Assembly (NCBI GenBank): GCA_037444725.1
Contig: JBBILW010000001.1
Location: 5,056 to 69,055, forward strand
DNA: 64,000 nt
Reading direction: 5' to 3'
Source: Candidatus Jorgensenbacteria bacterium
GTDB taxonomy: Bacteria; Patescibacteriota; Minisyncoccia; UBA6257; GWB1-50-10
Shown: piece by piece, positions 1 through 64,000 of the stretch
How positions within the stretch are numbered: position 1 is the stretch's first letter
How the letters are laid out: every line of letters starts with the position of its first letter
Program-made: the position numbers and the translations under genes
The notes under the pieces: generated by a model
The model's database searches: none
Seen by the model: only the letters and a program-made list of their open reading frames with translations
What the model was told of the DNA's origin: nothing

Positions 1-1384
1 GAGAAACCCGGGCGTCATCGCGGACAACGTCGGCGACAACGTCGGCGACTGCGCGGGTATGGCGGCAGACCTTTTTGAAACGTATGCAGTGACACTTACT
101 GCGGCGATTCTCTTGGGCTCGCTCACACTCTCCGGCAACGCACTCTTCTTCCCGCTCGTTCTCGGCGCACTCGCCATCATCGCTTCGATTGTCGGCGCAT
201 TCTTTGTGCGCGTAGGAAAAGATCAGGGCATTATGCGTGCGCTCTACAAGGGTCTCATCGCATCACTCGCGGTCTCCGGCGTGCTCTTCTACTTCGCGAC
301 GAAATGTTATTTCGGAGGAAACTTTATGCCGATTTTCGTCTCGACGCTTGTCGGTCTCGCAGTCACCGCGCTCATGGTGGTCATCACTGATTACTACACG
401 GCGAAAAAATTCCGCCCGGTTAAATCAATCGCGGAAGCTTCGAACTCAGGACACGGCACTAACATTATCATCGGTCTTTCTGTCGGTATGGAAGCGACGC
501 TCGTTCCGATTCTTGTCATAGTCGCGGGCATGCTCGTCGCGTATGGCTTCGCCGGAATTTACGGTGTCGCGATTGCGGCGGTTTCCATGCTCTCGGTCGC
601 GGGCATCGTTGTCGCGATTGACGCGTTCGGTCCGATTACCGACAACGCGGGCGGTATCGCCGAAATGAGCGGCGCTCCCGAATCAGTCCGCACGATTACC
701 GACGCGCTCGACGCGGTCGGCAACACGACGAAAGCGGTCACGAAAGGTTACGCAATCGCATCGGCAGGTCTCGCGGCACTTGTGCTCTTCTCCGGATTTG
801 CCGAAGAAGTGTTGAAGCGTTTTTCGACCACCACGTTCGATCTTCAGAATCCGATGGTCCTCGTAGGACTTCTCCTCGGCGCCGCAGTTCCCTATCTCTT
901 TGCATCCATCGCAATGAAGTCAGTCGGCAAAGCGGCGGGAGCAATCGTTGAAGAAATCCGCCGACAGTTCCGCGAAATCAAAGGACTCATGGAAGGCACT
1001 GCGAAACCGGAATACGATAAGGCGGTCGACATCGTCACGAAGGCGGCACTTCGTGAGATGATTGTGCCCGCACTCCTCCCGGTCGTCTCGGTGCTTCTCG
1101 TAGGGTTTGGTTTCGGCAAGGAAGCACTCGGCGGTTTCCTCATGGGTACCATTATCTCGGGTCTCTTCATCGGCATCTCGATGACCTCGGGAGGCGCCGC
1201 GTGGGACAACGCGAAGAAGTACATCGAAGAGGGCCACTTTGGCGGCAAGGGTTCCGATGCGCACAAGGCGGCGGTAACGGGAGACACGGTTGGCGATCCT
1301 TATAAGGACACCGCCGGTCCCGCAGTCAACCCGCTCATCAAAGTCATCAACATCGTCGCGCTTCTCATGGTTCCGTTCCTCTAA
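1..1384 (+). CDS. hppA: K+-insensitive/V-type H+-translocating pyrophosphatase (membrane pyrophosphatase); 5' end outside the window, frame starts at nt 2
   Basis: Upstream of the track ORF the frame reads ...[16 protein letters not shown]. The C-terminal [22 protein letters not shown] motif and multiple TM helices are diagnostic of H+-PPase. Confidence 0.85.
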
Positions 1385-1395
1385 ACCGACGATTA

Positions 1396-1430
1396 CGAAA
1401 AACGCCCTGTAACACCGGGGCGTTTTTTTG
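1396..1430 (+). terminator. rho-independent terminator after the H+-PPase gene
   Basis: GC hairpin aacgccc...gggcgtt followed by a run of seven T. Confidence 0.6.
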
Positions 1431-1552
1431 TTTGTTACCTGCGTTACAGCACGCACGAAACAAAAATGTTTAGGATGAAACATTTTCAAGAAGCCGGTAG
1501 ATCAGTAAATATGCGGGTCACAAAAAACAGCCCCGCGAGGGGCTGTCATTCG

Positions 1553-2017
1553 TTAGTCGGATTTCACCTTCACTTTCTTTGCGCGCTGACGATTCAACTT
1601 CGGCATCCTGATAGTCAACACTCCATTCTTTACCGTCGCCGTGGACTTTTCCGGATCAACTTCAGCGGGGAGAATGACCGAACGTGAGAACCTTCCCCAA
1701 AAACATTCCTGATAGAAATAATCCTTGTCCGCAATCTGCTCCACCTTCTCGCGCTGACCCTTGATGGTGACGGACTCGTTCGTGATGTGGATGTCGAGTT
1801 CATCCGGCGTTACGCCCGCAACCGTCGACTGCACGATGATGTCATCACCCTCCTGGTACACATCCACCGTAAGCCGTCCTTCCGTTTCGTCGTCGTCGAT
1901 TTCGGTCACCTCCTCATCGCGGCGCGATTTCGGTTCTTTTTCCACGGTCACTTTCGTCGGCTCCGATTTTACTTTTGCGAGCTCTACAAAAATGTCGTTG
2001 TGTTCGTTGTTCTCCAT
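1553..2017 (-). CDS. Hsp20/alpha-crystallin family small heat shock protein
   Basis: Alpha-crystallin domain (VDVYQEGDDIIVQ...GVLTIRMPK) with an acidic N-terminus. Confidence 0.85.
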   Translation of the reverse strand: MENNEHNDIFVELAKVKSEPTKVTVEKEPKSRRDEEVTEIDDDETEGRLTVDVYQEGDDIIVQSTVAGVTPDELDIHITNESVTIKGQREKVEQIADKDYFYQECFWGRFSRSVILPAEVDPEKSTATVKNGVLTIRMPKLNRQRAKKVKVKSD

Positions 2018-2026
2018 ACAGTCACA

Positions 2027-2731
2027 TTATATCACACCCTCCTCCTTCTCGCGTCTGATTTTTTCAAAGTCATTTAATACAAAGAAAGTGACGCTTACAA
2101 GGAATAAACTCGGCACGAGAAGATTGGTGTCCTGCATCACGTAGACGAGATAATTGAAAATGCCGTGCACGATCGATGCAATCACAAGTCCGATTATTAT
2201 GAAGCGCCACTCCTCTTTCTTCACAATGCCATGCGCCCAGTAGTAACCGATGAGCGCCGACGCGAGCGTATGAAGGAGCGTTGCGCCGATAAGACGGAGC
2301 AGCAGCGCCTGGCCTGCGCCCGCGATTTCGTGAAGACCTGAGACGCCGAAGAATGAACTCAACACAAAAATATTTTCTATCGTCGCAAACCCGAGACCCG
2401 CGACCACCATGTAAATCATTCCATCAATCGGCTCGTCAAAATCCGGAAGCCAGCGCACTGAAGCATATGCGCCCCAAAACTTGAGCGCCTCTTCGATGAC
2501 CGAGTAGAGAAACATAGCGACGAAAAACATTCCGGGAATTCCCGAAATTTCTTTTTCGAGAATCAACTGTACGAGGAGCGCGGGTACACTCATTATGGCG
2601 CCGTAGATGAACGTCTTGATGATGAGACTCGCGGGCTCACCGTGGTCATCTTCCCGCAAAAAGAATGCGAGCCAGATGAGCGCGGGGAGAAACGCGAGTG
2701 CGACCGTCGCGATGATAGAGAGTGCTACCAT
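2027..2731 (-). CDS. PrsW-family intramembrane metalloprotease
   Basis: Polytopic membrane protein carrying EExxK (EEALK) and HxxxN (HGIFN) motifs. Confidence 0.5.
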   Translation of the reverse strand: MVALSIIATVALAFLPALIWLAFFLREDDHGEPASLIIKTFIYGAIMSVPALLVQLILEKEISGIPGMFFVAMFLYSVIEEALKFWGAYASVRWLPDFDEPIDGMIYMVVAGLGFATIENIFVLSSFFGVSGLHEIAGAGQALLLRLIGATLLHTLASALIGYYWAHGIVKKEEWRFIIIGLVIASIVHGIFNYLVYVMQDTNLLVPSLFLVSVTFFVLNDFEKIRREKEEGVI

Positions 2732-4878
2732 TGTTCGATGAGCAACAACGATTGTTTATGTTTCGGTAATTTTTGGAAAATATATTCCGTAAGAAACGGC
2801 ATGAAAGGATGCAACACTTTCAATGACTCGAAGAGTACATGCATGAGTACTTCGCGCGTGTGCGGTGCCGCATCGCTCGCGAGCTGACCCTTCGCCGCCT
2901 CGAGATACACATCACAAAACGAGTGCCAGAAAAAGTCATAAAATTCGCGGAGCGCTTTTGCGAATTCGAAGTGCTCGATATCGTTCGCGACACTCGCTTT
3001 AATTTTTTGGAGCTCGCCCATTATTTTTTTGTCGGCATCGGTTCCTAGAGACGCGTCAACATTCTTCGCGGGGAATGTCGCATCCTCTCCAATGGAACCA
3101 AGCACGAACTTTGCCGCATTCCAAATTTTGTTCGTGAATTTTCTGCCACCCACTACCGCAGTTTCATCCCAACGAATATCCTGTCCTGTCGCCTGCCAGA
3201 CGACTGCGAAGCGCGCCACGTCCGCACCGTACTGCTCAATGTATTTCAGAGGGTCAATGCCGGTACCCAAACTTTTCGACATGCGCTTCCCCTCTTTCGT
3301 CATGATGGTGCCGTGAATGAGCACGTTCGTAAACGGCACTTTCCCCATGAATTCGATTCCGGAATATATCATACGCGCAACCCAGAGATTCAAAATGTCG
3401 CGCGCGGTGATTAACGTGTGACCGGGATAATATTTTTTCTTATCGGATTCCGAAAGTCCCGCAAACGGCCAGAGCGCGGACGAGAACCAAGTGTCCAACA
3501 CATCCGTTGCCTGTTCCATTTCACACGTGCCACAGAGCGGACATTTCGCCGGCTTCTCTTTTGTCACGACAAAATTTTTCTCATCGTCTTTTTTGTTCTT
3601 GCAGAAATATACCGGAATCTGATGCCCCCACCAGATTTGGCGCGAAACGGTCCAGTCGCGGATGTTTGAAAGCCAATCGGAATAGGTCTTCTCAAAACGC
3701 TCCGGATGAATGGCAACTTTTTTCGAGCTCACCGCTTCAAGCGCCTTCGCCGCCAATTCCTTCATTGAAAGGAACCACTGCGCGGACGGCGTCGGTTCGA
3801 TTGATTGACCGCAGCGGTAGCAGACCGAGACGCGGTGCGCGTACGGTTCCACTTTCACGAGTCGCCCCTGCTTTTCCAATTCTTCAACAATCTTCACGCG
3901 TGCTTCGGCAGCCTTCATTCCCTCGTAGACCCCCGCTTCCTTCGTCATCCTGCCGCGGCCATCAATCACCACCACCATAGGAAGTTTGTGGCGCTCGCCT
4001 ATTTCAAAATCGAGCACGTCGTGTGCGGGAGTCACCTTCACCATACCCGTGCCGAATGTCGAATCAATCGCTTCGTCGGCAACGATGGGAATCTCGCGGC
4101 CCACAATCGGCACCGTTACTTCCGTACCTATCAACTTTTCGTATCGCTCATCATGCGGATTCACCGCGATTGCCGTGTCGCCAAGCAGCGTCTCCGGGCG
4201 CGTCGTCGCGACCGTCACTGCATCCGAATATTTGATATGCCACAAACTTGTTTCTTCATCCTTATATTCAAGTTCGAGCTCAGAGAGACTCGTCGCGCAG
4301 CGCGCGCACCAATTTACCGTACGATATCCGCGATAGAGCCAACCGCGTTCATAATAATGAACAAATGCCGCCACAACATCTTTTGCGTATGCGGGGTCCA
4401 TCGTGAAGCGCGTACGTGACCAGTCGGCAGAGCAACCGAGCCGGCGCAACTGCTCCAGAATGAGATTGCCGTACTGCGCTTTCCACTCCCACACTTTCTC
4501 AATAAATTTTTCTCGGCCGATTTCAAAACGGCTCACGTTCTGCTTGCGGAGCTCCTTCTCTACCACATACTGCGTCGCGATGCCCGCATGATCGGTGCCC
4601 GGAAGCCACAATGTTTTTTTTCCGCGCATACGCTGATAGCGGACAGAAATATCCTGGAACGAATTGTCGAGCGCGTGCCCCATATGGAGCGAGCCCGTCA
4701 CGTTTGGCAACGGCATGTACACCACGTAGGGTTCCGCATCTTTTTCTACCGGCAAATTATCGGGATTGAAATATCCCGATTTCTCCCATGCCGCATAAAT
4801 CTCTTTTTCTACATCCTTCGGCTCATATGCACCACTCCCCAGGACGCTCTGTCTTTTCGCACTCTCGTTTTCGTTCAT
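2725..4878 (-). CDS. valS: valine--tRNA ligase (shortened form, 717 aa)
   Basis: HIGH motif (HMGHAL), KMSKS motif, WCARCATSL, and the CP1 editing domain TRPETLLGDTAIAVNP. Confidence 0.9.
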   Translation of the reverse strand: MNENESAKRQSVLGSGAYEPKDVEKEIYAAWEKSGYFNPDNLPVEKDAEPYVVYMPLPNVTGSLHMGHALDNSFQDISVRYQRMRGKKTLWLPGTDHAGIATQYVVEKELRKQNVSRFEIGREKFIEKVWEWKAQYGNLILEQLRRLGCSADWSRTRFTMDPAYAKDVVAAFVHYYERGWLYRGYRTVNWCARCATSLSELELEYKDEETSLWHIKYSDAVTVATTRPETLLGDTAIAVNPHDERYEKLIGTEVTVPIVGREIPIVADEAIDSTFGTGMVKVTPAHDVLDFEIGERHKLPMVVVIDGRGRMTKEAGVYEGMKAAEARVKIVEELEKQGRLVKVEPYAHRVSVCYRCGQSIEPTPSAQWFLSMKELAAKALEAVSSKKVAIHPERFEKTYSDWLSNIRDWTVSRQIWWGHQIPVYFCKNKKDDEKNFVVTKEKPAKCPLCGTCEMEQATDVLDTWFSSALWPFAGLSESDKKKYYPGHTLITARDILNLWVARMIYSGIEFMGKVPFTNVLIHGTIMTKEGKRMSKSLGTGIDPLKYIEQYGADVARFAVVWQATGQDIRWDETAVVGGRKFTNKIWNAAKFVLGSIGEDATFPAKNVDASLGTDADKKIMGELQKIKASVANDIEHFEFAKALREFYDFFWHSFCDVYLEAAKGQLASDAAPHTREVLMHVLFESLKVLHPFMPFLTEYIFQKLPKHKQSLLLIEQW

Positions 4879-4974
4879 ATATATAGAGGTGTACTATTTG
4901 CCTTCACTCTAGCAATAAAGATTCCCTTCTGCAAAGGCATTTCAGGCTTTTTGTGCTGCGCGGGGGGGCGGCAA

Positions 4975-5014
4975 AACAAAAACGCCCCGCATGCGATGCG
5001 TGGCGTTTTTTTGA
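4975..5014 (-). terminator. rho-independent terminator directly after the ArsR-like gene stop (bidirectional hairpin)
   Basis: acgccccgcatgcgatgcgtggcgt hairpin flanked by an A-run and a T-run. Confidence 0.5.
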
Positions 5015-5017
5015 GAC

Positions 5018-5281
5018 TTAGAACTTACCAACTCCGTGTGATTTTATGCCTTCGTGCACTATCGCATAGTATACGTTCAATCCGTCGCGTCGCGGCTTCA
5101 CGATTCCGACATGCCGAAGATGAGAAAGGTGCTGAGAAACGTTCGTTTTGGTTAACTTTAGCTTTTTCGCGATATCGTTCACCGAAACTTCCCCTCCCAT
5201 AAGCAGATCGATTATTGCGAGTCGCTTTGGGTTTGCCATAGCCTTATAAAGCTCGGCAGTGTCATAATGTTTTTCTGGCAT
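5018..5281 (-). CDS. ArsR/SmtB-family HTH transcriptional regulator
   Basis: RLAIIDLL...VNDIAKKLKLTKTNVSQHLSHLRHVGIV winged-helix signature. Confidence 0.75.
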   Translation of the reverse strand: MPEKHYDTAELYKAMANPKRLAIIDLLMGGEVSVNDIAKKLKLTKTNVSQHLSHLRHVGIVKPRRDGLNVYYAIVHEGIKSHGVGKF

Positions 5282-5318
5282 AAACGTAATACAACAATAC
5301 TCTCCACTTTATTGCAAG

Positions 5319-5699
5319 CTAACTTACATGCGAAACATTTATATAATGGCGGACCTGGAATACACTCTTTTCTTCCTTAATGGCCAACACGTCGAGGCGC
5401 CAGCCCATGCGCTCATTTATAAGGTGTGGGTTATCATTTGCGTACTGCTCGGCGATGCGGCTGAACTTCACTAGCTTCGCGCGGCTCATCTGATCTTCAG
5501 GAAGCAGTTCCGACACTCCCCTGTTTTGCATTGTTTTTACCTCGACAAAGACGAGCGTCCTATCCGGAGCCCGCGCCACTATATCCAACTCACCCCAGCG
5601 TTCCCGATAATTGCGCTCTATTATCTTGTATCCCTTTTCCACAAGATACCCACAGGCGTGAGTTTCGCCTCGTGCGCCTAATTCCATTCGCTCTGTCAT
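5319..5699 (-). CDS. YraN/UPF0102-family endonuclease
   Basis: GELDIVAR...LVFVEVKT PD-(D/E)xK core typical of the YraN family. Confidence 0.7.
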   Translation of the reverse strand: MTERMELGARGETHACGYLVEKGYKIIERNYRERWGELDIVARAPDRTLVFVEVKTMQNRGVSELLPEDQMSRAKLVKFSRIAEQYANDNPHLINERMGWRLDVLAIKEEKSVFQVRHYINVSHVS

Positions 5700-5892
5700 G
5701 TACGTTTAGTATATCGCACGCACATGTTCGCATGCGCTCCGATTGACAACGTTATGCTTTTATTTTATTTCATTTTTAATCAAATGAGACCCCGCTCGTC
5801 CCATCTATCGCCCATGACTACCCGATTTAGTTGCGGCAGGTCGGCCACCATCACCCAACTCATTCGACGTCCCATCTTATGCTTCTGGAAAA

Positions 5893-6172
5893 ATGTTTCA
5901 TCCTAAACACTCTCATTGTCCGAAATGCAAACGTGTAGGATTCATCGCGCTACCAGCTTGTCACAGCAATATCTCAGTCATATCGATATATTTCTATACA
6001 TAATGTTTCATCCTAAACATTTTTTTAGCCATATTTTTCAAAAGTGTAGGATTCATCGCGCTACCAGCTTGTCTGCATTTTTGTAGCAAAAATATGGAAG
6101 TGTAGGATTCATGCGGTTATCAGGTTTTCCTGCTTTTCCTTGTTTTCTTAGTTTTCTTTGTTTTCCTTGTTA
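5893..6172. repeat. Intergenic direct-repeat array of about 110 bp composite units, followed by a CT-rich microsatellite
   Basis: AATGTTTCATCCTAAACA occurs at 5893 and 6003. GTGTAGGATTCATCGCGCTACCAGCTTGTC occurs at 5934 and 6045, with a degenerate third copy at 6101. A (c)ttgttttcc tract with 5 repeats spans 6128-6172. Confidence 0.6.
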
Positions 6173-6174
6173 AT

Positions 6175-6202
6175 CAAAAACCCCGCCTGATCGGCGGGGG
6201 AG
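6175..6202 (-). terminator. rho-independent terminator of the metallophosphoesterase gene
   Basis: ccccgcc-tgatc-ggcgggg hairpin followed by a T-run on the minus strand. Confidence 0.55.
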
Positions 6203-6211
6203 TGACTCACG

Positions 6212-6895
6212 CTATTCCTCGGGATTCACTTTGATACCCTCATCACCCAGCGTTATGTACGAAGAAGGGACGTCCGTCCAACATCCGCTGTTGTAATACT
6301 CCACACTTCCGAAATGCTCAGCAATCGCCCTGTGCGTGTGTCCACAGAATACGACATCATAGTGCTCGAGGGCTCCATGCCGCGATGCGCCCTTCGCGAC
6401 TCTCTGGGAGTTCCTCATCCATGCCTTGCTCGCACGCTTCAGGAAACGGCTGATAAACTGGCGCTCGGTATCGATGCGCTGGATGAAGAGATACACATTG
6501 CCCGCAAGCATGCTCAAGAACTCATTTCTCACGAGGAAACGGTCAAACTGATGGCCATGCAATGCAAGGCAGCGCTTCTCCTTCCATATAAAGGAGTGCT
6601 CGCGTTGCACATCGACGCCGATAAGCCTTGAGAGGATGTTCGCTGCACCATCATGATTACCCGCAATCCAAACTACCTCCTCGGGACGCTTCGGGTGCGA
6701 TAACTCCCTAAAAAAGGAGAGAAGCGCCCAATCGTCATGATCGAGACGCTGGAAATTGAGATCATCAAAGATGTCGCCGTTTAAGATAAGCTTCTTGAAC
6801 TCCATCGACTTCAATCGATGCAGCAGCTGTTTTGAGCGGCAGGGCCTTGAGCCCAAGTGAATATCGGAAACGATAACTACGTCGTATTGAGGCAT
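6212..6895 (-). CDS. calcineurin-like metallophosphoesterase (LpxH/YaeI-like)
   Basis: All five phosphoesterase motifs are present: SDIHLG, NGDIFD, GNHD, HGHQFD and GHTHR. Confidence 0.75.
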   Translation of the reverse strand: MPQYDVVIVSDIHLGSRPCRSKQLLHRLKSMEFKKLILNGDIFDDLNFQRLDHDDWALLSFFRELSHPKRPEEVVWIAGNHDGAANILSRLIGVDVQREHSFIWKEKRCLALHGHQFDRFLVRNEFLSMLAGNVYLFIQRIDTERQFISRFLKRASKAWMRNSQRVAKGASRHGALEHYDVVFCGHTHRAIAEHFGSVEYYNSGCWTDVPSSYITLGDEGIKVNPEE

Positions 6896-6946
6896 AATAT
6901 TTAGCTTGAATTTTTGCGGGTACTCGCGTTTAATTAACTATAACCA

Positions 6947-9094
6947 ATGGCACGACGCAAATCAAAAAATAAAAAACAAACGGGCGAAAAAGTAAAGGCA
7001 TCGAAATCCAACGATTTTCCGCGCGAGTCGAATATGGATCTCCACCCGGATGTGAAAAAATATGTCATCGCGACTATTTTGGCGGGTGTCACTATCATTC
7101 TCTTGCTTTCGGGTTTTCATCAGGCGGGTCCGTGGGGCGAAATTTTTTACAACGCCTTCTTCAAATTATTCGGCTGGGGTTACTATTTACTTCCCGTCGT
7201 CACGACGATTGTCGCGCTTTCTTTTTTTGCGCCGGAGCCGACAAAATTTTTAGGCATCACATTAATCGGCGCACTTTTCTTCGTCCTCTCTGGTCTAGGT
7301 TTTATGGATGTGACATTCCCGGGCAGCGGGGGATGGGTTGGAGAATTTATCGGCGCACTGAAATATCCGTTCGGGAACACCGCCGCGATTATCATCACGC
7401 TCACCGGACTTGTCGCATCATTTTTGGTTACGTTAAATCGTCCGCTCAATCTTTCGTTCCGCCGCGAGCGCGATGAAGATGAGGAAGAGGAAGATGAGGA
7501 AGAGAACGAGGTAAAGGAAGTGGAAATAAAACTTCCGCTCGAAGCGCGCGAAGAGCCCGTGAAGGATGAAATAAAAAAACCGGCTGCACGTGCGACAGAG
7601 CAGAAACAAAAGAAGGAGGTTGAAGAGGCGCTCGACGAATCGCAATTCGAGGTGCCGAAGGCGACAACGCAAAAGAGCATCCAGAACTACACGCCGCCGC
7701 CGCTCTCACTTCTTTCGTCTGCAGTCGAGAAGCCGACCATCGGCGACCTTCGTGCAAACGCGAACGTTATCAAGCGCACACTTGAGAGCTTCGGCATTCC
7801 CGTCGAGATGGGAGAGATTAACGTCGGCCCCACAGTGACGCGCTACACATTGAAGCCCGCCGAAGGCGTGAAAATTTCACGCATCACGACGCTGAACCAG
7901 GATCTTGCCTTGGCACTTGCTGCGCATCCTATCCGCATAGAGGCGCCCATCCCTGGCAAATCGCTTGTGGGCATCGAGGTGCCGAACAAGTCGGCGGCCG
8001 TCGTACGCCTTGGCAGTCTTCTTCTCTATCCTGAATTCCAGAAATCGGAGCCGCTCGCATTCCCGATTGGCCGCAACGTAAACGGCGAGCCCGTCTTCAC
8101 GAATATCGCAAAGATGCCGCACATGCTTGTCGCGGGCGCAACGGGTTCGGGCAAATCCATCACGCTCCACTCGATTCTCATTTCGCTCCTTTATAAGAAC
8201 TCGCCGGACATGTTGAAGATGATTCTCATCGACCCGAAGCGCGTGGAACTTTCGGTCTACAACAATCTTCCGCATCTCATTGCGCCTGTCGTTACTGAAA
8301 ACAAAAAAGCTATCGGTGCGCTCCGCTGGGTTATCCAGGAAATGGACCGCCGCTACCAGGTGCTTCTCGAAGCGGGATCGCGCGATATCAAGAGCTACAA
8401 CAAGAGCGCAAAAGAAACTCTTCCTTATATATTGGTGGTCATCGATGAGCTCGCCGACCTTATGACGACCTACGGCAGGGAAGTGGAAGGATCTATCATT
8501 CGTCTTGCGCAGATGGCGCGCGCGACCGGCATCCACATAATCGTGTCGACGCAGCGTCCTTCAGTCGAGGTCATCACGGGCCTCATTAAGGCGAACATTA
8601 CGACGCGCATCGCGCTCCAGGTAGCAAGCCAGATCGATTCGCGCACCATCCTTGATATGGCGGGTGCGGAAAAATTGCTTGGCCACGGCGACCTTCTCTT
8701 TGTCTCGTCCGACTTCTCGAAGCCGCGGCGCATCCAAGGAGCGTTTTTGACCGAGGAGGAAATGAAATCGGTCATCAATTTCATCAAAGAGAACAATGAA
8801 ATTTCCGTGACCGGCATCGCAATCGACGAGGAACCCGAAGCTACTCATATCTTCGAGAGCATGACGGGAGGCGATGAAGAAGACGATATGTTTGAGGAGG
8901 CCGTGGAGGCCGTGCGTGCCGCTGGAAAAGCGTCGGCATCGCTCCTTCAGCGGAGGCTCAAGGTTGGCTATGCCCGTGCCGCGCGCCTCCTTGATATCAT
9001 GGAGCAAAAGGGTATGATAGGCCCAGGCGACGGCTCGAAGCCGCGTGAGGTGCTCTTCCTCGACAATGCGGGGAACGAACCCTCAAATGAATAA
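6947..9094 (+). CDS. ftsK: DNA translocase FtsK/SpoIIIE
   Basis: N-terminal TM helices, an acidic linker, Walker A (GATGSGKS) and Walker B (VVIDELADL), and a gamma winged-helix domain at the C-terminus. Confidence 0.9.
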   Translation: MARRKSKNKKQTGEKVKASKSNDFPRESNMDLHPDVKKYVIATILAGVTIILLLSGFHQAGPWGEIFYNAFFKLFGWGYYLLPVVTTIVALSFFAPEPTKFLGITLIGALFFVLSGLGFMDVTFPGSGGWVGEFIGALKYPFGNTAAIIITLTGLVASFLVTLNRPLNLSFRRERDEDEEEEDEEENEVKEVEIKLPLEAREEPVKDEIKKPAARATEQKQKKEVEEALDESQFEVPKATTQKSIQNYTPPPLSLLSSAVEKPTIGDLRANANVIKRTLESFGIPVEMGEINVGPTVTRYTLKPAEGVKISRITTLNQDLALALAAHPIRIEAPIPGKSLVGIEVPNKSAAVVRLGSLLLYPEFQKSEPLAFPIGRNVNGEPVFTNIAKMPHMLVAGATGSGKSITLHSILISLLYKNSPDMLKMILIDPKRVELSVYNNLPHLIAPVVTENKKAIGALRWVIQEMDRRYQVLLEAGSRDIKSYNKSAKETLPYILVVIDELADLMTTYGREVEGSIIRLAQMARATGIHIIVSTQRPSVEVITGLIKANITTRIALQVASQIDSRTILDMAGAEKLLGHGDLLFVSSDFSKPRRIQGAFLTEEEMKSVINFIKENNEISVTGIAIDEEPEATHIFESMTGGDEEDDMFEEAVEAVRAAGKASASLLQRRLKVGYARAARLLDIMEQKGMIGPGDGSKPREVLFLDNAGNEPSNE

Positions 9095-9097
9095 TCT

Positions 9098-9775
9098 ATG
9101 GACGAATTAGAAGAGATAAAACCGATTGCGGAGGTCATTGGGGATGCAATGAAGATGAAGGGCATTTCCGCAGAAAAGCTTTCGCAGCTCACCGGCGTAT
9201 CCGACCGTTTCATCGCACTTTTGCTCGATGACAAACATGAGAAGCTTCCGTCTGCGCCCTATGTCCGCGGCTATCTCTCCCGCATCGGCAACACGCTGAA
9301 CTTGAACGGCGAGCAGCTCTGGACCGATTACACGAAGCAGCACGTCGTGGCGCGTTCGGGGAAAAACGACACGCTTGTCACCAATAAATTCGAAATGAAG
9401 TATCCCGGCGCCCCCGTCCTCGCGGTTGGCGCGGTCGTCATCGCGGGCATCATCATTTTCGCGCTCCGCGCGCCCGCCTTTATCGGCACGCCAACACTCT
9501 CACTCGAAAACTTTTCTGAAACGGCGAGCACCTCGACGCTCGACATCAGAGGAAAAATTGATCCAAAAAATCAGCTCACGGTAAATGACGAAGTGGTGTA
9601 TCCGGACGAGCAGGGGACATTTGAAAAAAAAGTAACGCTTACCGTCGGCTTCAACACCTTCCGCTTCAAGGTAAAGGGAGTTCTCGGCAAGGAATTTGAA
9701 ACCACGAAGCAAGTCTATCTTGCAACCAGCACGAAGCACGTCGAAACAATAACCAATACTACTACCACGGAATAA
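9098..9775 (+). CDS. RodZ-like HTH membrane protein
   Basis: N-terminal HTH with the YVRGYLSRI motif, a single TM helix and a C-terminal beta domain. Confidence 0.5.
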
Positions 9776-9776
9776 C

Positions 9777-10829
9777 ATGGCACCCGCAAAGAAAGCGAAA
9801 GTGAATGATGAGTCTTCGAAAGATTTAGAGTCCTTGATGGAATCACTGCAGTCCCGCTTCGGCGAGGGCTCGGTGATGAAGCTTGGCGAACAATCGGCAA
9901 TGAAAGTAGAGGCGATACCCACGGGTTCGTTCTCGCTCGATTTGGCGCTCGGCGTCGGCGGCTTCCCGAAAGGGCGCGTCATCGAAATCTTCGGCCCCGA
10001 GAGTTCCGGCAAGACCACACTTGCGCTTCATGCGGTCGCGGAAGTCCAGAAGAAGGGTGGTAAGGCGGCCTTCATTGATGCGGAACACGCGCTCGACCCC
10101 GAGTATGCCGCAAAGATTGGCGTGAAGACGAAAGAGCTTATCATCTCTCAGCCCGACAACGGCGAAGAGGCATTGAATATCTTAGAGAGCATTGTGCGTT
10201 CGAACGTAATTGATATCGTGGTCGTGGACTCCGTCGCAGCGCTCACGCCACGCGCGGAAATCGAAGGCGAGATGGGCGCCCAGCACATGGGCCTCCAGGC
10301 ACGCCTCATGTCCCAGGCGCTGCGCAAGCTGACCGCCATCGCCGCGAAATCGAACACAATTGTTATCTTCATCAACCAGACGCGTATGAAAATCGGTCTT
10401 GTCTTCGGCAATCCCGAAACAACTCCGGGCGGTATGGCGCTCAAGTTCTACGCATCGGTCCGTATCGATATCCGCCGCATCGCGCAAATTAAAAAAGGGG
10501 AGGATGTTGTCGGCAACCGCACCAAAGCGAAAGTAGTGAAGAACAAGGTAGCGCCGCCGTTTCGCGTTGCGGAATTCGACATTCTCTACGGCGAGGGCAT
10601 CTCGTATGAATCGGACGTATTGAATACCGCGGTGAAATATGAAGTGGTAAAGAAAAACGGCGCGAGCTATTCCATGGACGGCGAGAAGCTCGGCAACGGA
10701 TTCGACAACGTGCGATTGAGACTTAAGGAAGATAAGAAACTTCTCGAGACGCTCAAGAAGAAAACAACGGAAGCTTCGCTCAAAAAAGGAATTATTGGCG
10801 TTGCGGGTCCGGACGACGAGAAAGAATAA
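9777..10829 (+). CDS. recA: recombinase RecA
   Basis: [34 protein letters not shown] matches RecA over its full length. Confidence 0.95.
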
Positions 10830-10840
10830 GAAAGGGGTGA

Positions 10841-10981
10841 CCGATATCGCGCGTACCCCTCGGAACCAGAATACAAGCGCTCCAGCGGCGCTTGTTTCTT
10901 TTCTCTCGCCGTTTTCCTTCTCTTCGAGAAGACCAATCTAAAACGGCTCCGAGACATTCCTCGGAGCACGTGCGATATCGG
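10841..10981. repeat. About 140 bp palindromic element with 25 bp imperfect terminal inverted repeats (MITE-like), lying between the convergent recA and folD genes
   Basis: ccgatatcgcgcgtacccctcggaa at 10841 pairs with ttcctcggagcacgtgcgatatcgg at 10957 (20/25 complementary). Nested internal hairpins include gccgtttt/aaaacggc. Confidence 0.35.
10874..10904 (+). terminator. rho-independent terminator of recA
   Basis: caagcgc-tccagcg-gcgcttg hairpin followed by a T-rich tract. Confidence 0.6.
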
Positions 10982-11012
10982 ATAGATGAGGTAAGTCGGG
11001 CAGAGCAGAAGT

Positions 11013-11849
11013 TTAGGAATTCAATGCGTAGAAGTTTTTGAATAGCTGCGCGACAAGTATGGGACCCGTGCCACCCGGCGTCGGCGTAAAGCTAAGCGAG
11101 TCGGGCGCGCCTTTTGCTTCAAAATCGCCCGCAATGCGGCCGCGCTCCGCGCTATAACCAAAATCTACGACGAGCGCATCGTGCTTTACCATCGACGCCT
11201 TCACAAGTCCCGCGCTTCCCACGCCGATGATAACGATATCCATGTGCTTTAACTCCGATAAATCGCTCCCTTTATCGAGATAATGGATTTCGGAGCTCTT
11301 GCCGAGAAGCCACGTCCCGATGGGTTTTCCCACAAGTGAGCCCAAACCCACGACGCCGATTTTCTTGTGCTCGATAAACCAACCCGCAATTGAGGCGTCG
11401 TCGCCGCGTGCGTGAATGAGCTTTCTGTCGAGTACCGCAAGAAGCGTGCCGACCGAGGGAGGCAGAATTTTTCCTCGTCCCGTATAGAATGCGCCGAGTG
11501 CGCGCTCGCTCAATACGTCAACATCAACCTCGCGAGGAATCGAGTTTAGAAGATACTGCGCATTGAGATGCGCGGGAAGCGGCAGTTGGATAATAATGCC
11601 GCCGCATGCCTTTTTCTCCGCAATCGAGGCAATCTCTTTCCTCAAGTCGTCTTCACGCACGCGCTCGGAGTATGCGTGCAGTTCAAACGGTATACCGAGG
11701 CGCTTTGCGATTTTTTCTTTCTGCTTTATGAAGCTGAGAGACGCGGGCTCCTTGCCCACGAGAATCGCGTGGAGCGTCTTCTTCATCTTTTTCCCCGATT
11801 CGAGTTCCGCCAATATTTCTTCCGCAATCTGTTTGCCGTCGATTATCAT
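11013..11849 (-). CDS. folD: bifunctional methylene-THF dehydrogenase/methenyl-THF cyclohydrolase
   Basis: MIIDGKQIAEEIL start and PGGTGP motif, with FolD-like similarity over the full length. The track ORF is trimmed to the conserved Met. Confidence 0.85.
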   Translation of the reverse strand: MIIDGKQIAEEILAELESGKKMKKTLHAILVGKEPASLSFIKQKEKIAKRLGIPFELHAYSERVREDDLRKEIASIAEKKACGGIIIQLPLPAHLNAQYLLNSIPREVDVDVLSERALGAFYTGRGKILPPSVGTLLAVLDRKLIHARGDDASIAGWFIEHKKIGVVGLGSLVGKPIGTWLLGKSSEIHYLDKGSDLSELKHMDIVIIGVGSAGLVKASMVKHDALVVDFGYSAERGRIAGDFEAKGAPDSLSFTPTPGGTGPILVAQLFKNFYALNS

Positions 11850-11905
11850 GGACTCACTATACCACCCAATACAAACGCCCTCCACATGAGGGCGTTCCTA
11901 GAAAC

Positions 11906-12010
11906 TTACTGCGGCCGTACGAAGAAGAGGGGAATATACGCGCCCACCATTCCTATAATGAGCAGCGAAACGAATATGACTTTCAACCAATGCTTCTTGT
12001 CGTGTTTCAT
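11906..12010 (-). CDS. 34-aa hydrophobic small protein (putative)
   Basis: ATG...TAA ORF encoding MKHDKKHWLKVIFVSLLIIGMVGAYIPLFFVRPQ. It fits the gap between folD and the exonuclease gene, and a hairpin lies downstream. Confidence 0.25.
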   Translation of the reverse strand: MKHDKKHWLKVIFVSLLIIGMVGAYIPLFFVRPQ

Positions 12011-12013
12011 ATT

Positions 12014-12631
12014 TTAAAATAATTGCGCAGGCGGCGGCATTACTTCCTTATAATCGTCGAAACTCATCTTCATCATCTCGGTTGTGTTGCGCTGGGGAAT
12101 GTAGAGGAACTTTTTCGCAAGCATCTGATCGTAGATGCGCTTCGTCACCTTCACGTCCTGCGTGCAGTATGATTTCAATTTTTCCATTTCGCCGTTGCGG
12201 TAGAACTCGATTGCCTGGAGTCCGCTCGCGCTCTTGCCCTCGCCGAGGTTCGCTTCCGCGAGTACGCCAAGCCCGATGCGTCGTCCCATGCGGCTCTCGA
12301 TCTCCTCCAATATATCGCAGTGCGCGATTTTCGCAATATTCGATTTGAAATATTTCTCGAGCACCGGCACGTCGAAGCGTTTGCTTGCGAAACCTATGAG
12401 GAGATACGCATTTTTAAAATACGCTTCGATTTTGTCGAGCTCGTGTTCCGTGAAGCAGTGGTATGCGTCCTCGTTATACGAGTAGAGGCCCACAACCGAC
12501 ATTTCTAACTTCGCGATGTTGCCCTGTCCGCCGACGTCGGCAAACGTGTTCTTTGTTTCGATATCAAATACAATTCTGTCTCTCATGAGTAAATTTTTTT
12601 GAAATATATTTTTATGTGTGCCTATCCGCAA
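12014..12631 (-). CDS. DEDD-type 3'-5' exonuclease (YprB/RNase_H_2-like)
   Basis: FDIET exo motif I with an RNase-H-like fold pattern. Confidence 0.6.
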   Translation of the reverse strand: MRIGTHKNIFQKNLLMRDRIVFDIETKNTFADVGGQGNIAKLEMSVVGLYSYNEDAYHCFTEHELDKIEAYFKNAYLLIGFASKRFDVPVLEKYFKSNIAKIAHCDILEEIESRMGRRIGLGVLAEANLGEGKSASGLQAIEFYRNGEMEKLKSYCTQDVKVTKRIYDQMLAKKFLYIPQRNTTEMMKMSFDDYKEVMPPPAQLF

Positions 12632-13106
12632 CGCTCGATGCTGCGTAGCTCTCCGGCTTCGTTTTCACTTCGAAATTGCTCGCGCGAATCATGCCCACCA
12701 CCTCCTGGATGAGCGCATTCGTGGGGCCGTGCGCGCCCACGTCCGCATGTATCTCAAACTCCCACTGGGGAATGAGATCTATCGTCTCCTGTTTCTTGAG
12801 TTCCGCAAGAAGCATATGCGCGGCTTCGAGTGAAATCATTACTTCATGAATAATGCGGTCGCGGAGCGTATGGTACTTCGTCTTGTCGTCCATTCTGCGC
12901 CAAAAATAACGGCCGCCTCGCCCCACGCGGTGCACTACGATTGCGTTCACAAAATCAGCGGTCTTGTCCGCAAGGCCTTGCGAATCGGTGCCGATAATTA
13001 TTTTGTAGGTCCGCTTCGGGTCCTCTTTCATGAACGTGATAATCGCCGCGACTACCGCATTCACTTCAAGCTGTACGCCGAACGAACTGCAATACGTTTC
13101 CCGCAT
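12612..13106 (-). CDS. DUF458/YkuK-like RNase-H-fold protein
   Basis: IIGTDSQ, HRVGRGGRYF and a C-terminal VADRHT are typical of the YkuK family. The gene overlaps the exonuclease gene by 20 nt. Confidence 0.5.
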   Translation of the reverse strand: MRETYCSSFGVQLEVNAVVAAIITFMKEDPKRTYKIIIGTDSQGLADKTADFVNAIVVHRVGRGGRYFWRRMDDKTKYHTLRDRIIHEVMISLEAAHMLLAELKKQETIDLIPQWEFEIHADVGAHGPTNALIQEVVGMIRASNFEVKTKPESYAASSVADRHT

Positions 13107-13177
13107 TCATCTACCTTAGCGCAGGGGGAGAGGGAGAGTCAATCGACAATACTCCAGATTAGAGTAGAATTACGCCC

Positions 13178-14059
13178 ATGGCACAGGAAAAATTCAGAGC
13201 TATTACTGAAACCCAAGCAATCAATTTTCACGGCACATTCTTCAAAAAAGCAGTGCGTGACATTCTAGAGGAAGTTCCTGGTATGAGTATTCGAGAAGAG
13301 TATCCGGTACTTTATGAAAAGGATGCCTCAATCGATTTACTGGCAACATATCATGTAGATAAGTTTAAGCAATATATACCGATGGAATGCAAGCGTGCCT
13401 TACCAAGTGCAAAACATTGGCTATTTTTTCCTGTAAGTCACGGACTTACAACACGGGACGCACAGGCTATCCATCGTATAGATGGCTTTGGTAAATCAAC
13501 CAGGATCGGCGTCACAACCACGCCTATCTTAATCGACTCGGTGTGTATAGAGGGCATGGAAATAGAAACGAACGGAGAAACATTTCGAGCCAATCCTTCA
13601 CCAATTTGGGAGGCTGCCGAACAGATTGCCCGTAACTATATTGGTTTTGTTTTACAAGAACGCGATGAGCGTCAGCGTACCACACATGATGAAGGTCCTG
13701 ACCCAGTGGCAATGTTTCCGATGCTTATTACGACCGCAAAGCTTCATATTGCAAAATATGATGCCACAAAAATTCATCTCGGAGATGGTAATTATCCCAT
13801 AGATATCGAAAAACGAGAGGTGCCGTTTCTCTCCTTGAATCACCCGTTCATTCCTCAACGCAATGGAGTTGCCATCTTTGATACTGTTTTGCCAAGTAGT
13901 GTTTCTCCGCTTGTTGGCTCTTCGAGAGAATACGACAATCCCTGGATGCGGGAATCATTTCACAAACAATCAATTATTGTTGTGAATGCCATGCATTTGA
14001 AAGAATTTTTTGCCGCATATATTGCAAGCACCCAAGCTGGCGAACCTCAGGCGAAATAA
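13178..14059 (+). CDS. hypothetical protein with an N-terminal PD-(D/E)xK-like motif, encoded by a low-GC gene
   Basis: A clean 293-aa ORF. Its GC content and third-codon-position usage are clearly lower than in the neighbouring genes. The N-terminus has D(x16)ECK spacing. Confidence 0.6.
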   Translation: MAQEKFRAITETQAINFHGTFFKKAVRDILEEVPGMSIREEYPVLYEKDASIDLLATYHVDKFKQYIPMECKRALPSAKHWLFFPVSHGLTTRDAQAIHRIDGFGKSTRIGVTTTPILIDSVCIEGMEIETNGETFRANPSPIWEAAEQIARNYIGFVLQERDERQRTTHDEGPDPVAMFPMLITTAKLHIAKYDATKIHLGDGNYPIDIEKREVPFLSLNHPFIPQRNGVAIFDTVLPSSVSPLVGSSREYDNPWMRESFHKQSIIVVNAMHLKEFFAAYIASTQAGEPQAK

Positions 14060-14220
14060 TTTAGATTTCTAAGCGCTTCGGTGTCTCCTTCGCCTCTCGG
14101 CTCACCGTCGCTCACCTCGGGCTAGGCACCGCCTCGCGTGCAATTCTGCTGAATTGCACAAGCTCCGGCGTTCGACACCCGAACGCAAGGCGAGTAGTCG
14201 CCTTGCTCCATCACCCACAG

Positions 14221-14252
14221 CAAAACCCCGCCAAGAGGCGGGGGGTTTTGTG
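14221..14252. terminator. bidirectional rho-independent terminator immediately 3' of tRNA-Val
   Basis: ccccgcc-aaga-ggcgggg hairpin flanked by A- and T-runs. Confidence 0.55.
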
Positions 14253-14324
14253 TGGGCGCTGAGGGTGTCGAACCCCCGACCTACTCGGTGTAAACGAGTC
14301 GCTCTACCGCTGAGCTAAGCGCCC
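14253..14324 (-). tRNA. tRNA-Val (anticodon TAC)
   Basis: Manual cloverleaf fold: acceptor stem GGGCGCT/AGCGCCC, anticodon loop TTTACAC, T-loop TTCGACA. Length is 72 nt with no encoded CCA. Confidence 0.85.
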
Positions 14325-14344
14325 TTTCTGACTACGATAGTGTA

Positions 14345-14380
14345 TACAAAAAAGCGGGACCAATCAACTGGTCCCGCTTT
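14345..14380 (-). terminator. rho-independent terminator of the adenosine deaminase gene
   Basis: agcgggacc...ggtcccgct hairpin followed by a TTTTTTG run on the minus strand. Confidence 0.5.
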
Positions 14381-14388
14381 GAGATTAA

Positions 14389-15414
14389 TTAGAACGCGAA
14401 TGCGCCCCTGAAGACGTTCTTCTCGAGAAGGCGCGCCTCCGTTTCCGTGAAATTGAACACCGCATCGCATCGCTCGATGACCTCCGGCATCGCCGGCAGG
14501 AAGAAGTCATCATCCGGGTTCAACGTGTAGCAGAGCCCGGCATCGAGAAGCTCAGGAATCCTCAACTCCTCGAGCGTCCCGATCGCACCCGTCGTAAGAT
14601 TCGAGAGGGGACAGCCTGCGACGCGGATGTGATTGTCCACCATGTAGCTCACCGTGTCGGGGTAGTCCACGAGCGGAATCGCGTGGCCCACGCCGTCGCA
14701 CTTCAGCACGTGGATAGCGGTGTGGATGTTGCGCATGAGGCGCGCACGATAGGTCTCGCGCGGCTCTTTCGCAACCCACTCGCCCGCGTGACAGTCCCGC
14801 CGCACCTTGCTGCCGAATGTGAGCTTGTACGCCTCGTAATGCTTTTCCGGCGGATGCGCCGCCTCATCGCACACGAGATTCAGCGCCGCTTCTCCGTCGA
14901 ACTCGAGCGCGATGCGCGCGATATCTTTTCCCGTCTCCACGTCCGCCTCGCGGCCGATGCAGATGTGCGGGAACACGCGGATATCGAGATTGAACTCGGT
15001 CGACTGCGCTGCTTCCACGAAGGCATGCGCGGCCTCGCGCATAGTGAGACCCTGCTTCGTGTGATACTGCGGCGCAAGATACGCCTCGACATACCGGTAT
15101 CCTTCAGCGCTGCGCGTGCGCGCATATTCGCGCACCGCATGGCGAATCGCCTCCTTCTTCTGAAGTGCGTTCGTGATGAGCGAAAACTTCTTCACGAGAT
15201 CAACGTGCACATTGCCGAAGAACGTTGCGAGCCTCTCCGGACTGCCTGCATTCTCCGCAACCTCGTACGGCAACGGCAACCCCGAGAGCTCGTAGAGCGT
15301 CGGGAGCGCTTTTGCGACTGCCATGCTTCCATCCACGTGGTCATGGTGCAATCCGCGAATAAACGGTTTCATGCGCGCCTTCCTTTCCCTGTTGGTTGGT
15401 AAGCTTCTCCTCAA
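14389..15414 (-). CDS. add: adenosine/adenine deaminase-family amidohydrolase
   Basis: HHDHVDGS metal-binding start and NPDDD motifs. Confidence 0.75.
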   Translation of the reverse strand: MRRSLPTNRERKARMKPFIRGLHHDHVDGSMAVAKALPTLYELSGLPLPYEVAENAGSPERLATFFGNVHVDLVKKFSLITNALQKKEAIRHAVREYARTRSAEGYRYVEAYLAPQYHTKQGLTMREAAHAFVEAAQSTEFNLDIRVFPHICIGREADVETGKDIARIALEFDGEAALNLVCDEAAHPPEKHYEAYKLTFGSKVRRDCHAGEWVAKEPRETYRARLMRNIHTAIHVLKCDGVGHAIPLVDYPDTVSYMVDNHIRVAGCPLSNLTTGAIGTLEELRIPELLDAGLCYTLNPDDDFFLPAMPEVIERCDAVFNFTETEARLLEKNVFRGAFAF

Positions 15415-15475
15415 GTTCTACCACCTCCTCACGTGACACGCAAACAAAAAAGCGCTCTTGGCGCCTTTTTCTTTG

Positions 15476-15547
15476 TCGGTCCGGCAGGACTCGAACCTGC
15501 AACCGGGCGTGTATAAGACGCCTGCTCTGCCATTGAGCTACGGACCG
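15476..15547 (-). tRNA. tRNA-Ile (anticodon TAT)
   Basis: Manual cloverleaf fold: acceptor stem CGGTCCG/CGGACCG, anticodon stem GGCGT/ACGCC, anticodon loop CTTATAC, T-loop TTCGAGT. Confidence 0.75.
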
Positions 15548-15591
15548 TTTCTCCTCCCGCAACTATACCAAGAGGGGAGGAGACAAATCAA

Positions 15592-17436
15592 CTAACCTTC
15601 AAGCGTCGCCATCTCGAAACCGAATTTCTTGATGATGGCATAAAACTCTTCCTGCTCCAATGTTTCGCGCACCACGAGCGCTTCCGCAATTGCGTCGAGC
15701 GCCTTGCGATTCTTCGTGATGACCGTCTTCGCGACCGCGAGTGCCTTATTAATGTACGCGTTCACCTCGTCATCAATTTTTGCACCCAGCGATTCGGAGA
15801 AATCGCGCTCATTTCCAAAATCGCGTCCCAGGAAGACCGCTTCCTGCGCACGCCCATACGAACGAGGACCAAGCTTCTCGCTCATGCCGTACTGCGTCAC
15901 GAGGCGCGTTGCCACATCCGTCGCGTTCCGAATATCGCTCGAAGAACCCGTCGTAACATCTTTAAATACCGTAAGTTCCGATGCGTAGCCGCCGAATGAG
16001 ACTGCGAGGTCCGCGAGGAATTGCGCCTTCGTGTGCAGTCTGCGCTCTTCAAGCGGAAGCTTTAGCGTGTAACCTCCCGCCATGCCGCGGCTCACGATAG
16101 AAACTTTGTGCACGGGGTCGGCGTCTTTCAATGCCGCCGCAACAAGCGCATGGCCCGCTTCATGGTATGCGGTAATTTCTTTTTCTTTCGGCGTGATGAC
16201 GCGGCTCCTGCGCGCCGGACCGAGCAACACCTTTTCTACGGAGTTCAAGAAATCCTCCTGCGCTACCGTCTTGCGGTTATTGCGCGCCGCAAGAATCGCG
16301 GCCTCGTTCACGAGGTTTGAGAGATCCGCACCGGCAAATCCCGGCGTACGTGTCGCGACTACCTTCAAATCAACGTCGTTCGCGAGCGGCTTCCCCTTCA
16401 CATGAATCTTCAAAATGTCTTCGCGGTCTTTTACGTCGGGCATATCCAAAACCACACGGCGGTCAAATCTTCCCGGGCGGAGCAACGCAGGATCCAACAC
16501 ATCGGGGCGGTTCGTCGCCGCAATTACGATGACGCTCGTGTCGCGATCGAAGCCGTCCATTTCGACGAGAATCTGGTTGAGTGTCTGTTCGCGCTCATCG
16601 TGTCCACCACCCATTCCTGTGCCGCGTTCGCGGCCGACCGCATCGATTTCATCGATGAAAATAATGGAGGGCGCCGCCTGTTTTGCGATGTGGAACAAAT
16701 CACGCACGCGGGACGCACCCACGCCGACGAACATTTCGACGAATTCGGATGCGGAGATGTGGAAGAAGGGGACGCCCGCCTCGCCTGCAACTGCGCGCGC
16801 AAGCATCGTCTTTCCCGTACCCGGTGAGCCCATGAGGAGCACGCCGCGCGGAATCTTCGCGCCAATTGCCGTGAACTTCTTCGAGTTCTTCAGGAACTCC
16901 ACCACCTCGAGCAACTCTTCTTTTGCTTCCTTCAGTCCCGCAACATCTTTAAACGTTGCCTTGTCTTTCGAGGGCGCAAAGAGCCGCACATTCACCTTAC
17001 CGAACGAGAATGCCTGGCCCGCGCCGGATTTTGCCTGGCGGAATATCCACCAGAACATCACCACCATCACAATGACGGGGATAAGAATTGGCAAAAGCAT
17101 ATTCATCCAGTATTTTGTGCCGCTCTCATCCTGAACTTTGAACTCAACTTTCTGAAGGTCTTCTGCTTTTACGCCGTAATTCTTGAGCGTCTCCGAAAAA
17201 CCCGTTTCGTTTTCTTTGCGTGAGGTCGCTGTGTCGTTATTCGTGAGCGTAATCTGGAGCTCGTTGCCGTTCACGACAAGCGATTTCACTTCTCCCGCAG
17301 TAATTTTTTTCGCGACTTCGCTCATCGAGAGCGAAAGGGGCTGCTTCGCCTCCGTCCCGGTGATCGAAGCAAAGAGAAGCGATGCGATAAAGAGCGCAGC
17401 GACTGCCCAAATGATGTTTTTCCACAATGGTTTCAT
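15592..17436 (-). CDS. ftsH: ATP-dependent zinc metalloprotease FtsH
   Basis: AAA Walker A (GSPGTGKT), SRH region and HEAGH zinc motif. Start trimmed to [10 protein letters not shown]. Confidence 0.9.
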
Positions 17437-17548
17437 ATGATTTATATATTGCTCACTTACTATAGTGGAAGTGAACGATAGCCGCAACGCCAACAACTCA
17501 TATAAAAATTCCGCCCTTCGTTTCACGAAGAGCGGGATTTTTTTCGGT

Positions 17549-18640
17549 TTACTTCTTGAATTTCAAGCTGATTCTGCGCTCTGCGGGTTTCACCGTATCA
17601 ATGGTGAAGTGGTACTCCTTTCCCACCGCGAGCTGCTTGCGCATCTCGTCCGCGCCGCCGAATTCCGTGACGTGCACATACCCTTGGTACGTGTCGTCGA
17701 GATTTACAATGGCGCCAAACGGATTGAACATGTAGACCTTACCCGTCACATCCTGGCCATCCTTATAACGATTCATGACGATAGTCCACGGATCTTCCTT
17801 GAGGGCTTTGAGCGAGAGTGAAATCTTGCCGTCCTTGATTTCGATGATTTTCGCCTTCACTGCTTCGTCAACCTTCACTACGTCCTTCGGATTTTCAACA
17901 ATGCGATAGTCGAGCTCTGAAACGTGAATGAGGCCTTCCACCGCGGGGTTATCCATGAACTTCACGAACGCGCCGAAATCGGCAACACCCGAGACCACGC
18001 CCTCGATAACCTGGCCCACCGTGTAGTTCTTTACGAGCTCACGCGAAGAAACTTCCGTCGCTTCCTTCTCAGAAATGATGAGTTTGCCCGTGCGGACGTT
18101 CGCATCAATGATTTTTACCGAGATATCGGCACCCACCAAGCGCTGCAATGCGCCTGAGATTTCCGTGCGCTCCGCGGTTGTTGCTTTGGGATAGTGCTCA
18201 CCTGCAAGCTGGGAGACGGGGAGGAAGGCTGAGATACCTTTCACGTTCGCAATAAGGCCGCCCTTGTTGAAACCGGTGATTTTCACCGTGAACGCCTCGT
18301 CCTTACCCTTCAATTCGTCCACCTCGCCCCATGCCTTCTGCTTGCCCGCTTCCGCGAGCGAGAGTTCTACATACCCCTCGTCGTTGTCCACTTCAAGGAC
18401 TTTCGCATGAATCTTGCCGCCAATATCCACGCTTTTCACGAGTTCGCGCGCATTCTGGAGCTCGCCGCGATACACTGCGCCCGTACCGTGCCTGCCAAGA
18501 TCGACAAGCATCATTCTTGAGCCCTTGCTGAACACCGTTCCCTCGACGAGATCTCCCACTTTAATGGAAGAAAACACCTGCGGGTTCGATTTCGCAAGCT
18601 GGTTCAAGATCAGCATGCCGTTCTTTACGATATTCATAGT
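17549..18640 (-). CDS. rpsA: 30S ribosomal protein S1 (four S1 domains)
   Basis: Repeated S1 OB-fold motifs. Start trimmed to MNIVKNG. Confidence 0.8.
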
Positions 18641-18743
18641 GCTAACAGAATATGCACTTTTGTAAGGTAAGTCAACCCCAAAGTGGTAAAAATGGTCGTT
18701 GAAAAAGGGGCAAAAATGCCGTATAATTACCGGCAGATATTCT

Positions 18744-19331
18744 ATGATAATCACGTATCAGGGTAATAATTATTTCAAAATTCAGTCGGGAGAGTTCGCT
18801 ATTCTCATTGATCCGGAAAACCAACGCTCCTTCAGAGGCACTCAGATCATCATTAATACGGTACGTCCGACCCTCGCGGAGCCAGTAGAGGGCGGCGCAG
18901 AGGGGGAGAAGCCGTTCTGGATTGAACATCAGGGCGAGTATGAGGTTAAGGGCGTGCGCGTACAGGGCTGGACAAGCGGCAACGAAGGAGACAAGAAAGT
19001 ATTGACCTGCTATCGCATTATCTTTGACGAGATGACGATAGTGGTGCTCGGCCACCTGGCAGAGGAGCTGCCGCAGGCGCTCATTTCGGAACTTGCAGAC
19101 GCTGATATCGCCTTCGTGCCTGCAGGAGGAAAGCCCTACCTTGCACAAAGCGCGGTTGCAAAACTCTTGCGCCAGCTTGAGCCGGGAATCGTTATTCCGA
19201 CGCTCTTCAAAGACGTGAAACCGTTTTTGAAGGAGCTTGACCAGACCGACGTGAAGGAAGAGGAGAAGTTAGTCATTAAAAAGAAGGACATTGCACCCAA
19301 GGCGATGAAGGTGCATTGGCTCGGACAATAA
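18744..19331 (+). CDS. MBL-fold hydrolase-like protein (Lactamase_B_3/UPF0173 type)
   Basis: MIITYQGNNYFKIQSGEFAILIDP N-terminus. A TATAAT box sits 16 nt upstream of the start. Confidence 0.55.
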   Translation: MIITYQGNNYFKIQSGEFAILIDPENQRSFRGTQIIINTVRPTLAEPVEGGAEGEKPFWIEHQGEYEVKGVRVQGWTSGNEGDKKVLTCYRIIFDEMTIVVLGHLAEELPQALISELADADIAFVPAGGKPYLAQSAVAKLLRQLEPGIVIPTLFKDVKPFLKELDQTDVKEEEKLVIKKKDIAPKAMKVHWLGQ

Positions 19332-19783
19332 TGTTCACACGAATCTCACAATTTATCGCTTCGCTCCGCACGGCGGACAACGCTACCAAGAAGAACTGGA
19401 TAATAGGAGCTTCTGCCGTTTCGATGGTCTTCGTGATTCTTCTCTGGCTCGTGTATCTCACGCTTACCTTGCCCTCACTCCCCAGTGATACGAACACGGA
19501 AACAGGTCAGACTGCCGCCGCCACAGAAACCGCTCCGTCCGAACCTACATTCTTTTCGACATTTAGCAGGGGCATCAGCGTTCTCATACACCAGTCGGAA
19601 GCGGGACTCGCGGCATTTGCCTCAAAAATCGCGGAAAATGTTGAAACAATAAAAAAGAGCGTTGAAAAGAAAAACGTGATAGAGGTGAAAGGACCCGAAC
19701 CATCGCGCACTGCAACGACGCCGGCAACGACAACCGCAGCAACTAGCACCGAACCGACCGCCTCAACTTCGACACCTCAATAA
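19331..19783 (+). CDS. membrane-anchored hypothetical protein with a Thr/Ala-rich tail
   Basis: TAATG overlap with the upstream gene, one TM helix, and a low-complexity [14 protein letters not shown]-terminus. Confidence 0.4.
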
Positions 19784-19784
19784 C

Positions 19785-22259
19785 ATGGCTACAAAAAAAG
19801 AAGAACCACAAGTTAATCACGGTAGAATCGAACCTCGCGAAATAACCGACGAGCTCAAAGAGTCGTATCTCGACTATGCGATGTCCGTTATCGTTTCGCG
19901 CGCGCTTCCCGATGTGCGCGACGGATTGAAGCCCGTGCAGCGCCGCATTCTCTGGGCGATGTGGGACAGCGGACTCACGCATCAGACGAAATTCAAAAAA
20001 TCCGCGAACATCGTCGGAGACGTACTCGGACGCTACCATCCGCACGGCGATTCGTCCGTCTATGAATCAATGGTGCGTATGGCGCAGGACTTTTCACTCC
20101 GCTATCCGCTCGTTGATGGCCAGGGAAACTGGGGCTCCGTTGATGGCGATTCGGCAGCTGCGTATCGTTACACCGAAGCCAGGCTTACTAAAGTCGCCTC
20201 GGAACTTTTGACCGACATTGAGAAAGAAACAGTTGATTGGAATCCGAACTACGACAACTCCCGTGTTGAGCCTGCCTATCTTCCCGCAAAACTTCCGAAC
20301 CTTCTTTTGAACGGCACCGTCGGCATCGCCGTCGGTATGGCAACTTCCATTCCTCCGCACAACTTGCTTGAGGTAGTGGACGCGGCAATTCATCTTTCAA
20401 AAAACCCGGACGCTTCGACGCGCGAACTACTTCAATTCGTTCCCGGTCCTGACTTCCCGACAGGCGGTATTATTTATGACAAGAAGGCGATAGAGGAGGC
20501 GTACTCTACCGGCCGCGGCTCCATCACTATGCGCGCCGTCGCTGAAATCGAGGAGCGCAAAGCGGGCAGCTTCCAAATCATCATCACGGAAATTCCGTAT
20601 CAGGTGAACAAGTCCGACCTCATCACAAAGATGGCGGAATTGGCGCAGGAGAAAAAAATCGAAGGTATCCGCGATCTCCGCGACGAATCCGACCGCGACG
20701 GACTCCGCATTGTCGTCGAGTTGAAAAACGACGCTGCGCCGCAGAAGGTGCTGAACCAACTTTTCGAATACACCGAGCTCCAGAAGAATTTCTACTTCAA
20801 CATGTTGGCGCTCGTGAACGGCATCCAGCCGCAAGTGCTCTCCCTTAAAGAAGTGCTCGGCGAGTATCTCGCGCACCGCAAAATTATTGTGCGCCGCCGC
20901 ACCGAGTTCGATCTTAAGAAGGCAGAGGAGCGCGCGCATATTTTGACGGGCTTGGTAACCGCGCTCGACGTCATCGACAAGATTATCGCGACCATCAAGA
21001 AATCGAAGGATAAGGAGGAGGCTCGTACGAACCTCATGAAGCAGTTCAAACTTTCCGAAATCCAAGCGAACGCGATTTTGGAAATGAAGCTGCAGGCGCT
21101 CGCCGCACTCGAACGCATCAAGCTCGAGGACGAGCTCGCCGAAAAGAAGAAATTCATTGCGGAGTGCCAAGCAATTTTGAAATCGCCGAAGAAGATGCTC
21201 GAAATTATCCAGAAAGAGCTCGGCGAACTCCGCGAGGCATATCCCCAGCCCCGCAAGACGCGCATTATCGCGTCCGGCCTCAAAGAATTCCGCGAGGAAG
21301 ACCTTGTGCCCCAGGAAGAAATTATTATTACGATGAGCCAGGACGGTTACATCAAACGCATGCCGCCCGGTACCTTCAAGACGCAGAAGCGCGGAGGCAA
21401 GGGACTCATTGGCTCCGAACTCAAGGAGGAAGACCTCATCCGCCAGATTATCACCGCGAATACGCACGACAACGTACTCTTCTTCACGGACCGCGGACGC
21501 GTCTTCCAGACAAAAGCATACGAAATTCCCGTCGCCGCGCGCACCGCGAAAGGAAAATCAGTCCACAACTTCCTTACCATTCCGCCCGATGAGACCATCA
21601 TCTCCATTGTGAGCTATGCGGATGCCGCAGGAAAAGAAAAAGGAAGCGCCACTCAGTTCCTCGTCATGGCGACACGAGAAGGCGTTATTAAAAAGACGCC
21701 GGTATCAGACTTCGTCGCCGTACGCAGAAGCGGTATTATCGCGCTCAAATTGAAGGGCGAGGACTCATTGCAGTGGGCGTCATTCTCTTCCGGTGATGAC
21801 GAAATCATTCTTGTAACCGCAAACGGACAATCCATCCGCTTCAAAGAAAAGGATGTCCGCCCGATGGGCCGCACCGCTGCCGGAACTCGCGCGGTACGCC
21901 TTAAGAAGGGCGACGTGGTCGCGGGATTCGATATTATTGCGAAGGGAACGAAGGAGGACGTGCAATTCCTCGTGGTGATGGCACACGGATTTGCAAAGCA
22001 AACGCCGCTCAAGGACTACAAGACGCAAAAGCGCGGAGGAGGAGGCATTAAGACCGCGAAAATCACCGACAAAACAGGCAAAGTCATCGCGGCACGCATC
22101 ATCAGCGAGGACACTGAGGAAGCAATCGCATTCTCGTCGAAGGGCCAGGCGCTCCGCACGAAACTCTCCGACATCCGTGTTGCGGGACGCGCGACGCAGG
22201 GCGTGAAAATCATGAACCTCGACGCGGGCGACTCCATTGTCGGCATCGTCTGCCTCTAA
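19785..22259 (+). CDS. gyrA: DNA gyrase subunit A
   Basis: The QRDR-region motif and the active-site [11 protein letters not shown] are present, together with a C-terminal beta-pinwheel domain. Confidence 0.95.
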
Positions 22260-22285
22260 TCAGTCCGCAAACCCAATAGTCGCTT

Positions 22286-22320
22286 TCAAAAGAGATGCCG
22301 AAGCCGGCATCTCTTTTCAT
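22286..22320 (+). terminator. rho-independent terminator of gyrA
   Basis: aaagagatgccg-aagc-cggcatctcttt hairpin followed by a T-rich tract. Confidence 0.55.
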
Positions 22321-22361
22321 ATTCGTGCTCCGTGGCATCACGCCGTGTATAATAGAAACAT

Positions 22362-23648
22362 ATGTCAAAACCTCAGATTCTTTTTGTGGCAATCGCGGGA
22401 ACTCTCATTTTTATACTCGTGCTCATTTTTGCCGGCATTCTTCCGGGTCTTCAGCCCGCACGCACAAAAGTAACGCTTAAGGTATGGGAAGTGGGGTCAT
22501 ACAGCATAGAAAATTCGCTAAAACTTCTTAAGTCCTCATATCCTGGCGTCACTTTCGATATTAAGAAATTCGACACCATGGATATGTATGAAAATGCGCT
22601 CCTTGAAGGATTCGCCGTCGGCAGCGCGCCCGATATTTTCATGGTCTCCGGAGAAAACTTCCCCCGTTTTTCAAATAAAATCAGCGTAGCGCCGCAAACC
22701 GGCATCACGCTCGTCCAACTTCGCAACCTCTTCCCGCAGATTGCCGAACAGGCATTCACGCTTAAGGGTCAGATTTATGCGCTCCCGCTCTCCATCGACG
22801 ACCTTGCGCTCATCTATAATAGGAGTCTTTTGGGCTCTGCCGGCATCGCCACTCCGCCGAAGACGTGGGAAGAACTCCAACAGGTTGCGCCGTCGATAAC
22901 AAAGAAAGACGCGGCAGGGAACATCACGATTGCAGCGGTAACACTCGGCGGTTCGGCGCGAAGCGTTACCAATGCGGCGGACATACTCGGCGCCATGATG
23001 ATGCAACGGGGTGCCGCGATGGTAAATGAAACAAATACGGCCGCAACATTTGCGGATATACAAGGAAATACGGCCCTCTCCTACTATACGCAATTTGCAG
23101 ATGCTTCAAGCTCCCTCTACACGTGGAACGACTCCATGCCGTTCTCGATAGACGCATTCGCCCAAGAAAAGGCGGCGATGACTTTCGGCTACCTTGAAGA
23201 TGTGAAGCGGATAAAGGCGCGCAGTCCATACCTCAATTTTGACATTGCGCCGCTACCGCAGCCGAAATCGCTTGTCGATGCGGGAAAATCGCTTACGTAC
23301 CCGTCGTTGTACGGTTACACCGTCTCCCGCCAGTCACCGAACTACGCAACCGCATGGAATATTCTTATCGCGCTCGCCACCAATCCCGGTAATGCGCAGG
23401 CATATCTTGATGAAACGGGCACGTCTCCCGCGCTCCTCTCGCTCATTAGCGCATCACAAAGCAATCCGCGCATTGGCGTGTTTGCGCGGCAGGCGCTTGT
23501 CGCAAAACTCTGGCAGAAACCCAATAACTCAATGGCAAACGCTTCATTTTCCTCAATGATTGAAAACGTAATCACCAAAAAGCTGCGCGTCAATGATGCG
23601 CTGTACCAGGCACAAAGCGAGATTAACAAGTTATTTATCCGCCAGTAA
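22362..23648 (+). CDS. ABC-transporter-type extracellular solute-binding protein (family 1)
   Basis: Signal anchor followed by an SBP_bac_1-like periplasmic binding fold. A TATAAT box sits about 15 nt upstream. Confidence 0.7.
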   Translation: MSKPQILFVAIAGTLIFILVLIFAGILPGLQPARTKVTLKVWEVGSYSIENSLKLLKSSYPGVTFDIKKFDTMDMYENALLEGFAVGSAPDIFMVSGENFPRFSNKISVAPQTGITLVQLRNLFPQIAEQAFTLKGQIYALPLSIDDLALIYNRSLLGSAGIATPPKTWEELQQVAPSITKKDAAGNITIAAVTLGGSARSVTNAADILGAMMMQRGAAMVNETNTAATFADIQGNTALSYYTQFADASSSLYTWNDSMPFSIDAFAQEKAAMTFGYLEDVKRIKARSPYLNFDIAPLPQPKSLVDAGKSLTYPSLYGYTVSRQSPNYATAWNILIALATNPGNAQAYLDETGTSPALLSLISASQSNPRIGVFARQALVAKLWQKPNNSMANASFSSMIENVITKKLRVNDALYQAQSEINKLFIRQ

Positions 23649-23665
23649 GGTATAATAGAATACAC

Positions 23666-24088
23666 ATGATGTTTCGCTTACTCGCTGGTATTACTCTTGC
23701 CCTCGTCCTCTTCGTCGCCGTTGCTCCGCATGCGCTTGCGGCAAGTATTTGGACGGGAACCTCGTGCGTGGGCACTAGCGGAGGCCCCGACAAGCCGTGC
23801 TCCTTCTGTGACGCGCTTATTGTAGGAAGAAATATTATTACGTTTCTTACCGAGATTGCCGTGTCTATCACCACGCTCATGATAGTAGTCGGCGCAATAC
23901 AATTGGTGATTGCGGGCGGCGACCCCGGAAAAATCTCTGACGCAAAAAGAACGATGGGGCGCGGTCTCACCGGACTTCTCGTCGTAATGTCCGCATGGAC
24001 ACTTATGAACGCGCTTCTCATATTCATCGCACGCGGCAGCGCCTCCGATCCTTCAGGTTGGAAGTGGAATGAGATACAATGTCAGTAA
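23666..24088 (+). CDS. VirB2/TrbC-like T4SS pilin paralogue 1
   Basis: Signal peptide followed by two hydrophobic helices separated by a short loop (GGDPGKISDAKRTM). Confidence 0.45.
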   Translation: MMFRLLAGITLALVLFVAVAPHALAASIWTGTSCVGTSGGPDKPCSFCDALIVGRNIITFLTEIAVSITTLMIVVGAIQLVIAGGDPGKISDAKRTMGRGLTGLLVVMSAWTLMNALLIFIARGSASDPSGWKWNEIQCQ

Positions 24089-24423
24089 CCATTATGAAAA
24101 CGTTCTCTAAGGCACTTTTTCTCACGCTCGTCCTTACCGCCGCGGCAGCACACGCGCAAACATCCGTAGCGCTCCCCAATCCGCTCGGGGGCGTAAGCAC
24201 AATCGGCGACCTCCTCAATAAAATTATCGACGCGCTTATTCTTTTCGCATCGCCCGTAGTAGTAGTCATCGTCATGTATGCGGGATATTTGTTTCTTTCC
24301 GCGCGCGACGAACCGGAAAAGATTACCCAGGCCAGAAACACCATTCTCTATGCGATGCTCGGGTATGGTATAATACTAATCGCAAAGGGAATCGGGCTTA
24401 TTATTCAAAGCTTCTTTTCCTAG
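24079..24423 (+). CDS. VirB2/TrbC-like T4SS pilin paralogue 2
   Basis: Same architecture as paralogue 1. The start overlaps the preceding gene by 10 nt. Confidence 0.45.
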   Translation: MSVTIMKTFSKALFLTLVLTAAAAHAQTSVALPNPLGGVSTIGDLLNKIIDALILFASPVVVVIVMYAGYLFLSARDEPEKITQARNTILYAMLGYGIILIAKGIGLIIQSFFS

Positions 24424-24470
24424 AAAAGGTCGAGTTGTACATTGCAGACCATTCAAACTTATTACTGAAC

Positions 24471-24818
24471 ATGAAAACACTTGTAAAATACGCATCATTT
24501 GCAGCAGCAATCGCTCCCGTTCTCGCATTCGCGCAGGCAGCACCTGGCGACGTGACCGGAGGAACACAGGGACGCATCACATCACTTACCGGAGTCTGGA
24601 CTATTGTGCAGACGGCAGTTAATTGGCTCGTCGCCATTTTCTTCCTCTATGCAACGATTCAGTTCCTTTTGGCAGGCTGGGAGTATCTTAGCTCCAAGGG
24701 TGATGAATCGAAGGTGACGGAAGTGAGGAATCGCCTTCTCTATGGAGTCATCGGCGTCGCGGTAGGACTTCTTGCATTCTCAGTCCCCGCTATCGTGAGG
24801 ACATTCGTGGGTGCATAA
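24471..24818 (+). CDS. VirB2/TrbC-like T4SS pilin paralogue 3
   Basis: Same architecture again. Start trimmed to MKTLVKYASF. Confidence 0.45.
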   Translation: MKTLVKYASFAAAIAPVLAFAQAAPGDVTGGTQGRITSLTGVWTIVQTAVNWLVAIFFLYATIQFLLAGWEYLSSKGDESKVTEVRNRLLYGVIGVAVGLLAFSVPAIVRTFVGA

Positions 24819-24956
24819 TTACAACCGATACTACGTTACAAAGGCTCCTCTCTGCTTCACAGCAAGGGGAGTTTTTGATTCCCTTCTTCGCTAAAGCTAC
24901 GAAGGGCACGGTATTAGAAAAGTAGGAAAATTGGTGTATATTTATGGAAAGTATTT

Positions 24957-25039
24957 GCTCCCGTGGCGGAACTGGCATACGCGCAGCGCTTAGGACGCTG
25001 TCCCCAAAAGGGTTAGAGGTTCAAATCCTCTCGGGAGCA
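24957..25039 (+). tRNA. tRNA-Leu (anticodon TAG), type II with a long variable arm
   Basis: Manual cloverleaf fold: acceptor stem GCTCCCG/CGGGAGC, anticodon loop CTTAGGA, T-arm AGAGG-TTCAAAT-CCTCT. Length is 83 nt. Confidence 0.85.
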
Positions 25040-25044
25040 CAAAA

Positions 25045-25072
25045 TGACTCCACCGTTTAGGTGGAGTTTGTG
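25045..25072 (+). terminator. hairpin terminator after tRNA-Leu
   Basis: ctccacc-gttt-aggtggag followed by TTTG. Confidence 0.5.
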
Positions 25073-25203
25073 CTCCGAGGATTTGAACGGGAAAGGGGTC
25101 GGGGAAACGGAAGTTTCCCCGTGGCGGAGCACACGAACCGCTGGGTTCGTGAGAGGCGAGCGATATGCGCGAGCCGACGTTCAATTACCTCTCGGGAGCA
25201 CAA
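25067..25203. repeat. scrambled tRNA-Leu fragments (pseudo-tRNA and att-like remnants)
   Basis: An inverted copy of the tRNA 3' end lies at 25067-25088, a direct copy of the 5' cccgtggcgga segment at 25118-25128, and a direct near-copy of the last 25 nt of the tRNA at 25179-25203. Confidence 0.5.
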
Positions 25204-25275
25204 ACGCACTAACAAATAACTAATCACTTACAACAAATAACGCAGAGCAGTCGCTCCCTCCATCGTTATAAGTGA

Positions 25276-26193
25276 TTAGTTATCAGTTTCTTTCCGTCTG
25301 CGAGCATGAAACGCCTCATGCACTTCGCGGAGCTCTTTATTCGTAAGGTGAGTATATACCTGTGTCGTCGCAATGTTTGCGTGGCCCAAGAGCTCCTGCA
25401 CCGAGCGGAGGTCTGCGCCGTTCACAAGCAAGTCGGTCGCGAACGAGTGCCGTAACTCATGCGGGTGCACATGCTTTGCGATGCCTGCCGCACGGGCGTA
25501 GTGATCAACAAGACGCTGAATGGTCCGCGGGATAATACGCTCCATCGGCTTGCCGCTTTTCGAAAGACTTATGAAAAGCGCCTCATCCGCATCAGTCCGT
25601 TTTTTTAAATAATCCTTGATTGCCGTGCGAGCACCGGCCGAGAGAAAGACAACGCGGATTTTCTCTCCCTTTCCACGCACGGAAAGCTCTCCGCGCTCAA
25701 GGTCCAAATATCTCGAGAGCGCGCAAATTTCGGAAACGCGGAGACCGGTCGAAAAGAGAACCTCGAGAATCGCGCGATCGCGGAGCGCGCGGAGCGAATC
25801 ACCCTTCGGTGCGGCAAGGAGCCGCACCAGTTCTTTATACTCAAGCACCTCGATGTCGCGTCGCGCGATTTTGGGAAGCTCGATGGTTTCCGGCGCAAGT
25901 GACTTCACGCCGCGCTTCACGAAATACTTTAAAAGATTACGAAGCGCGATGACGTAATAGCTCTGTGTAATCTTTTTCATGCCGCGCCGCGAGAGCGACA
26001 CGCGAAAACTTCTGACAACCGCGTCGGTAATATCGGTAGGGGATTTCACTCCCGTTTCTTTCACGAACAAGGCAAGATAGCGTTCGTAATTCTCCCGCGT
26101 TTTTAACGAGCGATTTTTTTCAATCTCAAGATAATCGAGGTACTCCTTACAAAGGTCTTTTACATTCGCCATTATCTCCATTGTATCACGCAT
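25276..26193 (-). CDS. tyrosine site-specific recombinase (XerC/XerD/integrase family)
   Basis: Catalytic R...HxxR...Y constellation (LRHSFATDLL, HANIATTQVYTHL). The true start is uncertain and may lie anywhere from 26172 to 26322. Confidence 0.85.
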   Translation of the reverse strand: MRDTMEIMANVKDLCKEYLDYLEIEKNRSLKTRENYERYLALFVKETGVKSPTDITDAVVRSFRVSLSRRGMKKITQSYYVIALRNLLKYFVKRGVKSLAPETIELPKIARRDIEVLEYKELVRLLAAPKGDSLRALRDRAILEVLFSTGLRVSEICALSRYLDLERGELSVRGKGEKIRVVFLSAGARTAIKDYLKKRTDADEALFISLSKSGKPMERIIPRTIQRLVDHYARAAGIAKHVHPHELRHSFATDLLVNGADLRSVQELLGHANIATTQVYTHLTNKELREVHEAFHARRRKETDN

Positions 26194-26285
26194 ATATTGT
26201 GCGACAGATAATTGACCTGCATTTTGTGCGGGCGTAGAGTATGTACAGAACCTTTTAACCCGCAGGACCCCTATAAGGAGGGAAT

Positions 26286-26579
26286 ATGACACTCGAAAGA
26301 ACAAAGAGAGTACTCGCATCAAGCGAGGATGGAGACGGACAGAGCGTGGAGCTCATCGCGTATGGACCATACGAGAAGACGGTCACTTCGTCCACTGAAG
26401 GCGTGCCCGTGCGCATCAACGGCACGAAGCAGGTGATTCAGCTCCAGACCCGCTACCCCACGTGGGAATCGCTCTACGTCGTGAAGGTACGTGGTGAATC
26501 GGTCCTCAACACGTACGTTGCGCACATTGCCTGGGACAAGTTCAACAGCGCCATCGGCCTCGATCAGGTTGGCGCCTGA
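26286..26579 (+). CDS. hypothetical 97-aa protein
   Basis: High-GC ORF with a strong terminator downstream. No recognisable motif. Confidence 0.45.
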   Translation: MTLERTKRVLASSEDGDGQSVELIAYGPYEKTVTSSTEGVPVRINGTKQVIQLQTRYPTWESLYVVKVRGESVLNTYVAHIAWDKFNSAIGLDQVGA

Positions 26580-26589
26580 CCCCCAACCC

Positions 26590-26624
26590 ACGCACAAGCC
26601 ATACACCGCTTGTGCGTTTTTTAA
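26590..26624 (+). terminator. rho-independent terminator
   Basis: cgcacaagc...gcttgtgcg hairpin followed by TTTTTT. Confidence 0.6.
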
Positions 26625-26711
26625 TACATTTCACCAATTTTTGACCCTGTAGGACGCATAAGGTCTATATTTTTTGACATTTTTCCCGTTTCAAGGTAAG
26701 ATAGCCCCATT

Positions 26712-26978
26712 ATGTTAACGAAGAGAAAGAAGACGGTCGCCATAAAGGAATTCCAGACCCACGCCACCGATACCGGTTCCGCGGAGGTTCAGGTAGGCCT
26801 TCTCACCAAACAAATCAAAGCGCTCGCGGATCACCTCAAAAAGAACGCGAAAGACCACCACTCGAGGAGAGGACTTCTCGGTATGGTAGGTAAGCGCCGC
26901 AGGTTCCTTCAGTATCTGAAGCGCGAAGACGAAAAGAAGTATGAAAAGCTGGTCAAAAAACTTGAAATCGAAGCGTAG
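26712..26978 (+). CDS. rpsO: 30S ribosomal protein S15
   Basis: [14 protein letters not shown]...[16 protein letters not shown]. Confidence 0.9.
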
Positions 26979-27591
26979 TATTCCTCAAGAAGTCCCCCGC
27001 GCGGCCAAAAATCAGCGTGTGGGGATTTTTCTTGATATTCAAAATATCTACCATTCGGCAAAGCACCTCTACAATTCCCGCGTAAACTTTCAGGAACTCG
27101 TGCGGACGCTTGTGAAGGACCGCACGCTCGCACGCGCCATCGCGTACGTCGTGAAAAGTGAAACAGCGCTCGGCGAGGAATCCTTCTTCGATGCGCTGCG
27201 CAAAACAGGCTTCGAGCTCCGCTCGAAAGACCTCCAGATATATCCCGACGGCTCGAAGAAAGCGGACTGGGATATCGGCATGGCGGTCGACGCCATCCGT
27301 AACGCGGGCGCGCTCGACACTATTATTCTTGTAACGGGCGACGGCGATTTCATCCCGCTCGTCGAGTACTTAAAACTTGGACTCGGAAAACATGTCGAGG
27401 TGGCAGGGTTCGGCAGAACATCATCGGGTAAACTCAAAGAAATCGCCGAAACGTTTATTGAGTTAGACCACGTGCCGCGGATACTTATGGGCATCAAGCG
27501 GCGTCCGCAGGCGCAACAGGGAGCGGCCCCACGTGCAGCGCCTCCCACACGAAAACCGCCGTACAGAAACCAGGGAGGCCGACAGCAGTAA
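26941..27591 (+). CDS. NYN-domain (LabA-like) predicted RNase
   Basis: [11 protein letters not shown] and [15 protein letters not shown] motifs. The real start may be the GTG at 27019, downstream of the rpsO stop. Confidence 0.65.
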
Positions 27592-27641
27592 AAAGGCGAG
27601 AGAGTTGAACGACAATACACTTAAAACCCAAAAAAATTATT

Positions 27642-29711
27642 ATGAATCTCAACAGAAAAAAGTTTGCAACGACATTGGACGGCGCACCGCTTGAAGTAGA
27701 AGTATCGGAACTCGCTCATCAGGCGAATGCCGCAGTACTCGCGCGCCACGGCGACACGGTGGTGCTTGCGGTTGCGGTAATGGGCGACAAAGAAGCGTCG
27801 CTTGATTACTTCCCGCTCACCGTTGATTACGAGGAACGTTTTTATGCGGCAGGAAAAATTCTCGGCAGCCGTTTTGTGCGCCGCGAAGGAAGGCCGTCAG
27901 ATGAATCAATTCTTTCCGCACGCCTCATTGACCGCACTATCCGCCCGCTCTTCGATCAGCGCTTGCGCCGCGAAGTGCAAGTAACGGTTACGATTCTTTC
28001 CTACGATGAAATCCATGACCCCGACATGGTGGCGCTTCTTGCAGCTTCAACCGCGCTCGGCATTTCGGACATTCCCTGGGGCGGTCCTGTCGCAGGCGCA
28101 CGCCTTGAAGCGAAGAACGCTGCCGACGGAAAAACTTTCCTTGCCCAATTTGCGGGCACCGACACGTTCGTCAACATGATTGAGTTCGAGGGCAATGAAA
28201 TCTCGGAAAAATCAGCAACCGAAGTATTTGTCGCCGCACATGAAACTATCAAGAAACTGATTGCGTTCCAGAATGGCATCATCAAAGAAATCGGCAAGAA
28301 AAAGGCGGATGTGATGATTCCGGAAGCTTCGCCCGCAGTCAAAACGCTTGTCTCAGAATTCCTTAACGGAAAACTCGAGGCCGCGTTCCGCAATGACACG
28401 CACGGCGCGCTGAAGAATGAACTCTTCGAATACCTCAAAACGACGGACCAGGCGGAGGAGGCGCTTAAATACGCGGAGTATCTTTTTGAAACAATAAGCG
28501 ACGAATTCGTGCACGCGTATGCCTTAAAAGAAGGGAAGCGCGTCGACGGCAGGAAACTTGATGAGGTGCGCGACTTGCTCGCGGAAGTAAAACTCCTTGA
28601 GCGCACGCACGGCTCGGGACTCTTTGTCCGCGGCGATACGCAGGTACTTGCGGTCACCACACTCGCGTCTCCTTCCTCGGAGCAGCTTATCGAATCAATC
28701 GAGGGCACCACGAAGAAGCGCTTCATGCTCCACTACAACTTCCCGAAGTTCTCAACCGGAGAAGTAGGACGCGCGCGCAGCGTCGGCCGCCGTGAAATCG
28801 GCCATGGCGCGCTTGCCGCAAAAGCGGTCGCGCAGGTGGTCCCGGGCAAAGAAGTATTCCCGTACACTATCCGCGTGGTATGTGAGACGCTCTCTTCAAA
28901 CGGCTCATCCTCGCAGGCATCTATCTGCTCGGCTTCGCTCTCACTCATGGACGCAGGCGTGCCGCTCAGGAAGCACGTGGCAGGCATCGCAATCGGCCTC
29001 ATGACTGGCGAGAAAGGCGAATATAAGATTTTGACCGATATCCAGGGCCCTGAGGACCACTACGGCGATATGGACTTCAAAGTAGCGGGCACTGCGGACG
29101 GCATTGCCGCAATCCAGATGGACGTGAAAATCGGCGGCATCACTAAAGATATTTTCGTCGAAGCGCTTCGCGCCGCAGAAAAGGCCCGCACGCAGATTCT
29201 CGGTGTGATGAGCGCAGTACTACCCGCGCCGCGCGCGCAGGTTTCGAAGTACGCGCCGACCATCATGGTCTTGAAGATTAATCCGGAAAAAATCGGACTC
29301 GTTATCGGTCCCGGCGGTAAGACCATCAACGGCATTATTGCGATGTGCGACAACAAAGTCGGCATCGATATCGATGAGGACGGCACCGTGTTCGTATCCG
29401 GCACCGACGCCGCGATGACGAATAAGGCGTACAAAACCGTGGAGGCGCTCGTGCGCGAATACGCCGTCGGCGAAGTGGTAACCGGTCCCATCATCAAAAT
29501 TCTCGATTTCGGCGCCATTGTCGACCTTGGCGGGGGACAGGACGGCATGATTCACGTTTCCGAACTCCGCGACGGCTTCGTAAAGCGTGTTGAAGACGTG
29601 GTTCATATGGGAGAAGTAGTTTCCGCTAAAATCGTTCGCCTTGAACAAGGAAAAATCGGACTCTCATTAAAAGCAATGAAGGCGCCAGAGGCACCAAAGC
29701 CCCAGCAATAG
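27642..29711 (+). CDS. pnp: polyribonucleotide nucleotidyltransferase (PNPase)
   Basis: Two RNase PH domains followed by KH and S1 domains. FVRREGRPSDESILSARLIDRTIRPLF motif present. Confidence 0.95.
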   Translation: MNLNRKKFATTLDGAPLEVEVSELAHQANAAVLARHGDTVVLAVAVMGDKEASLDYFPLTVDYEERFYAAGKILGSRFVRREGRPSDESILSARLIDRTIRPLFDQRLRREVQVTVTILSYDEIHDPDMVALLAASTALGISDIPWGGPVAGARLEAKNAADGKTFLAQFAGTDTFVNMIEFEGNEISEKSATEVFVAAHETIKKLIAFQNGIIKEIGKKKADVMIPEASPAVKTLVSEFLNGKLEAAFRNDTHGALKNELFEYLKTTDQAEEALKYAEYLFETISDEFVHAYALKEGKRVDGRKLDEVRDLLAEVKLLERTHGSGLFVRGDTQVLAVTTLASPSSEQLIESIEGTTKKRFMLHYNFPKFSTGEVGRARSVGRREIGHGALAAKAVAQVVPGKEVFPYTIRVVCETLSSNGSSSQASICSASLSLMDAGVPLRKHVAGIAIGLMTGEKGEYKILTDIQGPEDHYGDMDFKVAGTADGIAAIQMDVKIGGITKDIFVEALRAAEKARTQILGVMSAVLPAPRAQVSKYAPTIMVLKINPEKIGLVIGPGGKTINGIIAMCDNKVGIDIDEDGTVFVSGTDAAMTNKAYKTVEALVREYAVGEVVTGPIIKILDFGAIVDLGGGQDGMIHVSELRDGFVKRVEDVVHMGEVVSAKIVRLEQGKIGLSLKAMKAPEAPKPQQ

Positions 29712-29715
29712 CAGC

Positions 29716-29750
29716 GAAAAACACCCCGCATTAATGCGGGGTGTTTTTAT
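29716..29750 (+). terminator. rho-independent terminator of pnp
   Basis: acaccccgca-ttaa-tgcggggtgt followed by TTTTT. Confidence 0.6.
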
Positions 29751-29788
29751 CCACACGCAGGCGAAACAAATGATGTATAATATACGCA

Positions 29789-30976
29789 ATGGCAGACTTT
29801 CAACCTCAGGGTCAAAATTGGTCGGGACAAAACCCTGTTATCGGCACGGGCGAGGGAGAGGTACCGCTTGCGAAACCTCCGATCGCCGACATGACTATGC
29901 GCACGATGGGCTCGGACATCTCCTCGATGAGAGCGTCGGGAGGAGGCGAGCCACGTCCGTATGCGCCGAAAGAAGTATCATATTCTGCACCCGCAGCGCC
30001 GATGCCGTCTGCGCCTCAAATGCCCGCCGCACCGCAAATGCAGCAATCATACACTGCCCCCTCGGCGTCACCGCAGATGAGTTTCGGCAACGTGGCACCG
30101 GTAAACGTTATGGCGCAGGCTGCACCCGCAAAATCGGGAAGCGCGCTCTTTATCATCCTTGCTGCCATTATTACCTCTGTTGGCCTTGGCGCAGTTGGAT
30201 ACTTTTTCGTCTACCCACAGTTTGCTACCCCTGCAGCGCCCGCAGTAACCGAGCAGCCCGCAGCACCGACACCGGGCACTGAATCTCCTGCAACAACAAC
30301 AGAGCCTGCCACGACCACGGCAGCGGCCACCGAACCTCTTCCGCCGACGCCGCCCGCACAGGGAACATCCACGGCTCCTGTAGCACCCGCGACACCTGCA
30401 GCGCCTGAACTGCCGACGGTTTCCGCACACGTCTCGCTTCTTACGACCGCAGCAGACTTTTCTGCAGAAGCAACACTCGGAAGCGTAACACTCGACGCAG
30501 TGAAGAGCGCCCTTACATCGAACCCTGTAGAGGTGCCCGTGCTTAAAGAGGTGACGTTCAAGAACGACACGGGAAAAGTATACGCATTCGCCGCAATCGC
30601 GCCCCTTGTCATGCCGACCACCCTCTCCTCGACGACACTCGCACTCTTTGCTCCTGACGCATCGTTTATTACTTATACGGATAAAACCGGCTCATGGCCC
30701 GCAATTGTTCTTCAGCTCGCAAGCGGCGCAGACGCGAATGCGGCCAAGACAGCCATGGCGGCGATTGAAAAAAATAACGAGTACGCATCGCTCTTCATTG
30801 TGAACCCGGGAACCGCGACCACATGGAAAGACGGCAAGGTGGCGAATGTTGCCGCGCGTTATATCGCATACTCGCAGAAGAACGTGGCCTTCAGCTACAC
30901 GTGGCTCGGCACCAAACTTGTGATAAGCTCAAGTTATGCAGGAGCGCAAGAAACCGCAAAACGCATCGCACAATAA
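29789..30976 (+). CDS. Pro/Ala-rich membrane-anchored hypothetical protein
   Basis: APQMPAAPQM repeats, a single TM helix (ALFIILAAIITSVGLGAVGYFFVY) and a C-terminal globular domain. Confidence 0.45.
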   Translation: MADFQPQGQNWSGQNPVIGTGEGEVPLAKPPIADMTMRTMGSDISSMRASGGGEPRPYAPKEVSYSAPAAPMPSAPQMPAAPQMQQSYTAPSASPQMSFGNVAPVNVMAQAAPAKSGSALFIILAAIITSVGLGAVGYFFVYPQFATPAAPAVTEQPAAPTPGTESPATTTEPATTTAAATEPLPPTPPAQGTSTAPVAPATPAAPELPTVSAHVSLLTTAADFSAEATLGSVTLDAVKSALTSNPVEVPVLKEVTFKNDTGKVYAFAAIAPLVMPTTLSSTTLALFAPDASFITYTDKTGSWPAIVLQLASGADANAAKTAMAAIEKNNEYASLFIVNPGTATTWKDGKVANVAARYIAYSQKNVAFSYTWLGTKLVISSSYAGAQETAKRIAQ

Positions 30977-31730
30977 CGACGACCTTTCACGCTGGAACCA
31001 AATCGCCCGCGAGTATGATACGCATATCACTCAGGGCGATTTTTTTCGTACAAAACTTCTCGACCCGGCTATGCACGAGCTTCTTCACGACGTGTCCCGC
31101 AAGACAATTCTTGATGCGGGATGCGGGCAGGGATATCTTGCCCATGCACTATCCGAACGCGGCGCTCGCGTTGAAGCCATTGATGGCGCAGAAACACTTA
31201 TAGCGCTTGCTCGCGAACATTACGGAGAAAATGAGCTATTGCGATTTTCCGTGCACAATCTTATGAACGCCCTTCCTTTTCCCGAGCAAGCGTTTGATAT
31301 TGCTGTCGCCAACATGGTCCTCATGGATCTTGACCCTGTGGCTCCCGTGCTTCGAGAAATTGCGCGCGTAACAAAGCCAGATGGCGTGTTTATCTTTTCG
31401 ATTCTCCATCCCTTGTTTGCGAATGGGACGCTGCGCAAAGGACTCCGCGAATATCTCACCCGCGCTCTGCCATTTTACGCACTGTCGCGCTACGCAACGC
31501 CATATAAAAAAGAGTGGCGCATCCCCGGCACTACACACACGACGAACGTATACAGCCGCTCTCTCGAGTATTACGCGCGAGAGCTTGCCGCGTCCGGCTT
31601 TGCGATAGCCGACGTGCGGGAACCGGTCTTTTCGCAACAAGAAGTGGAGAAGGAGAGCGGTGCCATGCGCCTTCTTGCTGAGATTCCCATGTTCCTCATC
31701 GTGCGCGCGATAAAAACGCATGAACGGTGA
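30936..31730 (+). CDS. class I SAM-dependent methyltransferase
   Basis: ILDAGCGQGYL motif I with a Rossmann-fold order of motifs. Confidence 0.7.
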   Translation: MQERKKPQNASHNNDDLSRWNQIAREYDTHITQGDFFRTKLLDPAMHELLHDVSRKTILDAGCGQGYLAHALSERGARVEAIDGAETLIALAREHYGENELLRFSVHNLMNALPFPEQAFDIAVANMVLMDLDPVAPVLREIARVTKPDGVFIFSILHPLFANGTLRKGLREYLTRALPFYALSRYATPYKKEWRIPGTTHTTNVYSRSLEYYARELAASGFAIADVREPVFSQQEVEKESGAMRLLAEIPMFLIVRAIKTHER

Positions 31731-31764
31731 TTGACAAGGCAATTTCATTCTTCTATTTTTCTAA

Positions 31765-32101
31765 TATGCTCACTAAAGAACAACTTGAACAACTCAAAGA
31801 GCAGCTCACCGAACAGCGGGAGACGCTCGCAGAAAGACTTGCGCAACAGAATCCGAATGTTGATTTCGGCGACGACGTAGACGCGGGCGACGAAGAGGCC
31901 GATGAGGCAGAAGCGTTTGCAACCGTGCTCGGCATTTCGCAAGTTGAAAAGGAACACCTGCTCGATGTGGAGCATGCGCTCGACAAGATTCGCAAGGGAA
32001 CGTACGGAAAATGCGAACACTGCGGCGCAGCCATCTCACACGAAGTGCTCGCGGTCGAACCCGCATCGCGACTCTGCAAATCCTGCAAAGCATTAGGCTA
32101 A
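31765..32101 (+). CDS. DksA/TraR-family C4 zinc-finger protein
   Basis: N-terminal coiled coil followed by CEHCG...CKSC. TTGACA(16)TATTTT lies immediately upstream, so the transcript appears leaderless. Confidence 0.65.
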
Positions 32102-33637
32102 ATGAGTTCGGTTCCCAAGATTTTTTCCGCAGAACTCGAAGGAATCGACGCTGAACTTATCGAAGTGGAGGCCGACTTAAATGTCGGTCTCCATTCGTTT
32201 AATATCGTGGGCCTCGCCGATAAGGCGGTCAGCGAAGCAAAAGAGCGCGTGAATTCCGCACTCAAGAATTCCGGCATCAAGCCGCCCACGCGCGAAAACC
32301 GCAAAATTACCATCAATCTCGCACCTGCAGACACGAAAAAGGCGGGTTCTCGTTTCGATTTACCGATTGCCGTCGCGTACCTCCTCGCAAGCGAACAGTT
32401 GAAACGCTTTGAAACGGGCGACAAACTTTTTGTCGGCGAGCTCTCACTCGACGGCTCGCTGCGCCCCGTGCCCGGCACATTAAACATCGCGATGCTTGCC
32501 GCGCGCACACACCTTGCGGAACTCTACGTCCCCGCAGCGAATGCTGTAGAAGCCGCTATCGTGCGCGACATTTCCGTTATCCCTGTGAGCTGTATTAAAG
32601 AACTTATCGACCATCTCGAGGGTACCGCAATTATCGCTCCGCAACCGCACACCGAATTCTCTCCGGGTTTTGCGCCTGCACAAGTTACGTTCCGCGACAT
32701 CCGTGGGCACGCGGGAGCAAAACGCGCGCTCGGCATTGCTGCCGCGGGCGGACACAACATTATTATGTCGGGACCGCCCGGCACCGGAAAAACCTTGCTT
32801 GCTCAATCACTTCCATCGATTCTTCCGCTTCCCGCGCTAGAAGAGAGTATTGAAATAACACGCGTCTACAGCGCCGCAGGCATGACGGCGCACGCATCTT
32901 TCATCGAGTGGCGGCCGTTCCGCGCGCCGCATCACAGCGCCTCGCTTGCATCGATACTGGGCGGCGGCACCAATCCGCGCCCCGGAGAAATAAGTCTCGC
33001 GCACCGCGGCGTGCTCTTCCTCGACGAACTTCCCGAATTTCACCGCGATATATTGGAAGGCCTTCGGCAACCGCTGGAAGAGGGTCGCGTCCATGTCGCA
33101 CGCGCAAAAAAGACCCTTGTATTTCCTGCGCGTTTTATTCTCGCGGCGGCGATGAACCCCTGTCCGTGCGGCCATTATGAATCCGGCGACCGGGAATGCA
33201 CATGTACCGCGCATGAGGTGCTCCGCTATCAAAAGAAGATTTCCGGACCGCTCCTCGACCGCTTCGATATCCAGATAGAAGTAAAAAAGATTCCCGTCGA
33301 TGAGTTGCGCGCAACGACGGAGGAGGGGAGCGACGACGCGATCCGTGATGAAATTGCGGCTGCGCGTGAACGGCAGAGGACGCGCTTTGCAGGACTCTCG
33401 CCGCGCATTCACACCAATGCAGAAATGACTTCGCGCCAAACAGAGCGCTTCGTGCACGCGAACGAAGAGGCAGACCGTTTTTTGAAACAAATTCTCGAAA
33501 CACGAAAACTTTCCACGCGCGGATACTACCGCATTTTGAAAGTTGCGCGAACGATTGCAGACATGGAAAACTCGATTGATGTCACCAGGGCGCATCTTGC
33601 CGAAGCATTCCAATACCGCCTCCGCGGCAATGAATAG
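32102..33637 (+). CDS. comM: YifB/ComM-family Mg-chelatase-like AAA ATPase
   Basis: Lon-like N-terminal domain, Walker A (SGPPGTGKT) and a C-terminal ChlI domain. Confidence 0.9.
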   Translation: MSSVPKIFSAELEGIDAELIEVEADLNVGLHSFNIVGLADKAVSEAKERVNSALKNSGIKPPTRENRKITINLAPADTKKAGSRFDLPIAVAYLLASEQLKRFETGDKLFVGELSLDGSLRPVPGTLNIAMLAARTHLAELYVPAANAVEAAIVRDISVIPVSCIKELIDHLEGTAIIAPQPHTEFSPGFAPAQVTFRDIRGHAGAKRALGIAAAGGHNIIMSGPPGTGKTLLAQSLPSILPLPALEESIEITRVYSAAGMTAHASFIEWRPFRAPHHSASLASILGGGTNPRPGEISLAHRGVLFLDELPEFHRDILEGLRQPLEEGRVHVARAKKTLVFPARFILAAAMNPCPCGHYESGDRECTCTAHEVLRYQKKISGPLLDRFDIQIEVKKIPVDELRATTEEGSDDAIRDEIAAARERQRTRFAGLSPRIHTNAEMTSRQTERFVHANEEADRFLKQILETRKLSTRGYYRILKVARTIADMENSIDVTRAHLAEAFQYRLRGNE

Positions 33638-33663
33638 GCAAAGCCGCCCGAAGGGCGGCTTGT

Positions 33664-34620
33664 TTAGTGTGTAGCAAATGGATTCTTTGCGCCGATGACC
33701 TCGAAGTGGAGGTGGCAGCCCGAGGGTCCGTCCGTGTTACCAGTGTTGCCCACAAAACCTATCGGATCTCCCTGATTTACTTCATCACCGACTTTCACCG
33801 CAACTTTTTCTAAGTGCGCGTAGCGGGTCTTCAAACCACCCGAGTGCTGGATGAGCACGAAAAGACCGTAGCCGTTGTTCCATCCGCTTGCGCCATCGCT
33901 GCGCAGCTCTTCATCTTCGATAACCGTACCGCCCGCAGCCGCGACGACCTGCGTTCCGCATTTATTTACAATGTCCACGGCATTTTGCGTGTGCAGCTCG
34001 CCCAAATTATTGCCCGCAAGCGGCAGCGAGAGAACTCCTTTCGCAAGCGAGGGGAGCTTCTCGGCAGCACGCGCAATCGTTTTTGCGCTCGGCGCGACTC
34101 CCGGAAGTACGAGTGTGCCCTTACCGGCAATTAAAATCTTCTGGTAATCAGCGTTGTGCTGCTTAATAATGCCTTGGCTTATTGAGAAATCCGCCGCAAT
34201 CGAATCCAGCGTATCGCCCTGCTTCACTTCATAAAGAATTCCCGAAACCGGTAAAATCACGAGCTCATCTCCTACGTGGACCGAACGCGTGCCTCCGTTT
34301 GCCCACTGTACCGTTTCACGCGAAATGCCAAATTCCGCAGCAATGCTCGTAATCGTGTCTCCCTTGCGCACCTTGTAGCGCTTCAGGCCGTCGCGCACAG
34401 GGGAAAGGTTAGTGAGAGGATTTGCGCTTGCCGTCGCGGAAATGCCGTCATCGTCTGTCGTCTTCACGGAGTCATCGCCCTCCAGCGCATATCCGACAGG
34501 AAGTTCGGAAGCGAGTGACAGGCTGTTTTCTTTTGCTACCGCACCGCCCGTATTAATCGCTGCGCCCTCATCGGAATAGTACACCGCCCGAGATTGGGGG
34601 AGTGGCACAAGATTCAACAA
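33664..34620 (-). CDS. LysM-domain M23 metallopeptidase
   Basis: Two LysM repeats and an M23 active site (HxxxD...HLHFE). Confidence 0.85.
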   Translation of the reverse strand: MLNLVPLPQSRAVYYSDEGAAINTGGAVAKENSLSLASELPVGYALEGDDSVKTTDDDGISATASANPLTNLSPVRDGLKRYKVRKGDTITSIAAEFGISRETVQWANGGTRSVHVGDELVILPVSGILYEVKQGDTLDSIAADFSISQGIIKQHNADYQKILIAGKGTLVLPGVAPSAKTIARAAEKLPSLAKGVLSLPLAGNNLGELHTQNAVDIVNKCGTQVVAAAGGTVIEDEELRSDGASGWNNGYGLFVLIQHSGGLKTRYAHLEKVAVKVGDEVNQGDPIGFVGNTGNTDGPSGCHLHFEVIGAKNPFATH

Positions 34621-34791
34621 AAGAAGGGAGGCTACGACGAGAACCGACCAGATGCTGGTCGTTGCGGTGATTTCGGGCGCGTCAGGCGCTATTTTTTTTA
34701 TGACCGCGTTTACTGTATTAATGTTATTAGTATAGCAAAATCCTGCGTTATTTCAACGTTACTCCGCATTTTTATGCTATACTTATGAGTA

Positions 34792-35145
34792 ATGAAAAGA
34801 ATAATTGCGTGCGGAATGTTTCTCGCGATTGCGCTCATTTTCGTGGCGCCAAGGCCCGCGAAAGCATTTACTTCGTTCGGCGGCACCGTAGTCACCACAT
34901 TTGCTCCCGCCGTAGCCTGTGCGGGCGAGGGACCCATCACCATTATTCCCGCCGGCTTGTTCCCGCCGGGTCCCTACGCCGCCTATCCGCTTACCATGCG
35001 CTATTCTCACTACTTTATTCATCCTGGCCAAAAAATTCTCGGGCTCTATATTCCCTTCTTAACGCCGGGCCTCTGCTGGACAACCACACCGATTCCCATA
35101 CCCGTGCCCGTGTTCCCGATAATCATGTTCGGAACGAGTCTCTAG
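34792..35145 (+). CDS. small secreted Pro-rich hypothetical protein
   Basis: Signal peptide MKRIIACGMFLAIALIFVAPRPAKA. Preferred over the overlapping alternative-frame ORF at 34785-35198. Confidence 0.35.
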   Translation: MKRIIACGMFLAIALIFVAPRPAKAFTSFGGTVVTTFAPAVACAGEGPITIIPAGLFPPGPYAAYPLTMRYSHYFIHPGQKILGLYIPFLTPGLCWTTTPIPIPVPVFPIIMFGTSL

Positions 35146-35149
35146 CCGC

Positions 35150-35968
35150 ATGCGCCAAAAACTTGGACAGCACTTTCTCACCGATATCGATCTTCTGAAA
35201 AGAATCGCATCGTACGTTGATATTCGCGAAAACGATGTCATTCTCGAGATCGGCCCAGGACATGGAGAGCTTACCTCGCATCTTGTTCGCGAGGCCTCTG
35301 CTCACAAAAATGTAAGAATTATGCTCGTCGAAAAGGACGAGTCGCTGGTCGTGAAGCTTCAAACAAAGTTCGCGCCCCCGCTTAAGAGCGGGGTTGTCGG
35401 TATTTTCGGCGGCGACGCGCTCGCGCTTCTTCCCCAAATTGTCGATGGGCTCTCAAAAACAGGGCAATCATACAAAATTGTGGGCAATATTCCGTACTAC
35501 ATCACCGGATTTCTCTTTCGTGTCATCGGCGAACTCGCGCACAAACCCACATCGTGCGTTTTTCTTATCCAGAAAGAGGTCGCTGAACGCGCCGCCGCAC
35601 AGCCGCCGCACATGAATCTCCTCGCCGCGAGCGTGCAGTACTGGGCGAATGCGGAAATGCTCGATTTTGTACCCAAAGACTCTTTTAATCCTCCTCCTGA
35701 GGTGGATTCCGCGGTCATCCGACTCGTCACCAAGACTTCTGCAGCCACCACGCTTCCGGAACAGTACTTTATGTGCGTAAAAGCGCTCTTCAAGCAGCCT
35801 CGAAAAAACATTCAGAACAACCTCAAAGAGCTTGAGAGCTTCTCCACACTCTCCAAAGAGCGAGCACTGAAATTATTTGAATCTATCGGCCATAAACCTA
35901 CTGATAGGCCGCAAGATATGCACATAGAATCTATCTTATTACTCGCTCATCTGTTGTATAATGAGTAA
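35150..35968 (+). CDS. rsmA: 16S rRNA (adenine1518/1519-N6)-dimethyltransferase
   Basis: QHFL start and VLEIGPGHGELT SAM-binding motif. Confidence 0.85.
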   Translation: MRQKLGQHFLTDIDLLKRIASYVDIRENDVILEIGPGHGELTSHLVREASAHKNVRIMLVEKDESLVVKLQTKFAPPLKSGVVGIFGGDALALLPQIVDGLSKTGQSYKIVGNIPYYITGFLFRVIGELAHKPTSCVFLIQKEVAERAAAQPPHMNLLAASVQYWANAEMLDFVPKDSFNPPPEVDSAVIRLVTKTSAATTLPEQYFMCVKALFKQPRKNIQNNLKELESFSTLSKERALKLFESIGHKPTDRPQDMHIESILLLAHLLYNE

Positions 35969-35973
35969 GTAAT

Positions 35974-36717
35974 ATGCGAACGAGATCCATCATCGCCTTA
36001 CTTGTACTTCTCTTTGGGGCGGGGAGCGCTGTTTGGATTGCGTCGCCTAAAGTTTTTAGCGGCCACGCCGCATCGGAGGTTTCTTTCGCCACAAGCAGCG
36101 CGGGCGCAGATCCGCGATTTACGAACGACACGGGCGCGGGAAGCGACACTTCCAATGACATTTCCGAGGAAAACGTGGTGCGCAATTACGGCAGAGAAAT
36201 TCTTCGCCTTAACCCGCAGGGCCAGGGGAAAGATGCTCCGATAATCGTTCCCAATGAGGCGGTTTTTTCTCAGATGATTCAGGATGAGATTTCAAAACCG
36301 ATTCCTGTGCGCACGTACACCGAAAATGATATTACCGTTTTGAAGGCGACAGACAAAAAAACCGCACTCGCGTACGCGACTGCGATTGATTCCGCAAATA
36401 AGAAGACCATCGGTGCGCTTGCCACTCCGTTCGTGGCCGCCGTCCAACAATATGTTTCCGATAATAATCCTCAGGAACTTTCCCGCCAGTCATCCGCCAT
36501 TGCTGCCTACATCACCGCACTTCTTGCGACGCCTGTTCCGCAAACCTGGAAGACGTTTCATCTCGGACTCATTAATCTTCTCAGCAAGCGCTTCGCATAT
36601 GCGAATGCCATTCTCGATAATAACGACTCACAGCTGAAAATAGCCGCGGCTCTCAGCAATATTATTTCACTCGTTGATGAAGAGGTCGAACTCTACAAAA
36701 CCATGCCCACCCAATAA
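35974..36717 (+). CDS. secreted hypothetical protein (first gene of the envelope cluster)
   Basis: Signal peptide present. No recognisable motif. Confidence 0.4.
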   Translation: MRTRSIIALLVLLFGAGSAVWIASPKVFSGHAASEVSFATSSAGADPRFTNDTGAGSDTSNDISEENVVRNYGREILRLNPQGQGKDAPIIVPNEAVFSQMIQDEISKPIPVRTYTENDITVLKATDKKTALAYATAIDSANKKTIGALATPFVAAVQQYVSDNNPQELSRQSSAIAAYITALLATPVPQTWKTFHLGLINLLSKRFAYANAILDNNDSQLKIAAALSNIISLVDEEVELYKTMPTQ

Positions 36718-36735
36718 CGGAACGGCACCACCATC

Positions 36736-38457
36736 ATGAACTTCCGCATTCATTCGCTTATCGCATCGTCGCTCTTTGTCACCGTGCTCACCACGAGTAT
36801 TTTTGCATACTATCCAGTGAAAGAAGTGCACGCTCAAGCCGGTACGTCAGAAGTCCTGGGAGCCTGCGGCGTGAATGCCGCACTCGATGCATTGACCGCA
36901 GTCGCGGGAGAAGCATTAAGTTTTTTAAGCACATCGGTTCCCACCACAAACCGTCCGCAACAACTTACGACAATTAAGTATGGTATTCAGCAATGTCTTA
37001 TGGCGATATTAAACCTCACCATCAAAGTCATGCTCGCGAAATTAAAAAAGCGGCTTTTGGACAGACTTACCGATGACACCATTTCCTGGATTAATGGCGA
37101 TGGGGGAAAGCCCAAATTCGTTACCAACTTCGGCGACGTGCTCAAGGAAAGCGCCGATGCTGCGGTTGGCGACACGCTCCGTGCATCGGGTATGGGTAAG
37201 CTCTGCTCTGACAAATTATCACTCCAAGTACAGGTATCATTACGAAAACAAAAGAAATTTTCCGAAGGTATAACCTGCACTCTTACGGGAGCGGCAAAAA
37301 ACGTTTCAGCATTTGCCGATAACTTTAACAATGGCAGCTGGATAGGGTATGGACAGCTTCTCGAGCCCTCAAATAACCGCTGGGGACTGCAGCTCCTTGC
37401 CATGGATGCGCTTGATACCAAAAAATCGCAGCTCAATGAGGCTACGAAGTTAAAAACCCAGGCAAGCACGGGCTTTACACCGACCGAGTTCTGTAAGGCG
37501 TGGACGCTTACCGGCGTACACACAACGGATGGTATCGGCAAGGTTACAGAAATCGCGCGCGTATCAGGAGACGTGTTTAATGGCGGACTCCGCGCACCGG
37601 AAAATCCTCCAAGTCCCACCGAGCGACCCGGAAACGCCGATTATTATCCGCCTGATTTCCCACAAAACTATACTGACCTTGCTTATGTTTGCGTTTCGGG
37701 AGACCGCGTTGTTTCAACGCCTGCGACGACAATCTCCGGCGCGACCGACAAGGCGGTTACGAGCGATTGGAATACCATCGCCAACATGGACGATCTCACT
37801 CCCTACATATCTGCAATATTCGATGCCGCGGTTAACCGAGTGAAGAAAGCTGGCGTGAAGGGTTTGTTGTCCGCCAAAAACGACCTCTTCAGCGACAGCA
37901 GCAAGACCGGCTATTCAGCCGGCGCGGGAGGGAGCGCAACTGATCAGACCGTTATCGAGTTAAAAGCTTCGTACGCTGCCGCGATGGCTGAAGCATCGAG
38001 TACTAGCGCACTTCTTAAGGCTGCGAACGACCAAATCACAACCGCGCTTAATCAATTGAACGCGCTTGGCGCCTGCCAGGCCTCCGTACTCGTTGCGCTA
38101 AATCCTATGGGAACGGTTTTTGATTGTCCTGCCACCGGTACAAAACTCACCACAGTTTCCAACTCATACGCATCGCTCAACACATACGCTTCAAATCTCG
38201 CCGATGCAAAAAAATCACTTTCACAAACCACCTCCCAGGTGAACGCCGCAACGAGTACCATGAGCATTACCACCCTTGCGACTCTTTCCTCGCTCGTGGC
38301 TGACGCAAGAGGAAAAATAGCTTCTATAGCAATCGGCGTTCAAAAGATTATTGACGCAACCACCGCAGACGCAACGCTTATAGCAAACGAACTCACCACC
38401 TGCTCGAATGCCGCAAAATTCCCCGGCACCGCATACAGCTGTCCTGTCTGGCCCTAA
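36736..38457 (+). CDS. large secreted hypothetical protein (573 aa)
   Basis: Signal anchor with a Thr/Ser/Ala-rich composition and no recognisable domain. Confidence 0.45.
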   Translation: MNFRIHSLIASSLFVTVLTTSIFAYYPVKEVHAQAGTSEVLGACGVNAALDALTAVAGEALSFLSTSVPTTNRPQQLTTIKYGIQQCLMAILNLTIKVMLAKLKKRLLDRLTDDTISWINGDGGKPKFVTNFGDVLKESADAAVGDTLRASGMGKLCSDKLSLQVQVSLRKQKKFSEGITCTLTGAAKNVSAFADNFNNGSWIGYGQLLEPSNNRWGLQLLAMDALDTKKSQLNEATKLKTQASTGFTPTEFCKAWTLTGVHTTDGIGKVTEIARVSGDVFNGGLRAPENPPSPTERPGNADYYPPDFPQNYTDLAYVCVSGDRVVSTPATTISGATDKAVTSDWNTIANMDDLTPYISAIFDAAVNRVKKAGVKGLLSAKNDLFSDSSKTGYSAGAGGSATDQTVIELKASYAAAMAEASSTSALLKAANDQITTALNQLNALGACQASVLVALNPMGTVFDCPATGTKLTTVSNSYASLNTYASNLADAKKSLSQTTSQVNAATSTMSITTLATLSSLVADARGKIASIAIGVQKIIDATTADATLIANELTTCSNAAKFPGTAYSCPVWP

Positions 38458-38460
38458 TTC

Positions 38461-39969
38461 ATGAAGTATCGCCCCAAATATTTATTCCTTGGACTAGTCA
38501 TCGCGGGAAGCGTTGCGCTGCTTACGCCTCATTTGGCGCACGCGGGCATTATGGATGACACGGCAATAAAAGTTGGCGTGGCGATGTTTAGTGTGGTCGC
38601 CTACATCATCAACACGATAGTCGGTTTCTTGTTCGTTGCTGCCGCATGGCTCGTCGGCATCGCGATGAGCATCAACGATACCGTCGCAAGCTCAACCAAT
38701 TCCATTGTAACCATCGGATGGGGGATATCACGTGATATTGCAAACCTCGGTTTCGTGCTTGCGATGGTCGTTATCGCATTTGCCACCATCATCAATTATG
38801 AACCATACGGCGCACGCAAACTTCTTGTGAAACTCATCACCGCGGCTATTCTCGTAAATTTCAGCTTGACGATAGGCGGCGTCCTTATTGATTTTTCAAA
38901 CGTCCTCACCCACTTCTTTCTCAGCCGAATCAACGTGACCCCTATCGAACTCGCGAGTAAGCTTGCGCAAGCGCTCGGGCCTCAGAAATTCATACTGGGC
39001 GACACGACCGATCCGCTTCCGCCCGATCCGAAGAACCAGCCGAATGTTCAGGAGGCGATTGGTTGGGGAGTACTGCTCAACATAAGCGGCCTTATATTTT
39101 CGATGGCATTCATTCTCATCTCCACCATCGTGCTGCTCACCTTTGCCGTCATGCTTCTTGTGCGTTTCGTAACACTTACGATTCTTCTTGCGTCAGCGCC
39201 GCTCTCCTGGCTCTTCAGCGTCATTCCGCAACTGAATAAGATGAACGATCTCTGGTGGAATAAATTTACGCAATGGACGTTCTTTGCGCCCGCGATGACA
39301 TTCTTTGTTTATCTCGCGCTTGCGGGTCTCGATGCTCTGTCGATACAATCCACTCCGGATACATTCTTCAGCGACCCTGGACTCGCCACCATTATGGCGA
39401 CGGGCATGAGGGGTGTATTGCTCTGCGGCACACTTGTTGGTGGATTAATGGCCGCAAATAAAATGGGTATTACAGGCGCGGCCGCGGGAATGGGCGCGGC
39501 AAAAGGCTTGTGGAGCGGCACTAAGGGATATGTGGGCGAGCGTGCAACCATGCTTCGCCAGCGCCTTGCGGCGGCGGGCATGCAAATCGATAAAAGCGGC
39601 GTGGCAACGACGGGCGCGGGGCGTGTCGCCGCAGCACTTGGCAGGGGTCTCTATCAGGTACCTCTTGTGGGAACAGGACTCGCGCGAAGGGCCGAGCGCG
39701 TGCGGGACGCGATTGGAAGAGACGCAGCAGCGCACATCGAGAATCGAGGGGTTGTGCGCACCGGTATAATGGGCTCACTCTTCCGCGGCGCTGCTGAGGG
39801 TGCGGGCGTTGTCGGCAAGAAAAAGGCAAGAAAACCTGAGGACATGACAAAAGAAGAACTGCTTGAAGAGCGGGAAACGCTTAAAACTGAAAAAGAAGCG
39901 GCCGAAAAAAGAGGGAAGGCGGCTGAATCCGCAAATATTCCGACGGGTGGTCAAACGCCGTCGGTTTAA
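38461..39969 (+). CDS. polytopic membrane protein, VirB6/TrbL-like
   Basis: At least six predicted TM helices and a Gly/Ala-rich cytoplasmic tail. The topology matches T4SS inner-membrane VirB6 proteins. Confidence 0.4.
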   Translation: MKYRPKYLFLGLVIAGSVALLTPHLAHAGIMDDTAIKVGVAMFSVVAYIINTIVGFLFVAAAWLVGIAMSINDTVASSTNSIVTIGWGISRDIANLGFVLAMVVIAFATIINYEPYGARKLLVKLITAAILVNFSLTIGGVLIDFSNVLTHFFLSRINVTPIELASKLAQALGPQKFILGDTTDPLPPDPKNQPNVQEAIGWGVLLNISGLIFSMAFILISTIVLLTFAVMLLVRFVTLTILLASAPLSWLFSVIPQLNKMNDLWWNKFTQWTFFAPAMTFFVYLALAGLDALSIQSTPDTFFSDPGLATIMATGMRGVLLCGTLVGGLMAANKMGITGAAAGMGAAKGLWSGTKGYVGERATMLRQRLAAAGMQIDKSGVATTGAGRVAAALGRGLYQVPLVGTGLARRAERVRDAIGRDAAAHIENRGVVRTGIMGSLFRGAAEGAGVVGKKKARKPEDMTKEELLEERETLKTEKEAAEKRGKAAESANIPTGGQTPSV

Positions 39970-40026
39970 AAAACCGAACTCTACGGCTAAGAATAGTGGG
40001 TCTGCCTAATACATATCAAAAACCGC

Positions 40027-41397
40027 ATGGAAAGTTTTAAGAATCCGTTCGACGCGCGCATTAAAGCAATAGACGACGTTCTTGAGAAACGATTCGGAGA
40101 AGCAAAAACCGCAAGCGATTGGCAAAAGCGCGTAGAGGCGCTTGAAGAAGAGCAGAAAAAAACCAAAGACGCTGGTTATGATTTTTCGTACTACAAATCA
40201 GCAATCGCGCAAGCAAGAAAAAAGAAAGTTGAGACTATGGACGACGGCACACTTGAGGAGCAGCTCAAGAAAATTAAGGAGTTCGAATCGCTTCGTGAAG
40301 AAGAGGATAAAATCCTCCGCGAAAAAATAGAAGCGGAAACCGACGAGAAGAAAAAGGAGGGATTAAAAAAGGACAGAAATAAGGCGCTCGCGTATTATGA
40401 AAAGAAAATAAACGAGATTGAAGAAAAGATAAAACCGAAAAATGAGGAGGAGTTCATCAAAAAAATCTCGGACATAGAAGAGAGGAGGAGTGAAAAACTT
40501 CAACGATTGGGAGTAAACAAAGAAGGGAAGACCATCGCAGATGTTACTTATTTCGATTCACAGCTCGCCACAGCGCAACGCGAGCTCGATAAACTAATCA
40601 CCGCAAAAACCGAGAGGCCCGTTCAGTACGTTTTGGAAGCGGGTCTTAAGAAAATCCGCACGCAAAGGGATATAGAAATCGCCTCTCACGGCACGAGCAG
40701 TTTAAGCGACATCCTTAATGACGCTACAAAAAAATTTACCGTATTTGTTTCCGATTGGCGGAAATTTGATTCGCAAAAACTGAAACAAGCACGGCAATGG
40801 GAGGCGCGGCGAGCATCGCTCGACAAACTTGAACGAGATTTCGGGCCCGCCATAGAAGAAGTCAAAAAAATCCCCGCGTTCGCGTCTGAAGCGCAACAGA
40901 TTGAGGATGAAGTGCGCGCGATTATTAAAGAACAAAAAGAACTTGTGGATGATGAAACAAATAAGACGGATGGCGCGCAAAAATCCAAACCTGAGGCGTC
41001 ACAATCGATAGACGATCTTCTGAAGGTGATGGCGATTGCGCAAGAAGGCGAGCGAGTTAAAAAAGAACGTGAGACGTTGCAGCGGGAAAAGCCGATTCAA
41101 TTCCTTGTAGAAGATTTGATTAACCAGCTTCAGAAACAGCGTGATACTGAAACTCTTATAGATGCGCTGTATCAATTCGAAAGTTCTTGGCAAAAGATTG
41201 ACGAACGCAAGCCGGAAACAGAGGCGGAGTGGGCGCTTCGCCGCGATGCATTGCGGGCACTTAAAATGGAACTCCTCAATGCAAAGAAGAAATTGTCTGA
41301 TATGAAAATCGTTATCGATTATAGCGCAATCGACAACGAGATTGCGGATGCGGACGATTTTTTAGCTGCCGCGGGTAAAAAGGATCAGCAGTCCTAG
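40027..41397 (+). CDS. Lys/Glu-rich coiled-coil hypothetical protein
   Basis: Pervasive EK-rich heptad-like composition and no TM helix. Confidence 0.45.
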   Translation: MESFKNPFDARIKAIDDVLEKRFGEAKTASDWQKRVEALEEEQKKTKDAGYDFSYYKSAIAQARKKKVETMDDGTLEEQLKKIKEFESLREEEDKILREKIEAETDEKKKEGLKKDRNKALAYYEKKINEIEEKIKPKNEEEFIKKISDIEERRSEKLQRLGVNKEGKTIADVTYFDSQLATAQRELDKLITAKTERPVQYVLEAGLKKIRTQRDIEIASHGTSSLSDILNDATKKFTVFVSDWRKFDSQKLKQARQWEARRASLDKLERDFGPAIEEVKKIPAFASEAQQIEDEVRAIIKEQKELVDDETNKTDGAQKSKPEASQSIDDLLKVMAIAQEGERVKKERETLQREKPIQFLVEDLINQLQKQRDTETLIDALYQFESSWQKIDERKPETEAEWALRRDALRALKMELLNAKKKLSDMKIVIDYSAIDNEIADADDFLAAAGKKDQQS

Positions 41398-41439
41398 CCA
41401 ATAGGAGGTACAATTGAAAACGACATCGGTATATAATGT

Positions 41440-42618
41440 TTGTATACGAGAGATATGGATTATTCACTCATCACTGAACAAGCGATTAACAACCGATACA
41501 ATACCGTCCCGGAAGAACTTCGCGATGCGGTGGATTCCGAACAAACGCAAAAGCTGATATCCAACATCAGCAAAACGCAGTATTTGAATGAGGAAAAATC
41601 GCTTATCTTGGAGCAACTCGTTGCACTTGTGCTCCTCGGCTTTATGTCGACAAACGAACTGGTGCACGAGCTTCGCGAACAGCTTTTCTTAAACCATGAG
41701 CACGCCCGCGTACTGGCAAATGAGCTCAACAACAGAATTTTCGAGTCACTTAAAGAAGAGCTCGCTGCCGCATACAATCCTCCCGCGGCTACCATTGAAC
41801 AGGAAGCGCCTCAGCCTCCCTCGGCGGTAAGAGCACCAGCCGAAGAACCTCTTCCTATTACGTCGTTTAAGATCGCTCCGGAAGCGGCGCCTGCGCCGGC
41901 ATCCACGCCCGCGCCCATTTCTCCCGTTTCCATCAACGCAAGCGAAGGCGGGCCCGCAGTTTTGCAGAAACAGACGCCCTTTTTCGAACGGGCGGAATTA
42001 AAACCGACCGGTAAGAAACCGTCGCTTTCATTCAACACGTTCGCATCATCATCCGAGACCACCGAACCGCCTCGCGTTCAGGCAAAAATCGAAACTCCTC
42101 TCGGTGTGCAATGGGCAGCGAAAAAAGAGGAGCCTAAAAAAATGGGGAAGGTGGTGCACTATAGCGAATTCGGCTCATCAGGAGGCGGAGGCCGCCCCGC
42201 ACCCGTTTCGGAGTTTATTAATCTTGAGGCGCTCAAAAAGGTTTCGCTCGACACAAAGCCCGCCCCCGCGGCACCGCAGGTAGCCCCAGCCGCACCTCAA
42301 TCCGCAAGCCCCGCTCCGCAGCAACCTCCGGCAGCTCCTTCTGCGCCGATTCTTAACCCCGACGTGCCGACGCTCATCACGCCGGTCGCAACGATAAAGC
42401 CAGCGCCGATAGAAGAGAAAAAGAGTCCTCTCATGTGGGGTATAAATCCCATTTCTGTAAGCGTTCCAACTGCCACAACAGCTGATTCGGGACCGAAGCG
42501 TATGGATGCAATAGTGCCTAATGCCGGCTCTCCAGCAGCTCAAAAACCAGCTCCCGTACCGATTTCGAGCGATACGAAACAACCCGCACTTGAAGGAAAT
42601 GTTATTCACCTTCGCTAA
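41440..42618 (+). CDS. hypothetical protein with a Pro/Ala-rich central region
   Basis: The track start is a TTG. An ATG at 41455 is an alternative start. Confidence 0.4.
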   Translation: MYTRDMDYSLITEQAINNRYNTVPEELRDAVDSEQTQKLISNISKTQYLNEEKSLILEQLVALVLLGFMSTNELVHELREQLFLNHEHARVLANELNNRIFESLKEELAAAYNPPAATIEQEAPQPPSAVRAPAEEPLPITSFKIAPEAAPAPASTPAPISPVSINASEGGPAVLQKQTPFFERAELKPTGKKPSLSFNTFASSSETTEPPRVQAKIETPLGVQWAAKKEEPKKMGKVVHYSEFGSSGGGGRPAPVSEFINLEALKKVSLDTKPAPAAPQVAPAAPQSASPAPQQPPAAPSAPILNPDVPTLITPVATIKPAPIEEKKSPLMWGINPISVSVPTATTADSGPKRMDAIVPNAGSPAAQKPAPVPISSDTKQPALEGNVIHLR

Positions 42619-43115
42619 TGGCACAATTTCAGATACCACAATTTATTGAAGAGGAGGCAAAAATTGTCGGCCCTCTTACCATTAAACAATTCGGCTATCT
42701 CGCAGTCGCGGGGGGCCTTTCGTTTGGGCTCTTCTATTTATTTACGTTCTTTCTCTGGCTTATAGTGTCCGCCATTCTTATCGGCGCGGCGGCCGCCCTT
42801 GCATTCGTGAAGATTAACGGACAAGGTCTTCCTGAAATTCTTCTCGCGGGCTTTTCATTTTTATGGAAACCGCGCCGTTATGTTTGGCAGCGGGCAATGC
42901 AGCAGACCACGCTCGACATTTCCGATCTTGAAAAAATACAAACGATACGCAAAAGCATCAGTATTTCGGACAAGCTTAAGAACATCGCTGTAGGAGTGAC
43001 TACGGGAAAGATATTCCGCGGCGAGGGCGAAACACCAAGTCAGCCCAAAGAGCGTTATCAGGTTGTTTCTTACCTTACCGGGGAGCAGAAGGTAGCAAAG
43101 CGCATCGATTACTAG
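42618..43115 (+). CDS. PrgI/VirB3-like small T4SS membrane protein
   Basis: N-terminal IPQFIEEEAKIVGPLTIKQFGYL followed by two TM helices. It sits immediately upstream of the VirB4 ATPase, as in Gram-positive T4SS operons. Confidence 0.5.
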   Translation: MAQFQIPQFIEEEAKIVGPLTIKQFGYLAVAGGLSFGLFYLFTFFLWLIVSAILIGAAAALAFVKINGQGLPEILLAGFSFLWKPRRYVWQRAMQQTTLDISDLEKIQTIRKSISISDKLKNIAVGVTTGKIFRGEGETPSQPKERYQVVSYLTGEQKVAKRIDY

Positions 43116-43151
43116 CGCATAAACCGTTGAAATACGGTACAATATACGTAT

Positions 43152-43802
43152 ATGGCAGAAGTCAGCCTTCCTACACAACAATTCGTTGATATAAAAGAGG
43201 TGCGCAATGGCGTCGTCTACCTGAAACAGGGAGGCATGCGCAAGATTCTTATCGTGAGCGGCGTTAACTTCGACCTCAAATCCGAGGCTGAGCAGACCGC
43301 CATTCTCGGCACGTTCCAAAACTTCATCAATACCATCGATTTTCCTGTTCAATTTTTCATTCACTCGCGCAAAGTAAACATCGAGACCTATCTTGAGAAG
43401 ATGAGCGAGCGACAATCAAAGGAAGAAAACGAGCTCTTAAAAATACAGATTGGAGAATATATTGAATTTATCCGCTCATTTGTCGAACAGAACGCTATTA
43501 TCAATAAAACTTTTTTTGCAATTGTCCCTTACGACGGCGGAACGGTAGTGGCGGGCGGGGGAGTCGACAATATTCTTAATATGTTCAACAAGCCCCAGTC
43601 TGCCGACGTGCAAAAACAGCAATCGGAACATGCCGCACTCGAACAACTTGAGTTGCGCGTTACCGAAATTTCAAACGGAATTGAACAAATCGGCCTCCGT
43701 GTAACTCCTTTGAGCGACGCCGAGATAGTCGAGCTTTTCTATAACCTTTACAATCCGCAGCTTCAGGAAAAGAAGGGTCTTGAGATTACCAAGCAACAAT
43801 GA
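43152..43802 (+). CDS. VirB4/TrbE-family conjugative ATPase, N-terminal domain ORF
   Basis: ILIVSGVNFDLKSEAEQTAILGTFQNFINTIDFPVQFFIHSRKVNIETYLEKM resembles VirB4 N-terminal domains. The ORF ends in ATGA, overlapping the start of the next ORF. Confidence 0.6.
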   Translation: MAEVSLPTQQFVDIKEVRNGVVYLKQGGMRKILIVSGVNFDLKSEAEQTAILGTFQNFINTIDFPVQFFIHSRKVNIETYLEKMSERQSKEENELLKIQIGEYIEFIRSFVEQNAIINKTFFAIVPYDGGTVVAGGGVDNILNMFNKPQSADVQKQQSEHAALEQLELRVTEISNGIEQIGLRVTPLSDAEIVELFYNLYNPQLQEKKGLEITKQQ

Positions 43803-45550
43803 AAATAAAAATCCCGCAACTCTATAAGCCGTCGCCTCAAGATCTCCCGAACATTATTGCGCCGTCGGGACTTGAGATTAATGCGAACTACATTAAAATC
43901 GGCGATTATTACGCGAAAACGCTTTTTATTTTCACCTATCCTCGTTTTGTGATGACGGGATGGTTTTCGCCCATTATCAATATGGCGGAAATGATGGATG
44001 TTTCCATCTTCATGCATCCCATGGACACCTCGCTCGCGCTTCAAAATCTCCGTAAAAAAGTTGCGCAGGTAGAATCGGAGCTTAATGAAAAACAGGCGAA
44101 AGGAATGGTGCGCGACCCCATGCTTGAGACCGCATACCAAGACATAGAAACGCTGCGCGACGCGCTTCTTCAGGCACGCGAGAAGCTTTTTAAAGTCGGT
44201 GTATATATTACTGTGTACGCACAAACACTTGAGGCGCTCACCAAAATCGAGGGCCAGGTTTCAAATGTTTTGGAAGGGAAGCTTGTGTATATAAAACCGT
44301 CTCTTTTCAAACAACTCGAGGGGTTTGACTCCACACTTCCTCTTGGCGAAGACAAGCTGCAGATTCACACGCCGCTCAACTCCGGCTCCGCTTCGTCGCT
44401 CTTCCCGTTTGTATCACCTGATTTGAGCTCTGAAAAGGGAATTCTCTTCGGCATCAATATGAGCAATAACAGCCTCATTATTTTTGACCGTTTCTCGCTT
44501 GAAAACGCGAACCAGGTTATTTTCGCAAAGTCTGGCGCCGGTAAATCATATACCACCAAACTCCAGATTATCCGCTCACTCATGACGGGCACCAATGTCA
44601 TTGTTATCGACCCCGAAAACGAGTACCAAAACCTTGCCAATGCGGTCGGCGGAAGTTATTTCAAGATTTCACTTACCTCACCGAGCCACATTAATCCGTT
44701 CGACATCCCCATCATTCCGGAAGGGGAGGAGCCCGGAGACGTCTTCAAATCGCACGTGTTGAACCTCACGGGTCTTTTGAAACTCATGCTCGGCACTATT
44801 ACGCCCGAGGAAGACGCGATGCTCGATAAAGTTATCACCGACACGTACGCCTCACGTGACATTACGGCTGAGAATTTCGGTGTCACGAAAGAAATCAACC
44901 CGCCGCTCCTCGAAGACCTTCAGATTATTTTGCAAAACACCGAGGGCGGCCGCGCTCTTGCTCAGCGTCTTGAAAAATTCACTCACGGTTCGTATGCCGG
45001 CTTCACCAATGCGCCGACGAACGTTGATATCAAGAACCGCCTTATCGTGTTCTCAATCCGCGACCTGGAGGAAGAATTGCGCCCCATCGCGATGTACATC
45101 GTGTTGAACTTCGTGTGGAACCTCGTACGCTCCGAGCTCAAACAGCGCCTTCTCTTTGTCGACGAGGCGTGGATTATGATGAAGTTTAAAGACAGCGCCT
45201 CCTTCCTCTTCGGCCTTGTAAAACGCGCGCGCAAATACTTCCTCGGCATAACGACCATCACCCAGGACGTGGAAGATTTCTTGAAGTCGGAATACGGACG
45301 ACCGATTGTCACGAACTCTGCAATGCAGATTCTCATGAAACAGTCGCCGAGTTCTATTGAGGCAGTTGCGAAAACATTCGATCTCACCGATGGCGAACGC
45401 GTGCTTCTTCTGGAAGCCGGGGTGGGCGAGGGGTTGTTCTTTGCGGGTGCAAAGCACGTAGCTATTAAAATAATCGCGTCATACACGGAAGATCAGATTA
45501 TTACTACAAACCCCGAGCAAATGCTGGAGACTAAAGGATTGCAAAAATAA
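43799..45550 (+). CDS. VirB4/TrbE/CagE-family conjugative ATPase, C-terminal ATPase ORF
   Basis: Walker A (FAKSGAGKSYTTK), Walker B (LLFVDEAWIM) and a YAKTLFI...YPR region. Confidence 0.8.
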   Translation: MKIKIPQLYKPSPQDLPNIIAPSGLEINANYIKIGDYYAKTLFIFTYPRFVMTGWFSPIINMAEMMDVSIFMHPMDTSLALQNLRKKVAQVESELNEKQAKGMVRDPMLETAYQDIETLRDALLQAREKLFKVGVYITVYAQTLEALTKIEGQVSNVLEGKLVYIKPSLFKQLEGFDSTLPLGEDKLQIHTPLNSGSASSLFPFVSPDLSSEKGILFGINMSNNSLIIFDRFSLENANQVIFAKSGAGKSYTTKLQIIRSLMTGTNVIVIDPENEYQNLANAVGGSYFKISLTSPSHINPFDIPIIPEGEEPGDVFKSHVLNLTGLLKLMLGTITPEEDAMLDKVITDTYASRDITAENFGVTKEINPPLLEDLQIILQNTEGGRALAQRLEKFTHGSYAGFTNAPTNVDIKNRLIVFSIRDLEEELRPIAMYIVLNFVWNLVRSELKQRLLFVDEAWIMMKFKDSASFLFGLVKRARKYFLGITTITQDVEDFLKSEYGRPIVTNSAMQILMKQSPSSIEAVAKTFDLTDGERVLLLEAGVGEGLFFAGAKHVAIKIIASYTEDQIITTNPEQMLETKGLQK

Positions 45551-45554
45551 TGCC

Positions 45555-45905
45555 ATGGAAGACGAGAAGCCATTTTCTCTTGTTGAAATAATCTTCGGCA
45601 CTCTTATTGCGCTTATCATCGACGTTGTGGCCGCGATTGCGAGCGCGTTCAGTCTCGGTATTCTCGGTTTTTTTGTCCACGCGGGAACATGGCTCGTCTT
45701 CACGCTCTGGTTTACAATTAAAGGGTTGGGCGTGACCGCTTCGCTCGCGAGAAGATATTTTCTTCCCATGGCAATTCAGGCAATTCCTTTTCTCCCCACA
45801 ACAACCGTAACATTCCTCATGGTCACGTATATGGAAAATAATCCCGATAAATTCGCTGCAGTTACGTCAGTGGCACGCGTAGCGGGTACTGTTGCAAAGC
45901 TATAA
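45555..45905 (+). CDS. small multi-TM membrane protein
   Basis: About three hydrophobic helices. Position within the cluster. Confidence 0.4.
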   Translation: MEDEKPFSLVEIIFGTLIALIIDVVAAIASAFSLGILGFFVHAGTWLVFTLWFTIKGLGVTASLARRYFLPMAIQAIPFLPTTTVTFLMVTYMENNPDKFAAVTSVARVAGTVAKL

Positions 45906-45907
45906 CC

Positions 45908-46585
45908 ATGCGCCAACTCACCACAATTCTTGCGTTCGCCTTCGTGCTTTTTATCGCGCTACACTCTTTCGCGTACGCAGCAGGGGCGCCGGCGCTCATC
46001 ATCACGTGGAAAGCCGATAATTATTACCCCATTAACTTCGAGGGCAGGGCGCTTCCTTCGCCGACAACGCCCGTAACCGTTTCTGTAGAGGGCGCTGTTG
46101 ATGGAAAACTTATCGATCTCTCAAAGGCGGACATTTCCTGGTACAAAGACGGTGACAGGTTTGATGTAGGCTCCGGACTTAAAGAAACTTCATTTAATGC
46201 CGAGGACACGGATGCGGGCTCGCACTTTATCCGCGTAGTTGCGGTTATTAATGGAGTTTCCGCGGAGCAAACGATTCGCATACCCGTCGTAAGCCCCGTC
46301 GCAGTGCTCGAGGTGCCATATCCGAATAAAGTCGTTCCTGCGGGAACTGTGGCGAATCTCGTAAGCGTGCCTTACTTTTTTAATGCGTCATCGATAACCG
46401 ACTTCATCTTCAGCTGGCAGATTGCCGACCTCAAACAAAACACCGGAAGCGATAACGTACTCGCGATAAATGTCGGCACGCCTTATACTGATGACCAACG
46501 GACAGTGACGGTTAACTCGTACATTCAAAATCGCAATAATCCGTTTGAAATCGTGAAGCTTCTCACCGATATTTTTGTGAAATAA
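45908..46585 (+). CDS. secreted hypothetical protein
   Basis: Signal peptide with a beta-rich composition. Confidence 0.4.
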   Translation: MRQLTTILAFAFVLFIALHSFAYAAGAPALIITWKADNYYPINFEGRALPSPTTPVTVSVEGAVDGKLIDLSKADISWYKDGDRFDVGSGLKETSFNAEDTDAGSHFIRVVAVINGVSAEQTIRIPVVSPVAVLEVPYPNKVVPAGTVANLVSVPYFFNASSITDFIFSWQIADLKQNTGSDNVLAINVGTPYTDDQRTVTVNSYIQNRNNPFEIVKLLTDIFVK

Positions 46586-46594
46586 TCCATCTCA

Positions 46595-47800
46595 ATGACC
46601 AGACGACAAATTACCATCCTCCTCATACTTTTCCTCATGGTCGTGGGTGTTATCGTGTACGCAATTTTCTTCCGTGGAACAACGACTCCCGCGGAACAAG
46701 CAGCGCCCTCCGAGCAGCAAACCACAGGAGAGCCGCAAGGCGTGACGGGCACCACAGGAACAACTCCTTCTGGCGCCACACCTGAGGCGACAACAACCAC
46801 CACGACCGAATTTCCTCCGGCGGCCACCGCGGGAGATACGTATGTGCTCAAAAAACTTTCCGACGGTCCTGTTGTAGGCTATTGGGCGGCAAAAAATTCA
46901 AATGACGTCTATTATCTCACCAACGACGGATATGTGATGTCGGCAAAAGAGGGGCCTGATGTAGATCTCTTAAAACAGGAAGTGAAGGGGGTAATCAAGC
47001 TTGAGGGATCTCCCTCAGGAAACAAGGCGCTTGTCGCATTCGGAAATGCAGCCTCCCCGCAATGGGCCGTGTTCGACACACAAGACAAGGCATGGAGACC
47101 GCTTCCCTCAACTATTATTGATGCAACATGGGGCATAAGCGATGACGGCATTGTGGCAACCACGAAGTCTATGGGGAATAACATTGCGCTCACCTATATC
47201 ACTATCTCCAAAACGCCGTTTGATATTAAAACTATCGTGAAGGATTTTCGCTTCAACAGCGTAACTCTCGCCATAAAATCTATTGACGAGCTTTACATAA
47301 TGGAACGCCCGTCCGCATTGGCGCTATCGCATGTCTGGCTTTTCAATCTTAAGTCGAACGCCCTCACGCAGGTGCTTAATCCGGCAAACGGCCTCACGCT
47401 TGTTCCGGGAAGCAATAAAGATATTTTCTTCCGTTTTAGCTCGCCGAATAATTTTGCGATACTCAACCGCTCGCTTGGCATGACGCAGCCATTTCCTTAT
47501 GTCACATTACCTCAAAAGTGCGACGGGGTAAGCACGGCCGTTTACTGCTTTGTTCCTAAAAATACTTCTATTTTTTCGGCCAGCAATTCAATGCCCGATG
47601 ATTATCTTATGAAAAAAACGTACACGAGCGATGATTTTTACCGCCTTGACCTCACGACAGGAGGGGATAGGCTTATAGTAACGGGCGACTCAGCAAACGC
47701 TCCTGCACTTGATGCGCAAAATGTGCGGACGAGGGGCACATCAACGTATTTCGTTAACCGTTACGATAACTATGTCTATGCGATCCAGAAGGCACAATAA
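46595..47800 (+). CDS. membrane-anchored secreted hypothetical protein with a Thr-rich linker
   Basis: N-terminal TM helix and a TGTTGTTPSGATPEATTTTTT linker. Confidence 0.4.
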   Translation: MTRRQITILLILFLMVVGVIVYAIFFRGTTTPAEQAAPSEQQTTGEPQGVTGTTGTTPSGATPEATTTTTTEFPPAATAGDTYVLKKLSDGPVVGYWAAKNSNDVYYLTNDGYVMSAKEGPDVDLLKQEVKGVIKLEGSPSGNKALVAFGNAASPQWAVFDTQDKAWRPLPSTIIDATWGISDDGIVATTKSMGNNIALTYITISKTPFDIKTIVKDFRFNSVTLAIKSIDELYIMERPSALALSHVWLFNLKSNALTQVLNPANGLTLVPGSNKDIFFRFSSPNNFAILNRSLGMTQPFPYVTLPQKCDGVSTAVYCFVPKNTSIFSASNSMPDDYLMKKTYTSDDFYRLDLTTGGDRLIVTGDSANAPALDAQNVRTRGTSTYFVNRYDNYVYAIQKAQ

Positions 47801-47801
47801 T

Positions 47802-49196
47802 ATGAATAAAAAAACGCTGTTTGCTCTCGTGGTTGTCAGCCTCATCATCGTGCCTTCTATTATTCTCGCGGCTAGCGCTCCCGCGCCCCTGCGCTTCTCG
47901 CCACCTTACATAAGCGGCGTACCGGGGTTTGCCGGCACTTCACAGGCGCCCATCATGTCGGGTGGAGCAACCTCGATTCAGGATTATCTTATTCGCATTT
48001 ATCAGTTTGCTATCGGTATCTCAGGCGTAACCGCGGTCGGCATGATTGTGTGGGGCGCTATCAATATGTCGATTTATACAGGACGTATCGACCGATACGA
48101 GGAAGGTAAAACAATAATTTACCAGGCACTTTTTGGTCTTGCGCTTCTCTTTGGTTCATACCTCTTACTCAACACCATCAACCCGCAAATCACCACACTC
48201 ACCGAACCAACCGGAGGCGGAAAACAACTCGATGCAGTTACCACAACCACAGTAGCAAACCCAGGATCGAGCGCGTCGGGCTCATCGATATGCGGCGGCG
48301 GGCAACTTGCGAGCATACCGCAACTTCCCAACCTTTCATCCGCCACGCCGAGCGCAACTGGCTGCGAATATAGGCGCCTCCAACTCACGCAAGACCTCAC
48401 ATACTCCGCAAAGGGTATGTATAACCAAGACCTTAACTTGAAAAAAGGTGCCATTATATGGCTCTGGCCGTATTATGTTGGAGACACAGCATCAGCACGT
48501 TGTACTATCTACGCCTATAAAGACGCTCCCATTGAAGTGCCTAATTACGCTCCAGATGGCTCCGTTCAAGGACCTCCGACTCTTTCTTATCCCGCGACCC
48601 AACAAGTGTCGCTCAAGCTTGATGGTATGAGTAAATGCGGAAACGACCCCGCGACCCAGCAACCAGGCGCAACCTGCACCGATTGCGCAGCAACCGGAGG
48701 TTCGGTTGATGTAAGCGGTATTAACACAAGCAATCTTGATGGCAACGGATCATGCTCGCCATCAATAAACACCTCACCCGCGGGCATTATTTCCGATATA
48801 AAAAATGGCAATCTTCCCTACATTTGTTACCCGGGCTGCAACTCGACAACTGCGCCTTGCACGAGAAGCGGAGCAACACTTTCCGCAAATACCGTAAACA
48901 CGATTATCAATCTCCAAAATTCCGGAATGTCCTTTACAGTAACAAGTCTCACGGGCGGTTCACACAGCGCGGTAGGTGATGTGCACTATCAAGGAAAGGC
49001 ACTTGATGTGGTGTTTCAGCCGCAAGATGCCACCACGTGGAATAAGGCATTGAAATTACTACAAGGCATGAGCACTGTTTCACAGGCGGCATGTGAATTC
49101 ATTGGAGGTAGTCCGCCCAACTTTGATCAGAGTTCGTGTAATGGCTTATTCGCATCAGGCACCACAAATCGGCACATCCACGTCACCACGAAATAA
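47802..49196 (+). CDS. pilin-fold (VirB2-like) N-terminal domain fused to an extracellular domain of about 320 aa that contains many Cys
   Basis: Signal peptide followed by two hydrophobic helices (IQDYLIRIYQFAIGISGVTAVGMIVWGAI...ALFGLALLFGSYLLLNTINP), then a long C-terminal domain with many Cys. Start trimmed to MNKKT. Confidence 0.45.
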   Translation: MNKKTLFALVVVSLIIVPSIILAASAPAPLRFSPPYISGVPGFAGTSQAPIMSGGATSIQDYLIRIYQFAIGISGVTAVGMIVWGAINMSIYTGRIDRYEEGKTIIYQALFGLALLFGSYLLLNTINPQITTLTEPTGGGKQLDAVTTTTVANPGSSASGSSICGGGQLASIPQLPNLSSATPSATGCEYRRLQLTQDLTYSAKGMYNQDLNLKKGAIIWLWPYYVGDTASARCTIYAYKDAPIEVPNYAPDGSVQGPPTLSYPATQQVSLKLDGMSKCGNDPATQQPGATCTDCAATGGSVDVSGINTSNLDGNGSCSPSINTSPAGIISDIKNGNLPYICYPGCNSTTAPCTRSGATLSANTVNTIINLQNSGMSFTVTSLTGGSHSAVGDVHYQGKALDVVFQPQDATTWNKALKLLQGMSTVSQAACEFIGGSPPNFDQSSCNGLFASGTTNRHIHVTTK

Positions 49197-49226
49197 AAAA
49201 CACCCCTTGCGGGGTGTTTTTTTAAT
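49194..49226. terminator. bidirectional rho-independent terminator ending the envelope cluster and the jag gene
   Basis: acacccc-ttgc-ggggtgt flanked by an A-run and a T-run. Confidence 0.6.
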
Positions 49227-49664
49227 TTATGAAACGAATTTGATAACGACGTGACGGTCTTTTCCGGCTCCCGCGCTCTCGGTCTTGAGCTCCGGGTGCG
49301 TGGTGAGCTCCATGTGCACCAAGCGGCGCTCATAGCCGTTCATTGCCGGCAACGCCACTTCCTGCTTCGTAACCGAGGCTTTCTTTGCGGCGGCCTTCGC
49401 GAGCTCGGTAATAAGCCTCTCGCGCTCCTTGCGGTAATAGTTCAAATCCACCACGTGGGGGATAAGACCTTCTTTTTTGAGCATTAAGTTCACAATATGG
49501 TCGAGTGCGGGGAGAATGTTGATGACATTGTCCGAGACAAACCGGTCGTCGATGAGAATAATCACCTTCCTTCGTTCCTCGTCGAGCGCAACCTCCGCCT
49601 CGGGGAAGCCCATAAGGGTTATAAGCTGTTTTGTCTTCTCTACGATTGGATTTGCGGGGTTCAT
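49227..49664 (-). CDS. jag: Jag/KhpB-like R3H-domain RNA-binding protein
   Basis: C-terminal R3H domain (NGYERRLVHMELT). Conserved position downstream of yidC. Confidence 0.75.
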   Translation of the reverse strand: MNPANPIVEKTKQLITLMGFPEAEVALDEERRKVIILIDDRFVSDNVINILPALDHIVNLMLKKEGLIPHVVDLNYYRKERERLITELAKAAAKKASVTKQEVALPAMNGYERRLVHMELTTHPELKTESAGAGKDRHVVIKFVS

Positions 49665-49682
49665 AGTTCAACGAACAGTATA

Positions 49683-50399
49683 CTACTCATCTTTGAATTT
49701 TGGCAATTGTTTGTTGATGTAGAGCTGCTGCACCACCGAAAAGAGGCTTGAGACGAGCCAATAGAGACCAAGTGCCGAGGGGAGATTCACGAGCACGAAG
49801 AAGGTAAGCGCCGGACCCATAATCATCATCGTGTTCGTCATGGACGCCATAGGATTGTCCTTATCCGCGGATTTTGCCTTCATACCACCCATCATAAGCT
49901 TGCCCTGCAGGTACTGCATAGCAGCCGCCAAGACCGGCATAATATATCCTTTTGTTTTCAAATCAAGAATTCCAAGAAGCGTCGTGGTGGTAAACGCGGC
50001 TCCCGAGAGCTCGGTTGAGAGCACGCGGAAGAGGATAATGAACACCGGAAGCTGGAGGAGCAGCAATAAAATACCCGAAAAAGGATTGAGTTTGTACTTC
50101 TTATAGAGGTCGAGCATCTCTTTTGCTTGGCGCTCCTTATCATCCTTATGATCGAGCTGAATCTTCTTTATGTGCGGCTGGAGGTGCTGAGTAAGCGCCT
50201 GGTCTTTTGAGCTCTTATAAAAGATGGGGAAGAGGATGACGCGCACCGCAACGGTGAGTAAAATAACCGCGATTCCAAGGTCGTGGAACGCGATGGTGTT
50301 ATAGATATAGATGAGCAATTCCAATATCGGCTGATAGAGAAATGTATTAAAAAACCCGGACATGTGCTCTATTGTACGGGGTTTCCCACTATTCCGCAA
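49683..50399 (-). CDS. yidC: membrane protein insertase YidC (short form)
   Basis: FLYQPILELLIYIY...LLTVAVRVILFPI and five TM helices. Confidence 0.85.
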   Translation of the reverse strand: MRNSGKPRTIEHMSGFFNTFLYQPILELLIYIYNTIAFHDLGIAVILLTVAVRVILFPIFYKSSKDQALTQHLQPHIKKIQLDHKDDKERQAKEMLDLYKKYKLNPFSGILLLLLQLPVFIILFRVLSTELSGAAFTTTTLLGILDLKTKGYIMPVLAAAMQYLQGKLMMGGMKAKSADKDNPMASMTNTMMIMGPALTFFVLVNLPSALGLYWLVSSLFSVVQQLYINKQLPKFKDE

Positions 50400-50408
50400 T
50401 TCATGTTT

Positions 50409-50669
50409 TTAGCCCAGTTTTGCCTGAATTTCTTCCTGCAGCCCATGAAAACCCGCCTTCACCGCTCCCGCGCGGGCTATTATCGTCACTTCGTACGGTA
50501 ATTTCTCAAGAAGCGGGCGCACTATGGAGGAAATGCGACGTTTTACAAGGTTTCTCTCTACCGCTTTTTTAGAAACCGCCTTCCCGACCACAACAATAAG
50601 CGGCTTCTTCTGGAAGCCGTGTGGGTTTGTTCTTATTGTGAGTGTGCGCATGGGTGCTATGAGCGCCAT
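50409..50669 (-). CDS. rnpA: RNase P protein component
   Basis: KAVERNLVKRRI (the RNR-like motif). Conserved position between rpmH and yidC. Confidence 0.75.
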   Translation of the reverse strand: MALIAPMRTLTIRTNPHGFQKKPLIVVVGKAVSKKAVERNLVKRRISSIVRPLLEKLPYEVTIIARAGAVKAGFHGLQEEIQAKLG

Positions 50670-50683
50670 AATACTCGTTTTAT

Positions 50684-50818
50684 CTAGAGTGCGATGCGCT
50701 TGCGGCCCTTTTGTCTGCGGCGAGCCATTGCTGCGCGTCCTCCCGGCGTTCTGCTGCGCTTTAAAAAGCCGTGCGTGTTCCTGCGCTTCTTCTTTTTTGG
50801 TTGGTACGTGAAACTCAT
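50684..50818 (-). CDS. rpmH: 50S ribosomal protein L34
   Basis: [44 protein letters not shown]. Start trimmed. Confidence 0.85.
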
Positions 50819-50866
50819 AGTAATGAATCTTGGTGTTACATTAACACACCGTACGAAATAAAGCAA

Positions 50867-51062
50867 TTTTTGTCCGCCGTCATTCCGTAAAACGACTTAT
50901 CAACAGGTAATACACAATTAGAGCACATTCGCGAATTTCCAACAACGTTGAAAGTTTTATTATTACGTTTATGATTGGGTGATAGGTAAGGAGAAAAGTT
51001 TTCTGATTTGATTTTTTTCAGTCTTAATAAATAATTTTTTAAAATCGCGCCACACACGAAAT
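50867..51062. promoter_or_regulatory. AT-rich rpmH-dnaA divergent promoter region, possibly part of the origin
   Basis: About 200 bp of AT-rich non-coding DNA between divergent rpmH and dnaA. Confidence 0.4.
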
Positions 51063-52445
51063 ATGGAACATCAGGAACTTTGGAAAACAGTGCTTGGTGA
51101 GATAGAACTCCAGATTTCGCGACCAAATTTCCTTACGTGGTTCAAAAACAGCCAGTTAGTGGAGAAAAACGAGAAGGAGGGGGTGGCGCTTGTGGCATTA
51201 CCGAACAATTTCGCGAAGGAGTGGGTAAAAAATCGTTATCATAAGATTATTTTAGGTTCGTTACGCAACATCGACGGCTCAATTAAGTACGTAAACTACG
51301 TTGTGGTGAGTCACAACACTCCGCTTAAGCCCTCAAAGGTGGAGCGGAAGCAAAAAGCGCCGGAATTAACCGACGAAAAATCAAATCTTCCCATCACCGA
51401 TCTTCGTGTTGACTCAAAAACGAATCTCAATCCGAAATATATCTTTGATTCCTTCGTTGTCGGCTCCTCAAACGAGCTTGCATGCGCCGCCATCAACGCG
51501 GTTATCGACAATGTCGGGAAAAAATACAACCCGCTCTTTATTTATGGAGGAGTAGGTTTGGGAAAAACACACCTTCTCCAGGCAGCAGGGAATGCGGTGC
51601 ATCAAAAATATGAAGGGAAGGTGCGTGTGTTGTATGTAACCTCGGAAAAATTCATCAATGACGTTGTGTGGGCACTCCGCAACAAGCGCGCGGACGACAT
51701 GAAGAAAAAATACCGCGATGTGGATATGCTTATCATCGACGATATCCAATTCATCGGCGGCAAAGCGGCAACAGAGCTCGAATTCTTTTATACATTTAAC
51801 GCGCTCTACGAAAACAACAAGCAGATTATTATTTCATCCGATCGTCCGCCCGCAGCAATCCCCACACTCGAAGAAAGACTTCGTTCACGCTTTGAGGGGG
51901 GAATGATTGCGGATGTCGCGTATCCGGATTATGAAATGCGTTTGGCAATTTTAAAAACCAAAGCGCAGTCTCATAACGCAAATATCGACGAAAAAACCCT
52001 TGAATATATCGCGACGAAAGTCCAGAAGAACATCAGGGAAGTGGAGGGGGTGCTCAATAAGGTGTTGTTTTACCAACAGTATAAAAACAACCAAATAGAC
52101 CAGAAGAAACTTGATGAAATCATCAGTGAAACATCGCAGGTTTCACCGAAAAACATCACTCCCGCCGATATTATTAAGACCGTTGCTGAGTTTTATGAGA
52201 TATCCCAGCAGGAACTCACCGATAGAGGAAGGAAGCAGGAAATAGTGGAACCTCGGCAGGTAGTAATGTACCTCTTGAGAGAAATGTTGAAACTTTCGTA
52301 TCCGAATATCGGCGAACGCCTTGGAAAGCGGGATCATACTACCGTTATCCACGCATACGAGAAAATCTCAAAAGAGGTGCAATCGAATTCCGCGTTCAAC
52401 CAGAAAATACTCCTTATCAAAGAACGACTGTTTAAAAATTCTTAA
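51063..52445 (+). CDS. dnaA: chromosomal replication initiator DnaA
   Basis: AAA+ Walker A (GGVGLGKTHL) and a C-terminal DNA-binding domain. Confidence 0.95.
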   Translation: MEHQELWKTVLGEIELQISRPNFLTWFKNSQLVEKNEKEGVALVALPNNFAKEWVKNRYHKIILGSLRNIDGSIKYVNYVVVSHNTPLKPSKVERKQKAPELTDEKSNLPITDLRVDSKTNLNPKYIFDSFVVGSSNELACAAINAVIDNVGKKYNPLFIYGGVGLGKTHLLQAAGNAVHQKYEGKVRVLYVTSEKFINDVVWALRNKRADDMKKKYRDVDMLIIDDIQFIGGKAATELEFFYTFNALYENNKQIIISSDRPPAAIPTLEERLRSRFEGGMIADVAYPDYEMRLAILKTKAQSHNANIDEKTLEYIATKVQKNIREVEGVLNKVLFYQQYKNNQIDQKKLDEIISETSQVSPKNITPADIIKTVAEFYEISQQELTDRGRKQEIVEPRQVVMYLLREMLKLSYPNIGERLGKRDHTTVIHAYEKISKEVQSNSAFNQKILLIKERLFKNS

Positions 52446-52640
52446 ATTCGGTGGATGAAGTGTGGATAAGGACTGATAACTGATGAATGAAAAGGTGATA
52501 AGAATGCGAAAAGTGTTGAAAGTGTAAAAATTCATCCACACCACCCACCGCACTTTCCACAGATTAGAAAAATAAAAACGCTGATACAGATTGATTAAAA
52601 AGAGTTTATCCCCATATCCACAGACACTACTACGACTACT
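52446..52640. other. candidate oriC, a DnaA-box cluster in the dnaA-dnaN spacer
   Basis: tgtggataa at 52461-52469 is a perfect TTATCCACA box. Three 8/9 matches lie at 52532-52540, 52606-52614 and 52614-52622, plus a weaker 7/9 match at 52451-52459 and an AT-rich stretch. Confidence 0.6.
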
Positions 52641-53750
52641 ATGAAATTAATTATATTAAAGAATAACTTAATAGAAGGATTAGGGGCGGTTGAGCGGGCA
52701 ATCAGCGCGGTAGCCAATCTTCCGATTTTAAAAAACATTCTTATAAAAACCGAAGGCGGAAGAATTTCTTTTACCTGTACCAATCTTGAGATTGCGATTA
52801 CTCAGCTTGTTCCCGGAAAGATTGTTGAAGAAGGCGAGATAACCGTACCGCTTTCTGTGTTTGCACCGGTAGCGAAAAATATTAATTCGGAACGTATCAC
52901 GCTCGAAGTGAAGGATAATCATATTTCCGTCGTTACCGATAACTATGAAGCAACGATTCAAGCGCACAACGCAAAAGATTTTCCCATAATCCCTTCGATT
53001 GCGGATAAAAGCAGTGTGGTGAAAATCGCATCAGCGAAACTTCTTGAAGCATTGCAGAGCGTAATTGTCGCGACACAGTATTCCGAAATTCGTCCTGAGA
53101 TAAGCGGCGTTTATTTTAAGATTTCTGATCAGAACCTCATACTAGCCGCGACAGACAGTTTTCGCCTCGCAGAACGCGTTATAGAAGCAACAGACGTGTA
53201 TACCACGCTCGATGAGGCATCGATGATTGTGCCGTATAAAACTGCGGAAGAATTAGTGAAATTTCTCCAAGGTCCCGAACAAGAAATCGAAATTTATATC
53301 GAAGCGAATCAAGTTTTATTTAAAACCAACACTAAACAGCTTATTTCACGGCTTGTTGATGGAACATTCCCCGAATACAAAGCGATTATTCCCAAACAAA
53401 TCCAGAATGAGGCGACTATCAGCAGAATTGAGCTTGTGAACGCATTAAAACTCGCGAGTTCTTTTGCGGGCCGCACGAACGATGTGACTCTCAAGGTAGG
53501 GGATAATAAGAAATTTATCGAATTATATTCCGCAGATTCTTCTGTAGGTGAAAATCGCTACCGAATTCCCATTAAACTCAAAGGAGACGCGTTTTCTGTC
53601 GTGTTTAATTGGCGCTATCTCCTCGATGGCTTGCGCATCTACTCATCAGACGATGTTATTCTCGGTATTAATGCCGCGTCACGCCCTGCGGTAATTAAAA
53701 ACACACTTGAGTCAGCGCTCACCTATGTGGTGATGCCGATAAATCAGTAG
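52641..53750 (+). CDS. dnaN: DNA polymerase III beta sliding clamp
   Basis: Three-domain clamp with MKLIILKNNLIEGL start. Confidence 0.9.
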   Translation: MKLIILKNNLIEGLGAVERAISAVANLPILKNILIKTEGGRISFTCTNLEIAITQLVPGKIVEEGEITVPLSVFAPVAKNINSERITLEVKDNHISVVTDNYEATIQAHNAKDFPIIPSIADKSSVVKIASAKLLEALQSVIVATQYSEIRPEISGVYFKISDQNLILAATDSFRLAERVIEATDVYTTLDEASMIVPYKTAEELVKFLQGPEQEIEIYIEANQVLFKTNTKQLISRLVDGTFPEYKAIIPKQIQNEATISRIELVNALKLASSFAGRTNDVTLKVGDNKKFIELYSADSSVGENRYRIPIKLKGDAFSVVFNWRYLLDGLRIYSSDDVILGINAASRPAVIKNTLESALTYVVMPINQ

Positions 53751-53756
53751 GAATTG

Positions 53757-56228
53757 TTAGTGGTATACCACTGCCGTTGCTGACGCAGTTGCACCACTTC
53801 GTGCTTTTACACGAATCTCAATCTTGTTCTGGGGTCCGAGCGGGATATTCAGGAAATTTTGATAATGGTACTCGGTACCGCTTATATCCATTGCTCCCAT
53901 AAGCTGATCATTGAAGTACAATTCAATTCTTGATAACGTGTCGTTGTTTGCGGTAAGTGTTGCGCCAATAAGCAGGGGAGACGATGTGAATACGCCTGTT
54001 TTTGGTTCGTTAATTACCACTGAAACCGCAGGAGCCTGAGAAACCGACGAACTTGCTGATTGCATTTCTTGCGGCACCACATAGGTATTCAAACCGTTCG
54101 GATTCGCTTTTATCCAATCCTCAACTCCTTTTTCCCAGTTCGTGAACTGAATATCCTGCGAGGGGTCATCAGGAGGATTTCCCGTCGGATCGTTCCTATT
54201 CACGTAATACAGAATCGAGTGTACCTGCGGCACCTTTACTCCATTGATAACCGGCGTATAGACCGGATCTCCGTTTAACATCGGTTTTGAGGGAAGAGTA
54301 TAGGGATCAGGCAGTTCAAATTGATCTTTCGGGAATTGCGGAAGCGCGTCGCGCAAAAACGCATTCCATGTCGGGATTGCGGCAAGAATACTGCTTCCTT
54401 GGCTTTGAAGGGGAGTGTTGTCATTGTTTCCCGCCCACACACCTACCACTAAGTCGGGAGTGTAGCCGAATGCCCACGCATCGCGGTAATCCTGCGTCGT
54501 ACCCGTCTTTAATGCGACCTGATAGCCGTCGAAAATAGTGAGTGGCAGGCTTGCGTGGAATATCGGCGCGCGAAGTTCAGAATCGGAAAGTATTTGATTG
54601 ATAAGTTTCGGATACTGCGCGTCTATCGGCTGTGTCGTCTTATCTTTGTACTCCTCGAGCACGTTGTTATTCGCGTCGGTTACTTTCAACACTAACTGCT
54701 GGTCGTGCAGCGTGCCATTTTGTGAAAGCACTGAGTATGCCTTCACGAGGTCTATAAGTTTAATTTCTCCGCCGCCTAATGTGAGCGAGAGACCATAGCG
54801 CCACCGTTCCTTGAGGGTGGTAATACCGAAGTTCGCTAGATTTTTCAGCACGTCATCAAAGCCCGCAAGATAGAGCGTTTCTACCGCAGGAACGTTTAAG
54901 GATTGCGCGAGTGATTGTTCCATGCGTATCGGTCCGCGGAACAATCCGTCGAAGTTTCCCGGTTTGTAACTTGTTTCCGGATCGTTGCGTGTGTCGAATT
55001 CCGTGGGTACATCAAGTAACACCGTTTTCGGCGAGTAACCTTTTTGGAACGCGGTCATGTAAACGAACGGTTTTAACGCGGAACCCGGCTGGCGGAGTCC
55101 TTGCGTTGCCACGTTGAAATTACCTTCGAATTTGCAGCTCACGCCAGGTGTGCATCCTTCCGGTTCCGGTTTTCCGAAATAATCTTTTGAGCCGACCATT
55201 GAAAGTATCTGGCCGGTTTTCGGGTCTTCTGCGACAAGCGCAGTGTTGAAGCCCTTATACAGTTCAGCATTACGCTTTGCGCCCTCCAAAGCCGCTTTTT
55301 CAGCGATTGCCTGGAGTTTTAAGTCGATGGTGGTGATAACATGGAGGCCGCCGTTCATTACCACATCCTCGCCGTATTTACCCACGAGATAATCTTTTAC
55401 CGCGAGCGAGAAATGCGGCGCTACGATAGTGCCGAGATTTGCCGGTGCAAAAACGGGAATTTCCTTTTTTGCTTTCGCGACATCGCTTGCTGATGCGCTC
55501 TTAAGTTCCACCATACGGTCCAAGACATAATTGCTGCGCGCCATAAGATCTTTCGTGTTCGAACCCCAGGGCGAGAAGTAGCTCGGCGCCTGGAGCATGC
55601 TCGCAAGAATTGACGCTTCGCGGAGCGTGAGATCTTTTACGTGCTTGTTGTAGTAAATCTGGCTTGCTGCCTCTACGCCATAAGCATTCGAGCCGAACGG
55701 AATCTGGTTCAAATAAAACCCAAAAATATCTTTTTTGGAATATTGAGATTCGAGTTGTACCGCGAGAATGATTTCCTTCAGTTTGCGGATATAGGTGCGC
55801 TCGTCCGAGAGAAGCGTCTTTTTTACGAGTTGCTGCGTGAGCGTTGAGCCGCCTTGGGTAATTTTTCCTTTTTGGAGGTTAACAATAAACGCACGTACTA
55901 TGCCGCGCCAGTTGAAGCCTGGTTCGGTATAAAAATTCGCGTCTTCGGCGGCCAAGACCGCATTTTTCATATTGTCGGGAATTTCATCGAATGAAACGAT
56001 GGTGCGTTTTTCATCGCCATGGATTTCATACAACATCGTTTCGCCGGTGCGGTCGTAGAGTTTTGTGGATTGGCTTACCACGCGCTTGCCGAAGTCGGAA
56101 GGCGAAGGGAGGTTGTGGAGCGAGTAGGCGATATACATGGCGCCCACCGCGAACACGCTTAAAAAGAATGCACCGATTGCGAGCGCAATCAGGAATCCCG
56201 TACTTTTCTTATGCAATAATCGTTTCAT
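53757..56228 (-). CDS. class A penicillin-binding protein (glycosyltransferase + transpeptidase)
   Basis: GT51 motifs (EDANFYTEPGFN) and a transpeptidase domain with SxxK. Start trimmed to MKRLLHKK. Confidence 0.85.
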   Translation of the reverse strand: MKRLLHKKSTGFLIALAIGAFFLSVFAVGAMYIAYSLHNLPSPSDFGKRVVSQSTKLYDRTGETMLYEIHGDEKRTIVSFDEIPDNMKNAVLAAEDANFYTEPGFNWRGIVRAFIVNLQKGKITQGGSTLTQQLVKKTLLSDERTYIRKLKEIILAVQLESQYSKKDIFGFYLNQIPFGSNAYGVEAASQIYYNKHVKDLTLREASILASMLQAPSYFSPWGSNTKDLMARSNYVLDRMVELKSASASDVAKAKKEIPVFAPANLGTIVAPHFSLAVKDYLVGKYGEDVVMNGGLHVITTIDLKLQAIAEKAALEGAKRNAELYKGFNTALVAEDPKTGQILSMVGSKDYFGKPEPEGCTPGVSCKFEGNFNVATQGLRQPGSALKPFVYMTAFQKGYSPKTVLLDVPTEFDTRNDPETSYKPGNFDGLFRGPIRMEQSLAQSLNVPAVETLYLAGFDDVLKNLANFGITTLKERWRYGLSLTLGGGEIKLIDLVKAYSVLSQNGTLHDQQLVLKVTDANNNVLEEYKDKTTQPIDAQYPKLINQILSDSELRAPIFHASLPLTIFDGYQVALKTGTTQDYRDAWAFGYTPDLVVGVWAGNNDNTPLQSQGSSILAAIPTWNAFLRDALPQFPKDQFELPDPYTLPSKPMLNGDPVYTPVINGVKVPQVHSILYYVNRNDPTGNPPDDPSQDIQFTNWEKGVEDWIKANPNGLNTYVVPQEMQSASSSVSQAPAVSVVINEPKTGVFTSSPLLIGATLTANNDTLSRIELYFNDQLMGAMDISGTEYHYQNFLNIPLGPQNKIEIRVKARSGATASATAVVYH

Positions 56229-56263
56229 ATGATGGTGTATCTCTTTAATCGTAACAAACGTAA

Positions 56264-56300
56264 TTAAAAATCCCACGCGTGTACGGCGGGGGATTTTTGC
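56264..56300 (-). terminator. hairpin terminator following the small acidic ORF
   Basis: aaaaatccc...gggggattttt. Confidence 0.45.
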
Positions 56301-56313
56301 TGAGAACGGCAGG

Positions 56314-56478
56314 TTAGAAAGCGTCCTCTTCCTCCTCCGTTTCTATCTCAGGTTCTTCGATTGTTTCTTCTCCGTCTTCGAGTGATGAGTCGGTTTCAAC
56401 TGCCGAAGTCACTCCTTCTTCCAAAAGCTCCTCATCTTCTCCGTTCGTGTAGATTCCGTCGTCTCTTAATGATCGCAT
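56314..56478 (-). CDS. 54-aa highly acidic small protein (putative)
   Basis: ATG...TAA ORF encoding MRSLRDDGIYTNGEDEELLEEGVTS...EEEEDAF. It has its own downstream hairpin terminator. Confidence 0.3.
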   Translation of the reverse strand: MRSLRDDGIYTNGEDEELLEEGVTSAVETDSSLEDGEETIEEPEIETEEEEDAF

Positions 56479-56628
56479 GAATAGTAAACGTTGGTTATTA
56501 TTCGACTATTTATTGTTATCCACCCTATCGTACCGTTGCACTTAACGATGTGCAATATGCGGGGTGTGGATGAATATGGCAAAAGTATACTTACCGTCCG
56601 CAGTATGTCAATACCAAAAACGCACTCG

Positions 56629-57099
56629 TTAACTAAGGCGCGTATTTGCTGACGCGATGGCGATTGCGAGGGCGTCTGTGGCGTCGTCTAAGAGATGGGA
56701 AACAGAGGTCCGAAGTATCGCCGCGACCATCTTTGCCACCGCGTCTTTTGACGCGTTGCCGTTGCTTGTGACCGCAACTTTCACCTCATTCGGCGTGAGC
56801 TCGCACACGGGCACCCCGCGTTCAAGAATGGTATGCATAATCACGCCGCGCGCCTCCGCGACCGCAAGTGCGGTCTTTTTGTTTTTCGAAAAGAAGAGTT
56901 TCTCCACGCCAATTTTTTCCGGGCGCGTCTCATCGATGAGTTTCCCGAGTTCGCGCGCGATATTGCGGAGGCGTTCACTGCCGACCGCAGGCGGGAGGGG
57001 GAGAATGCCGCTTTTTATGTGTGTGAACACGCCCCCTTTCGTCTCAATGACGCCGAAACCGACGCGTGTGGTGCCTGGGTCGATGCCGAGAATAATCAT
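56629..57099 (-). CDS. ruvC: Holliday junction resolvase RuvC
   Basis: MIILGIDPGTTRVGFGVI and the RNase-H-fold catalytic acidic residues. Confidence 0.9.
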   Translation of the reverse strand: MIILGIDPGTTRVGFGVIETKGGVFTHIKSGILPLPPAVGSERLRNIARELGKLIDETRPEKIGVEKLFFSKNKKTALAVAEARGVIMHTILERGVPVCELTPNEVKVAVTSNGNASKDAVAKMVAAILRTSVSHLLDDATDALAIAIASANTRLS

Positions 57100-57108
57100 G
57101 CGAGGAAA

Positions 57109-57645
57109 TTATTGCGCGTTCGTGTAGACGCGCTGTACGTCCTGTTGGGCTTCTAAAACACTAATAAGTGCGCGCAAGCTTTCCTTATCCGCTTCGCTTA
57201 TTGCGAGCGGGAATTTTGCAATCCAGATAGGCGCTTCGTTTTCCATGCGCGGCTCGAACGCCCAAGTTACACTGCCCGGCTCCGCCCATTTGCCGTTATT
57301 ATCACGGAGAATCAGTTTGATTTCTGCGACGGTTCTATTCGTACTATCGGTGATGGCTTCTATAAGGAGCGCGACGCCTCCGGGTCCGTAGGCTTCGAAC
57401 AATGCTTCTTCTGATACAATTTCTCCGCTCGTCATGCGCGAGATGGCGCGCTCGATGTTTTCGAGCGGCACATTTGCGGCGCGCGCTTTCTCGATGGTTG
57501 TGCGAAGGCGCGGATTGAAATCGGGATTCGGTTCCGCTTTTGCTGCCGCGCTTACTGCGGCGAGAAGCTTTGAAAACACAATGCCGCGCTTTACGTCGGC
57601 TGCTCCTTTTTCCTGCTTAATTTGTTTAAAACTGCGTCCTCCCAT
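57109..57645 (-). CDS. yebC: YebC/PmpR-family transcriptional regulator (shortened)
   Basis: N-terminal KRGIVFSKLL...NPRLRTTIEKARAANVP and C-terminal DVQRVYTNA. The central subdomain is missing. Confidence 0.8.
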   Translation of the reverse strand: MGGRSFKQIKQEKGAADVKRGIVFSKLLAAVSAAAKAEPNPDFNPRLRTTIEKARAANVPLENIERAISRMTSGEIVSEEALFEAYGPGGVALLIEAITDSTNRTVAEIKLILRDNNGKWAEPGSVTWAFEPRMENEAPIWIAKFPLAISEADKESLRALISVLEAQQDVQRVYTNAQ

Positions 57646-57660
57646 AGAGGCATTGAACCA

Positions 57661-58992
57661 CTAGACCGTGCCTTCCGCAACCTCTCTCTTGGGAATAAGT
57701 CGTTCGTCGGTCGGTAGCGTGAACCAGAACGTTGAGCCGCGATTTAATTCCGAATTTACGCCGATTTCTCCGCCGTGCCTCTTCACGATGTTTTTTGCGA
57801 TGTAGAGACCGAGACCGCTGCCATTCGGTTCCATCTGTACTACGTTTGAGCCGCGATAAAGCTTCTGGAAGAGTTTCTTCAAGTCTTCAGGGGAGATACC
57901 GACGCCTGTGTCTATTATCGAGATGCGCACGAACGGTTTTACCGCATCGAGCTCAATCGCGACCGACACCTTGCCATGCTTTATGTTGTAGCGGATGGCA
58001 TTATCAATGAGATTGAAAATAACCGAACCCACGCGATTCTGGTCTATCATAATCGGCGGAATCGCTTCGTGCGGCGCGAACACTTCAAGCGTAATGCCGT
58101 ACTGGTCAGCGAGCGTCTTCATTTCTTTTACGATGCCGGAGACAAACTGAAGCACGTCTGTGGATTGGAGTGTATACCCGAACTTGCCTTCTTCGATTTT
58201 AGAGACATCAAGGAGGTCGTTGGTGATTTTGAGCGAACGCTCCGAGACCGCGAGCGCTTCGACGGCAATAGGATTTATATTTTTATCGTTCGCAGAAAAC
58301 TTTACGATATTTTCCATCGCCCAGTGGAGCGCAGTGAGCGGCGTGCGGAGTTGGTGCGCAGCGACGCCGATGAAATCAGATTTCGCCTGAAGAAGCCCTT
58401 TTTCGCGCGACTGGTCGCGGACAATTTTTACGAATCCCATAATTTCTCCGTTCTCATCACGCAACTGATTGAGGGTGGTGTGGAAATCGAAATGAGGATT
58501 TTCGAGCGTAATGTCGGCGATCTGCGGCCACGCGCCGGAATCGGAGAGTTGATTTATGGACGGCGCGAGCGAAGGGAAGAGGGTTTGTACGAGCGTGCGG
58601 AAATGGGGATTTTTCGCCATGCTCGGATCAAAGCGCGTGTTGATAACTTCCGCTGCGGAGATGCCGAAAATATTTTCCGCCGCCTTATTGAACGTGACTA
58701 TTTTGAAATCAGGGTCATACACGATAACCGCGTCGCCTAAAAATTGGATGAGCGCGTCCTGTTCTTTCATGGCGAGCATGCGCTCGGCGCTCAGCTGCGC
58801 GAGATGGAGGAAGACGCGGATTAACACTGCCGCCGCGCCCAAGAAAACCACCACCGAAACAATAATGAGCACGAGGGGAGAGAAGTACGCGTTCGCCGCA
58901 AAGAGCGCGCCAAGGAGCGCGAGCGCGATGATGAGTGAAATCATTTCCGGTGTTTTCCAGTAACGCATTACAATGCTTTCATTGTACCCCAT
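57661..58992 (-). CDS. sensor histidine kinase (two TM helices, PAS, HisKA, HATPase_c)
   Basis: H-box AAHQLRTPL, N-box LIDNAIRYN and G-boxes GSGLGLYI. Confidence 0.8.
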   Translation of the reverse strand: MGYNESIVMRYWKTPEMISLIIALALLGALFAANAYFSPLVLIIVSVVVFLGAAAVLIRVFLHLAQLSAERMLAMKEQDALIQFLGDAVIVYDPDFKIVTFNKAAENIFGISAAEVINTRFDPSMAKNPHFRTLVQTLFPSLAPSINQLSDSGAWPQIADITLENPHFDFHTTLNQLRDENGEIMGFVKIVRDQSREKGLLQAKSDFIGVAAHQLRTPLTALHWAMENIVKFSANDKNINPIAVEALAVSERSLKITNDLLDVSKIEEGKFGYTLQSTDVLQFVSGIVKEMKTLADQYGITLEVFAPHEAIPPIMIDQNRVGSVIFNLIDNAIRYNIKHGKVSVAIELDAVKPFVRISIIDTGVGISPEDLKKLFQKLYRGSNVVQMEPNGSGLGLYIAKNIVKRHGGEIGVNSELNRGSTFWFTLPTDERLIPKREVAEGTV

Positions 58993-61409
58993 TTCTTACC
59001 TGCTTTCATTCCAACCGCGAGCGGTACTGAGAGGGGATAAATGCTTTCCATGATGCGCTTTAGCACGGGTGCCACTGTTTCAAGCCGCGCATCGTCCACT
59101 TCAAACAAAAGCTCGTCATGTATCGAGAGAAGCAGTGATGCGCCGTCATTTTTTTCCAATTCCTTTTCACATTGAATCATCGCCATCTTTATAATGTCGG
59201 CGCCGAGTCCTTGGAGAGGCATATTAACGGCCGCGCGCTCAAATTCTCCGGGCGCAGACTCCTTCGGGAACCAGCGCTTTCTCCCCAGTGCATTTTCTGC
59301 GTATCCGTTTTGCTTTACCGATTCTTTTACCGTTTCTTGCCATTTTTTCACGCCGGGGAACGCGCGGAAATATTCCGCGATGAATTTCTGCGCTTCGGCA
59401 AAGGTGACACCGGTCGTTTTTGCGAAGAGTCTCGGCCCCATGCCGTAGATGATGCCGAAGTTCAGCGTTTTGCCGATGCGGCGATGTTTTGCGTCCACTT
59501 TGTCTTGAGTGATGCCGAACACTTTCGATGCGGTGAGCGCGTGAATATCTTCGTGGTGCAGGAAGGCGTTGGTGAGTGATTCATCGCCGCTTACGTGCGC
59601 CAAGAGGCGGAGTTCAATCTGTGAATAATCAAGCGAGAGGAAGGAGCGGTTTTTTCCGGCGACAAACGCGTCGCGCAGAGGTTCGGCCCATTTCGAACCC
59701 TGTGGAATATTCTGCAGGTTGGGGCGTTCGGAAGAGAGGCGGCCTGTCGAGGTGCCAGTCTGAAGATACGTGGTGTGCACGCGGCCATCGGCGGATGACG
59801 CCTCGATTAAGGGCTCTAAGAAGCTTGAGAACACTTTGAATGTTTCGCGGTATTGCAGGATGAGCGGCACCACGGGGTGCGCGTCTTTCATTTCATCCAG
59901 AATATCCTTGCCGGTTTTCCTGTGTCCTGTCGAGGTTTTTTTCTTCGGACTGCCATTTAATTTCAAACGGTCAAAAAGTACCTCGCCAATCTGCTGAGGG
60001 GAGTTGATGTTAAACGCGCCGCCTGCAGCCGCATAAATTTCATCTTCGAGACTCTTTAAATCTTTCTGCATCGTGCGCTGGAGTGCCAAGAGTGCATCAC
60101 GATCCGCGCCGATGCCGCGTTCCTCCATGCGGGCTAATACGCGCACGAGCGGCATCTCAATGTCTTTAAATATCGCGGTAAGTCCTGCCGCCTCGAGGCC
60201 GTGCGCATATATTTTTCCGAGCATTTTGAGCGCCTCGTGTTCTTTTTCTGGTGCGGTCAAGATATCAATAGCGGTAAGATTTTTTGAGAGTTCAATAAGG
60301 TCCGGCTCCTTGTTTTCTGAGTCAACGAGCCAGGCCGCCACATGGATATCGAAGAGCGGATCTGCTACGTCTATATGTTTGCGCGCAAGCGATTTTAAAA
60401 TCGGCTTCCAATCGAACGCGGTTTTCTGCAGCTTCCCTTGAAGTTCCTTCGTGTGCTCTTCGGCGTCGCGCGCGTTCGTCACGGTGACCATCGCCACATC
60501 TTCTCCGAGCGGCAACATAGGCGCTTCCGCGTGCGTTTTTTCTTGTTTTACTTGTTTGGGCTTACCGCTCACCATGCTTTCGAATCCGAGCGTTAAAAAG
60601 TACGCATTCAAATCCGCCTCGCTCGGCGCCTCGTAACGAAGTTCATCTAAGGTAACTTTGATAGGAACATTTGTTTCGATAGTGGAAAGTTTTTTCGAGA
60701 AGAGCGCGTCTTTTTTGAAGGGTAGGAATTTCTTTGCGAGCTTGTGATCCTTCGGCATCTCCTCATAGAGTTTTTCTATCGAGCCGAATTCGTGGAGTGC
60801 CGTGACCGCGGTTTTTGGTCCCACGCCGGGGACGCCCGGAATGTTGTCCGAAGGGTCGCCCACGAGGCCTTTATAGTCCGTCATCTGCTCGGGACCGAGT
60901 TCGTAGCGAGCTTTAACTGCATCCGCATCGTATTCGATTGTTTCACTTACGCCTTTTTTTGGTGCGCGCACCACCACACGGCCTCCCTTCACGAGCTGGA
61001 GCGTGTCCATGTCGCCCGTGAGAATTGTGATATGCAAATCCTTTTCGCCGAATTTTGTGGCGAGTGTGCCGATGATATCATCGCCTTCGTATCCCGCGAG
61101 CTCAAAGCAAGGGATGTTGAGTTTCTGAAAAAGTTCGCGCGATTTTATGAGTTGAGAGACGAGCTCGTCGGGTGCGGGCGGGCGATGCGCTTTGTATTGC
61201 TCAAACATCTCCTTGCGAAAGGTAGGTTCGGGCCTGTCGAACGCCGCCGCGACATAATCGGGCTTATGTTCGCGCATTGTTTTCATAAGCGCCCGCGCAA
61301 GACCATAAATAGCGCCTATCGGCTCACCACTCGGTGTTGTGAGCGGGGGGAGTGCGTGATAGGAGCGGTGGATGAGCGCGTGAGCGTCTATAAGGAGAAG
61401 ATTTTTCAT
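58968..61409 (-). CDS. polA: DNA polymerase I
   Basis: 5'-3' exonuclease N-terminus (LLIDAHALIHRSYHAL) and a polymerase A-family C-terminus. Confidence 0.95.
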   Translation of the reverse strand: MKNLLLIDAHALIHRSYHALPPLTTPSGEPIGAIYGLARALMKTMREHKPDYVAAAFDRPEPTFRKEMFEQYKAHRPPAPDELVSQLIKSRELFQKLNIPCFELAGYEGDDIIGTLATKFGEKDLHITILTGDMDTLQLVKGGRVVVRAPKKGVSETIEYDADAVKARYELGPEQMTDYKGLVGDPSDNIPGVPGVGPKTAVTALHEFGSIEKLYEEMPKDHKLAKKFLPFKKDALFSKKLSTIETNVPIKVTLDELRYEAPSEADLNAYFLTLGFESMVSGKPKQVKQEKTHAEAPMLPLGEDVAMVTVTNARDAEEHTKELQGKLQKTAFDWKPILKSLARKHIDVADPLFDIHVAAWLVDSENKEPDLIELSKNLTAIDILTAPEKEHEALKMLGKIYAHGLEAAGLTAIFKDIEMPLVRVLARMEERGIGADRDALLALQRTMQKDLKSLEDEIYAAAGGAFNINSPQQIGEVLFDRLKLNGSPKKKTSTGHRKTGKDILDEMKDAHPVVPLILQYRETFKVFSSFLEPLIEASSADGRVHTTYLQTGTSTGRLSSERPNLQNIPQGSKWAEPLRDAFVAGKNRSFLSLDYSQIELRLLAHVSGDESLTNAFLHHEDIHALTASKVFGITQDKVDAKHRRIGKTLNFGIIYGMGPRLFAKTTGVTFAEAQKFIAEYFRAFPGVKKWQETVKESVKQNGYAENALGRKRWFPKESAPGEFERAAVNMPLQGLGADIIKMAMIQCEKELEKNDGASLLLSIHDELLFEVDDARLETVAPVLKRIMESIYPLSVPLAVGMKAGKKWGTMKAL

Positions 61410-61493
61410 ACTAGAATACCTCTCTATTTTACACTCTTTTGTAAATATTACCTCGTATAAGCCGCCGCTTCATTGTGGTATTATTTGAATACT

Positions 61494-62006
61494 ATGAAGC
61501 AAAAGTATCTCATTGTTGCGGTTGTCGTGGTTGCGATTCTCATTGCTGCGGCGTTCGTATACTCGTATCTATCGTCGCCGTCACAAAAAGCGGCGCCGTC
61601 GGGCGTGCCTCCGGCTCCTACGACTTCGACTGCGCAGCAGCCCGCCCCCTCGCCGTACTACACGCCCGTGTATGTTTCTCTCATGCAAGAGATTTTGAAG
61701 AGGGATGCCCCCGCGGGTAGCGCACCGACCGATTTCACTGCATATAAAATCGTGGGCGGCTCCTTGAGCCCCTCGGGAGACAGGACGGCGGTTTACTTTG
61801 CGACGAAGGACCCCTCGACCGCCGATGGACGGTTTGTAAACAACGGTATTTTTTATGTAGTGAACGGCCGTCTTGGAAATAGCTATCTCATTACGAAGGC
61901 GGGCGCGACGGGCGGTATTCCCGAGATTAAAGATATTCAATGGATGAACAATTCAACGATGAGCTATCTTCTCGGAGACCAGGTAAAAACCATTTCTGTT
62001 CAATAA
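61494..62006 (+). CDS. membrane-anchored hypothetical protein
   Basis: TM helix followed by a Pro/Ala-rich linker and a globular domain. Start trimmed to MKQKYLIV. Confidence 0.4.
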   Translation: MKQKYLIVAVVVVAILIAAAFVYSYLSSPSQKAAPSGVPPAPTTSTAQQPAPSPYYTPVYVSLMQEILKRDAPAGSAPTDFTAYKIVGGSLSPSGDRTAVYFATKDPSTADGRFVNNGIFYVVNGRLGNSYLITKAGATGGIPEIKDIQWMNNSTMSYLLGDQVKTISVQ

Positions 62007-62099
62007 GCATTTCTTTGGACTGTCCCAAGAAATGCTTGTTTCGTCTTCGCTCGGACAAATCGCGCTTGTGCGCGTTTGCTCTCTCACTCGCCGAAATAG

Positions 62100-62130
62100 C
62101 AAAAAATCACCCGAGTCGGGTGATTTTTTA
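62100..62130. terminator. bidirectional rho-independent terminator
   Basis: aatcacccg-agt-cgggtgatt flanked by an A-run and a T-run. Confidence 0.55.
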
Positions 62131-62583
62131 TTTAAGTCCGCTTGCAGTAATGATGCGTTCGTTTTCTTTTTTACCGTGGCGGAAGCGGAGACGGATGGGG
62201 GAGGTGAAGCGTGCGCCCTTCAAGTTGTCCGCCCACTCTATTAAAAGAATGTTGCGCGCATCGCTTAGTGCCTCATGGATATTCAACGGTACGAGGTCTT
62301 TCATACTTGCTACGCGGTACGCGTCGAGGTGATAAAGGTTCTTATATTTCAGCCGTTTCAACGGGTAACGCTTCATAATGACAAATGTGGGGCTTGTGAG
62401 GCGACCCTTTACGCCAAGGGCATGGGCAAATCCTTGGATAAACGTGGTTTTGCCCGCGCCTAAATCTCCTTGGAGCGTAACAACGCGTGCTCGGACACCG
62501 GTTTTTGCGCGAACAAGTTTCGCGGCAAGGTGCGCCGCGAATTCTTTTGTATCGTGTGCGGATGTGCTTTTAAATACCGCCAT
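62128..62583 (-). CDS. tsaE: tRNA threonylcarbamoyladenosine biosynthesis protein TsaE
   Basis: P-loop VVTLQGDLGAGKTTF. Confidence 0.8.
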   Translation of the reverse strand: MAVFKSTSAHDTKEFAAHLAAKLVRAKTGVRARVVTLQGDLGAGKTTFIQGFAHALGVKGRLTSPTFVIMKRYPLKRLKYKNLYHLDAYRVASMKDLVPLNIHEALSDARNILLIEWADNLKGARFTSPIRLRFRHGKKENERIITASGLK

Positions 62584-62586
62584 AGT

Positions 62587-63594
62587 TTAGAGAAGTCCGT
62601 CTTTTTTCGCGAGGCCTAAGTGCTCATAGGCGAGCGCGGTTACGGTGCGTCCGGCAGGCGTGCGGTTCAGGAGTCCCAATTTCATAAGAAAGGGCTCGTA
62701 CACATCTTCAATGGTGCCCGGTTCTTCGTTTAATGCCGCGCCGAGTGATTTCAATCCGACGGGTCCGCCGTTAAACTTATCGATAATCGCACGAAGGAGT
62801 TGGCGGTCAGTGTTGTCGAGACCCAACGAATCGATTTCCAAAAGTTCGAGCGTCTTTGCAACCGCCTCATCGTTGATGATGTTATCCAAGTGCACCTGCG
62901 CATAATCGCGCGCGCGCTTTAACAAGCGGTTTGCAGTGCGCGGTGTGAAGCGTGAAGCTTCAGAAAGTTTCTTCGTTGCGTCTGGATGAAGTTTTACGCC
63001 GAGCAGCTTCGCATTGCGTTCGATGATGTGCGCCAAATCTTTCGGTTCGTAGTAGTCGAGGCGGAAGGTGGCACCAAAGCGAGAGCGCAACGGAGCCGAG
63101 AGCATGTTTGCTTTCGTTGTCGCCGCGATGATGGTGAAGGGCGGAAGGTCGAGCGAGAAGGTGCGCGCGGAAGGACCCTTGCCGACAATGAGGTGGAGCT
63201 TGCGGCTCTCCATTGCGGGGTAGAGGATTTCTTCGACCATCGTATTTACGCGATGCGCTTCGTCGATGAAGAGTATCTCGTTCGGCTCAAGGTTCGTGAG
63301 AAGCGCCGCCACATCACCCGCTTTCTCAAGCGCGGGACCGGAGGTCGATTTAATGTTTGCGCCCATCTGTTTGCCGATAAGGTAGGCGAGTGTGGTCTTG
63401 CCTAAGCCCGGAGGTCCATAAAACAAAAGGTGGTCGCAGCTTTCGTTGCGGCCCTTGGCGGCATCTATAATGAGGCGCAGGTTTGCCTTCACTTTTTCCT
63501 GGCCTACATAGTCCTCCCATTGGGAGGGGCGCAAGGAAAGATCGAGGTTGACCTCCTCGCTGGCTTGTGTATTATTAGAGTCCCGCGTAGTCAT
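62587..63594 (-). CDS. ruvB: Holliday junction branch-migration helicase RuvB
   Basis: AAA+ Walker A (GPPGLGKTTLA) and a winged-helix C-terminus. Confidence 0.95.
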   Translation of the reverse strand: MTTRDSNNTQASEEVNLDLSLRPSQWEDYVGQEKVKANLRLIIDAAKGRNESCDHLLFYGPPGLGKTTLAYLIGKQMGANIKSTSGPALEKAGDVAALLTNLEPNEILFIDEAHRVNTMVEEILYPAMESRKLHLIVGKGPSARTFSLDLPPFTIIAATTKANMLSAPLRSRFGATFRLDYYEPKDLAHIIERNAKLLGVKLHPDATKKLSEASRFTPRTANRLLKRARDYAQVHLDNIINDEAVAKTLELLEIDSLGLDNTDRQLLRAIIDKFNGGPVGLKSLGAALNEEPGTIEDVYEPFLMKLGLLNRTPAGRTVTALAYEHLGLAKKDGLL

Positions 63595-63880
63595 ACGGCG
63601 GTTTTTGTGAGAAAAGGGGAGGTATTGACAAATACTCCTTTGTGTGATAGGATTTGCTCAGCAAACTAAATCCTGGTTTTGGACCTGTGGGCATGCGGAT
63701 TCTTTCTTAGAACAATAGGATTATCTGGTTTCGGCTGGATTACTCCTCGGAAAAATTCGTTCCTTTCTTAAGTTCACTTTAAGTTAGGTTTTAAAAATGC
63801 CTTTATCGGCGCTCTGCCCACAGATCTAAGTCCGGGATTTTTTGTTTCTCCAGAACGAAGATGCTACATACGCGGCATCT

Positions 63881-64000
63881 TTATTTTTCCTTCGGGGTAT
63901 CCGTATTATGAAGCCAAGGTACTACTCCTGTTGTGCGCTCCACCTCATCCAAACTGGTGGTGCCAAGAATCACTTTCAACATACCATCTTCTTGCATTGT
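63881..64000 (-). CDS. partial GspE/PilB-family secretion or pilus ATPase, C-terminus only (5' end outside the window)
   Basis: The minus-strand frame ends ...MLKVILGTTSLDEVERTTGVV*, which matches the conserved C-terminal TSLEEV tail of type II/IV-pilus assembly ATPases. Confidence 0.35.
   Translation of the reverse strand, partial: TMQEDGMLKVILGTTSLDEVERTTGVVPWLHNTDTPKEK

Follow-up and report, generated by a model that had tools for sequence, protein, structure and literature searches.

Gene organization and genomic context

The gene under study occupies positions 47802..49196 (+) of the 64,000-nt window, i.e., the whole stretch of DNA that was analyzed, and encodes a 464-aa fusion of a pilin-like hairpin and a LAS-peptidase-like domain, as delineated from the open reading frame, its homologues and conserved synteny. 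The ATG at 47802 lies one base past the stop of an upstream 401-aa gene and begins an MNKK start common to the orthologues, and the reading frame stops at 49196. As 16 homologues match the protein (E from 0 to 4e-18), supporting its coding status, and the gene order is kept in five other loci, we regard it as a real coding gene.

The rest of a T4SS-like cluster extends over 36736..47800 (+) and was assigned from Pfam and NCBIfam matches and synteny. The same evidence identified in it VirB6/TrbL-like sequences (38461-39969 plus 40027-41397), PrgI/VirB3 (42618-43115), a TraC-like VirB4 N-domain (43152-43802) and VirB4 (43799-45550), all on the + strand. Also encoded on this strand are proteins of 573 and 392 aa and, up to 47800, three unassigned proteins of 116, 225 and 401 aa. 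A PDB sequence search with the 573-, 401- and 392-aa proteins revealed no hidden hydrolase. In the five other Patescibacteria loci (L004, L006, L007, L008, L010) the gene lies 2–3 genes downstream of VirB4, and in L007 and L008 this place is kept despite different flanking housekeeping genes. Encoded together with VirB4, VirB3 and VirB6 homologues, the gene belongs to the chromosomal, origin-proximal T4SS cluster of Patescibacteria as a conserved component. Its initial placement as the last gene of the cluster was borne out: a bidirectional intrinsic-terminator-like hairpin (49195..49222; 12-bp stem flanked by an A-run and a T-run) separates it from the next gene, jag/R3H, which is convergent. 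The source organism encodes a class A PBP and therefore has peptidoglycan.

The N-terminal module resembles a T4SS pilin

Residues 1-24 (47802..47873, +) constitute a predicted signal peptide consisting of MNKK, a hydrophobic core and ILAAS, with a putative cleavage site. Hydropathy reaches 2.9 over residues 6-24, and the AF2 model contains a helix at 3-24. It is followed by a VirB2/T4SS_pilin-like helical hairpin at residues 59-131 (47976..48194, +), recognized by its Pfam match, the modeled helices and orthologue conservation. Helices 59-91 and 96-126 of the AF2 model are connected by the polar loop YTGRIDRYEEGKT. Thus, the signal peptide and two hydrophobic helices with a polar loop that had been described from the sequence are present, but the helices span residues 59-126 and not about 60-150.

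The protein matched T4SS_pilin (PF18895) with an E value of 9e-6 and 26.1 bits, 0.5 bit under the 26.6-bit gathering score of Pfam. The same family was matched at E<=0.01 by 65 of 70 relatives, four of which also matched TrbC/VirB2 (PF04956). A profile built from four N-terminal hairpins gave no pilin match in the PDB. The hairpin contains 27 residues invariant among 11 orthologues; its identity between orthologues ranges from 59 to 95%, reaching 93% with both P0002 and P0004. Three small VirB2-like pilin paralogues form an array about 12 kb upstream of the cluster (23666..24818, +), as established by PF18895 matches and alignment. Each scored 34-35 bits with PF18895, above the cut-off, and the middle one also matched TrbC/VirB2 (29.1 bits). 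The target hairpin aligns with all three, and the layout of signal peptide plus hairpin is common to them all, which agrees with the shared architecture noted initially. The PF18895 match, the AF2 helices and the alignment with the small pilins support the assignment of the N-terminal module as a VirB2/T4SS_pilin-like hairpin.

Like VirB2/TrbC pilins, and specifically the T4SS_pilin family of Patescibacteria, the target has a signal peptide, two hydrophobic helices and a short charged loop; its gene occurs beside VirB3, VirB4 and VirB6 homologues and is paralogous to the small-pilin array in the same genome. Those pilins are, however, about 110-140 aa long, whereas the target reaches 464 aa owing to its 333-aa C-terminal ectodomain. 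Moreover, array pilins of this family were reported to average 25% identity, in contrast to the 59-95% seen between orthologues of the target hairpin.

The ectodomain contains a zinc-peptidase-like domain

The hairpin is followed by a low-complexity Thr/Ser/Gly/Pro linker (residues 132-187; 48195..48362, +) that is predicted to be disordered (pLDDT 25-43). The hydrophilic remainder of 333 aa holds all 12 Cys of the protein (positions 164-446), consistent with the long Cys-containing ectodomain described at the outset. Residues 188-290 (48363..48671, +) form a middle beta domain with conserved C188, W220, P223, Y224, C234 and C279, which is weakly SH3-like. The segment of residues 300-464 (48699..49193, +) is a LAS (Hedgehog/DD-peptidase-like) zinc-peptidase-like domain, with six invariant Cys (318, 342, 346, 353, 431 and 446).

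The relationship to Hedgehog/LAS proteins was visible only with a family profile and not with the single target sequence. Searched alone, the C-domain returned nothing in PDB phmmer, Pfam (E<=0.1), NCBIfam or PHROGs; in particular, neither Pfam M15 nor HH_signal was hit at E<=0.1, and no M15 NCBIfam model matched. The family profile, by contrast, detected ShhN in the PDB at E 5e-7, and hhalign aligned the two with a probability of 95% (E 1.7e-8). HH_signal was matched by 7 of the 70 relatives, one of which, scored in detail, reached 20.5 bits and fell below the 22.1-bit cut-off; Peptidase_M15_3 was weakly matched by one relative. Residues 300-464 also show the central antiparallel sheet backed by helices that is typical of the DD-peptidase fold. 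A Foldseek search of the PDB with the whole model yielded no significant match; helical hairpins dominated its output, which included the archaeal conjugation pilin 8dfu at E 4.8, a value too poor to serve as evidence. For the ectodomain, a lectin or adhesin fold was also considered and dropped, as neither model gave such a match, and no similarity of the target to VirB5, PrgB, or a lectin or adhesin fold was found.

An H-x6-D ... H-x-H signature defines the zinc motif of LAS enzymes (PMC6027127). In the target, the segment singled out initially (residues 385-402, GGSHSAVGDVHYQGKALD; GGSH...HYQGKALD) corresponds to a predicted zinc-binding motif that is completed by the terminal HIH. Its core, H388...H395-Y-x-G-x-A-x-D402 (48963..49007, +), provides the H-x6-D element, recognized by conservation and by alignment with the Shh counterpart. 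H395, Y396, G398 and D402 are invariant among 70 sequences and H388 is at least 90% conserved. The H-x-H element, H458-I-H460 (49173..49181, +), has an invariant H458 and an H460 conserved in at least 90%. In addition, the conserved acidic E432 is the counterpart of Shh E177 in the alignment. The family has no acidic Ca-binding cluster like that of Shh and bacHh, the target having TGG (TSL--TGGSHS) in place of WDEDG.

The initial annotation suggested an adhesive tip role for the ectodomain, a view to be given up if the C-terminal domain proved to have a widespread enzyme fold with no link to adhesion. Since residues 300-464 have a LAS-type fold, with the proposed metal and catalytic residues invariant or nearly so across the 70 relatives, that reading fails on its own terms. 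The domain is carried by 115 clusters at 50% identity, and nearly all examined ones are pilin-fused. One relative, P0086, combines the hairpin and LAS domains with an SLT lytic transglycosylase.

The ectodomain diverges within a conserved locus

The initial annotation proposed comparing the C-terminal domain between strains. Between genomes its divergence is extreme: relative to the closely related genome L010, the linker and the whole ectodomain (48215..49196, +) form a divergence island with 20-54% DNA identity, vs. about 75-90% in the flanks. Neighboring proteins are 83-98% identical in L010 (97-98% for VirB4, DnaA and Jag), yet the ectodomain is almost unrecognizable there despite a hairpin at 93% identity. 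The divergent C-domain of the P0004 type gave an hhalign probability of only 0.9% as a single sequence, but 78% (E 2e-5) as a 5-sequence profile, with the motifs in register. Judged from this alignment, it probably has the same fold.

We also calculated dN per domain against the 76%-identical orthologue P0002, for which only relative values are usable. Evolution is slow in the hairpin and in the LAS core (dN about 0.055), whereas the linker and middle domain change 5-6 times faster, the linker being the fastest-evolving segment (dN 0.36). Synonymous sites are saturated in this comparison (pS 0.6-0.9), and dN/dS is therefore uninformative on positive selection. Given the extreme divergence of the ectodomain between genomes, a contact or target-recognition role alongside catalysis is possible.

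Comparison with peptidases and VirB1-like hydrolases

The LAS/M15 peptidases include the S. albus DD-carboxypeptidase (1lbu), VanX/VanXY, the L-Ala-D-Glu peptidases of phage T5 and Ply500, VldE and MepA. The target has their fold and H-x6-D ... H-x-H signature in common, but escapes all M15 Pfam and NCBIfam models. With respect to Hedgehog-N and bacHh, membership of the latter is defined by >50% identity to ShhN and identity of all Zn- and Ca-coordinating residues (Roelink 2018, PMC6027127). The target shows only ~26% identity over 50 aligned columns and lacks the acidic Ca-binding cluster, which places it outside bacHh. It further differs in its six conserved Cys, a ~25-residue Cys-bracketed loop between the CE strand and HIH, and a T4SS pilin hairpin as the N-terminal partner. 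Whether Hedgehog-N, long seen as a ligand or pseudo-protease, is a peptidase is a matter of debate (PMC6027127); therefore, the fold alone is no proof of catalysis.

As for T4SS-associated enzymes, a precedent is SEML1_0007 of Ca. Southlakia epibionticum, an essential protein whose gene adjoins virB4 in a Patescibacteria T4SS cluster and which has a C-terminal Hedgehog/DD-peptidase domain at residues 951-1105 (PMC10633639, Table S2). Compared by its Table S2 description only, that protein is 1113 aa long with no pilin module reported.

The Gram-positive VirB1-like hydrolases include PrgK of pCF10, TraG of pIP501 and CwlT of ICEBs1. Like the target, these are encoded in T4SS clusters and have an N-terminal membrane anchor and an extracytoplasmic domain that degrades peptidoglycan, a role that in the target would fall to the LAS domain. 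They differ in using SLT/lysozyme plus CHAP or NlpC/P60 domains where the target has a zinc LAS peptidase-like one, and a single TM helix where it has a pilin-like hairpin. The added SLT of P0086 gives a two-enzyme architecture as in these hydrolases. The target itself contains no lytic transglycosylase, lysozyme or CHAP/NlpC domain, and hence is at most a functional analogue of VirB1, not a homologue.

Proposed function and alternative explanations

The gene product is rather probably a pilin-anchored, T4SS-associated peptidoglycan peptidase, tethered and wall-cutting, and not an adhesin. In the mechanism we infer, including its topology, the binding of zinc, peptidoglycan as the substrate and the choice between the own and the host wall, the protein would be Sec-exported and bitopic. 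Cleavage of the signal peptide would leave a membrane-embedded hairpin whose two ends face outward, as expected from the VirB2/TrbC family, and the hairpin would either stay with the T4SS platform or assemble together with the small pilins. The flexible linker of ~55 residues would tether the two modules outside the cell, and the small beta module might, tentatively, bind the wall or a target. In the disulfide-stabilized LAS domain, zinc would be bound by H395, D402 and H460, and H458 and/or E432 would serve as the catalytic base. At the secretion machine, the enzyme would cleave the peptide bonds of peptidoglycan stems or of their cross-links, in a role like that of VirB1-type hydrolases (PrgK, TraG of pIP501, CwlT), with a peptidase replacing the glycosidase/CHAP.

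The gene product could represent a candidate for the VirB1 analogue reported to be absent from most Patescibacteria. In these bacteria the T4SS was essential for epibiotic growth in the one species tested (PMC10633639, PMC12857230), and most of those with VirB2-like pilins have no recognizable VirB1, for which T4SS peptidase and lysozyme homologues may substitute in Southlakia (PMC12102498). With the pilin-peptidase fusion, the wall-opening activity that seemed to be missing has a concrete candidate, and a testable mechanism for a breach of the wall, own or host's, is at hand. The host wall may be the target: no part of the otherwise near-identical locus diverges more than the ectodomain, which favors action on, or recognition of, a partner (host) wall over purely housekeeping autolysis and makes the divergence island a candidate specificity determinant. 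A bolder version, which we hold improbable, is that the hairpin places the protein within the T4SS pilus or at its end and that the filament carries the zinc peptidase to the host wall. If so, a local cut in the wall would open a feeding or transfer conduit, exchange or diversification of the ectodomain between otherwise near-identical strains would match the peptidoglycan chemotype or surface of different hosts, and the ectodomain would help to set the host range of these epibiotic ultrasmall bacteria.

Alternatively, the protein might be a strictly self-directed VirB1 analogue that opens the cell's own peptidoglycan for the T4SS channel or pilus, the hairpin only parking the enzyme. The analogy with the membrane-anchored hydrolases of Gram-positive T4SSs, the organism's own peptidoglycan, the location in a T4SS cluster, the SLT-bearing P0086 and the lack of VirB1 in most VirB2-bearing Patescibacteria (PMC12102498) all fit this explanation. 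An unchanged self-substrate, however, would not predict that the most divergent segment (20-54% DNA identity) is the ectodomain, and we consider the explanation tentative and on the unlikely side.

A minor or tip pilin or adhesin, with the LAS fold acting as a non-catalytic pseudo-enzyme that binds peptidoglycan or a ligand for cell-cell contact, is doubtful. Such a role is suggested by the pilin-like N-terminus, an ectodomain that, like typical host-recognition proteins, is hypervariable between near-identical loci, the weakly SH3-like middle domain, and Hedgehog-N, a signaling ligand, as the closest solved relative; the role of an adhesin is also vacant, as a survey found no PrgB-like adhesins in Patescibacteria (PMC12102498). 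On the other hand, the zinc-ligand and catalytic positions vary little or not at all among 70 diverse members, strong purifying selection acts on the LAS core (dN 0.055), one relative has the domain fused to an SLT enzyme, and no lectin/adhesin fold or family was detected. Lastly, although LAS/M15 enzymes are commonly housekeeping peptidoglycan enzymes and the gene lies in an origin-proximal housekeeping region, an ordinary wall peptidase (e.g., a DD-/LD-carboxypeptidase for growth or division) with a generic two-helix anchor is very improbable, given that the anchor specifically matches the T4SS pilin family and, with 27 invariant hairpin residues, is as conserved as the catalytic core, that the position downstream of VirB4 outlasts changes in the flanking housekeeping genes (L007, L008), and that 65 of 70 C-domain relatives have the pilin module.

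Apart from its role in a T4SS-associated peptidase as proposed here, the C-domain represents a large, previously unclassified bacterial branch of the Hedgehog/DD-peptidase superfamily, counting 115 clusters at 50% identity. The named relatives are 'Patescibacteria group bacterium' and Candidatus Wolfebacteria.

Gene Anatomy and the Pilin-Like Hairpin

The last gene of the T4SS-like cluster runs on the + strand from an ATG at 47802 to a stop at 49196 and encodes 464 aa; its ATG lies 1 base past the stop of the upstream gene for a 401-aa protein. An alternative TTG start at 47709 gives a longer frame, but orthologues begin at the same MNKK. As 16 homologues were found by a word-index search (E from 0 to 4e-18), and an exhaustive HMMER scan (E ≤ 1e-3) matched the last 300 residues to 115 cluster representatives, we consider this a real and conserved gene.

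An AlphaFold2 model (11-sequence alignment, mean pLDDT 66) and hydropathy analysis were used to map the protein. A signal-type helix (residues 3–24) is followed by a conserved PPYISGVPGF segment and then by a helical hairpin (residues 59–91 and 96–126, loop YTGRIDRYEEGKT). After a Thr/Ser/Gly/Pro linker predicted to be disordered (residues 132–187, pLDDT 25–43), the model shows a beta-rich middle domain (about residues 188–290) and an alpha/beta domain (residues 300–464, pLDDT 75–92). All 12 Cys residues lie between positions 164 and 446, which bears out the Cys-containing ectodomain of the initial annotation. This placement is consistent with an extracytoplasmic position of everything past the hairpin, as the N-out/C-out topology of VirB2/TrbC pilins would predict. 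The PPYISGVPGF segment (47898–47930, residues 33–43) links the signal peptide to the first helix; it hardly varies among orthologues (P34, P35, G39) and may act as a motif for processing or docking.

Residues 57–121 matched Pfam T4SS_pilin (PF18895) marginally (E 9e-6, 26.1 bits), 0.5 bit under the gathering score. Among 70 relatives picked by their C-terminal domain only, 65 matched PF18895 at E ≤ 0.01, and four matched TrbC/VirB2. The three small ORFs at 23666–24818 all score above the PF18895 threshold, one of them also above that of TrbC/VirB2, and alignment with the target (16–21% identity) revealed the same architecture, as had been proposed from the sequence. The hairpin is the most conserved region of the target, with 27 invariant positions across 11 orthologues and 93% identity to both P0002 and P0004, two related proteins. 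Such constraint exceeds what a generic membrane anchor would need.

The C-Terminal Hedgehog/DD-Peptidase Domain

The C-terminal domain belongs to the LAS (Hedgehog/DD-peptidase-type zinc peptidase) class. Its matches were the VldE C-domain (score 7.7), Drosophila Hedgehog (7.5), Streptomyces zinc DD-carboxypeptidase 1lbu (6.9), phage T5 L-Ala-D-Glu peptidase (6.8), VanXYc (6.5), MepA (6.4), VanX (6.3), and Ply500 (6.2). Large-rmsd matches interspersed in that list were set aside as helical-hairpin noise. When a profile built from 32 sequences of the domain (A3) was compared with the PDB, Hedgehog N-terminal domain (ShhN) chains were recovered at E 5e-7 to 1e-5 and two M15 peptidoglycan peptidases weakly (E 0.07–0.09); hhalign of A3 against human ShhN gave a probability of 95% (E 1.7e-8). 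The target itself matched no curated M15 or HH_signal model in Pfam or NCBIfam. HH_signal was touched by seven relatives, the one scored in detail falling under the cut-off, and Peptidase_M15_3 by one.

The family core aligned to Shh reads TSLTGGxHSxxSxHYxGxAxDI, and the GGSHSAVGDVHYQGKALD segment flagged initially proved to be this H-x6-D-bearing motif. H395, Y396, G398, D402, H458, and C353 are invariant in the 70 relatives, while H388, H460, S382, G386, and five further Cys are at least 90% conserved. H395-x6-D402 and H458-x-H460 together make up the H-x6-D/H-x-H zinc signature, the defining mark of DD-peptidases and of the LAS arrangement (PMC6027127). E432, a conserved acidic residue in a CE pair, aligns with Shh E177, the proposed catalytic base. 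In contrast to Shh and bacterial Hedgehog-like proteins (bacHh), the family lacks the acidic Ca-binding cluster, carries a Cys-bracketed loop of ~25 residues between the CE strand and HIH, and shares only about 26% identity over 50 columns. Since the active-site residues are invariant, we argue for a predicted catalytic rather than only binding role.

Genomic Context

The cluster comprises, in order, genes for a 573-aa unknown protein, VirB6/TrbL-like protein, a 392-aa unknown, PrgI/VirB3, a TraC-like VirB4 N-domain, VirB4, unknowns of 116, 225, and 401 aa, and the target. The conserved 573-, 392-, 116-, 225-, and 401-aa proteins (36736–38457, 41440–42618, 45555–47800) matched nothing by sequence in Pfam, NCBIfam, or the PDB. 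VirB4 is in two pieces, a 216-aa TraC-like N-terminal protein (43152–43802) and a 583-aa ATPase (43799–45550) with overlapping stop and start, an arrangement common to all five related loci. In these (L004, L006, L007, L008, L010) the pilin-LAS gene lies 2–3 genes past VirB4, despite differing housekeeping flanks. The VirB6/TrbL_3-like gene appears as two ORFs here (38461–39969 and 40027–41397; 502 and 456 aa, 57 bp apart) vs. one 812-aa ORF in L010; a true split, a frameshift, or fast divergence in the hydrophilic part of an "extended VirB6" could each account for this. The relatives are annotated as "Patescibacteria group bacterium" (one protein being named "pilin") and Candidatus Wolfebacteria.

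Downstream of the target lie convergent jag-yidC-rnpA-rpmH (− strand) and then dnaA-dnaN (+ strand), and the cumulative GC skew is lowest at about 50 kb. The region at about 49200–53750 is an origin-of-replication neighborhood, abutted by the T4SS cluster; a ksgA-type methyltransferase gene is immediately upstream of the cluster. This layout matches the chromosomal, origin-proximal T4SS placement described for many Patescibacteria (PMC12102498). Between the convergent target and jag, a hairpin at 49195–49222 with a perfect 12-bp stem (AAAAAACACCCC/GGGGTGTTTTTT) and flanking A- and T-runs looks like a strong bidirectional intrinsic terminator.

Divergence From Related Genomes

Protein identities to the closely related genome L010 (GCA_027346635.1) were 98% for VirB4, 97% for DnaA and Jag, 95% for YidC and DnaN, 91% for the TraC-like protein, 89% for PrgI, and 86, 83, and 72% for the 225-, 401-, and 116-aa proteins, vs. 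51% over residues 1–335 of the target, whose LAS core was missed by BLAST. At the DNA level there is a sharp divergence island (48215–49196 vs. L010 10400–11332): identity falls to 20–54% across the ectodomain-coding part, from about 75–90% in the flanking genes, whose proteins are 83–98% identical, and returns to 87–90% in jag. The L010 counterpart bears, on the 93%-identical hairpin, a barely recognizable LAS-like domain of P0004 type. This is probably an LAS domain that has diverged very far, as it keeps TGG...H...D...C...C...HxH in register and matches A3 (hhalign probability 78%, E 2e-5). The island suggests that the ectodomain faces something variable rather than the cell's own wall alone, and argues for a counterpart such as host surface, host wall or predators. 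Further likely surface proteins are also variable (573-aa 46%, VirB6 C-part about 44%, 392-aa 64% identity), the 573- and 392-aa proteins diverging far more between close genomes than the cytoplasmic core. Against P0002 (76% identical) synonymous sites are saturated, and the comparison is limited to dN per domain: 0.056 for the hairpin, 0.055 for the LAS core, 0.30 for the middle domain, and 0.36 for the linker.

Proposed Function and Related Architectures

The most economical reading is that the target is a putative T4SS-associated peptidoglycan peptidase anchored by a pilin-type hairpin. A class A PBP is encoded, thus the organism makes peptidoglycan. VirB1 is reported missing in most Patescibacteria that have VirB2 (PMC12102498), and the target would supply a VirB1-like activity for the T4SS. 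It parallels an essential Hedgehog/DD-peptidase-domain protein that adjoins virB4 in Southlakia (PMC10633639 Table S2). Full-text literature searches, in which T4SS surveys and Hedgehog/DD-peptidase papers were found, did not turn up any account of a fusion between a VirB2-like pilin and a Hedgehog/DD-peptidase domain. Since both parts are already known kinds, and the supplementary table of the Southlakia study already records a CPR T4SS cluster with a Hedgehog/DD-peptidase domain, we do not rate the target a new category.

The relative P0086 combines hairpin, LAS, and SLT lytic transglycosylase (SLT E 1.3e-11), making it a two-enzyme wall hydrolase comparable to Gram-positive VirB1 analogues. 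Its gene follows one for a solute-binding protein and adjoins another pilin gene, the same position as that of the small-pilin array in the window. There, at 22362–24818, the gene for a solute-binding protein is followed directly by three small-pilin genes, which lie about 12 kb away from the T4SS cluster; L011 (3058–7266) has the same order, with P0086 and then a pilin-domain protein of 370 aa. Thus array loci, too, can contain enzyme-bearing "pilins". The − strand at 33664–34620, ~2 kb upstream of the start of the T4SS cluster, codes for a protein with LysM and Peptidase_M23, a further wall peptidase of the LAS type. In P0014 (L008 8330–10219), P0021, P0033, P0055, and P0063, all of ~600 aa, the pilin hairpin is joined to a tandem pair of LAS-like domains. 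H...HY.G.A.D is retained in the second copy, which apparently lacks the terminal H-x-H and may be an inactive duplicate.
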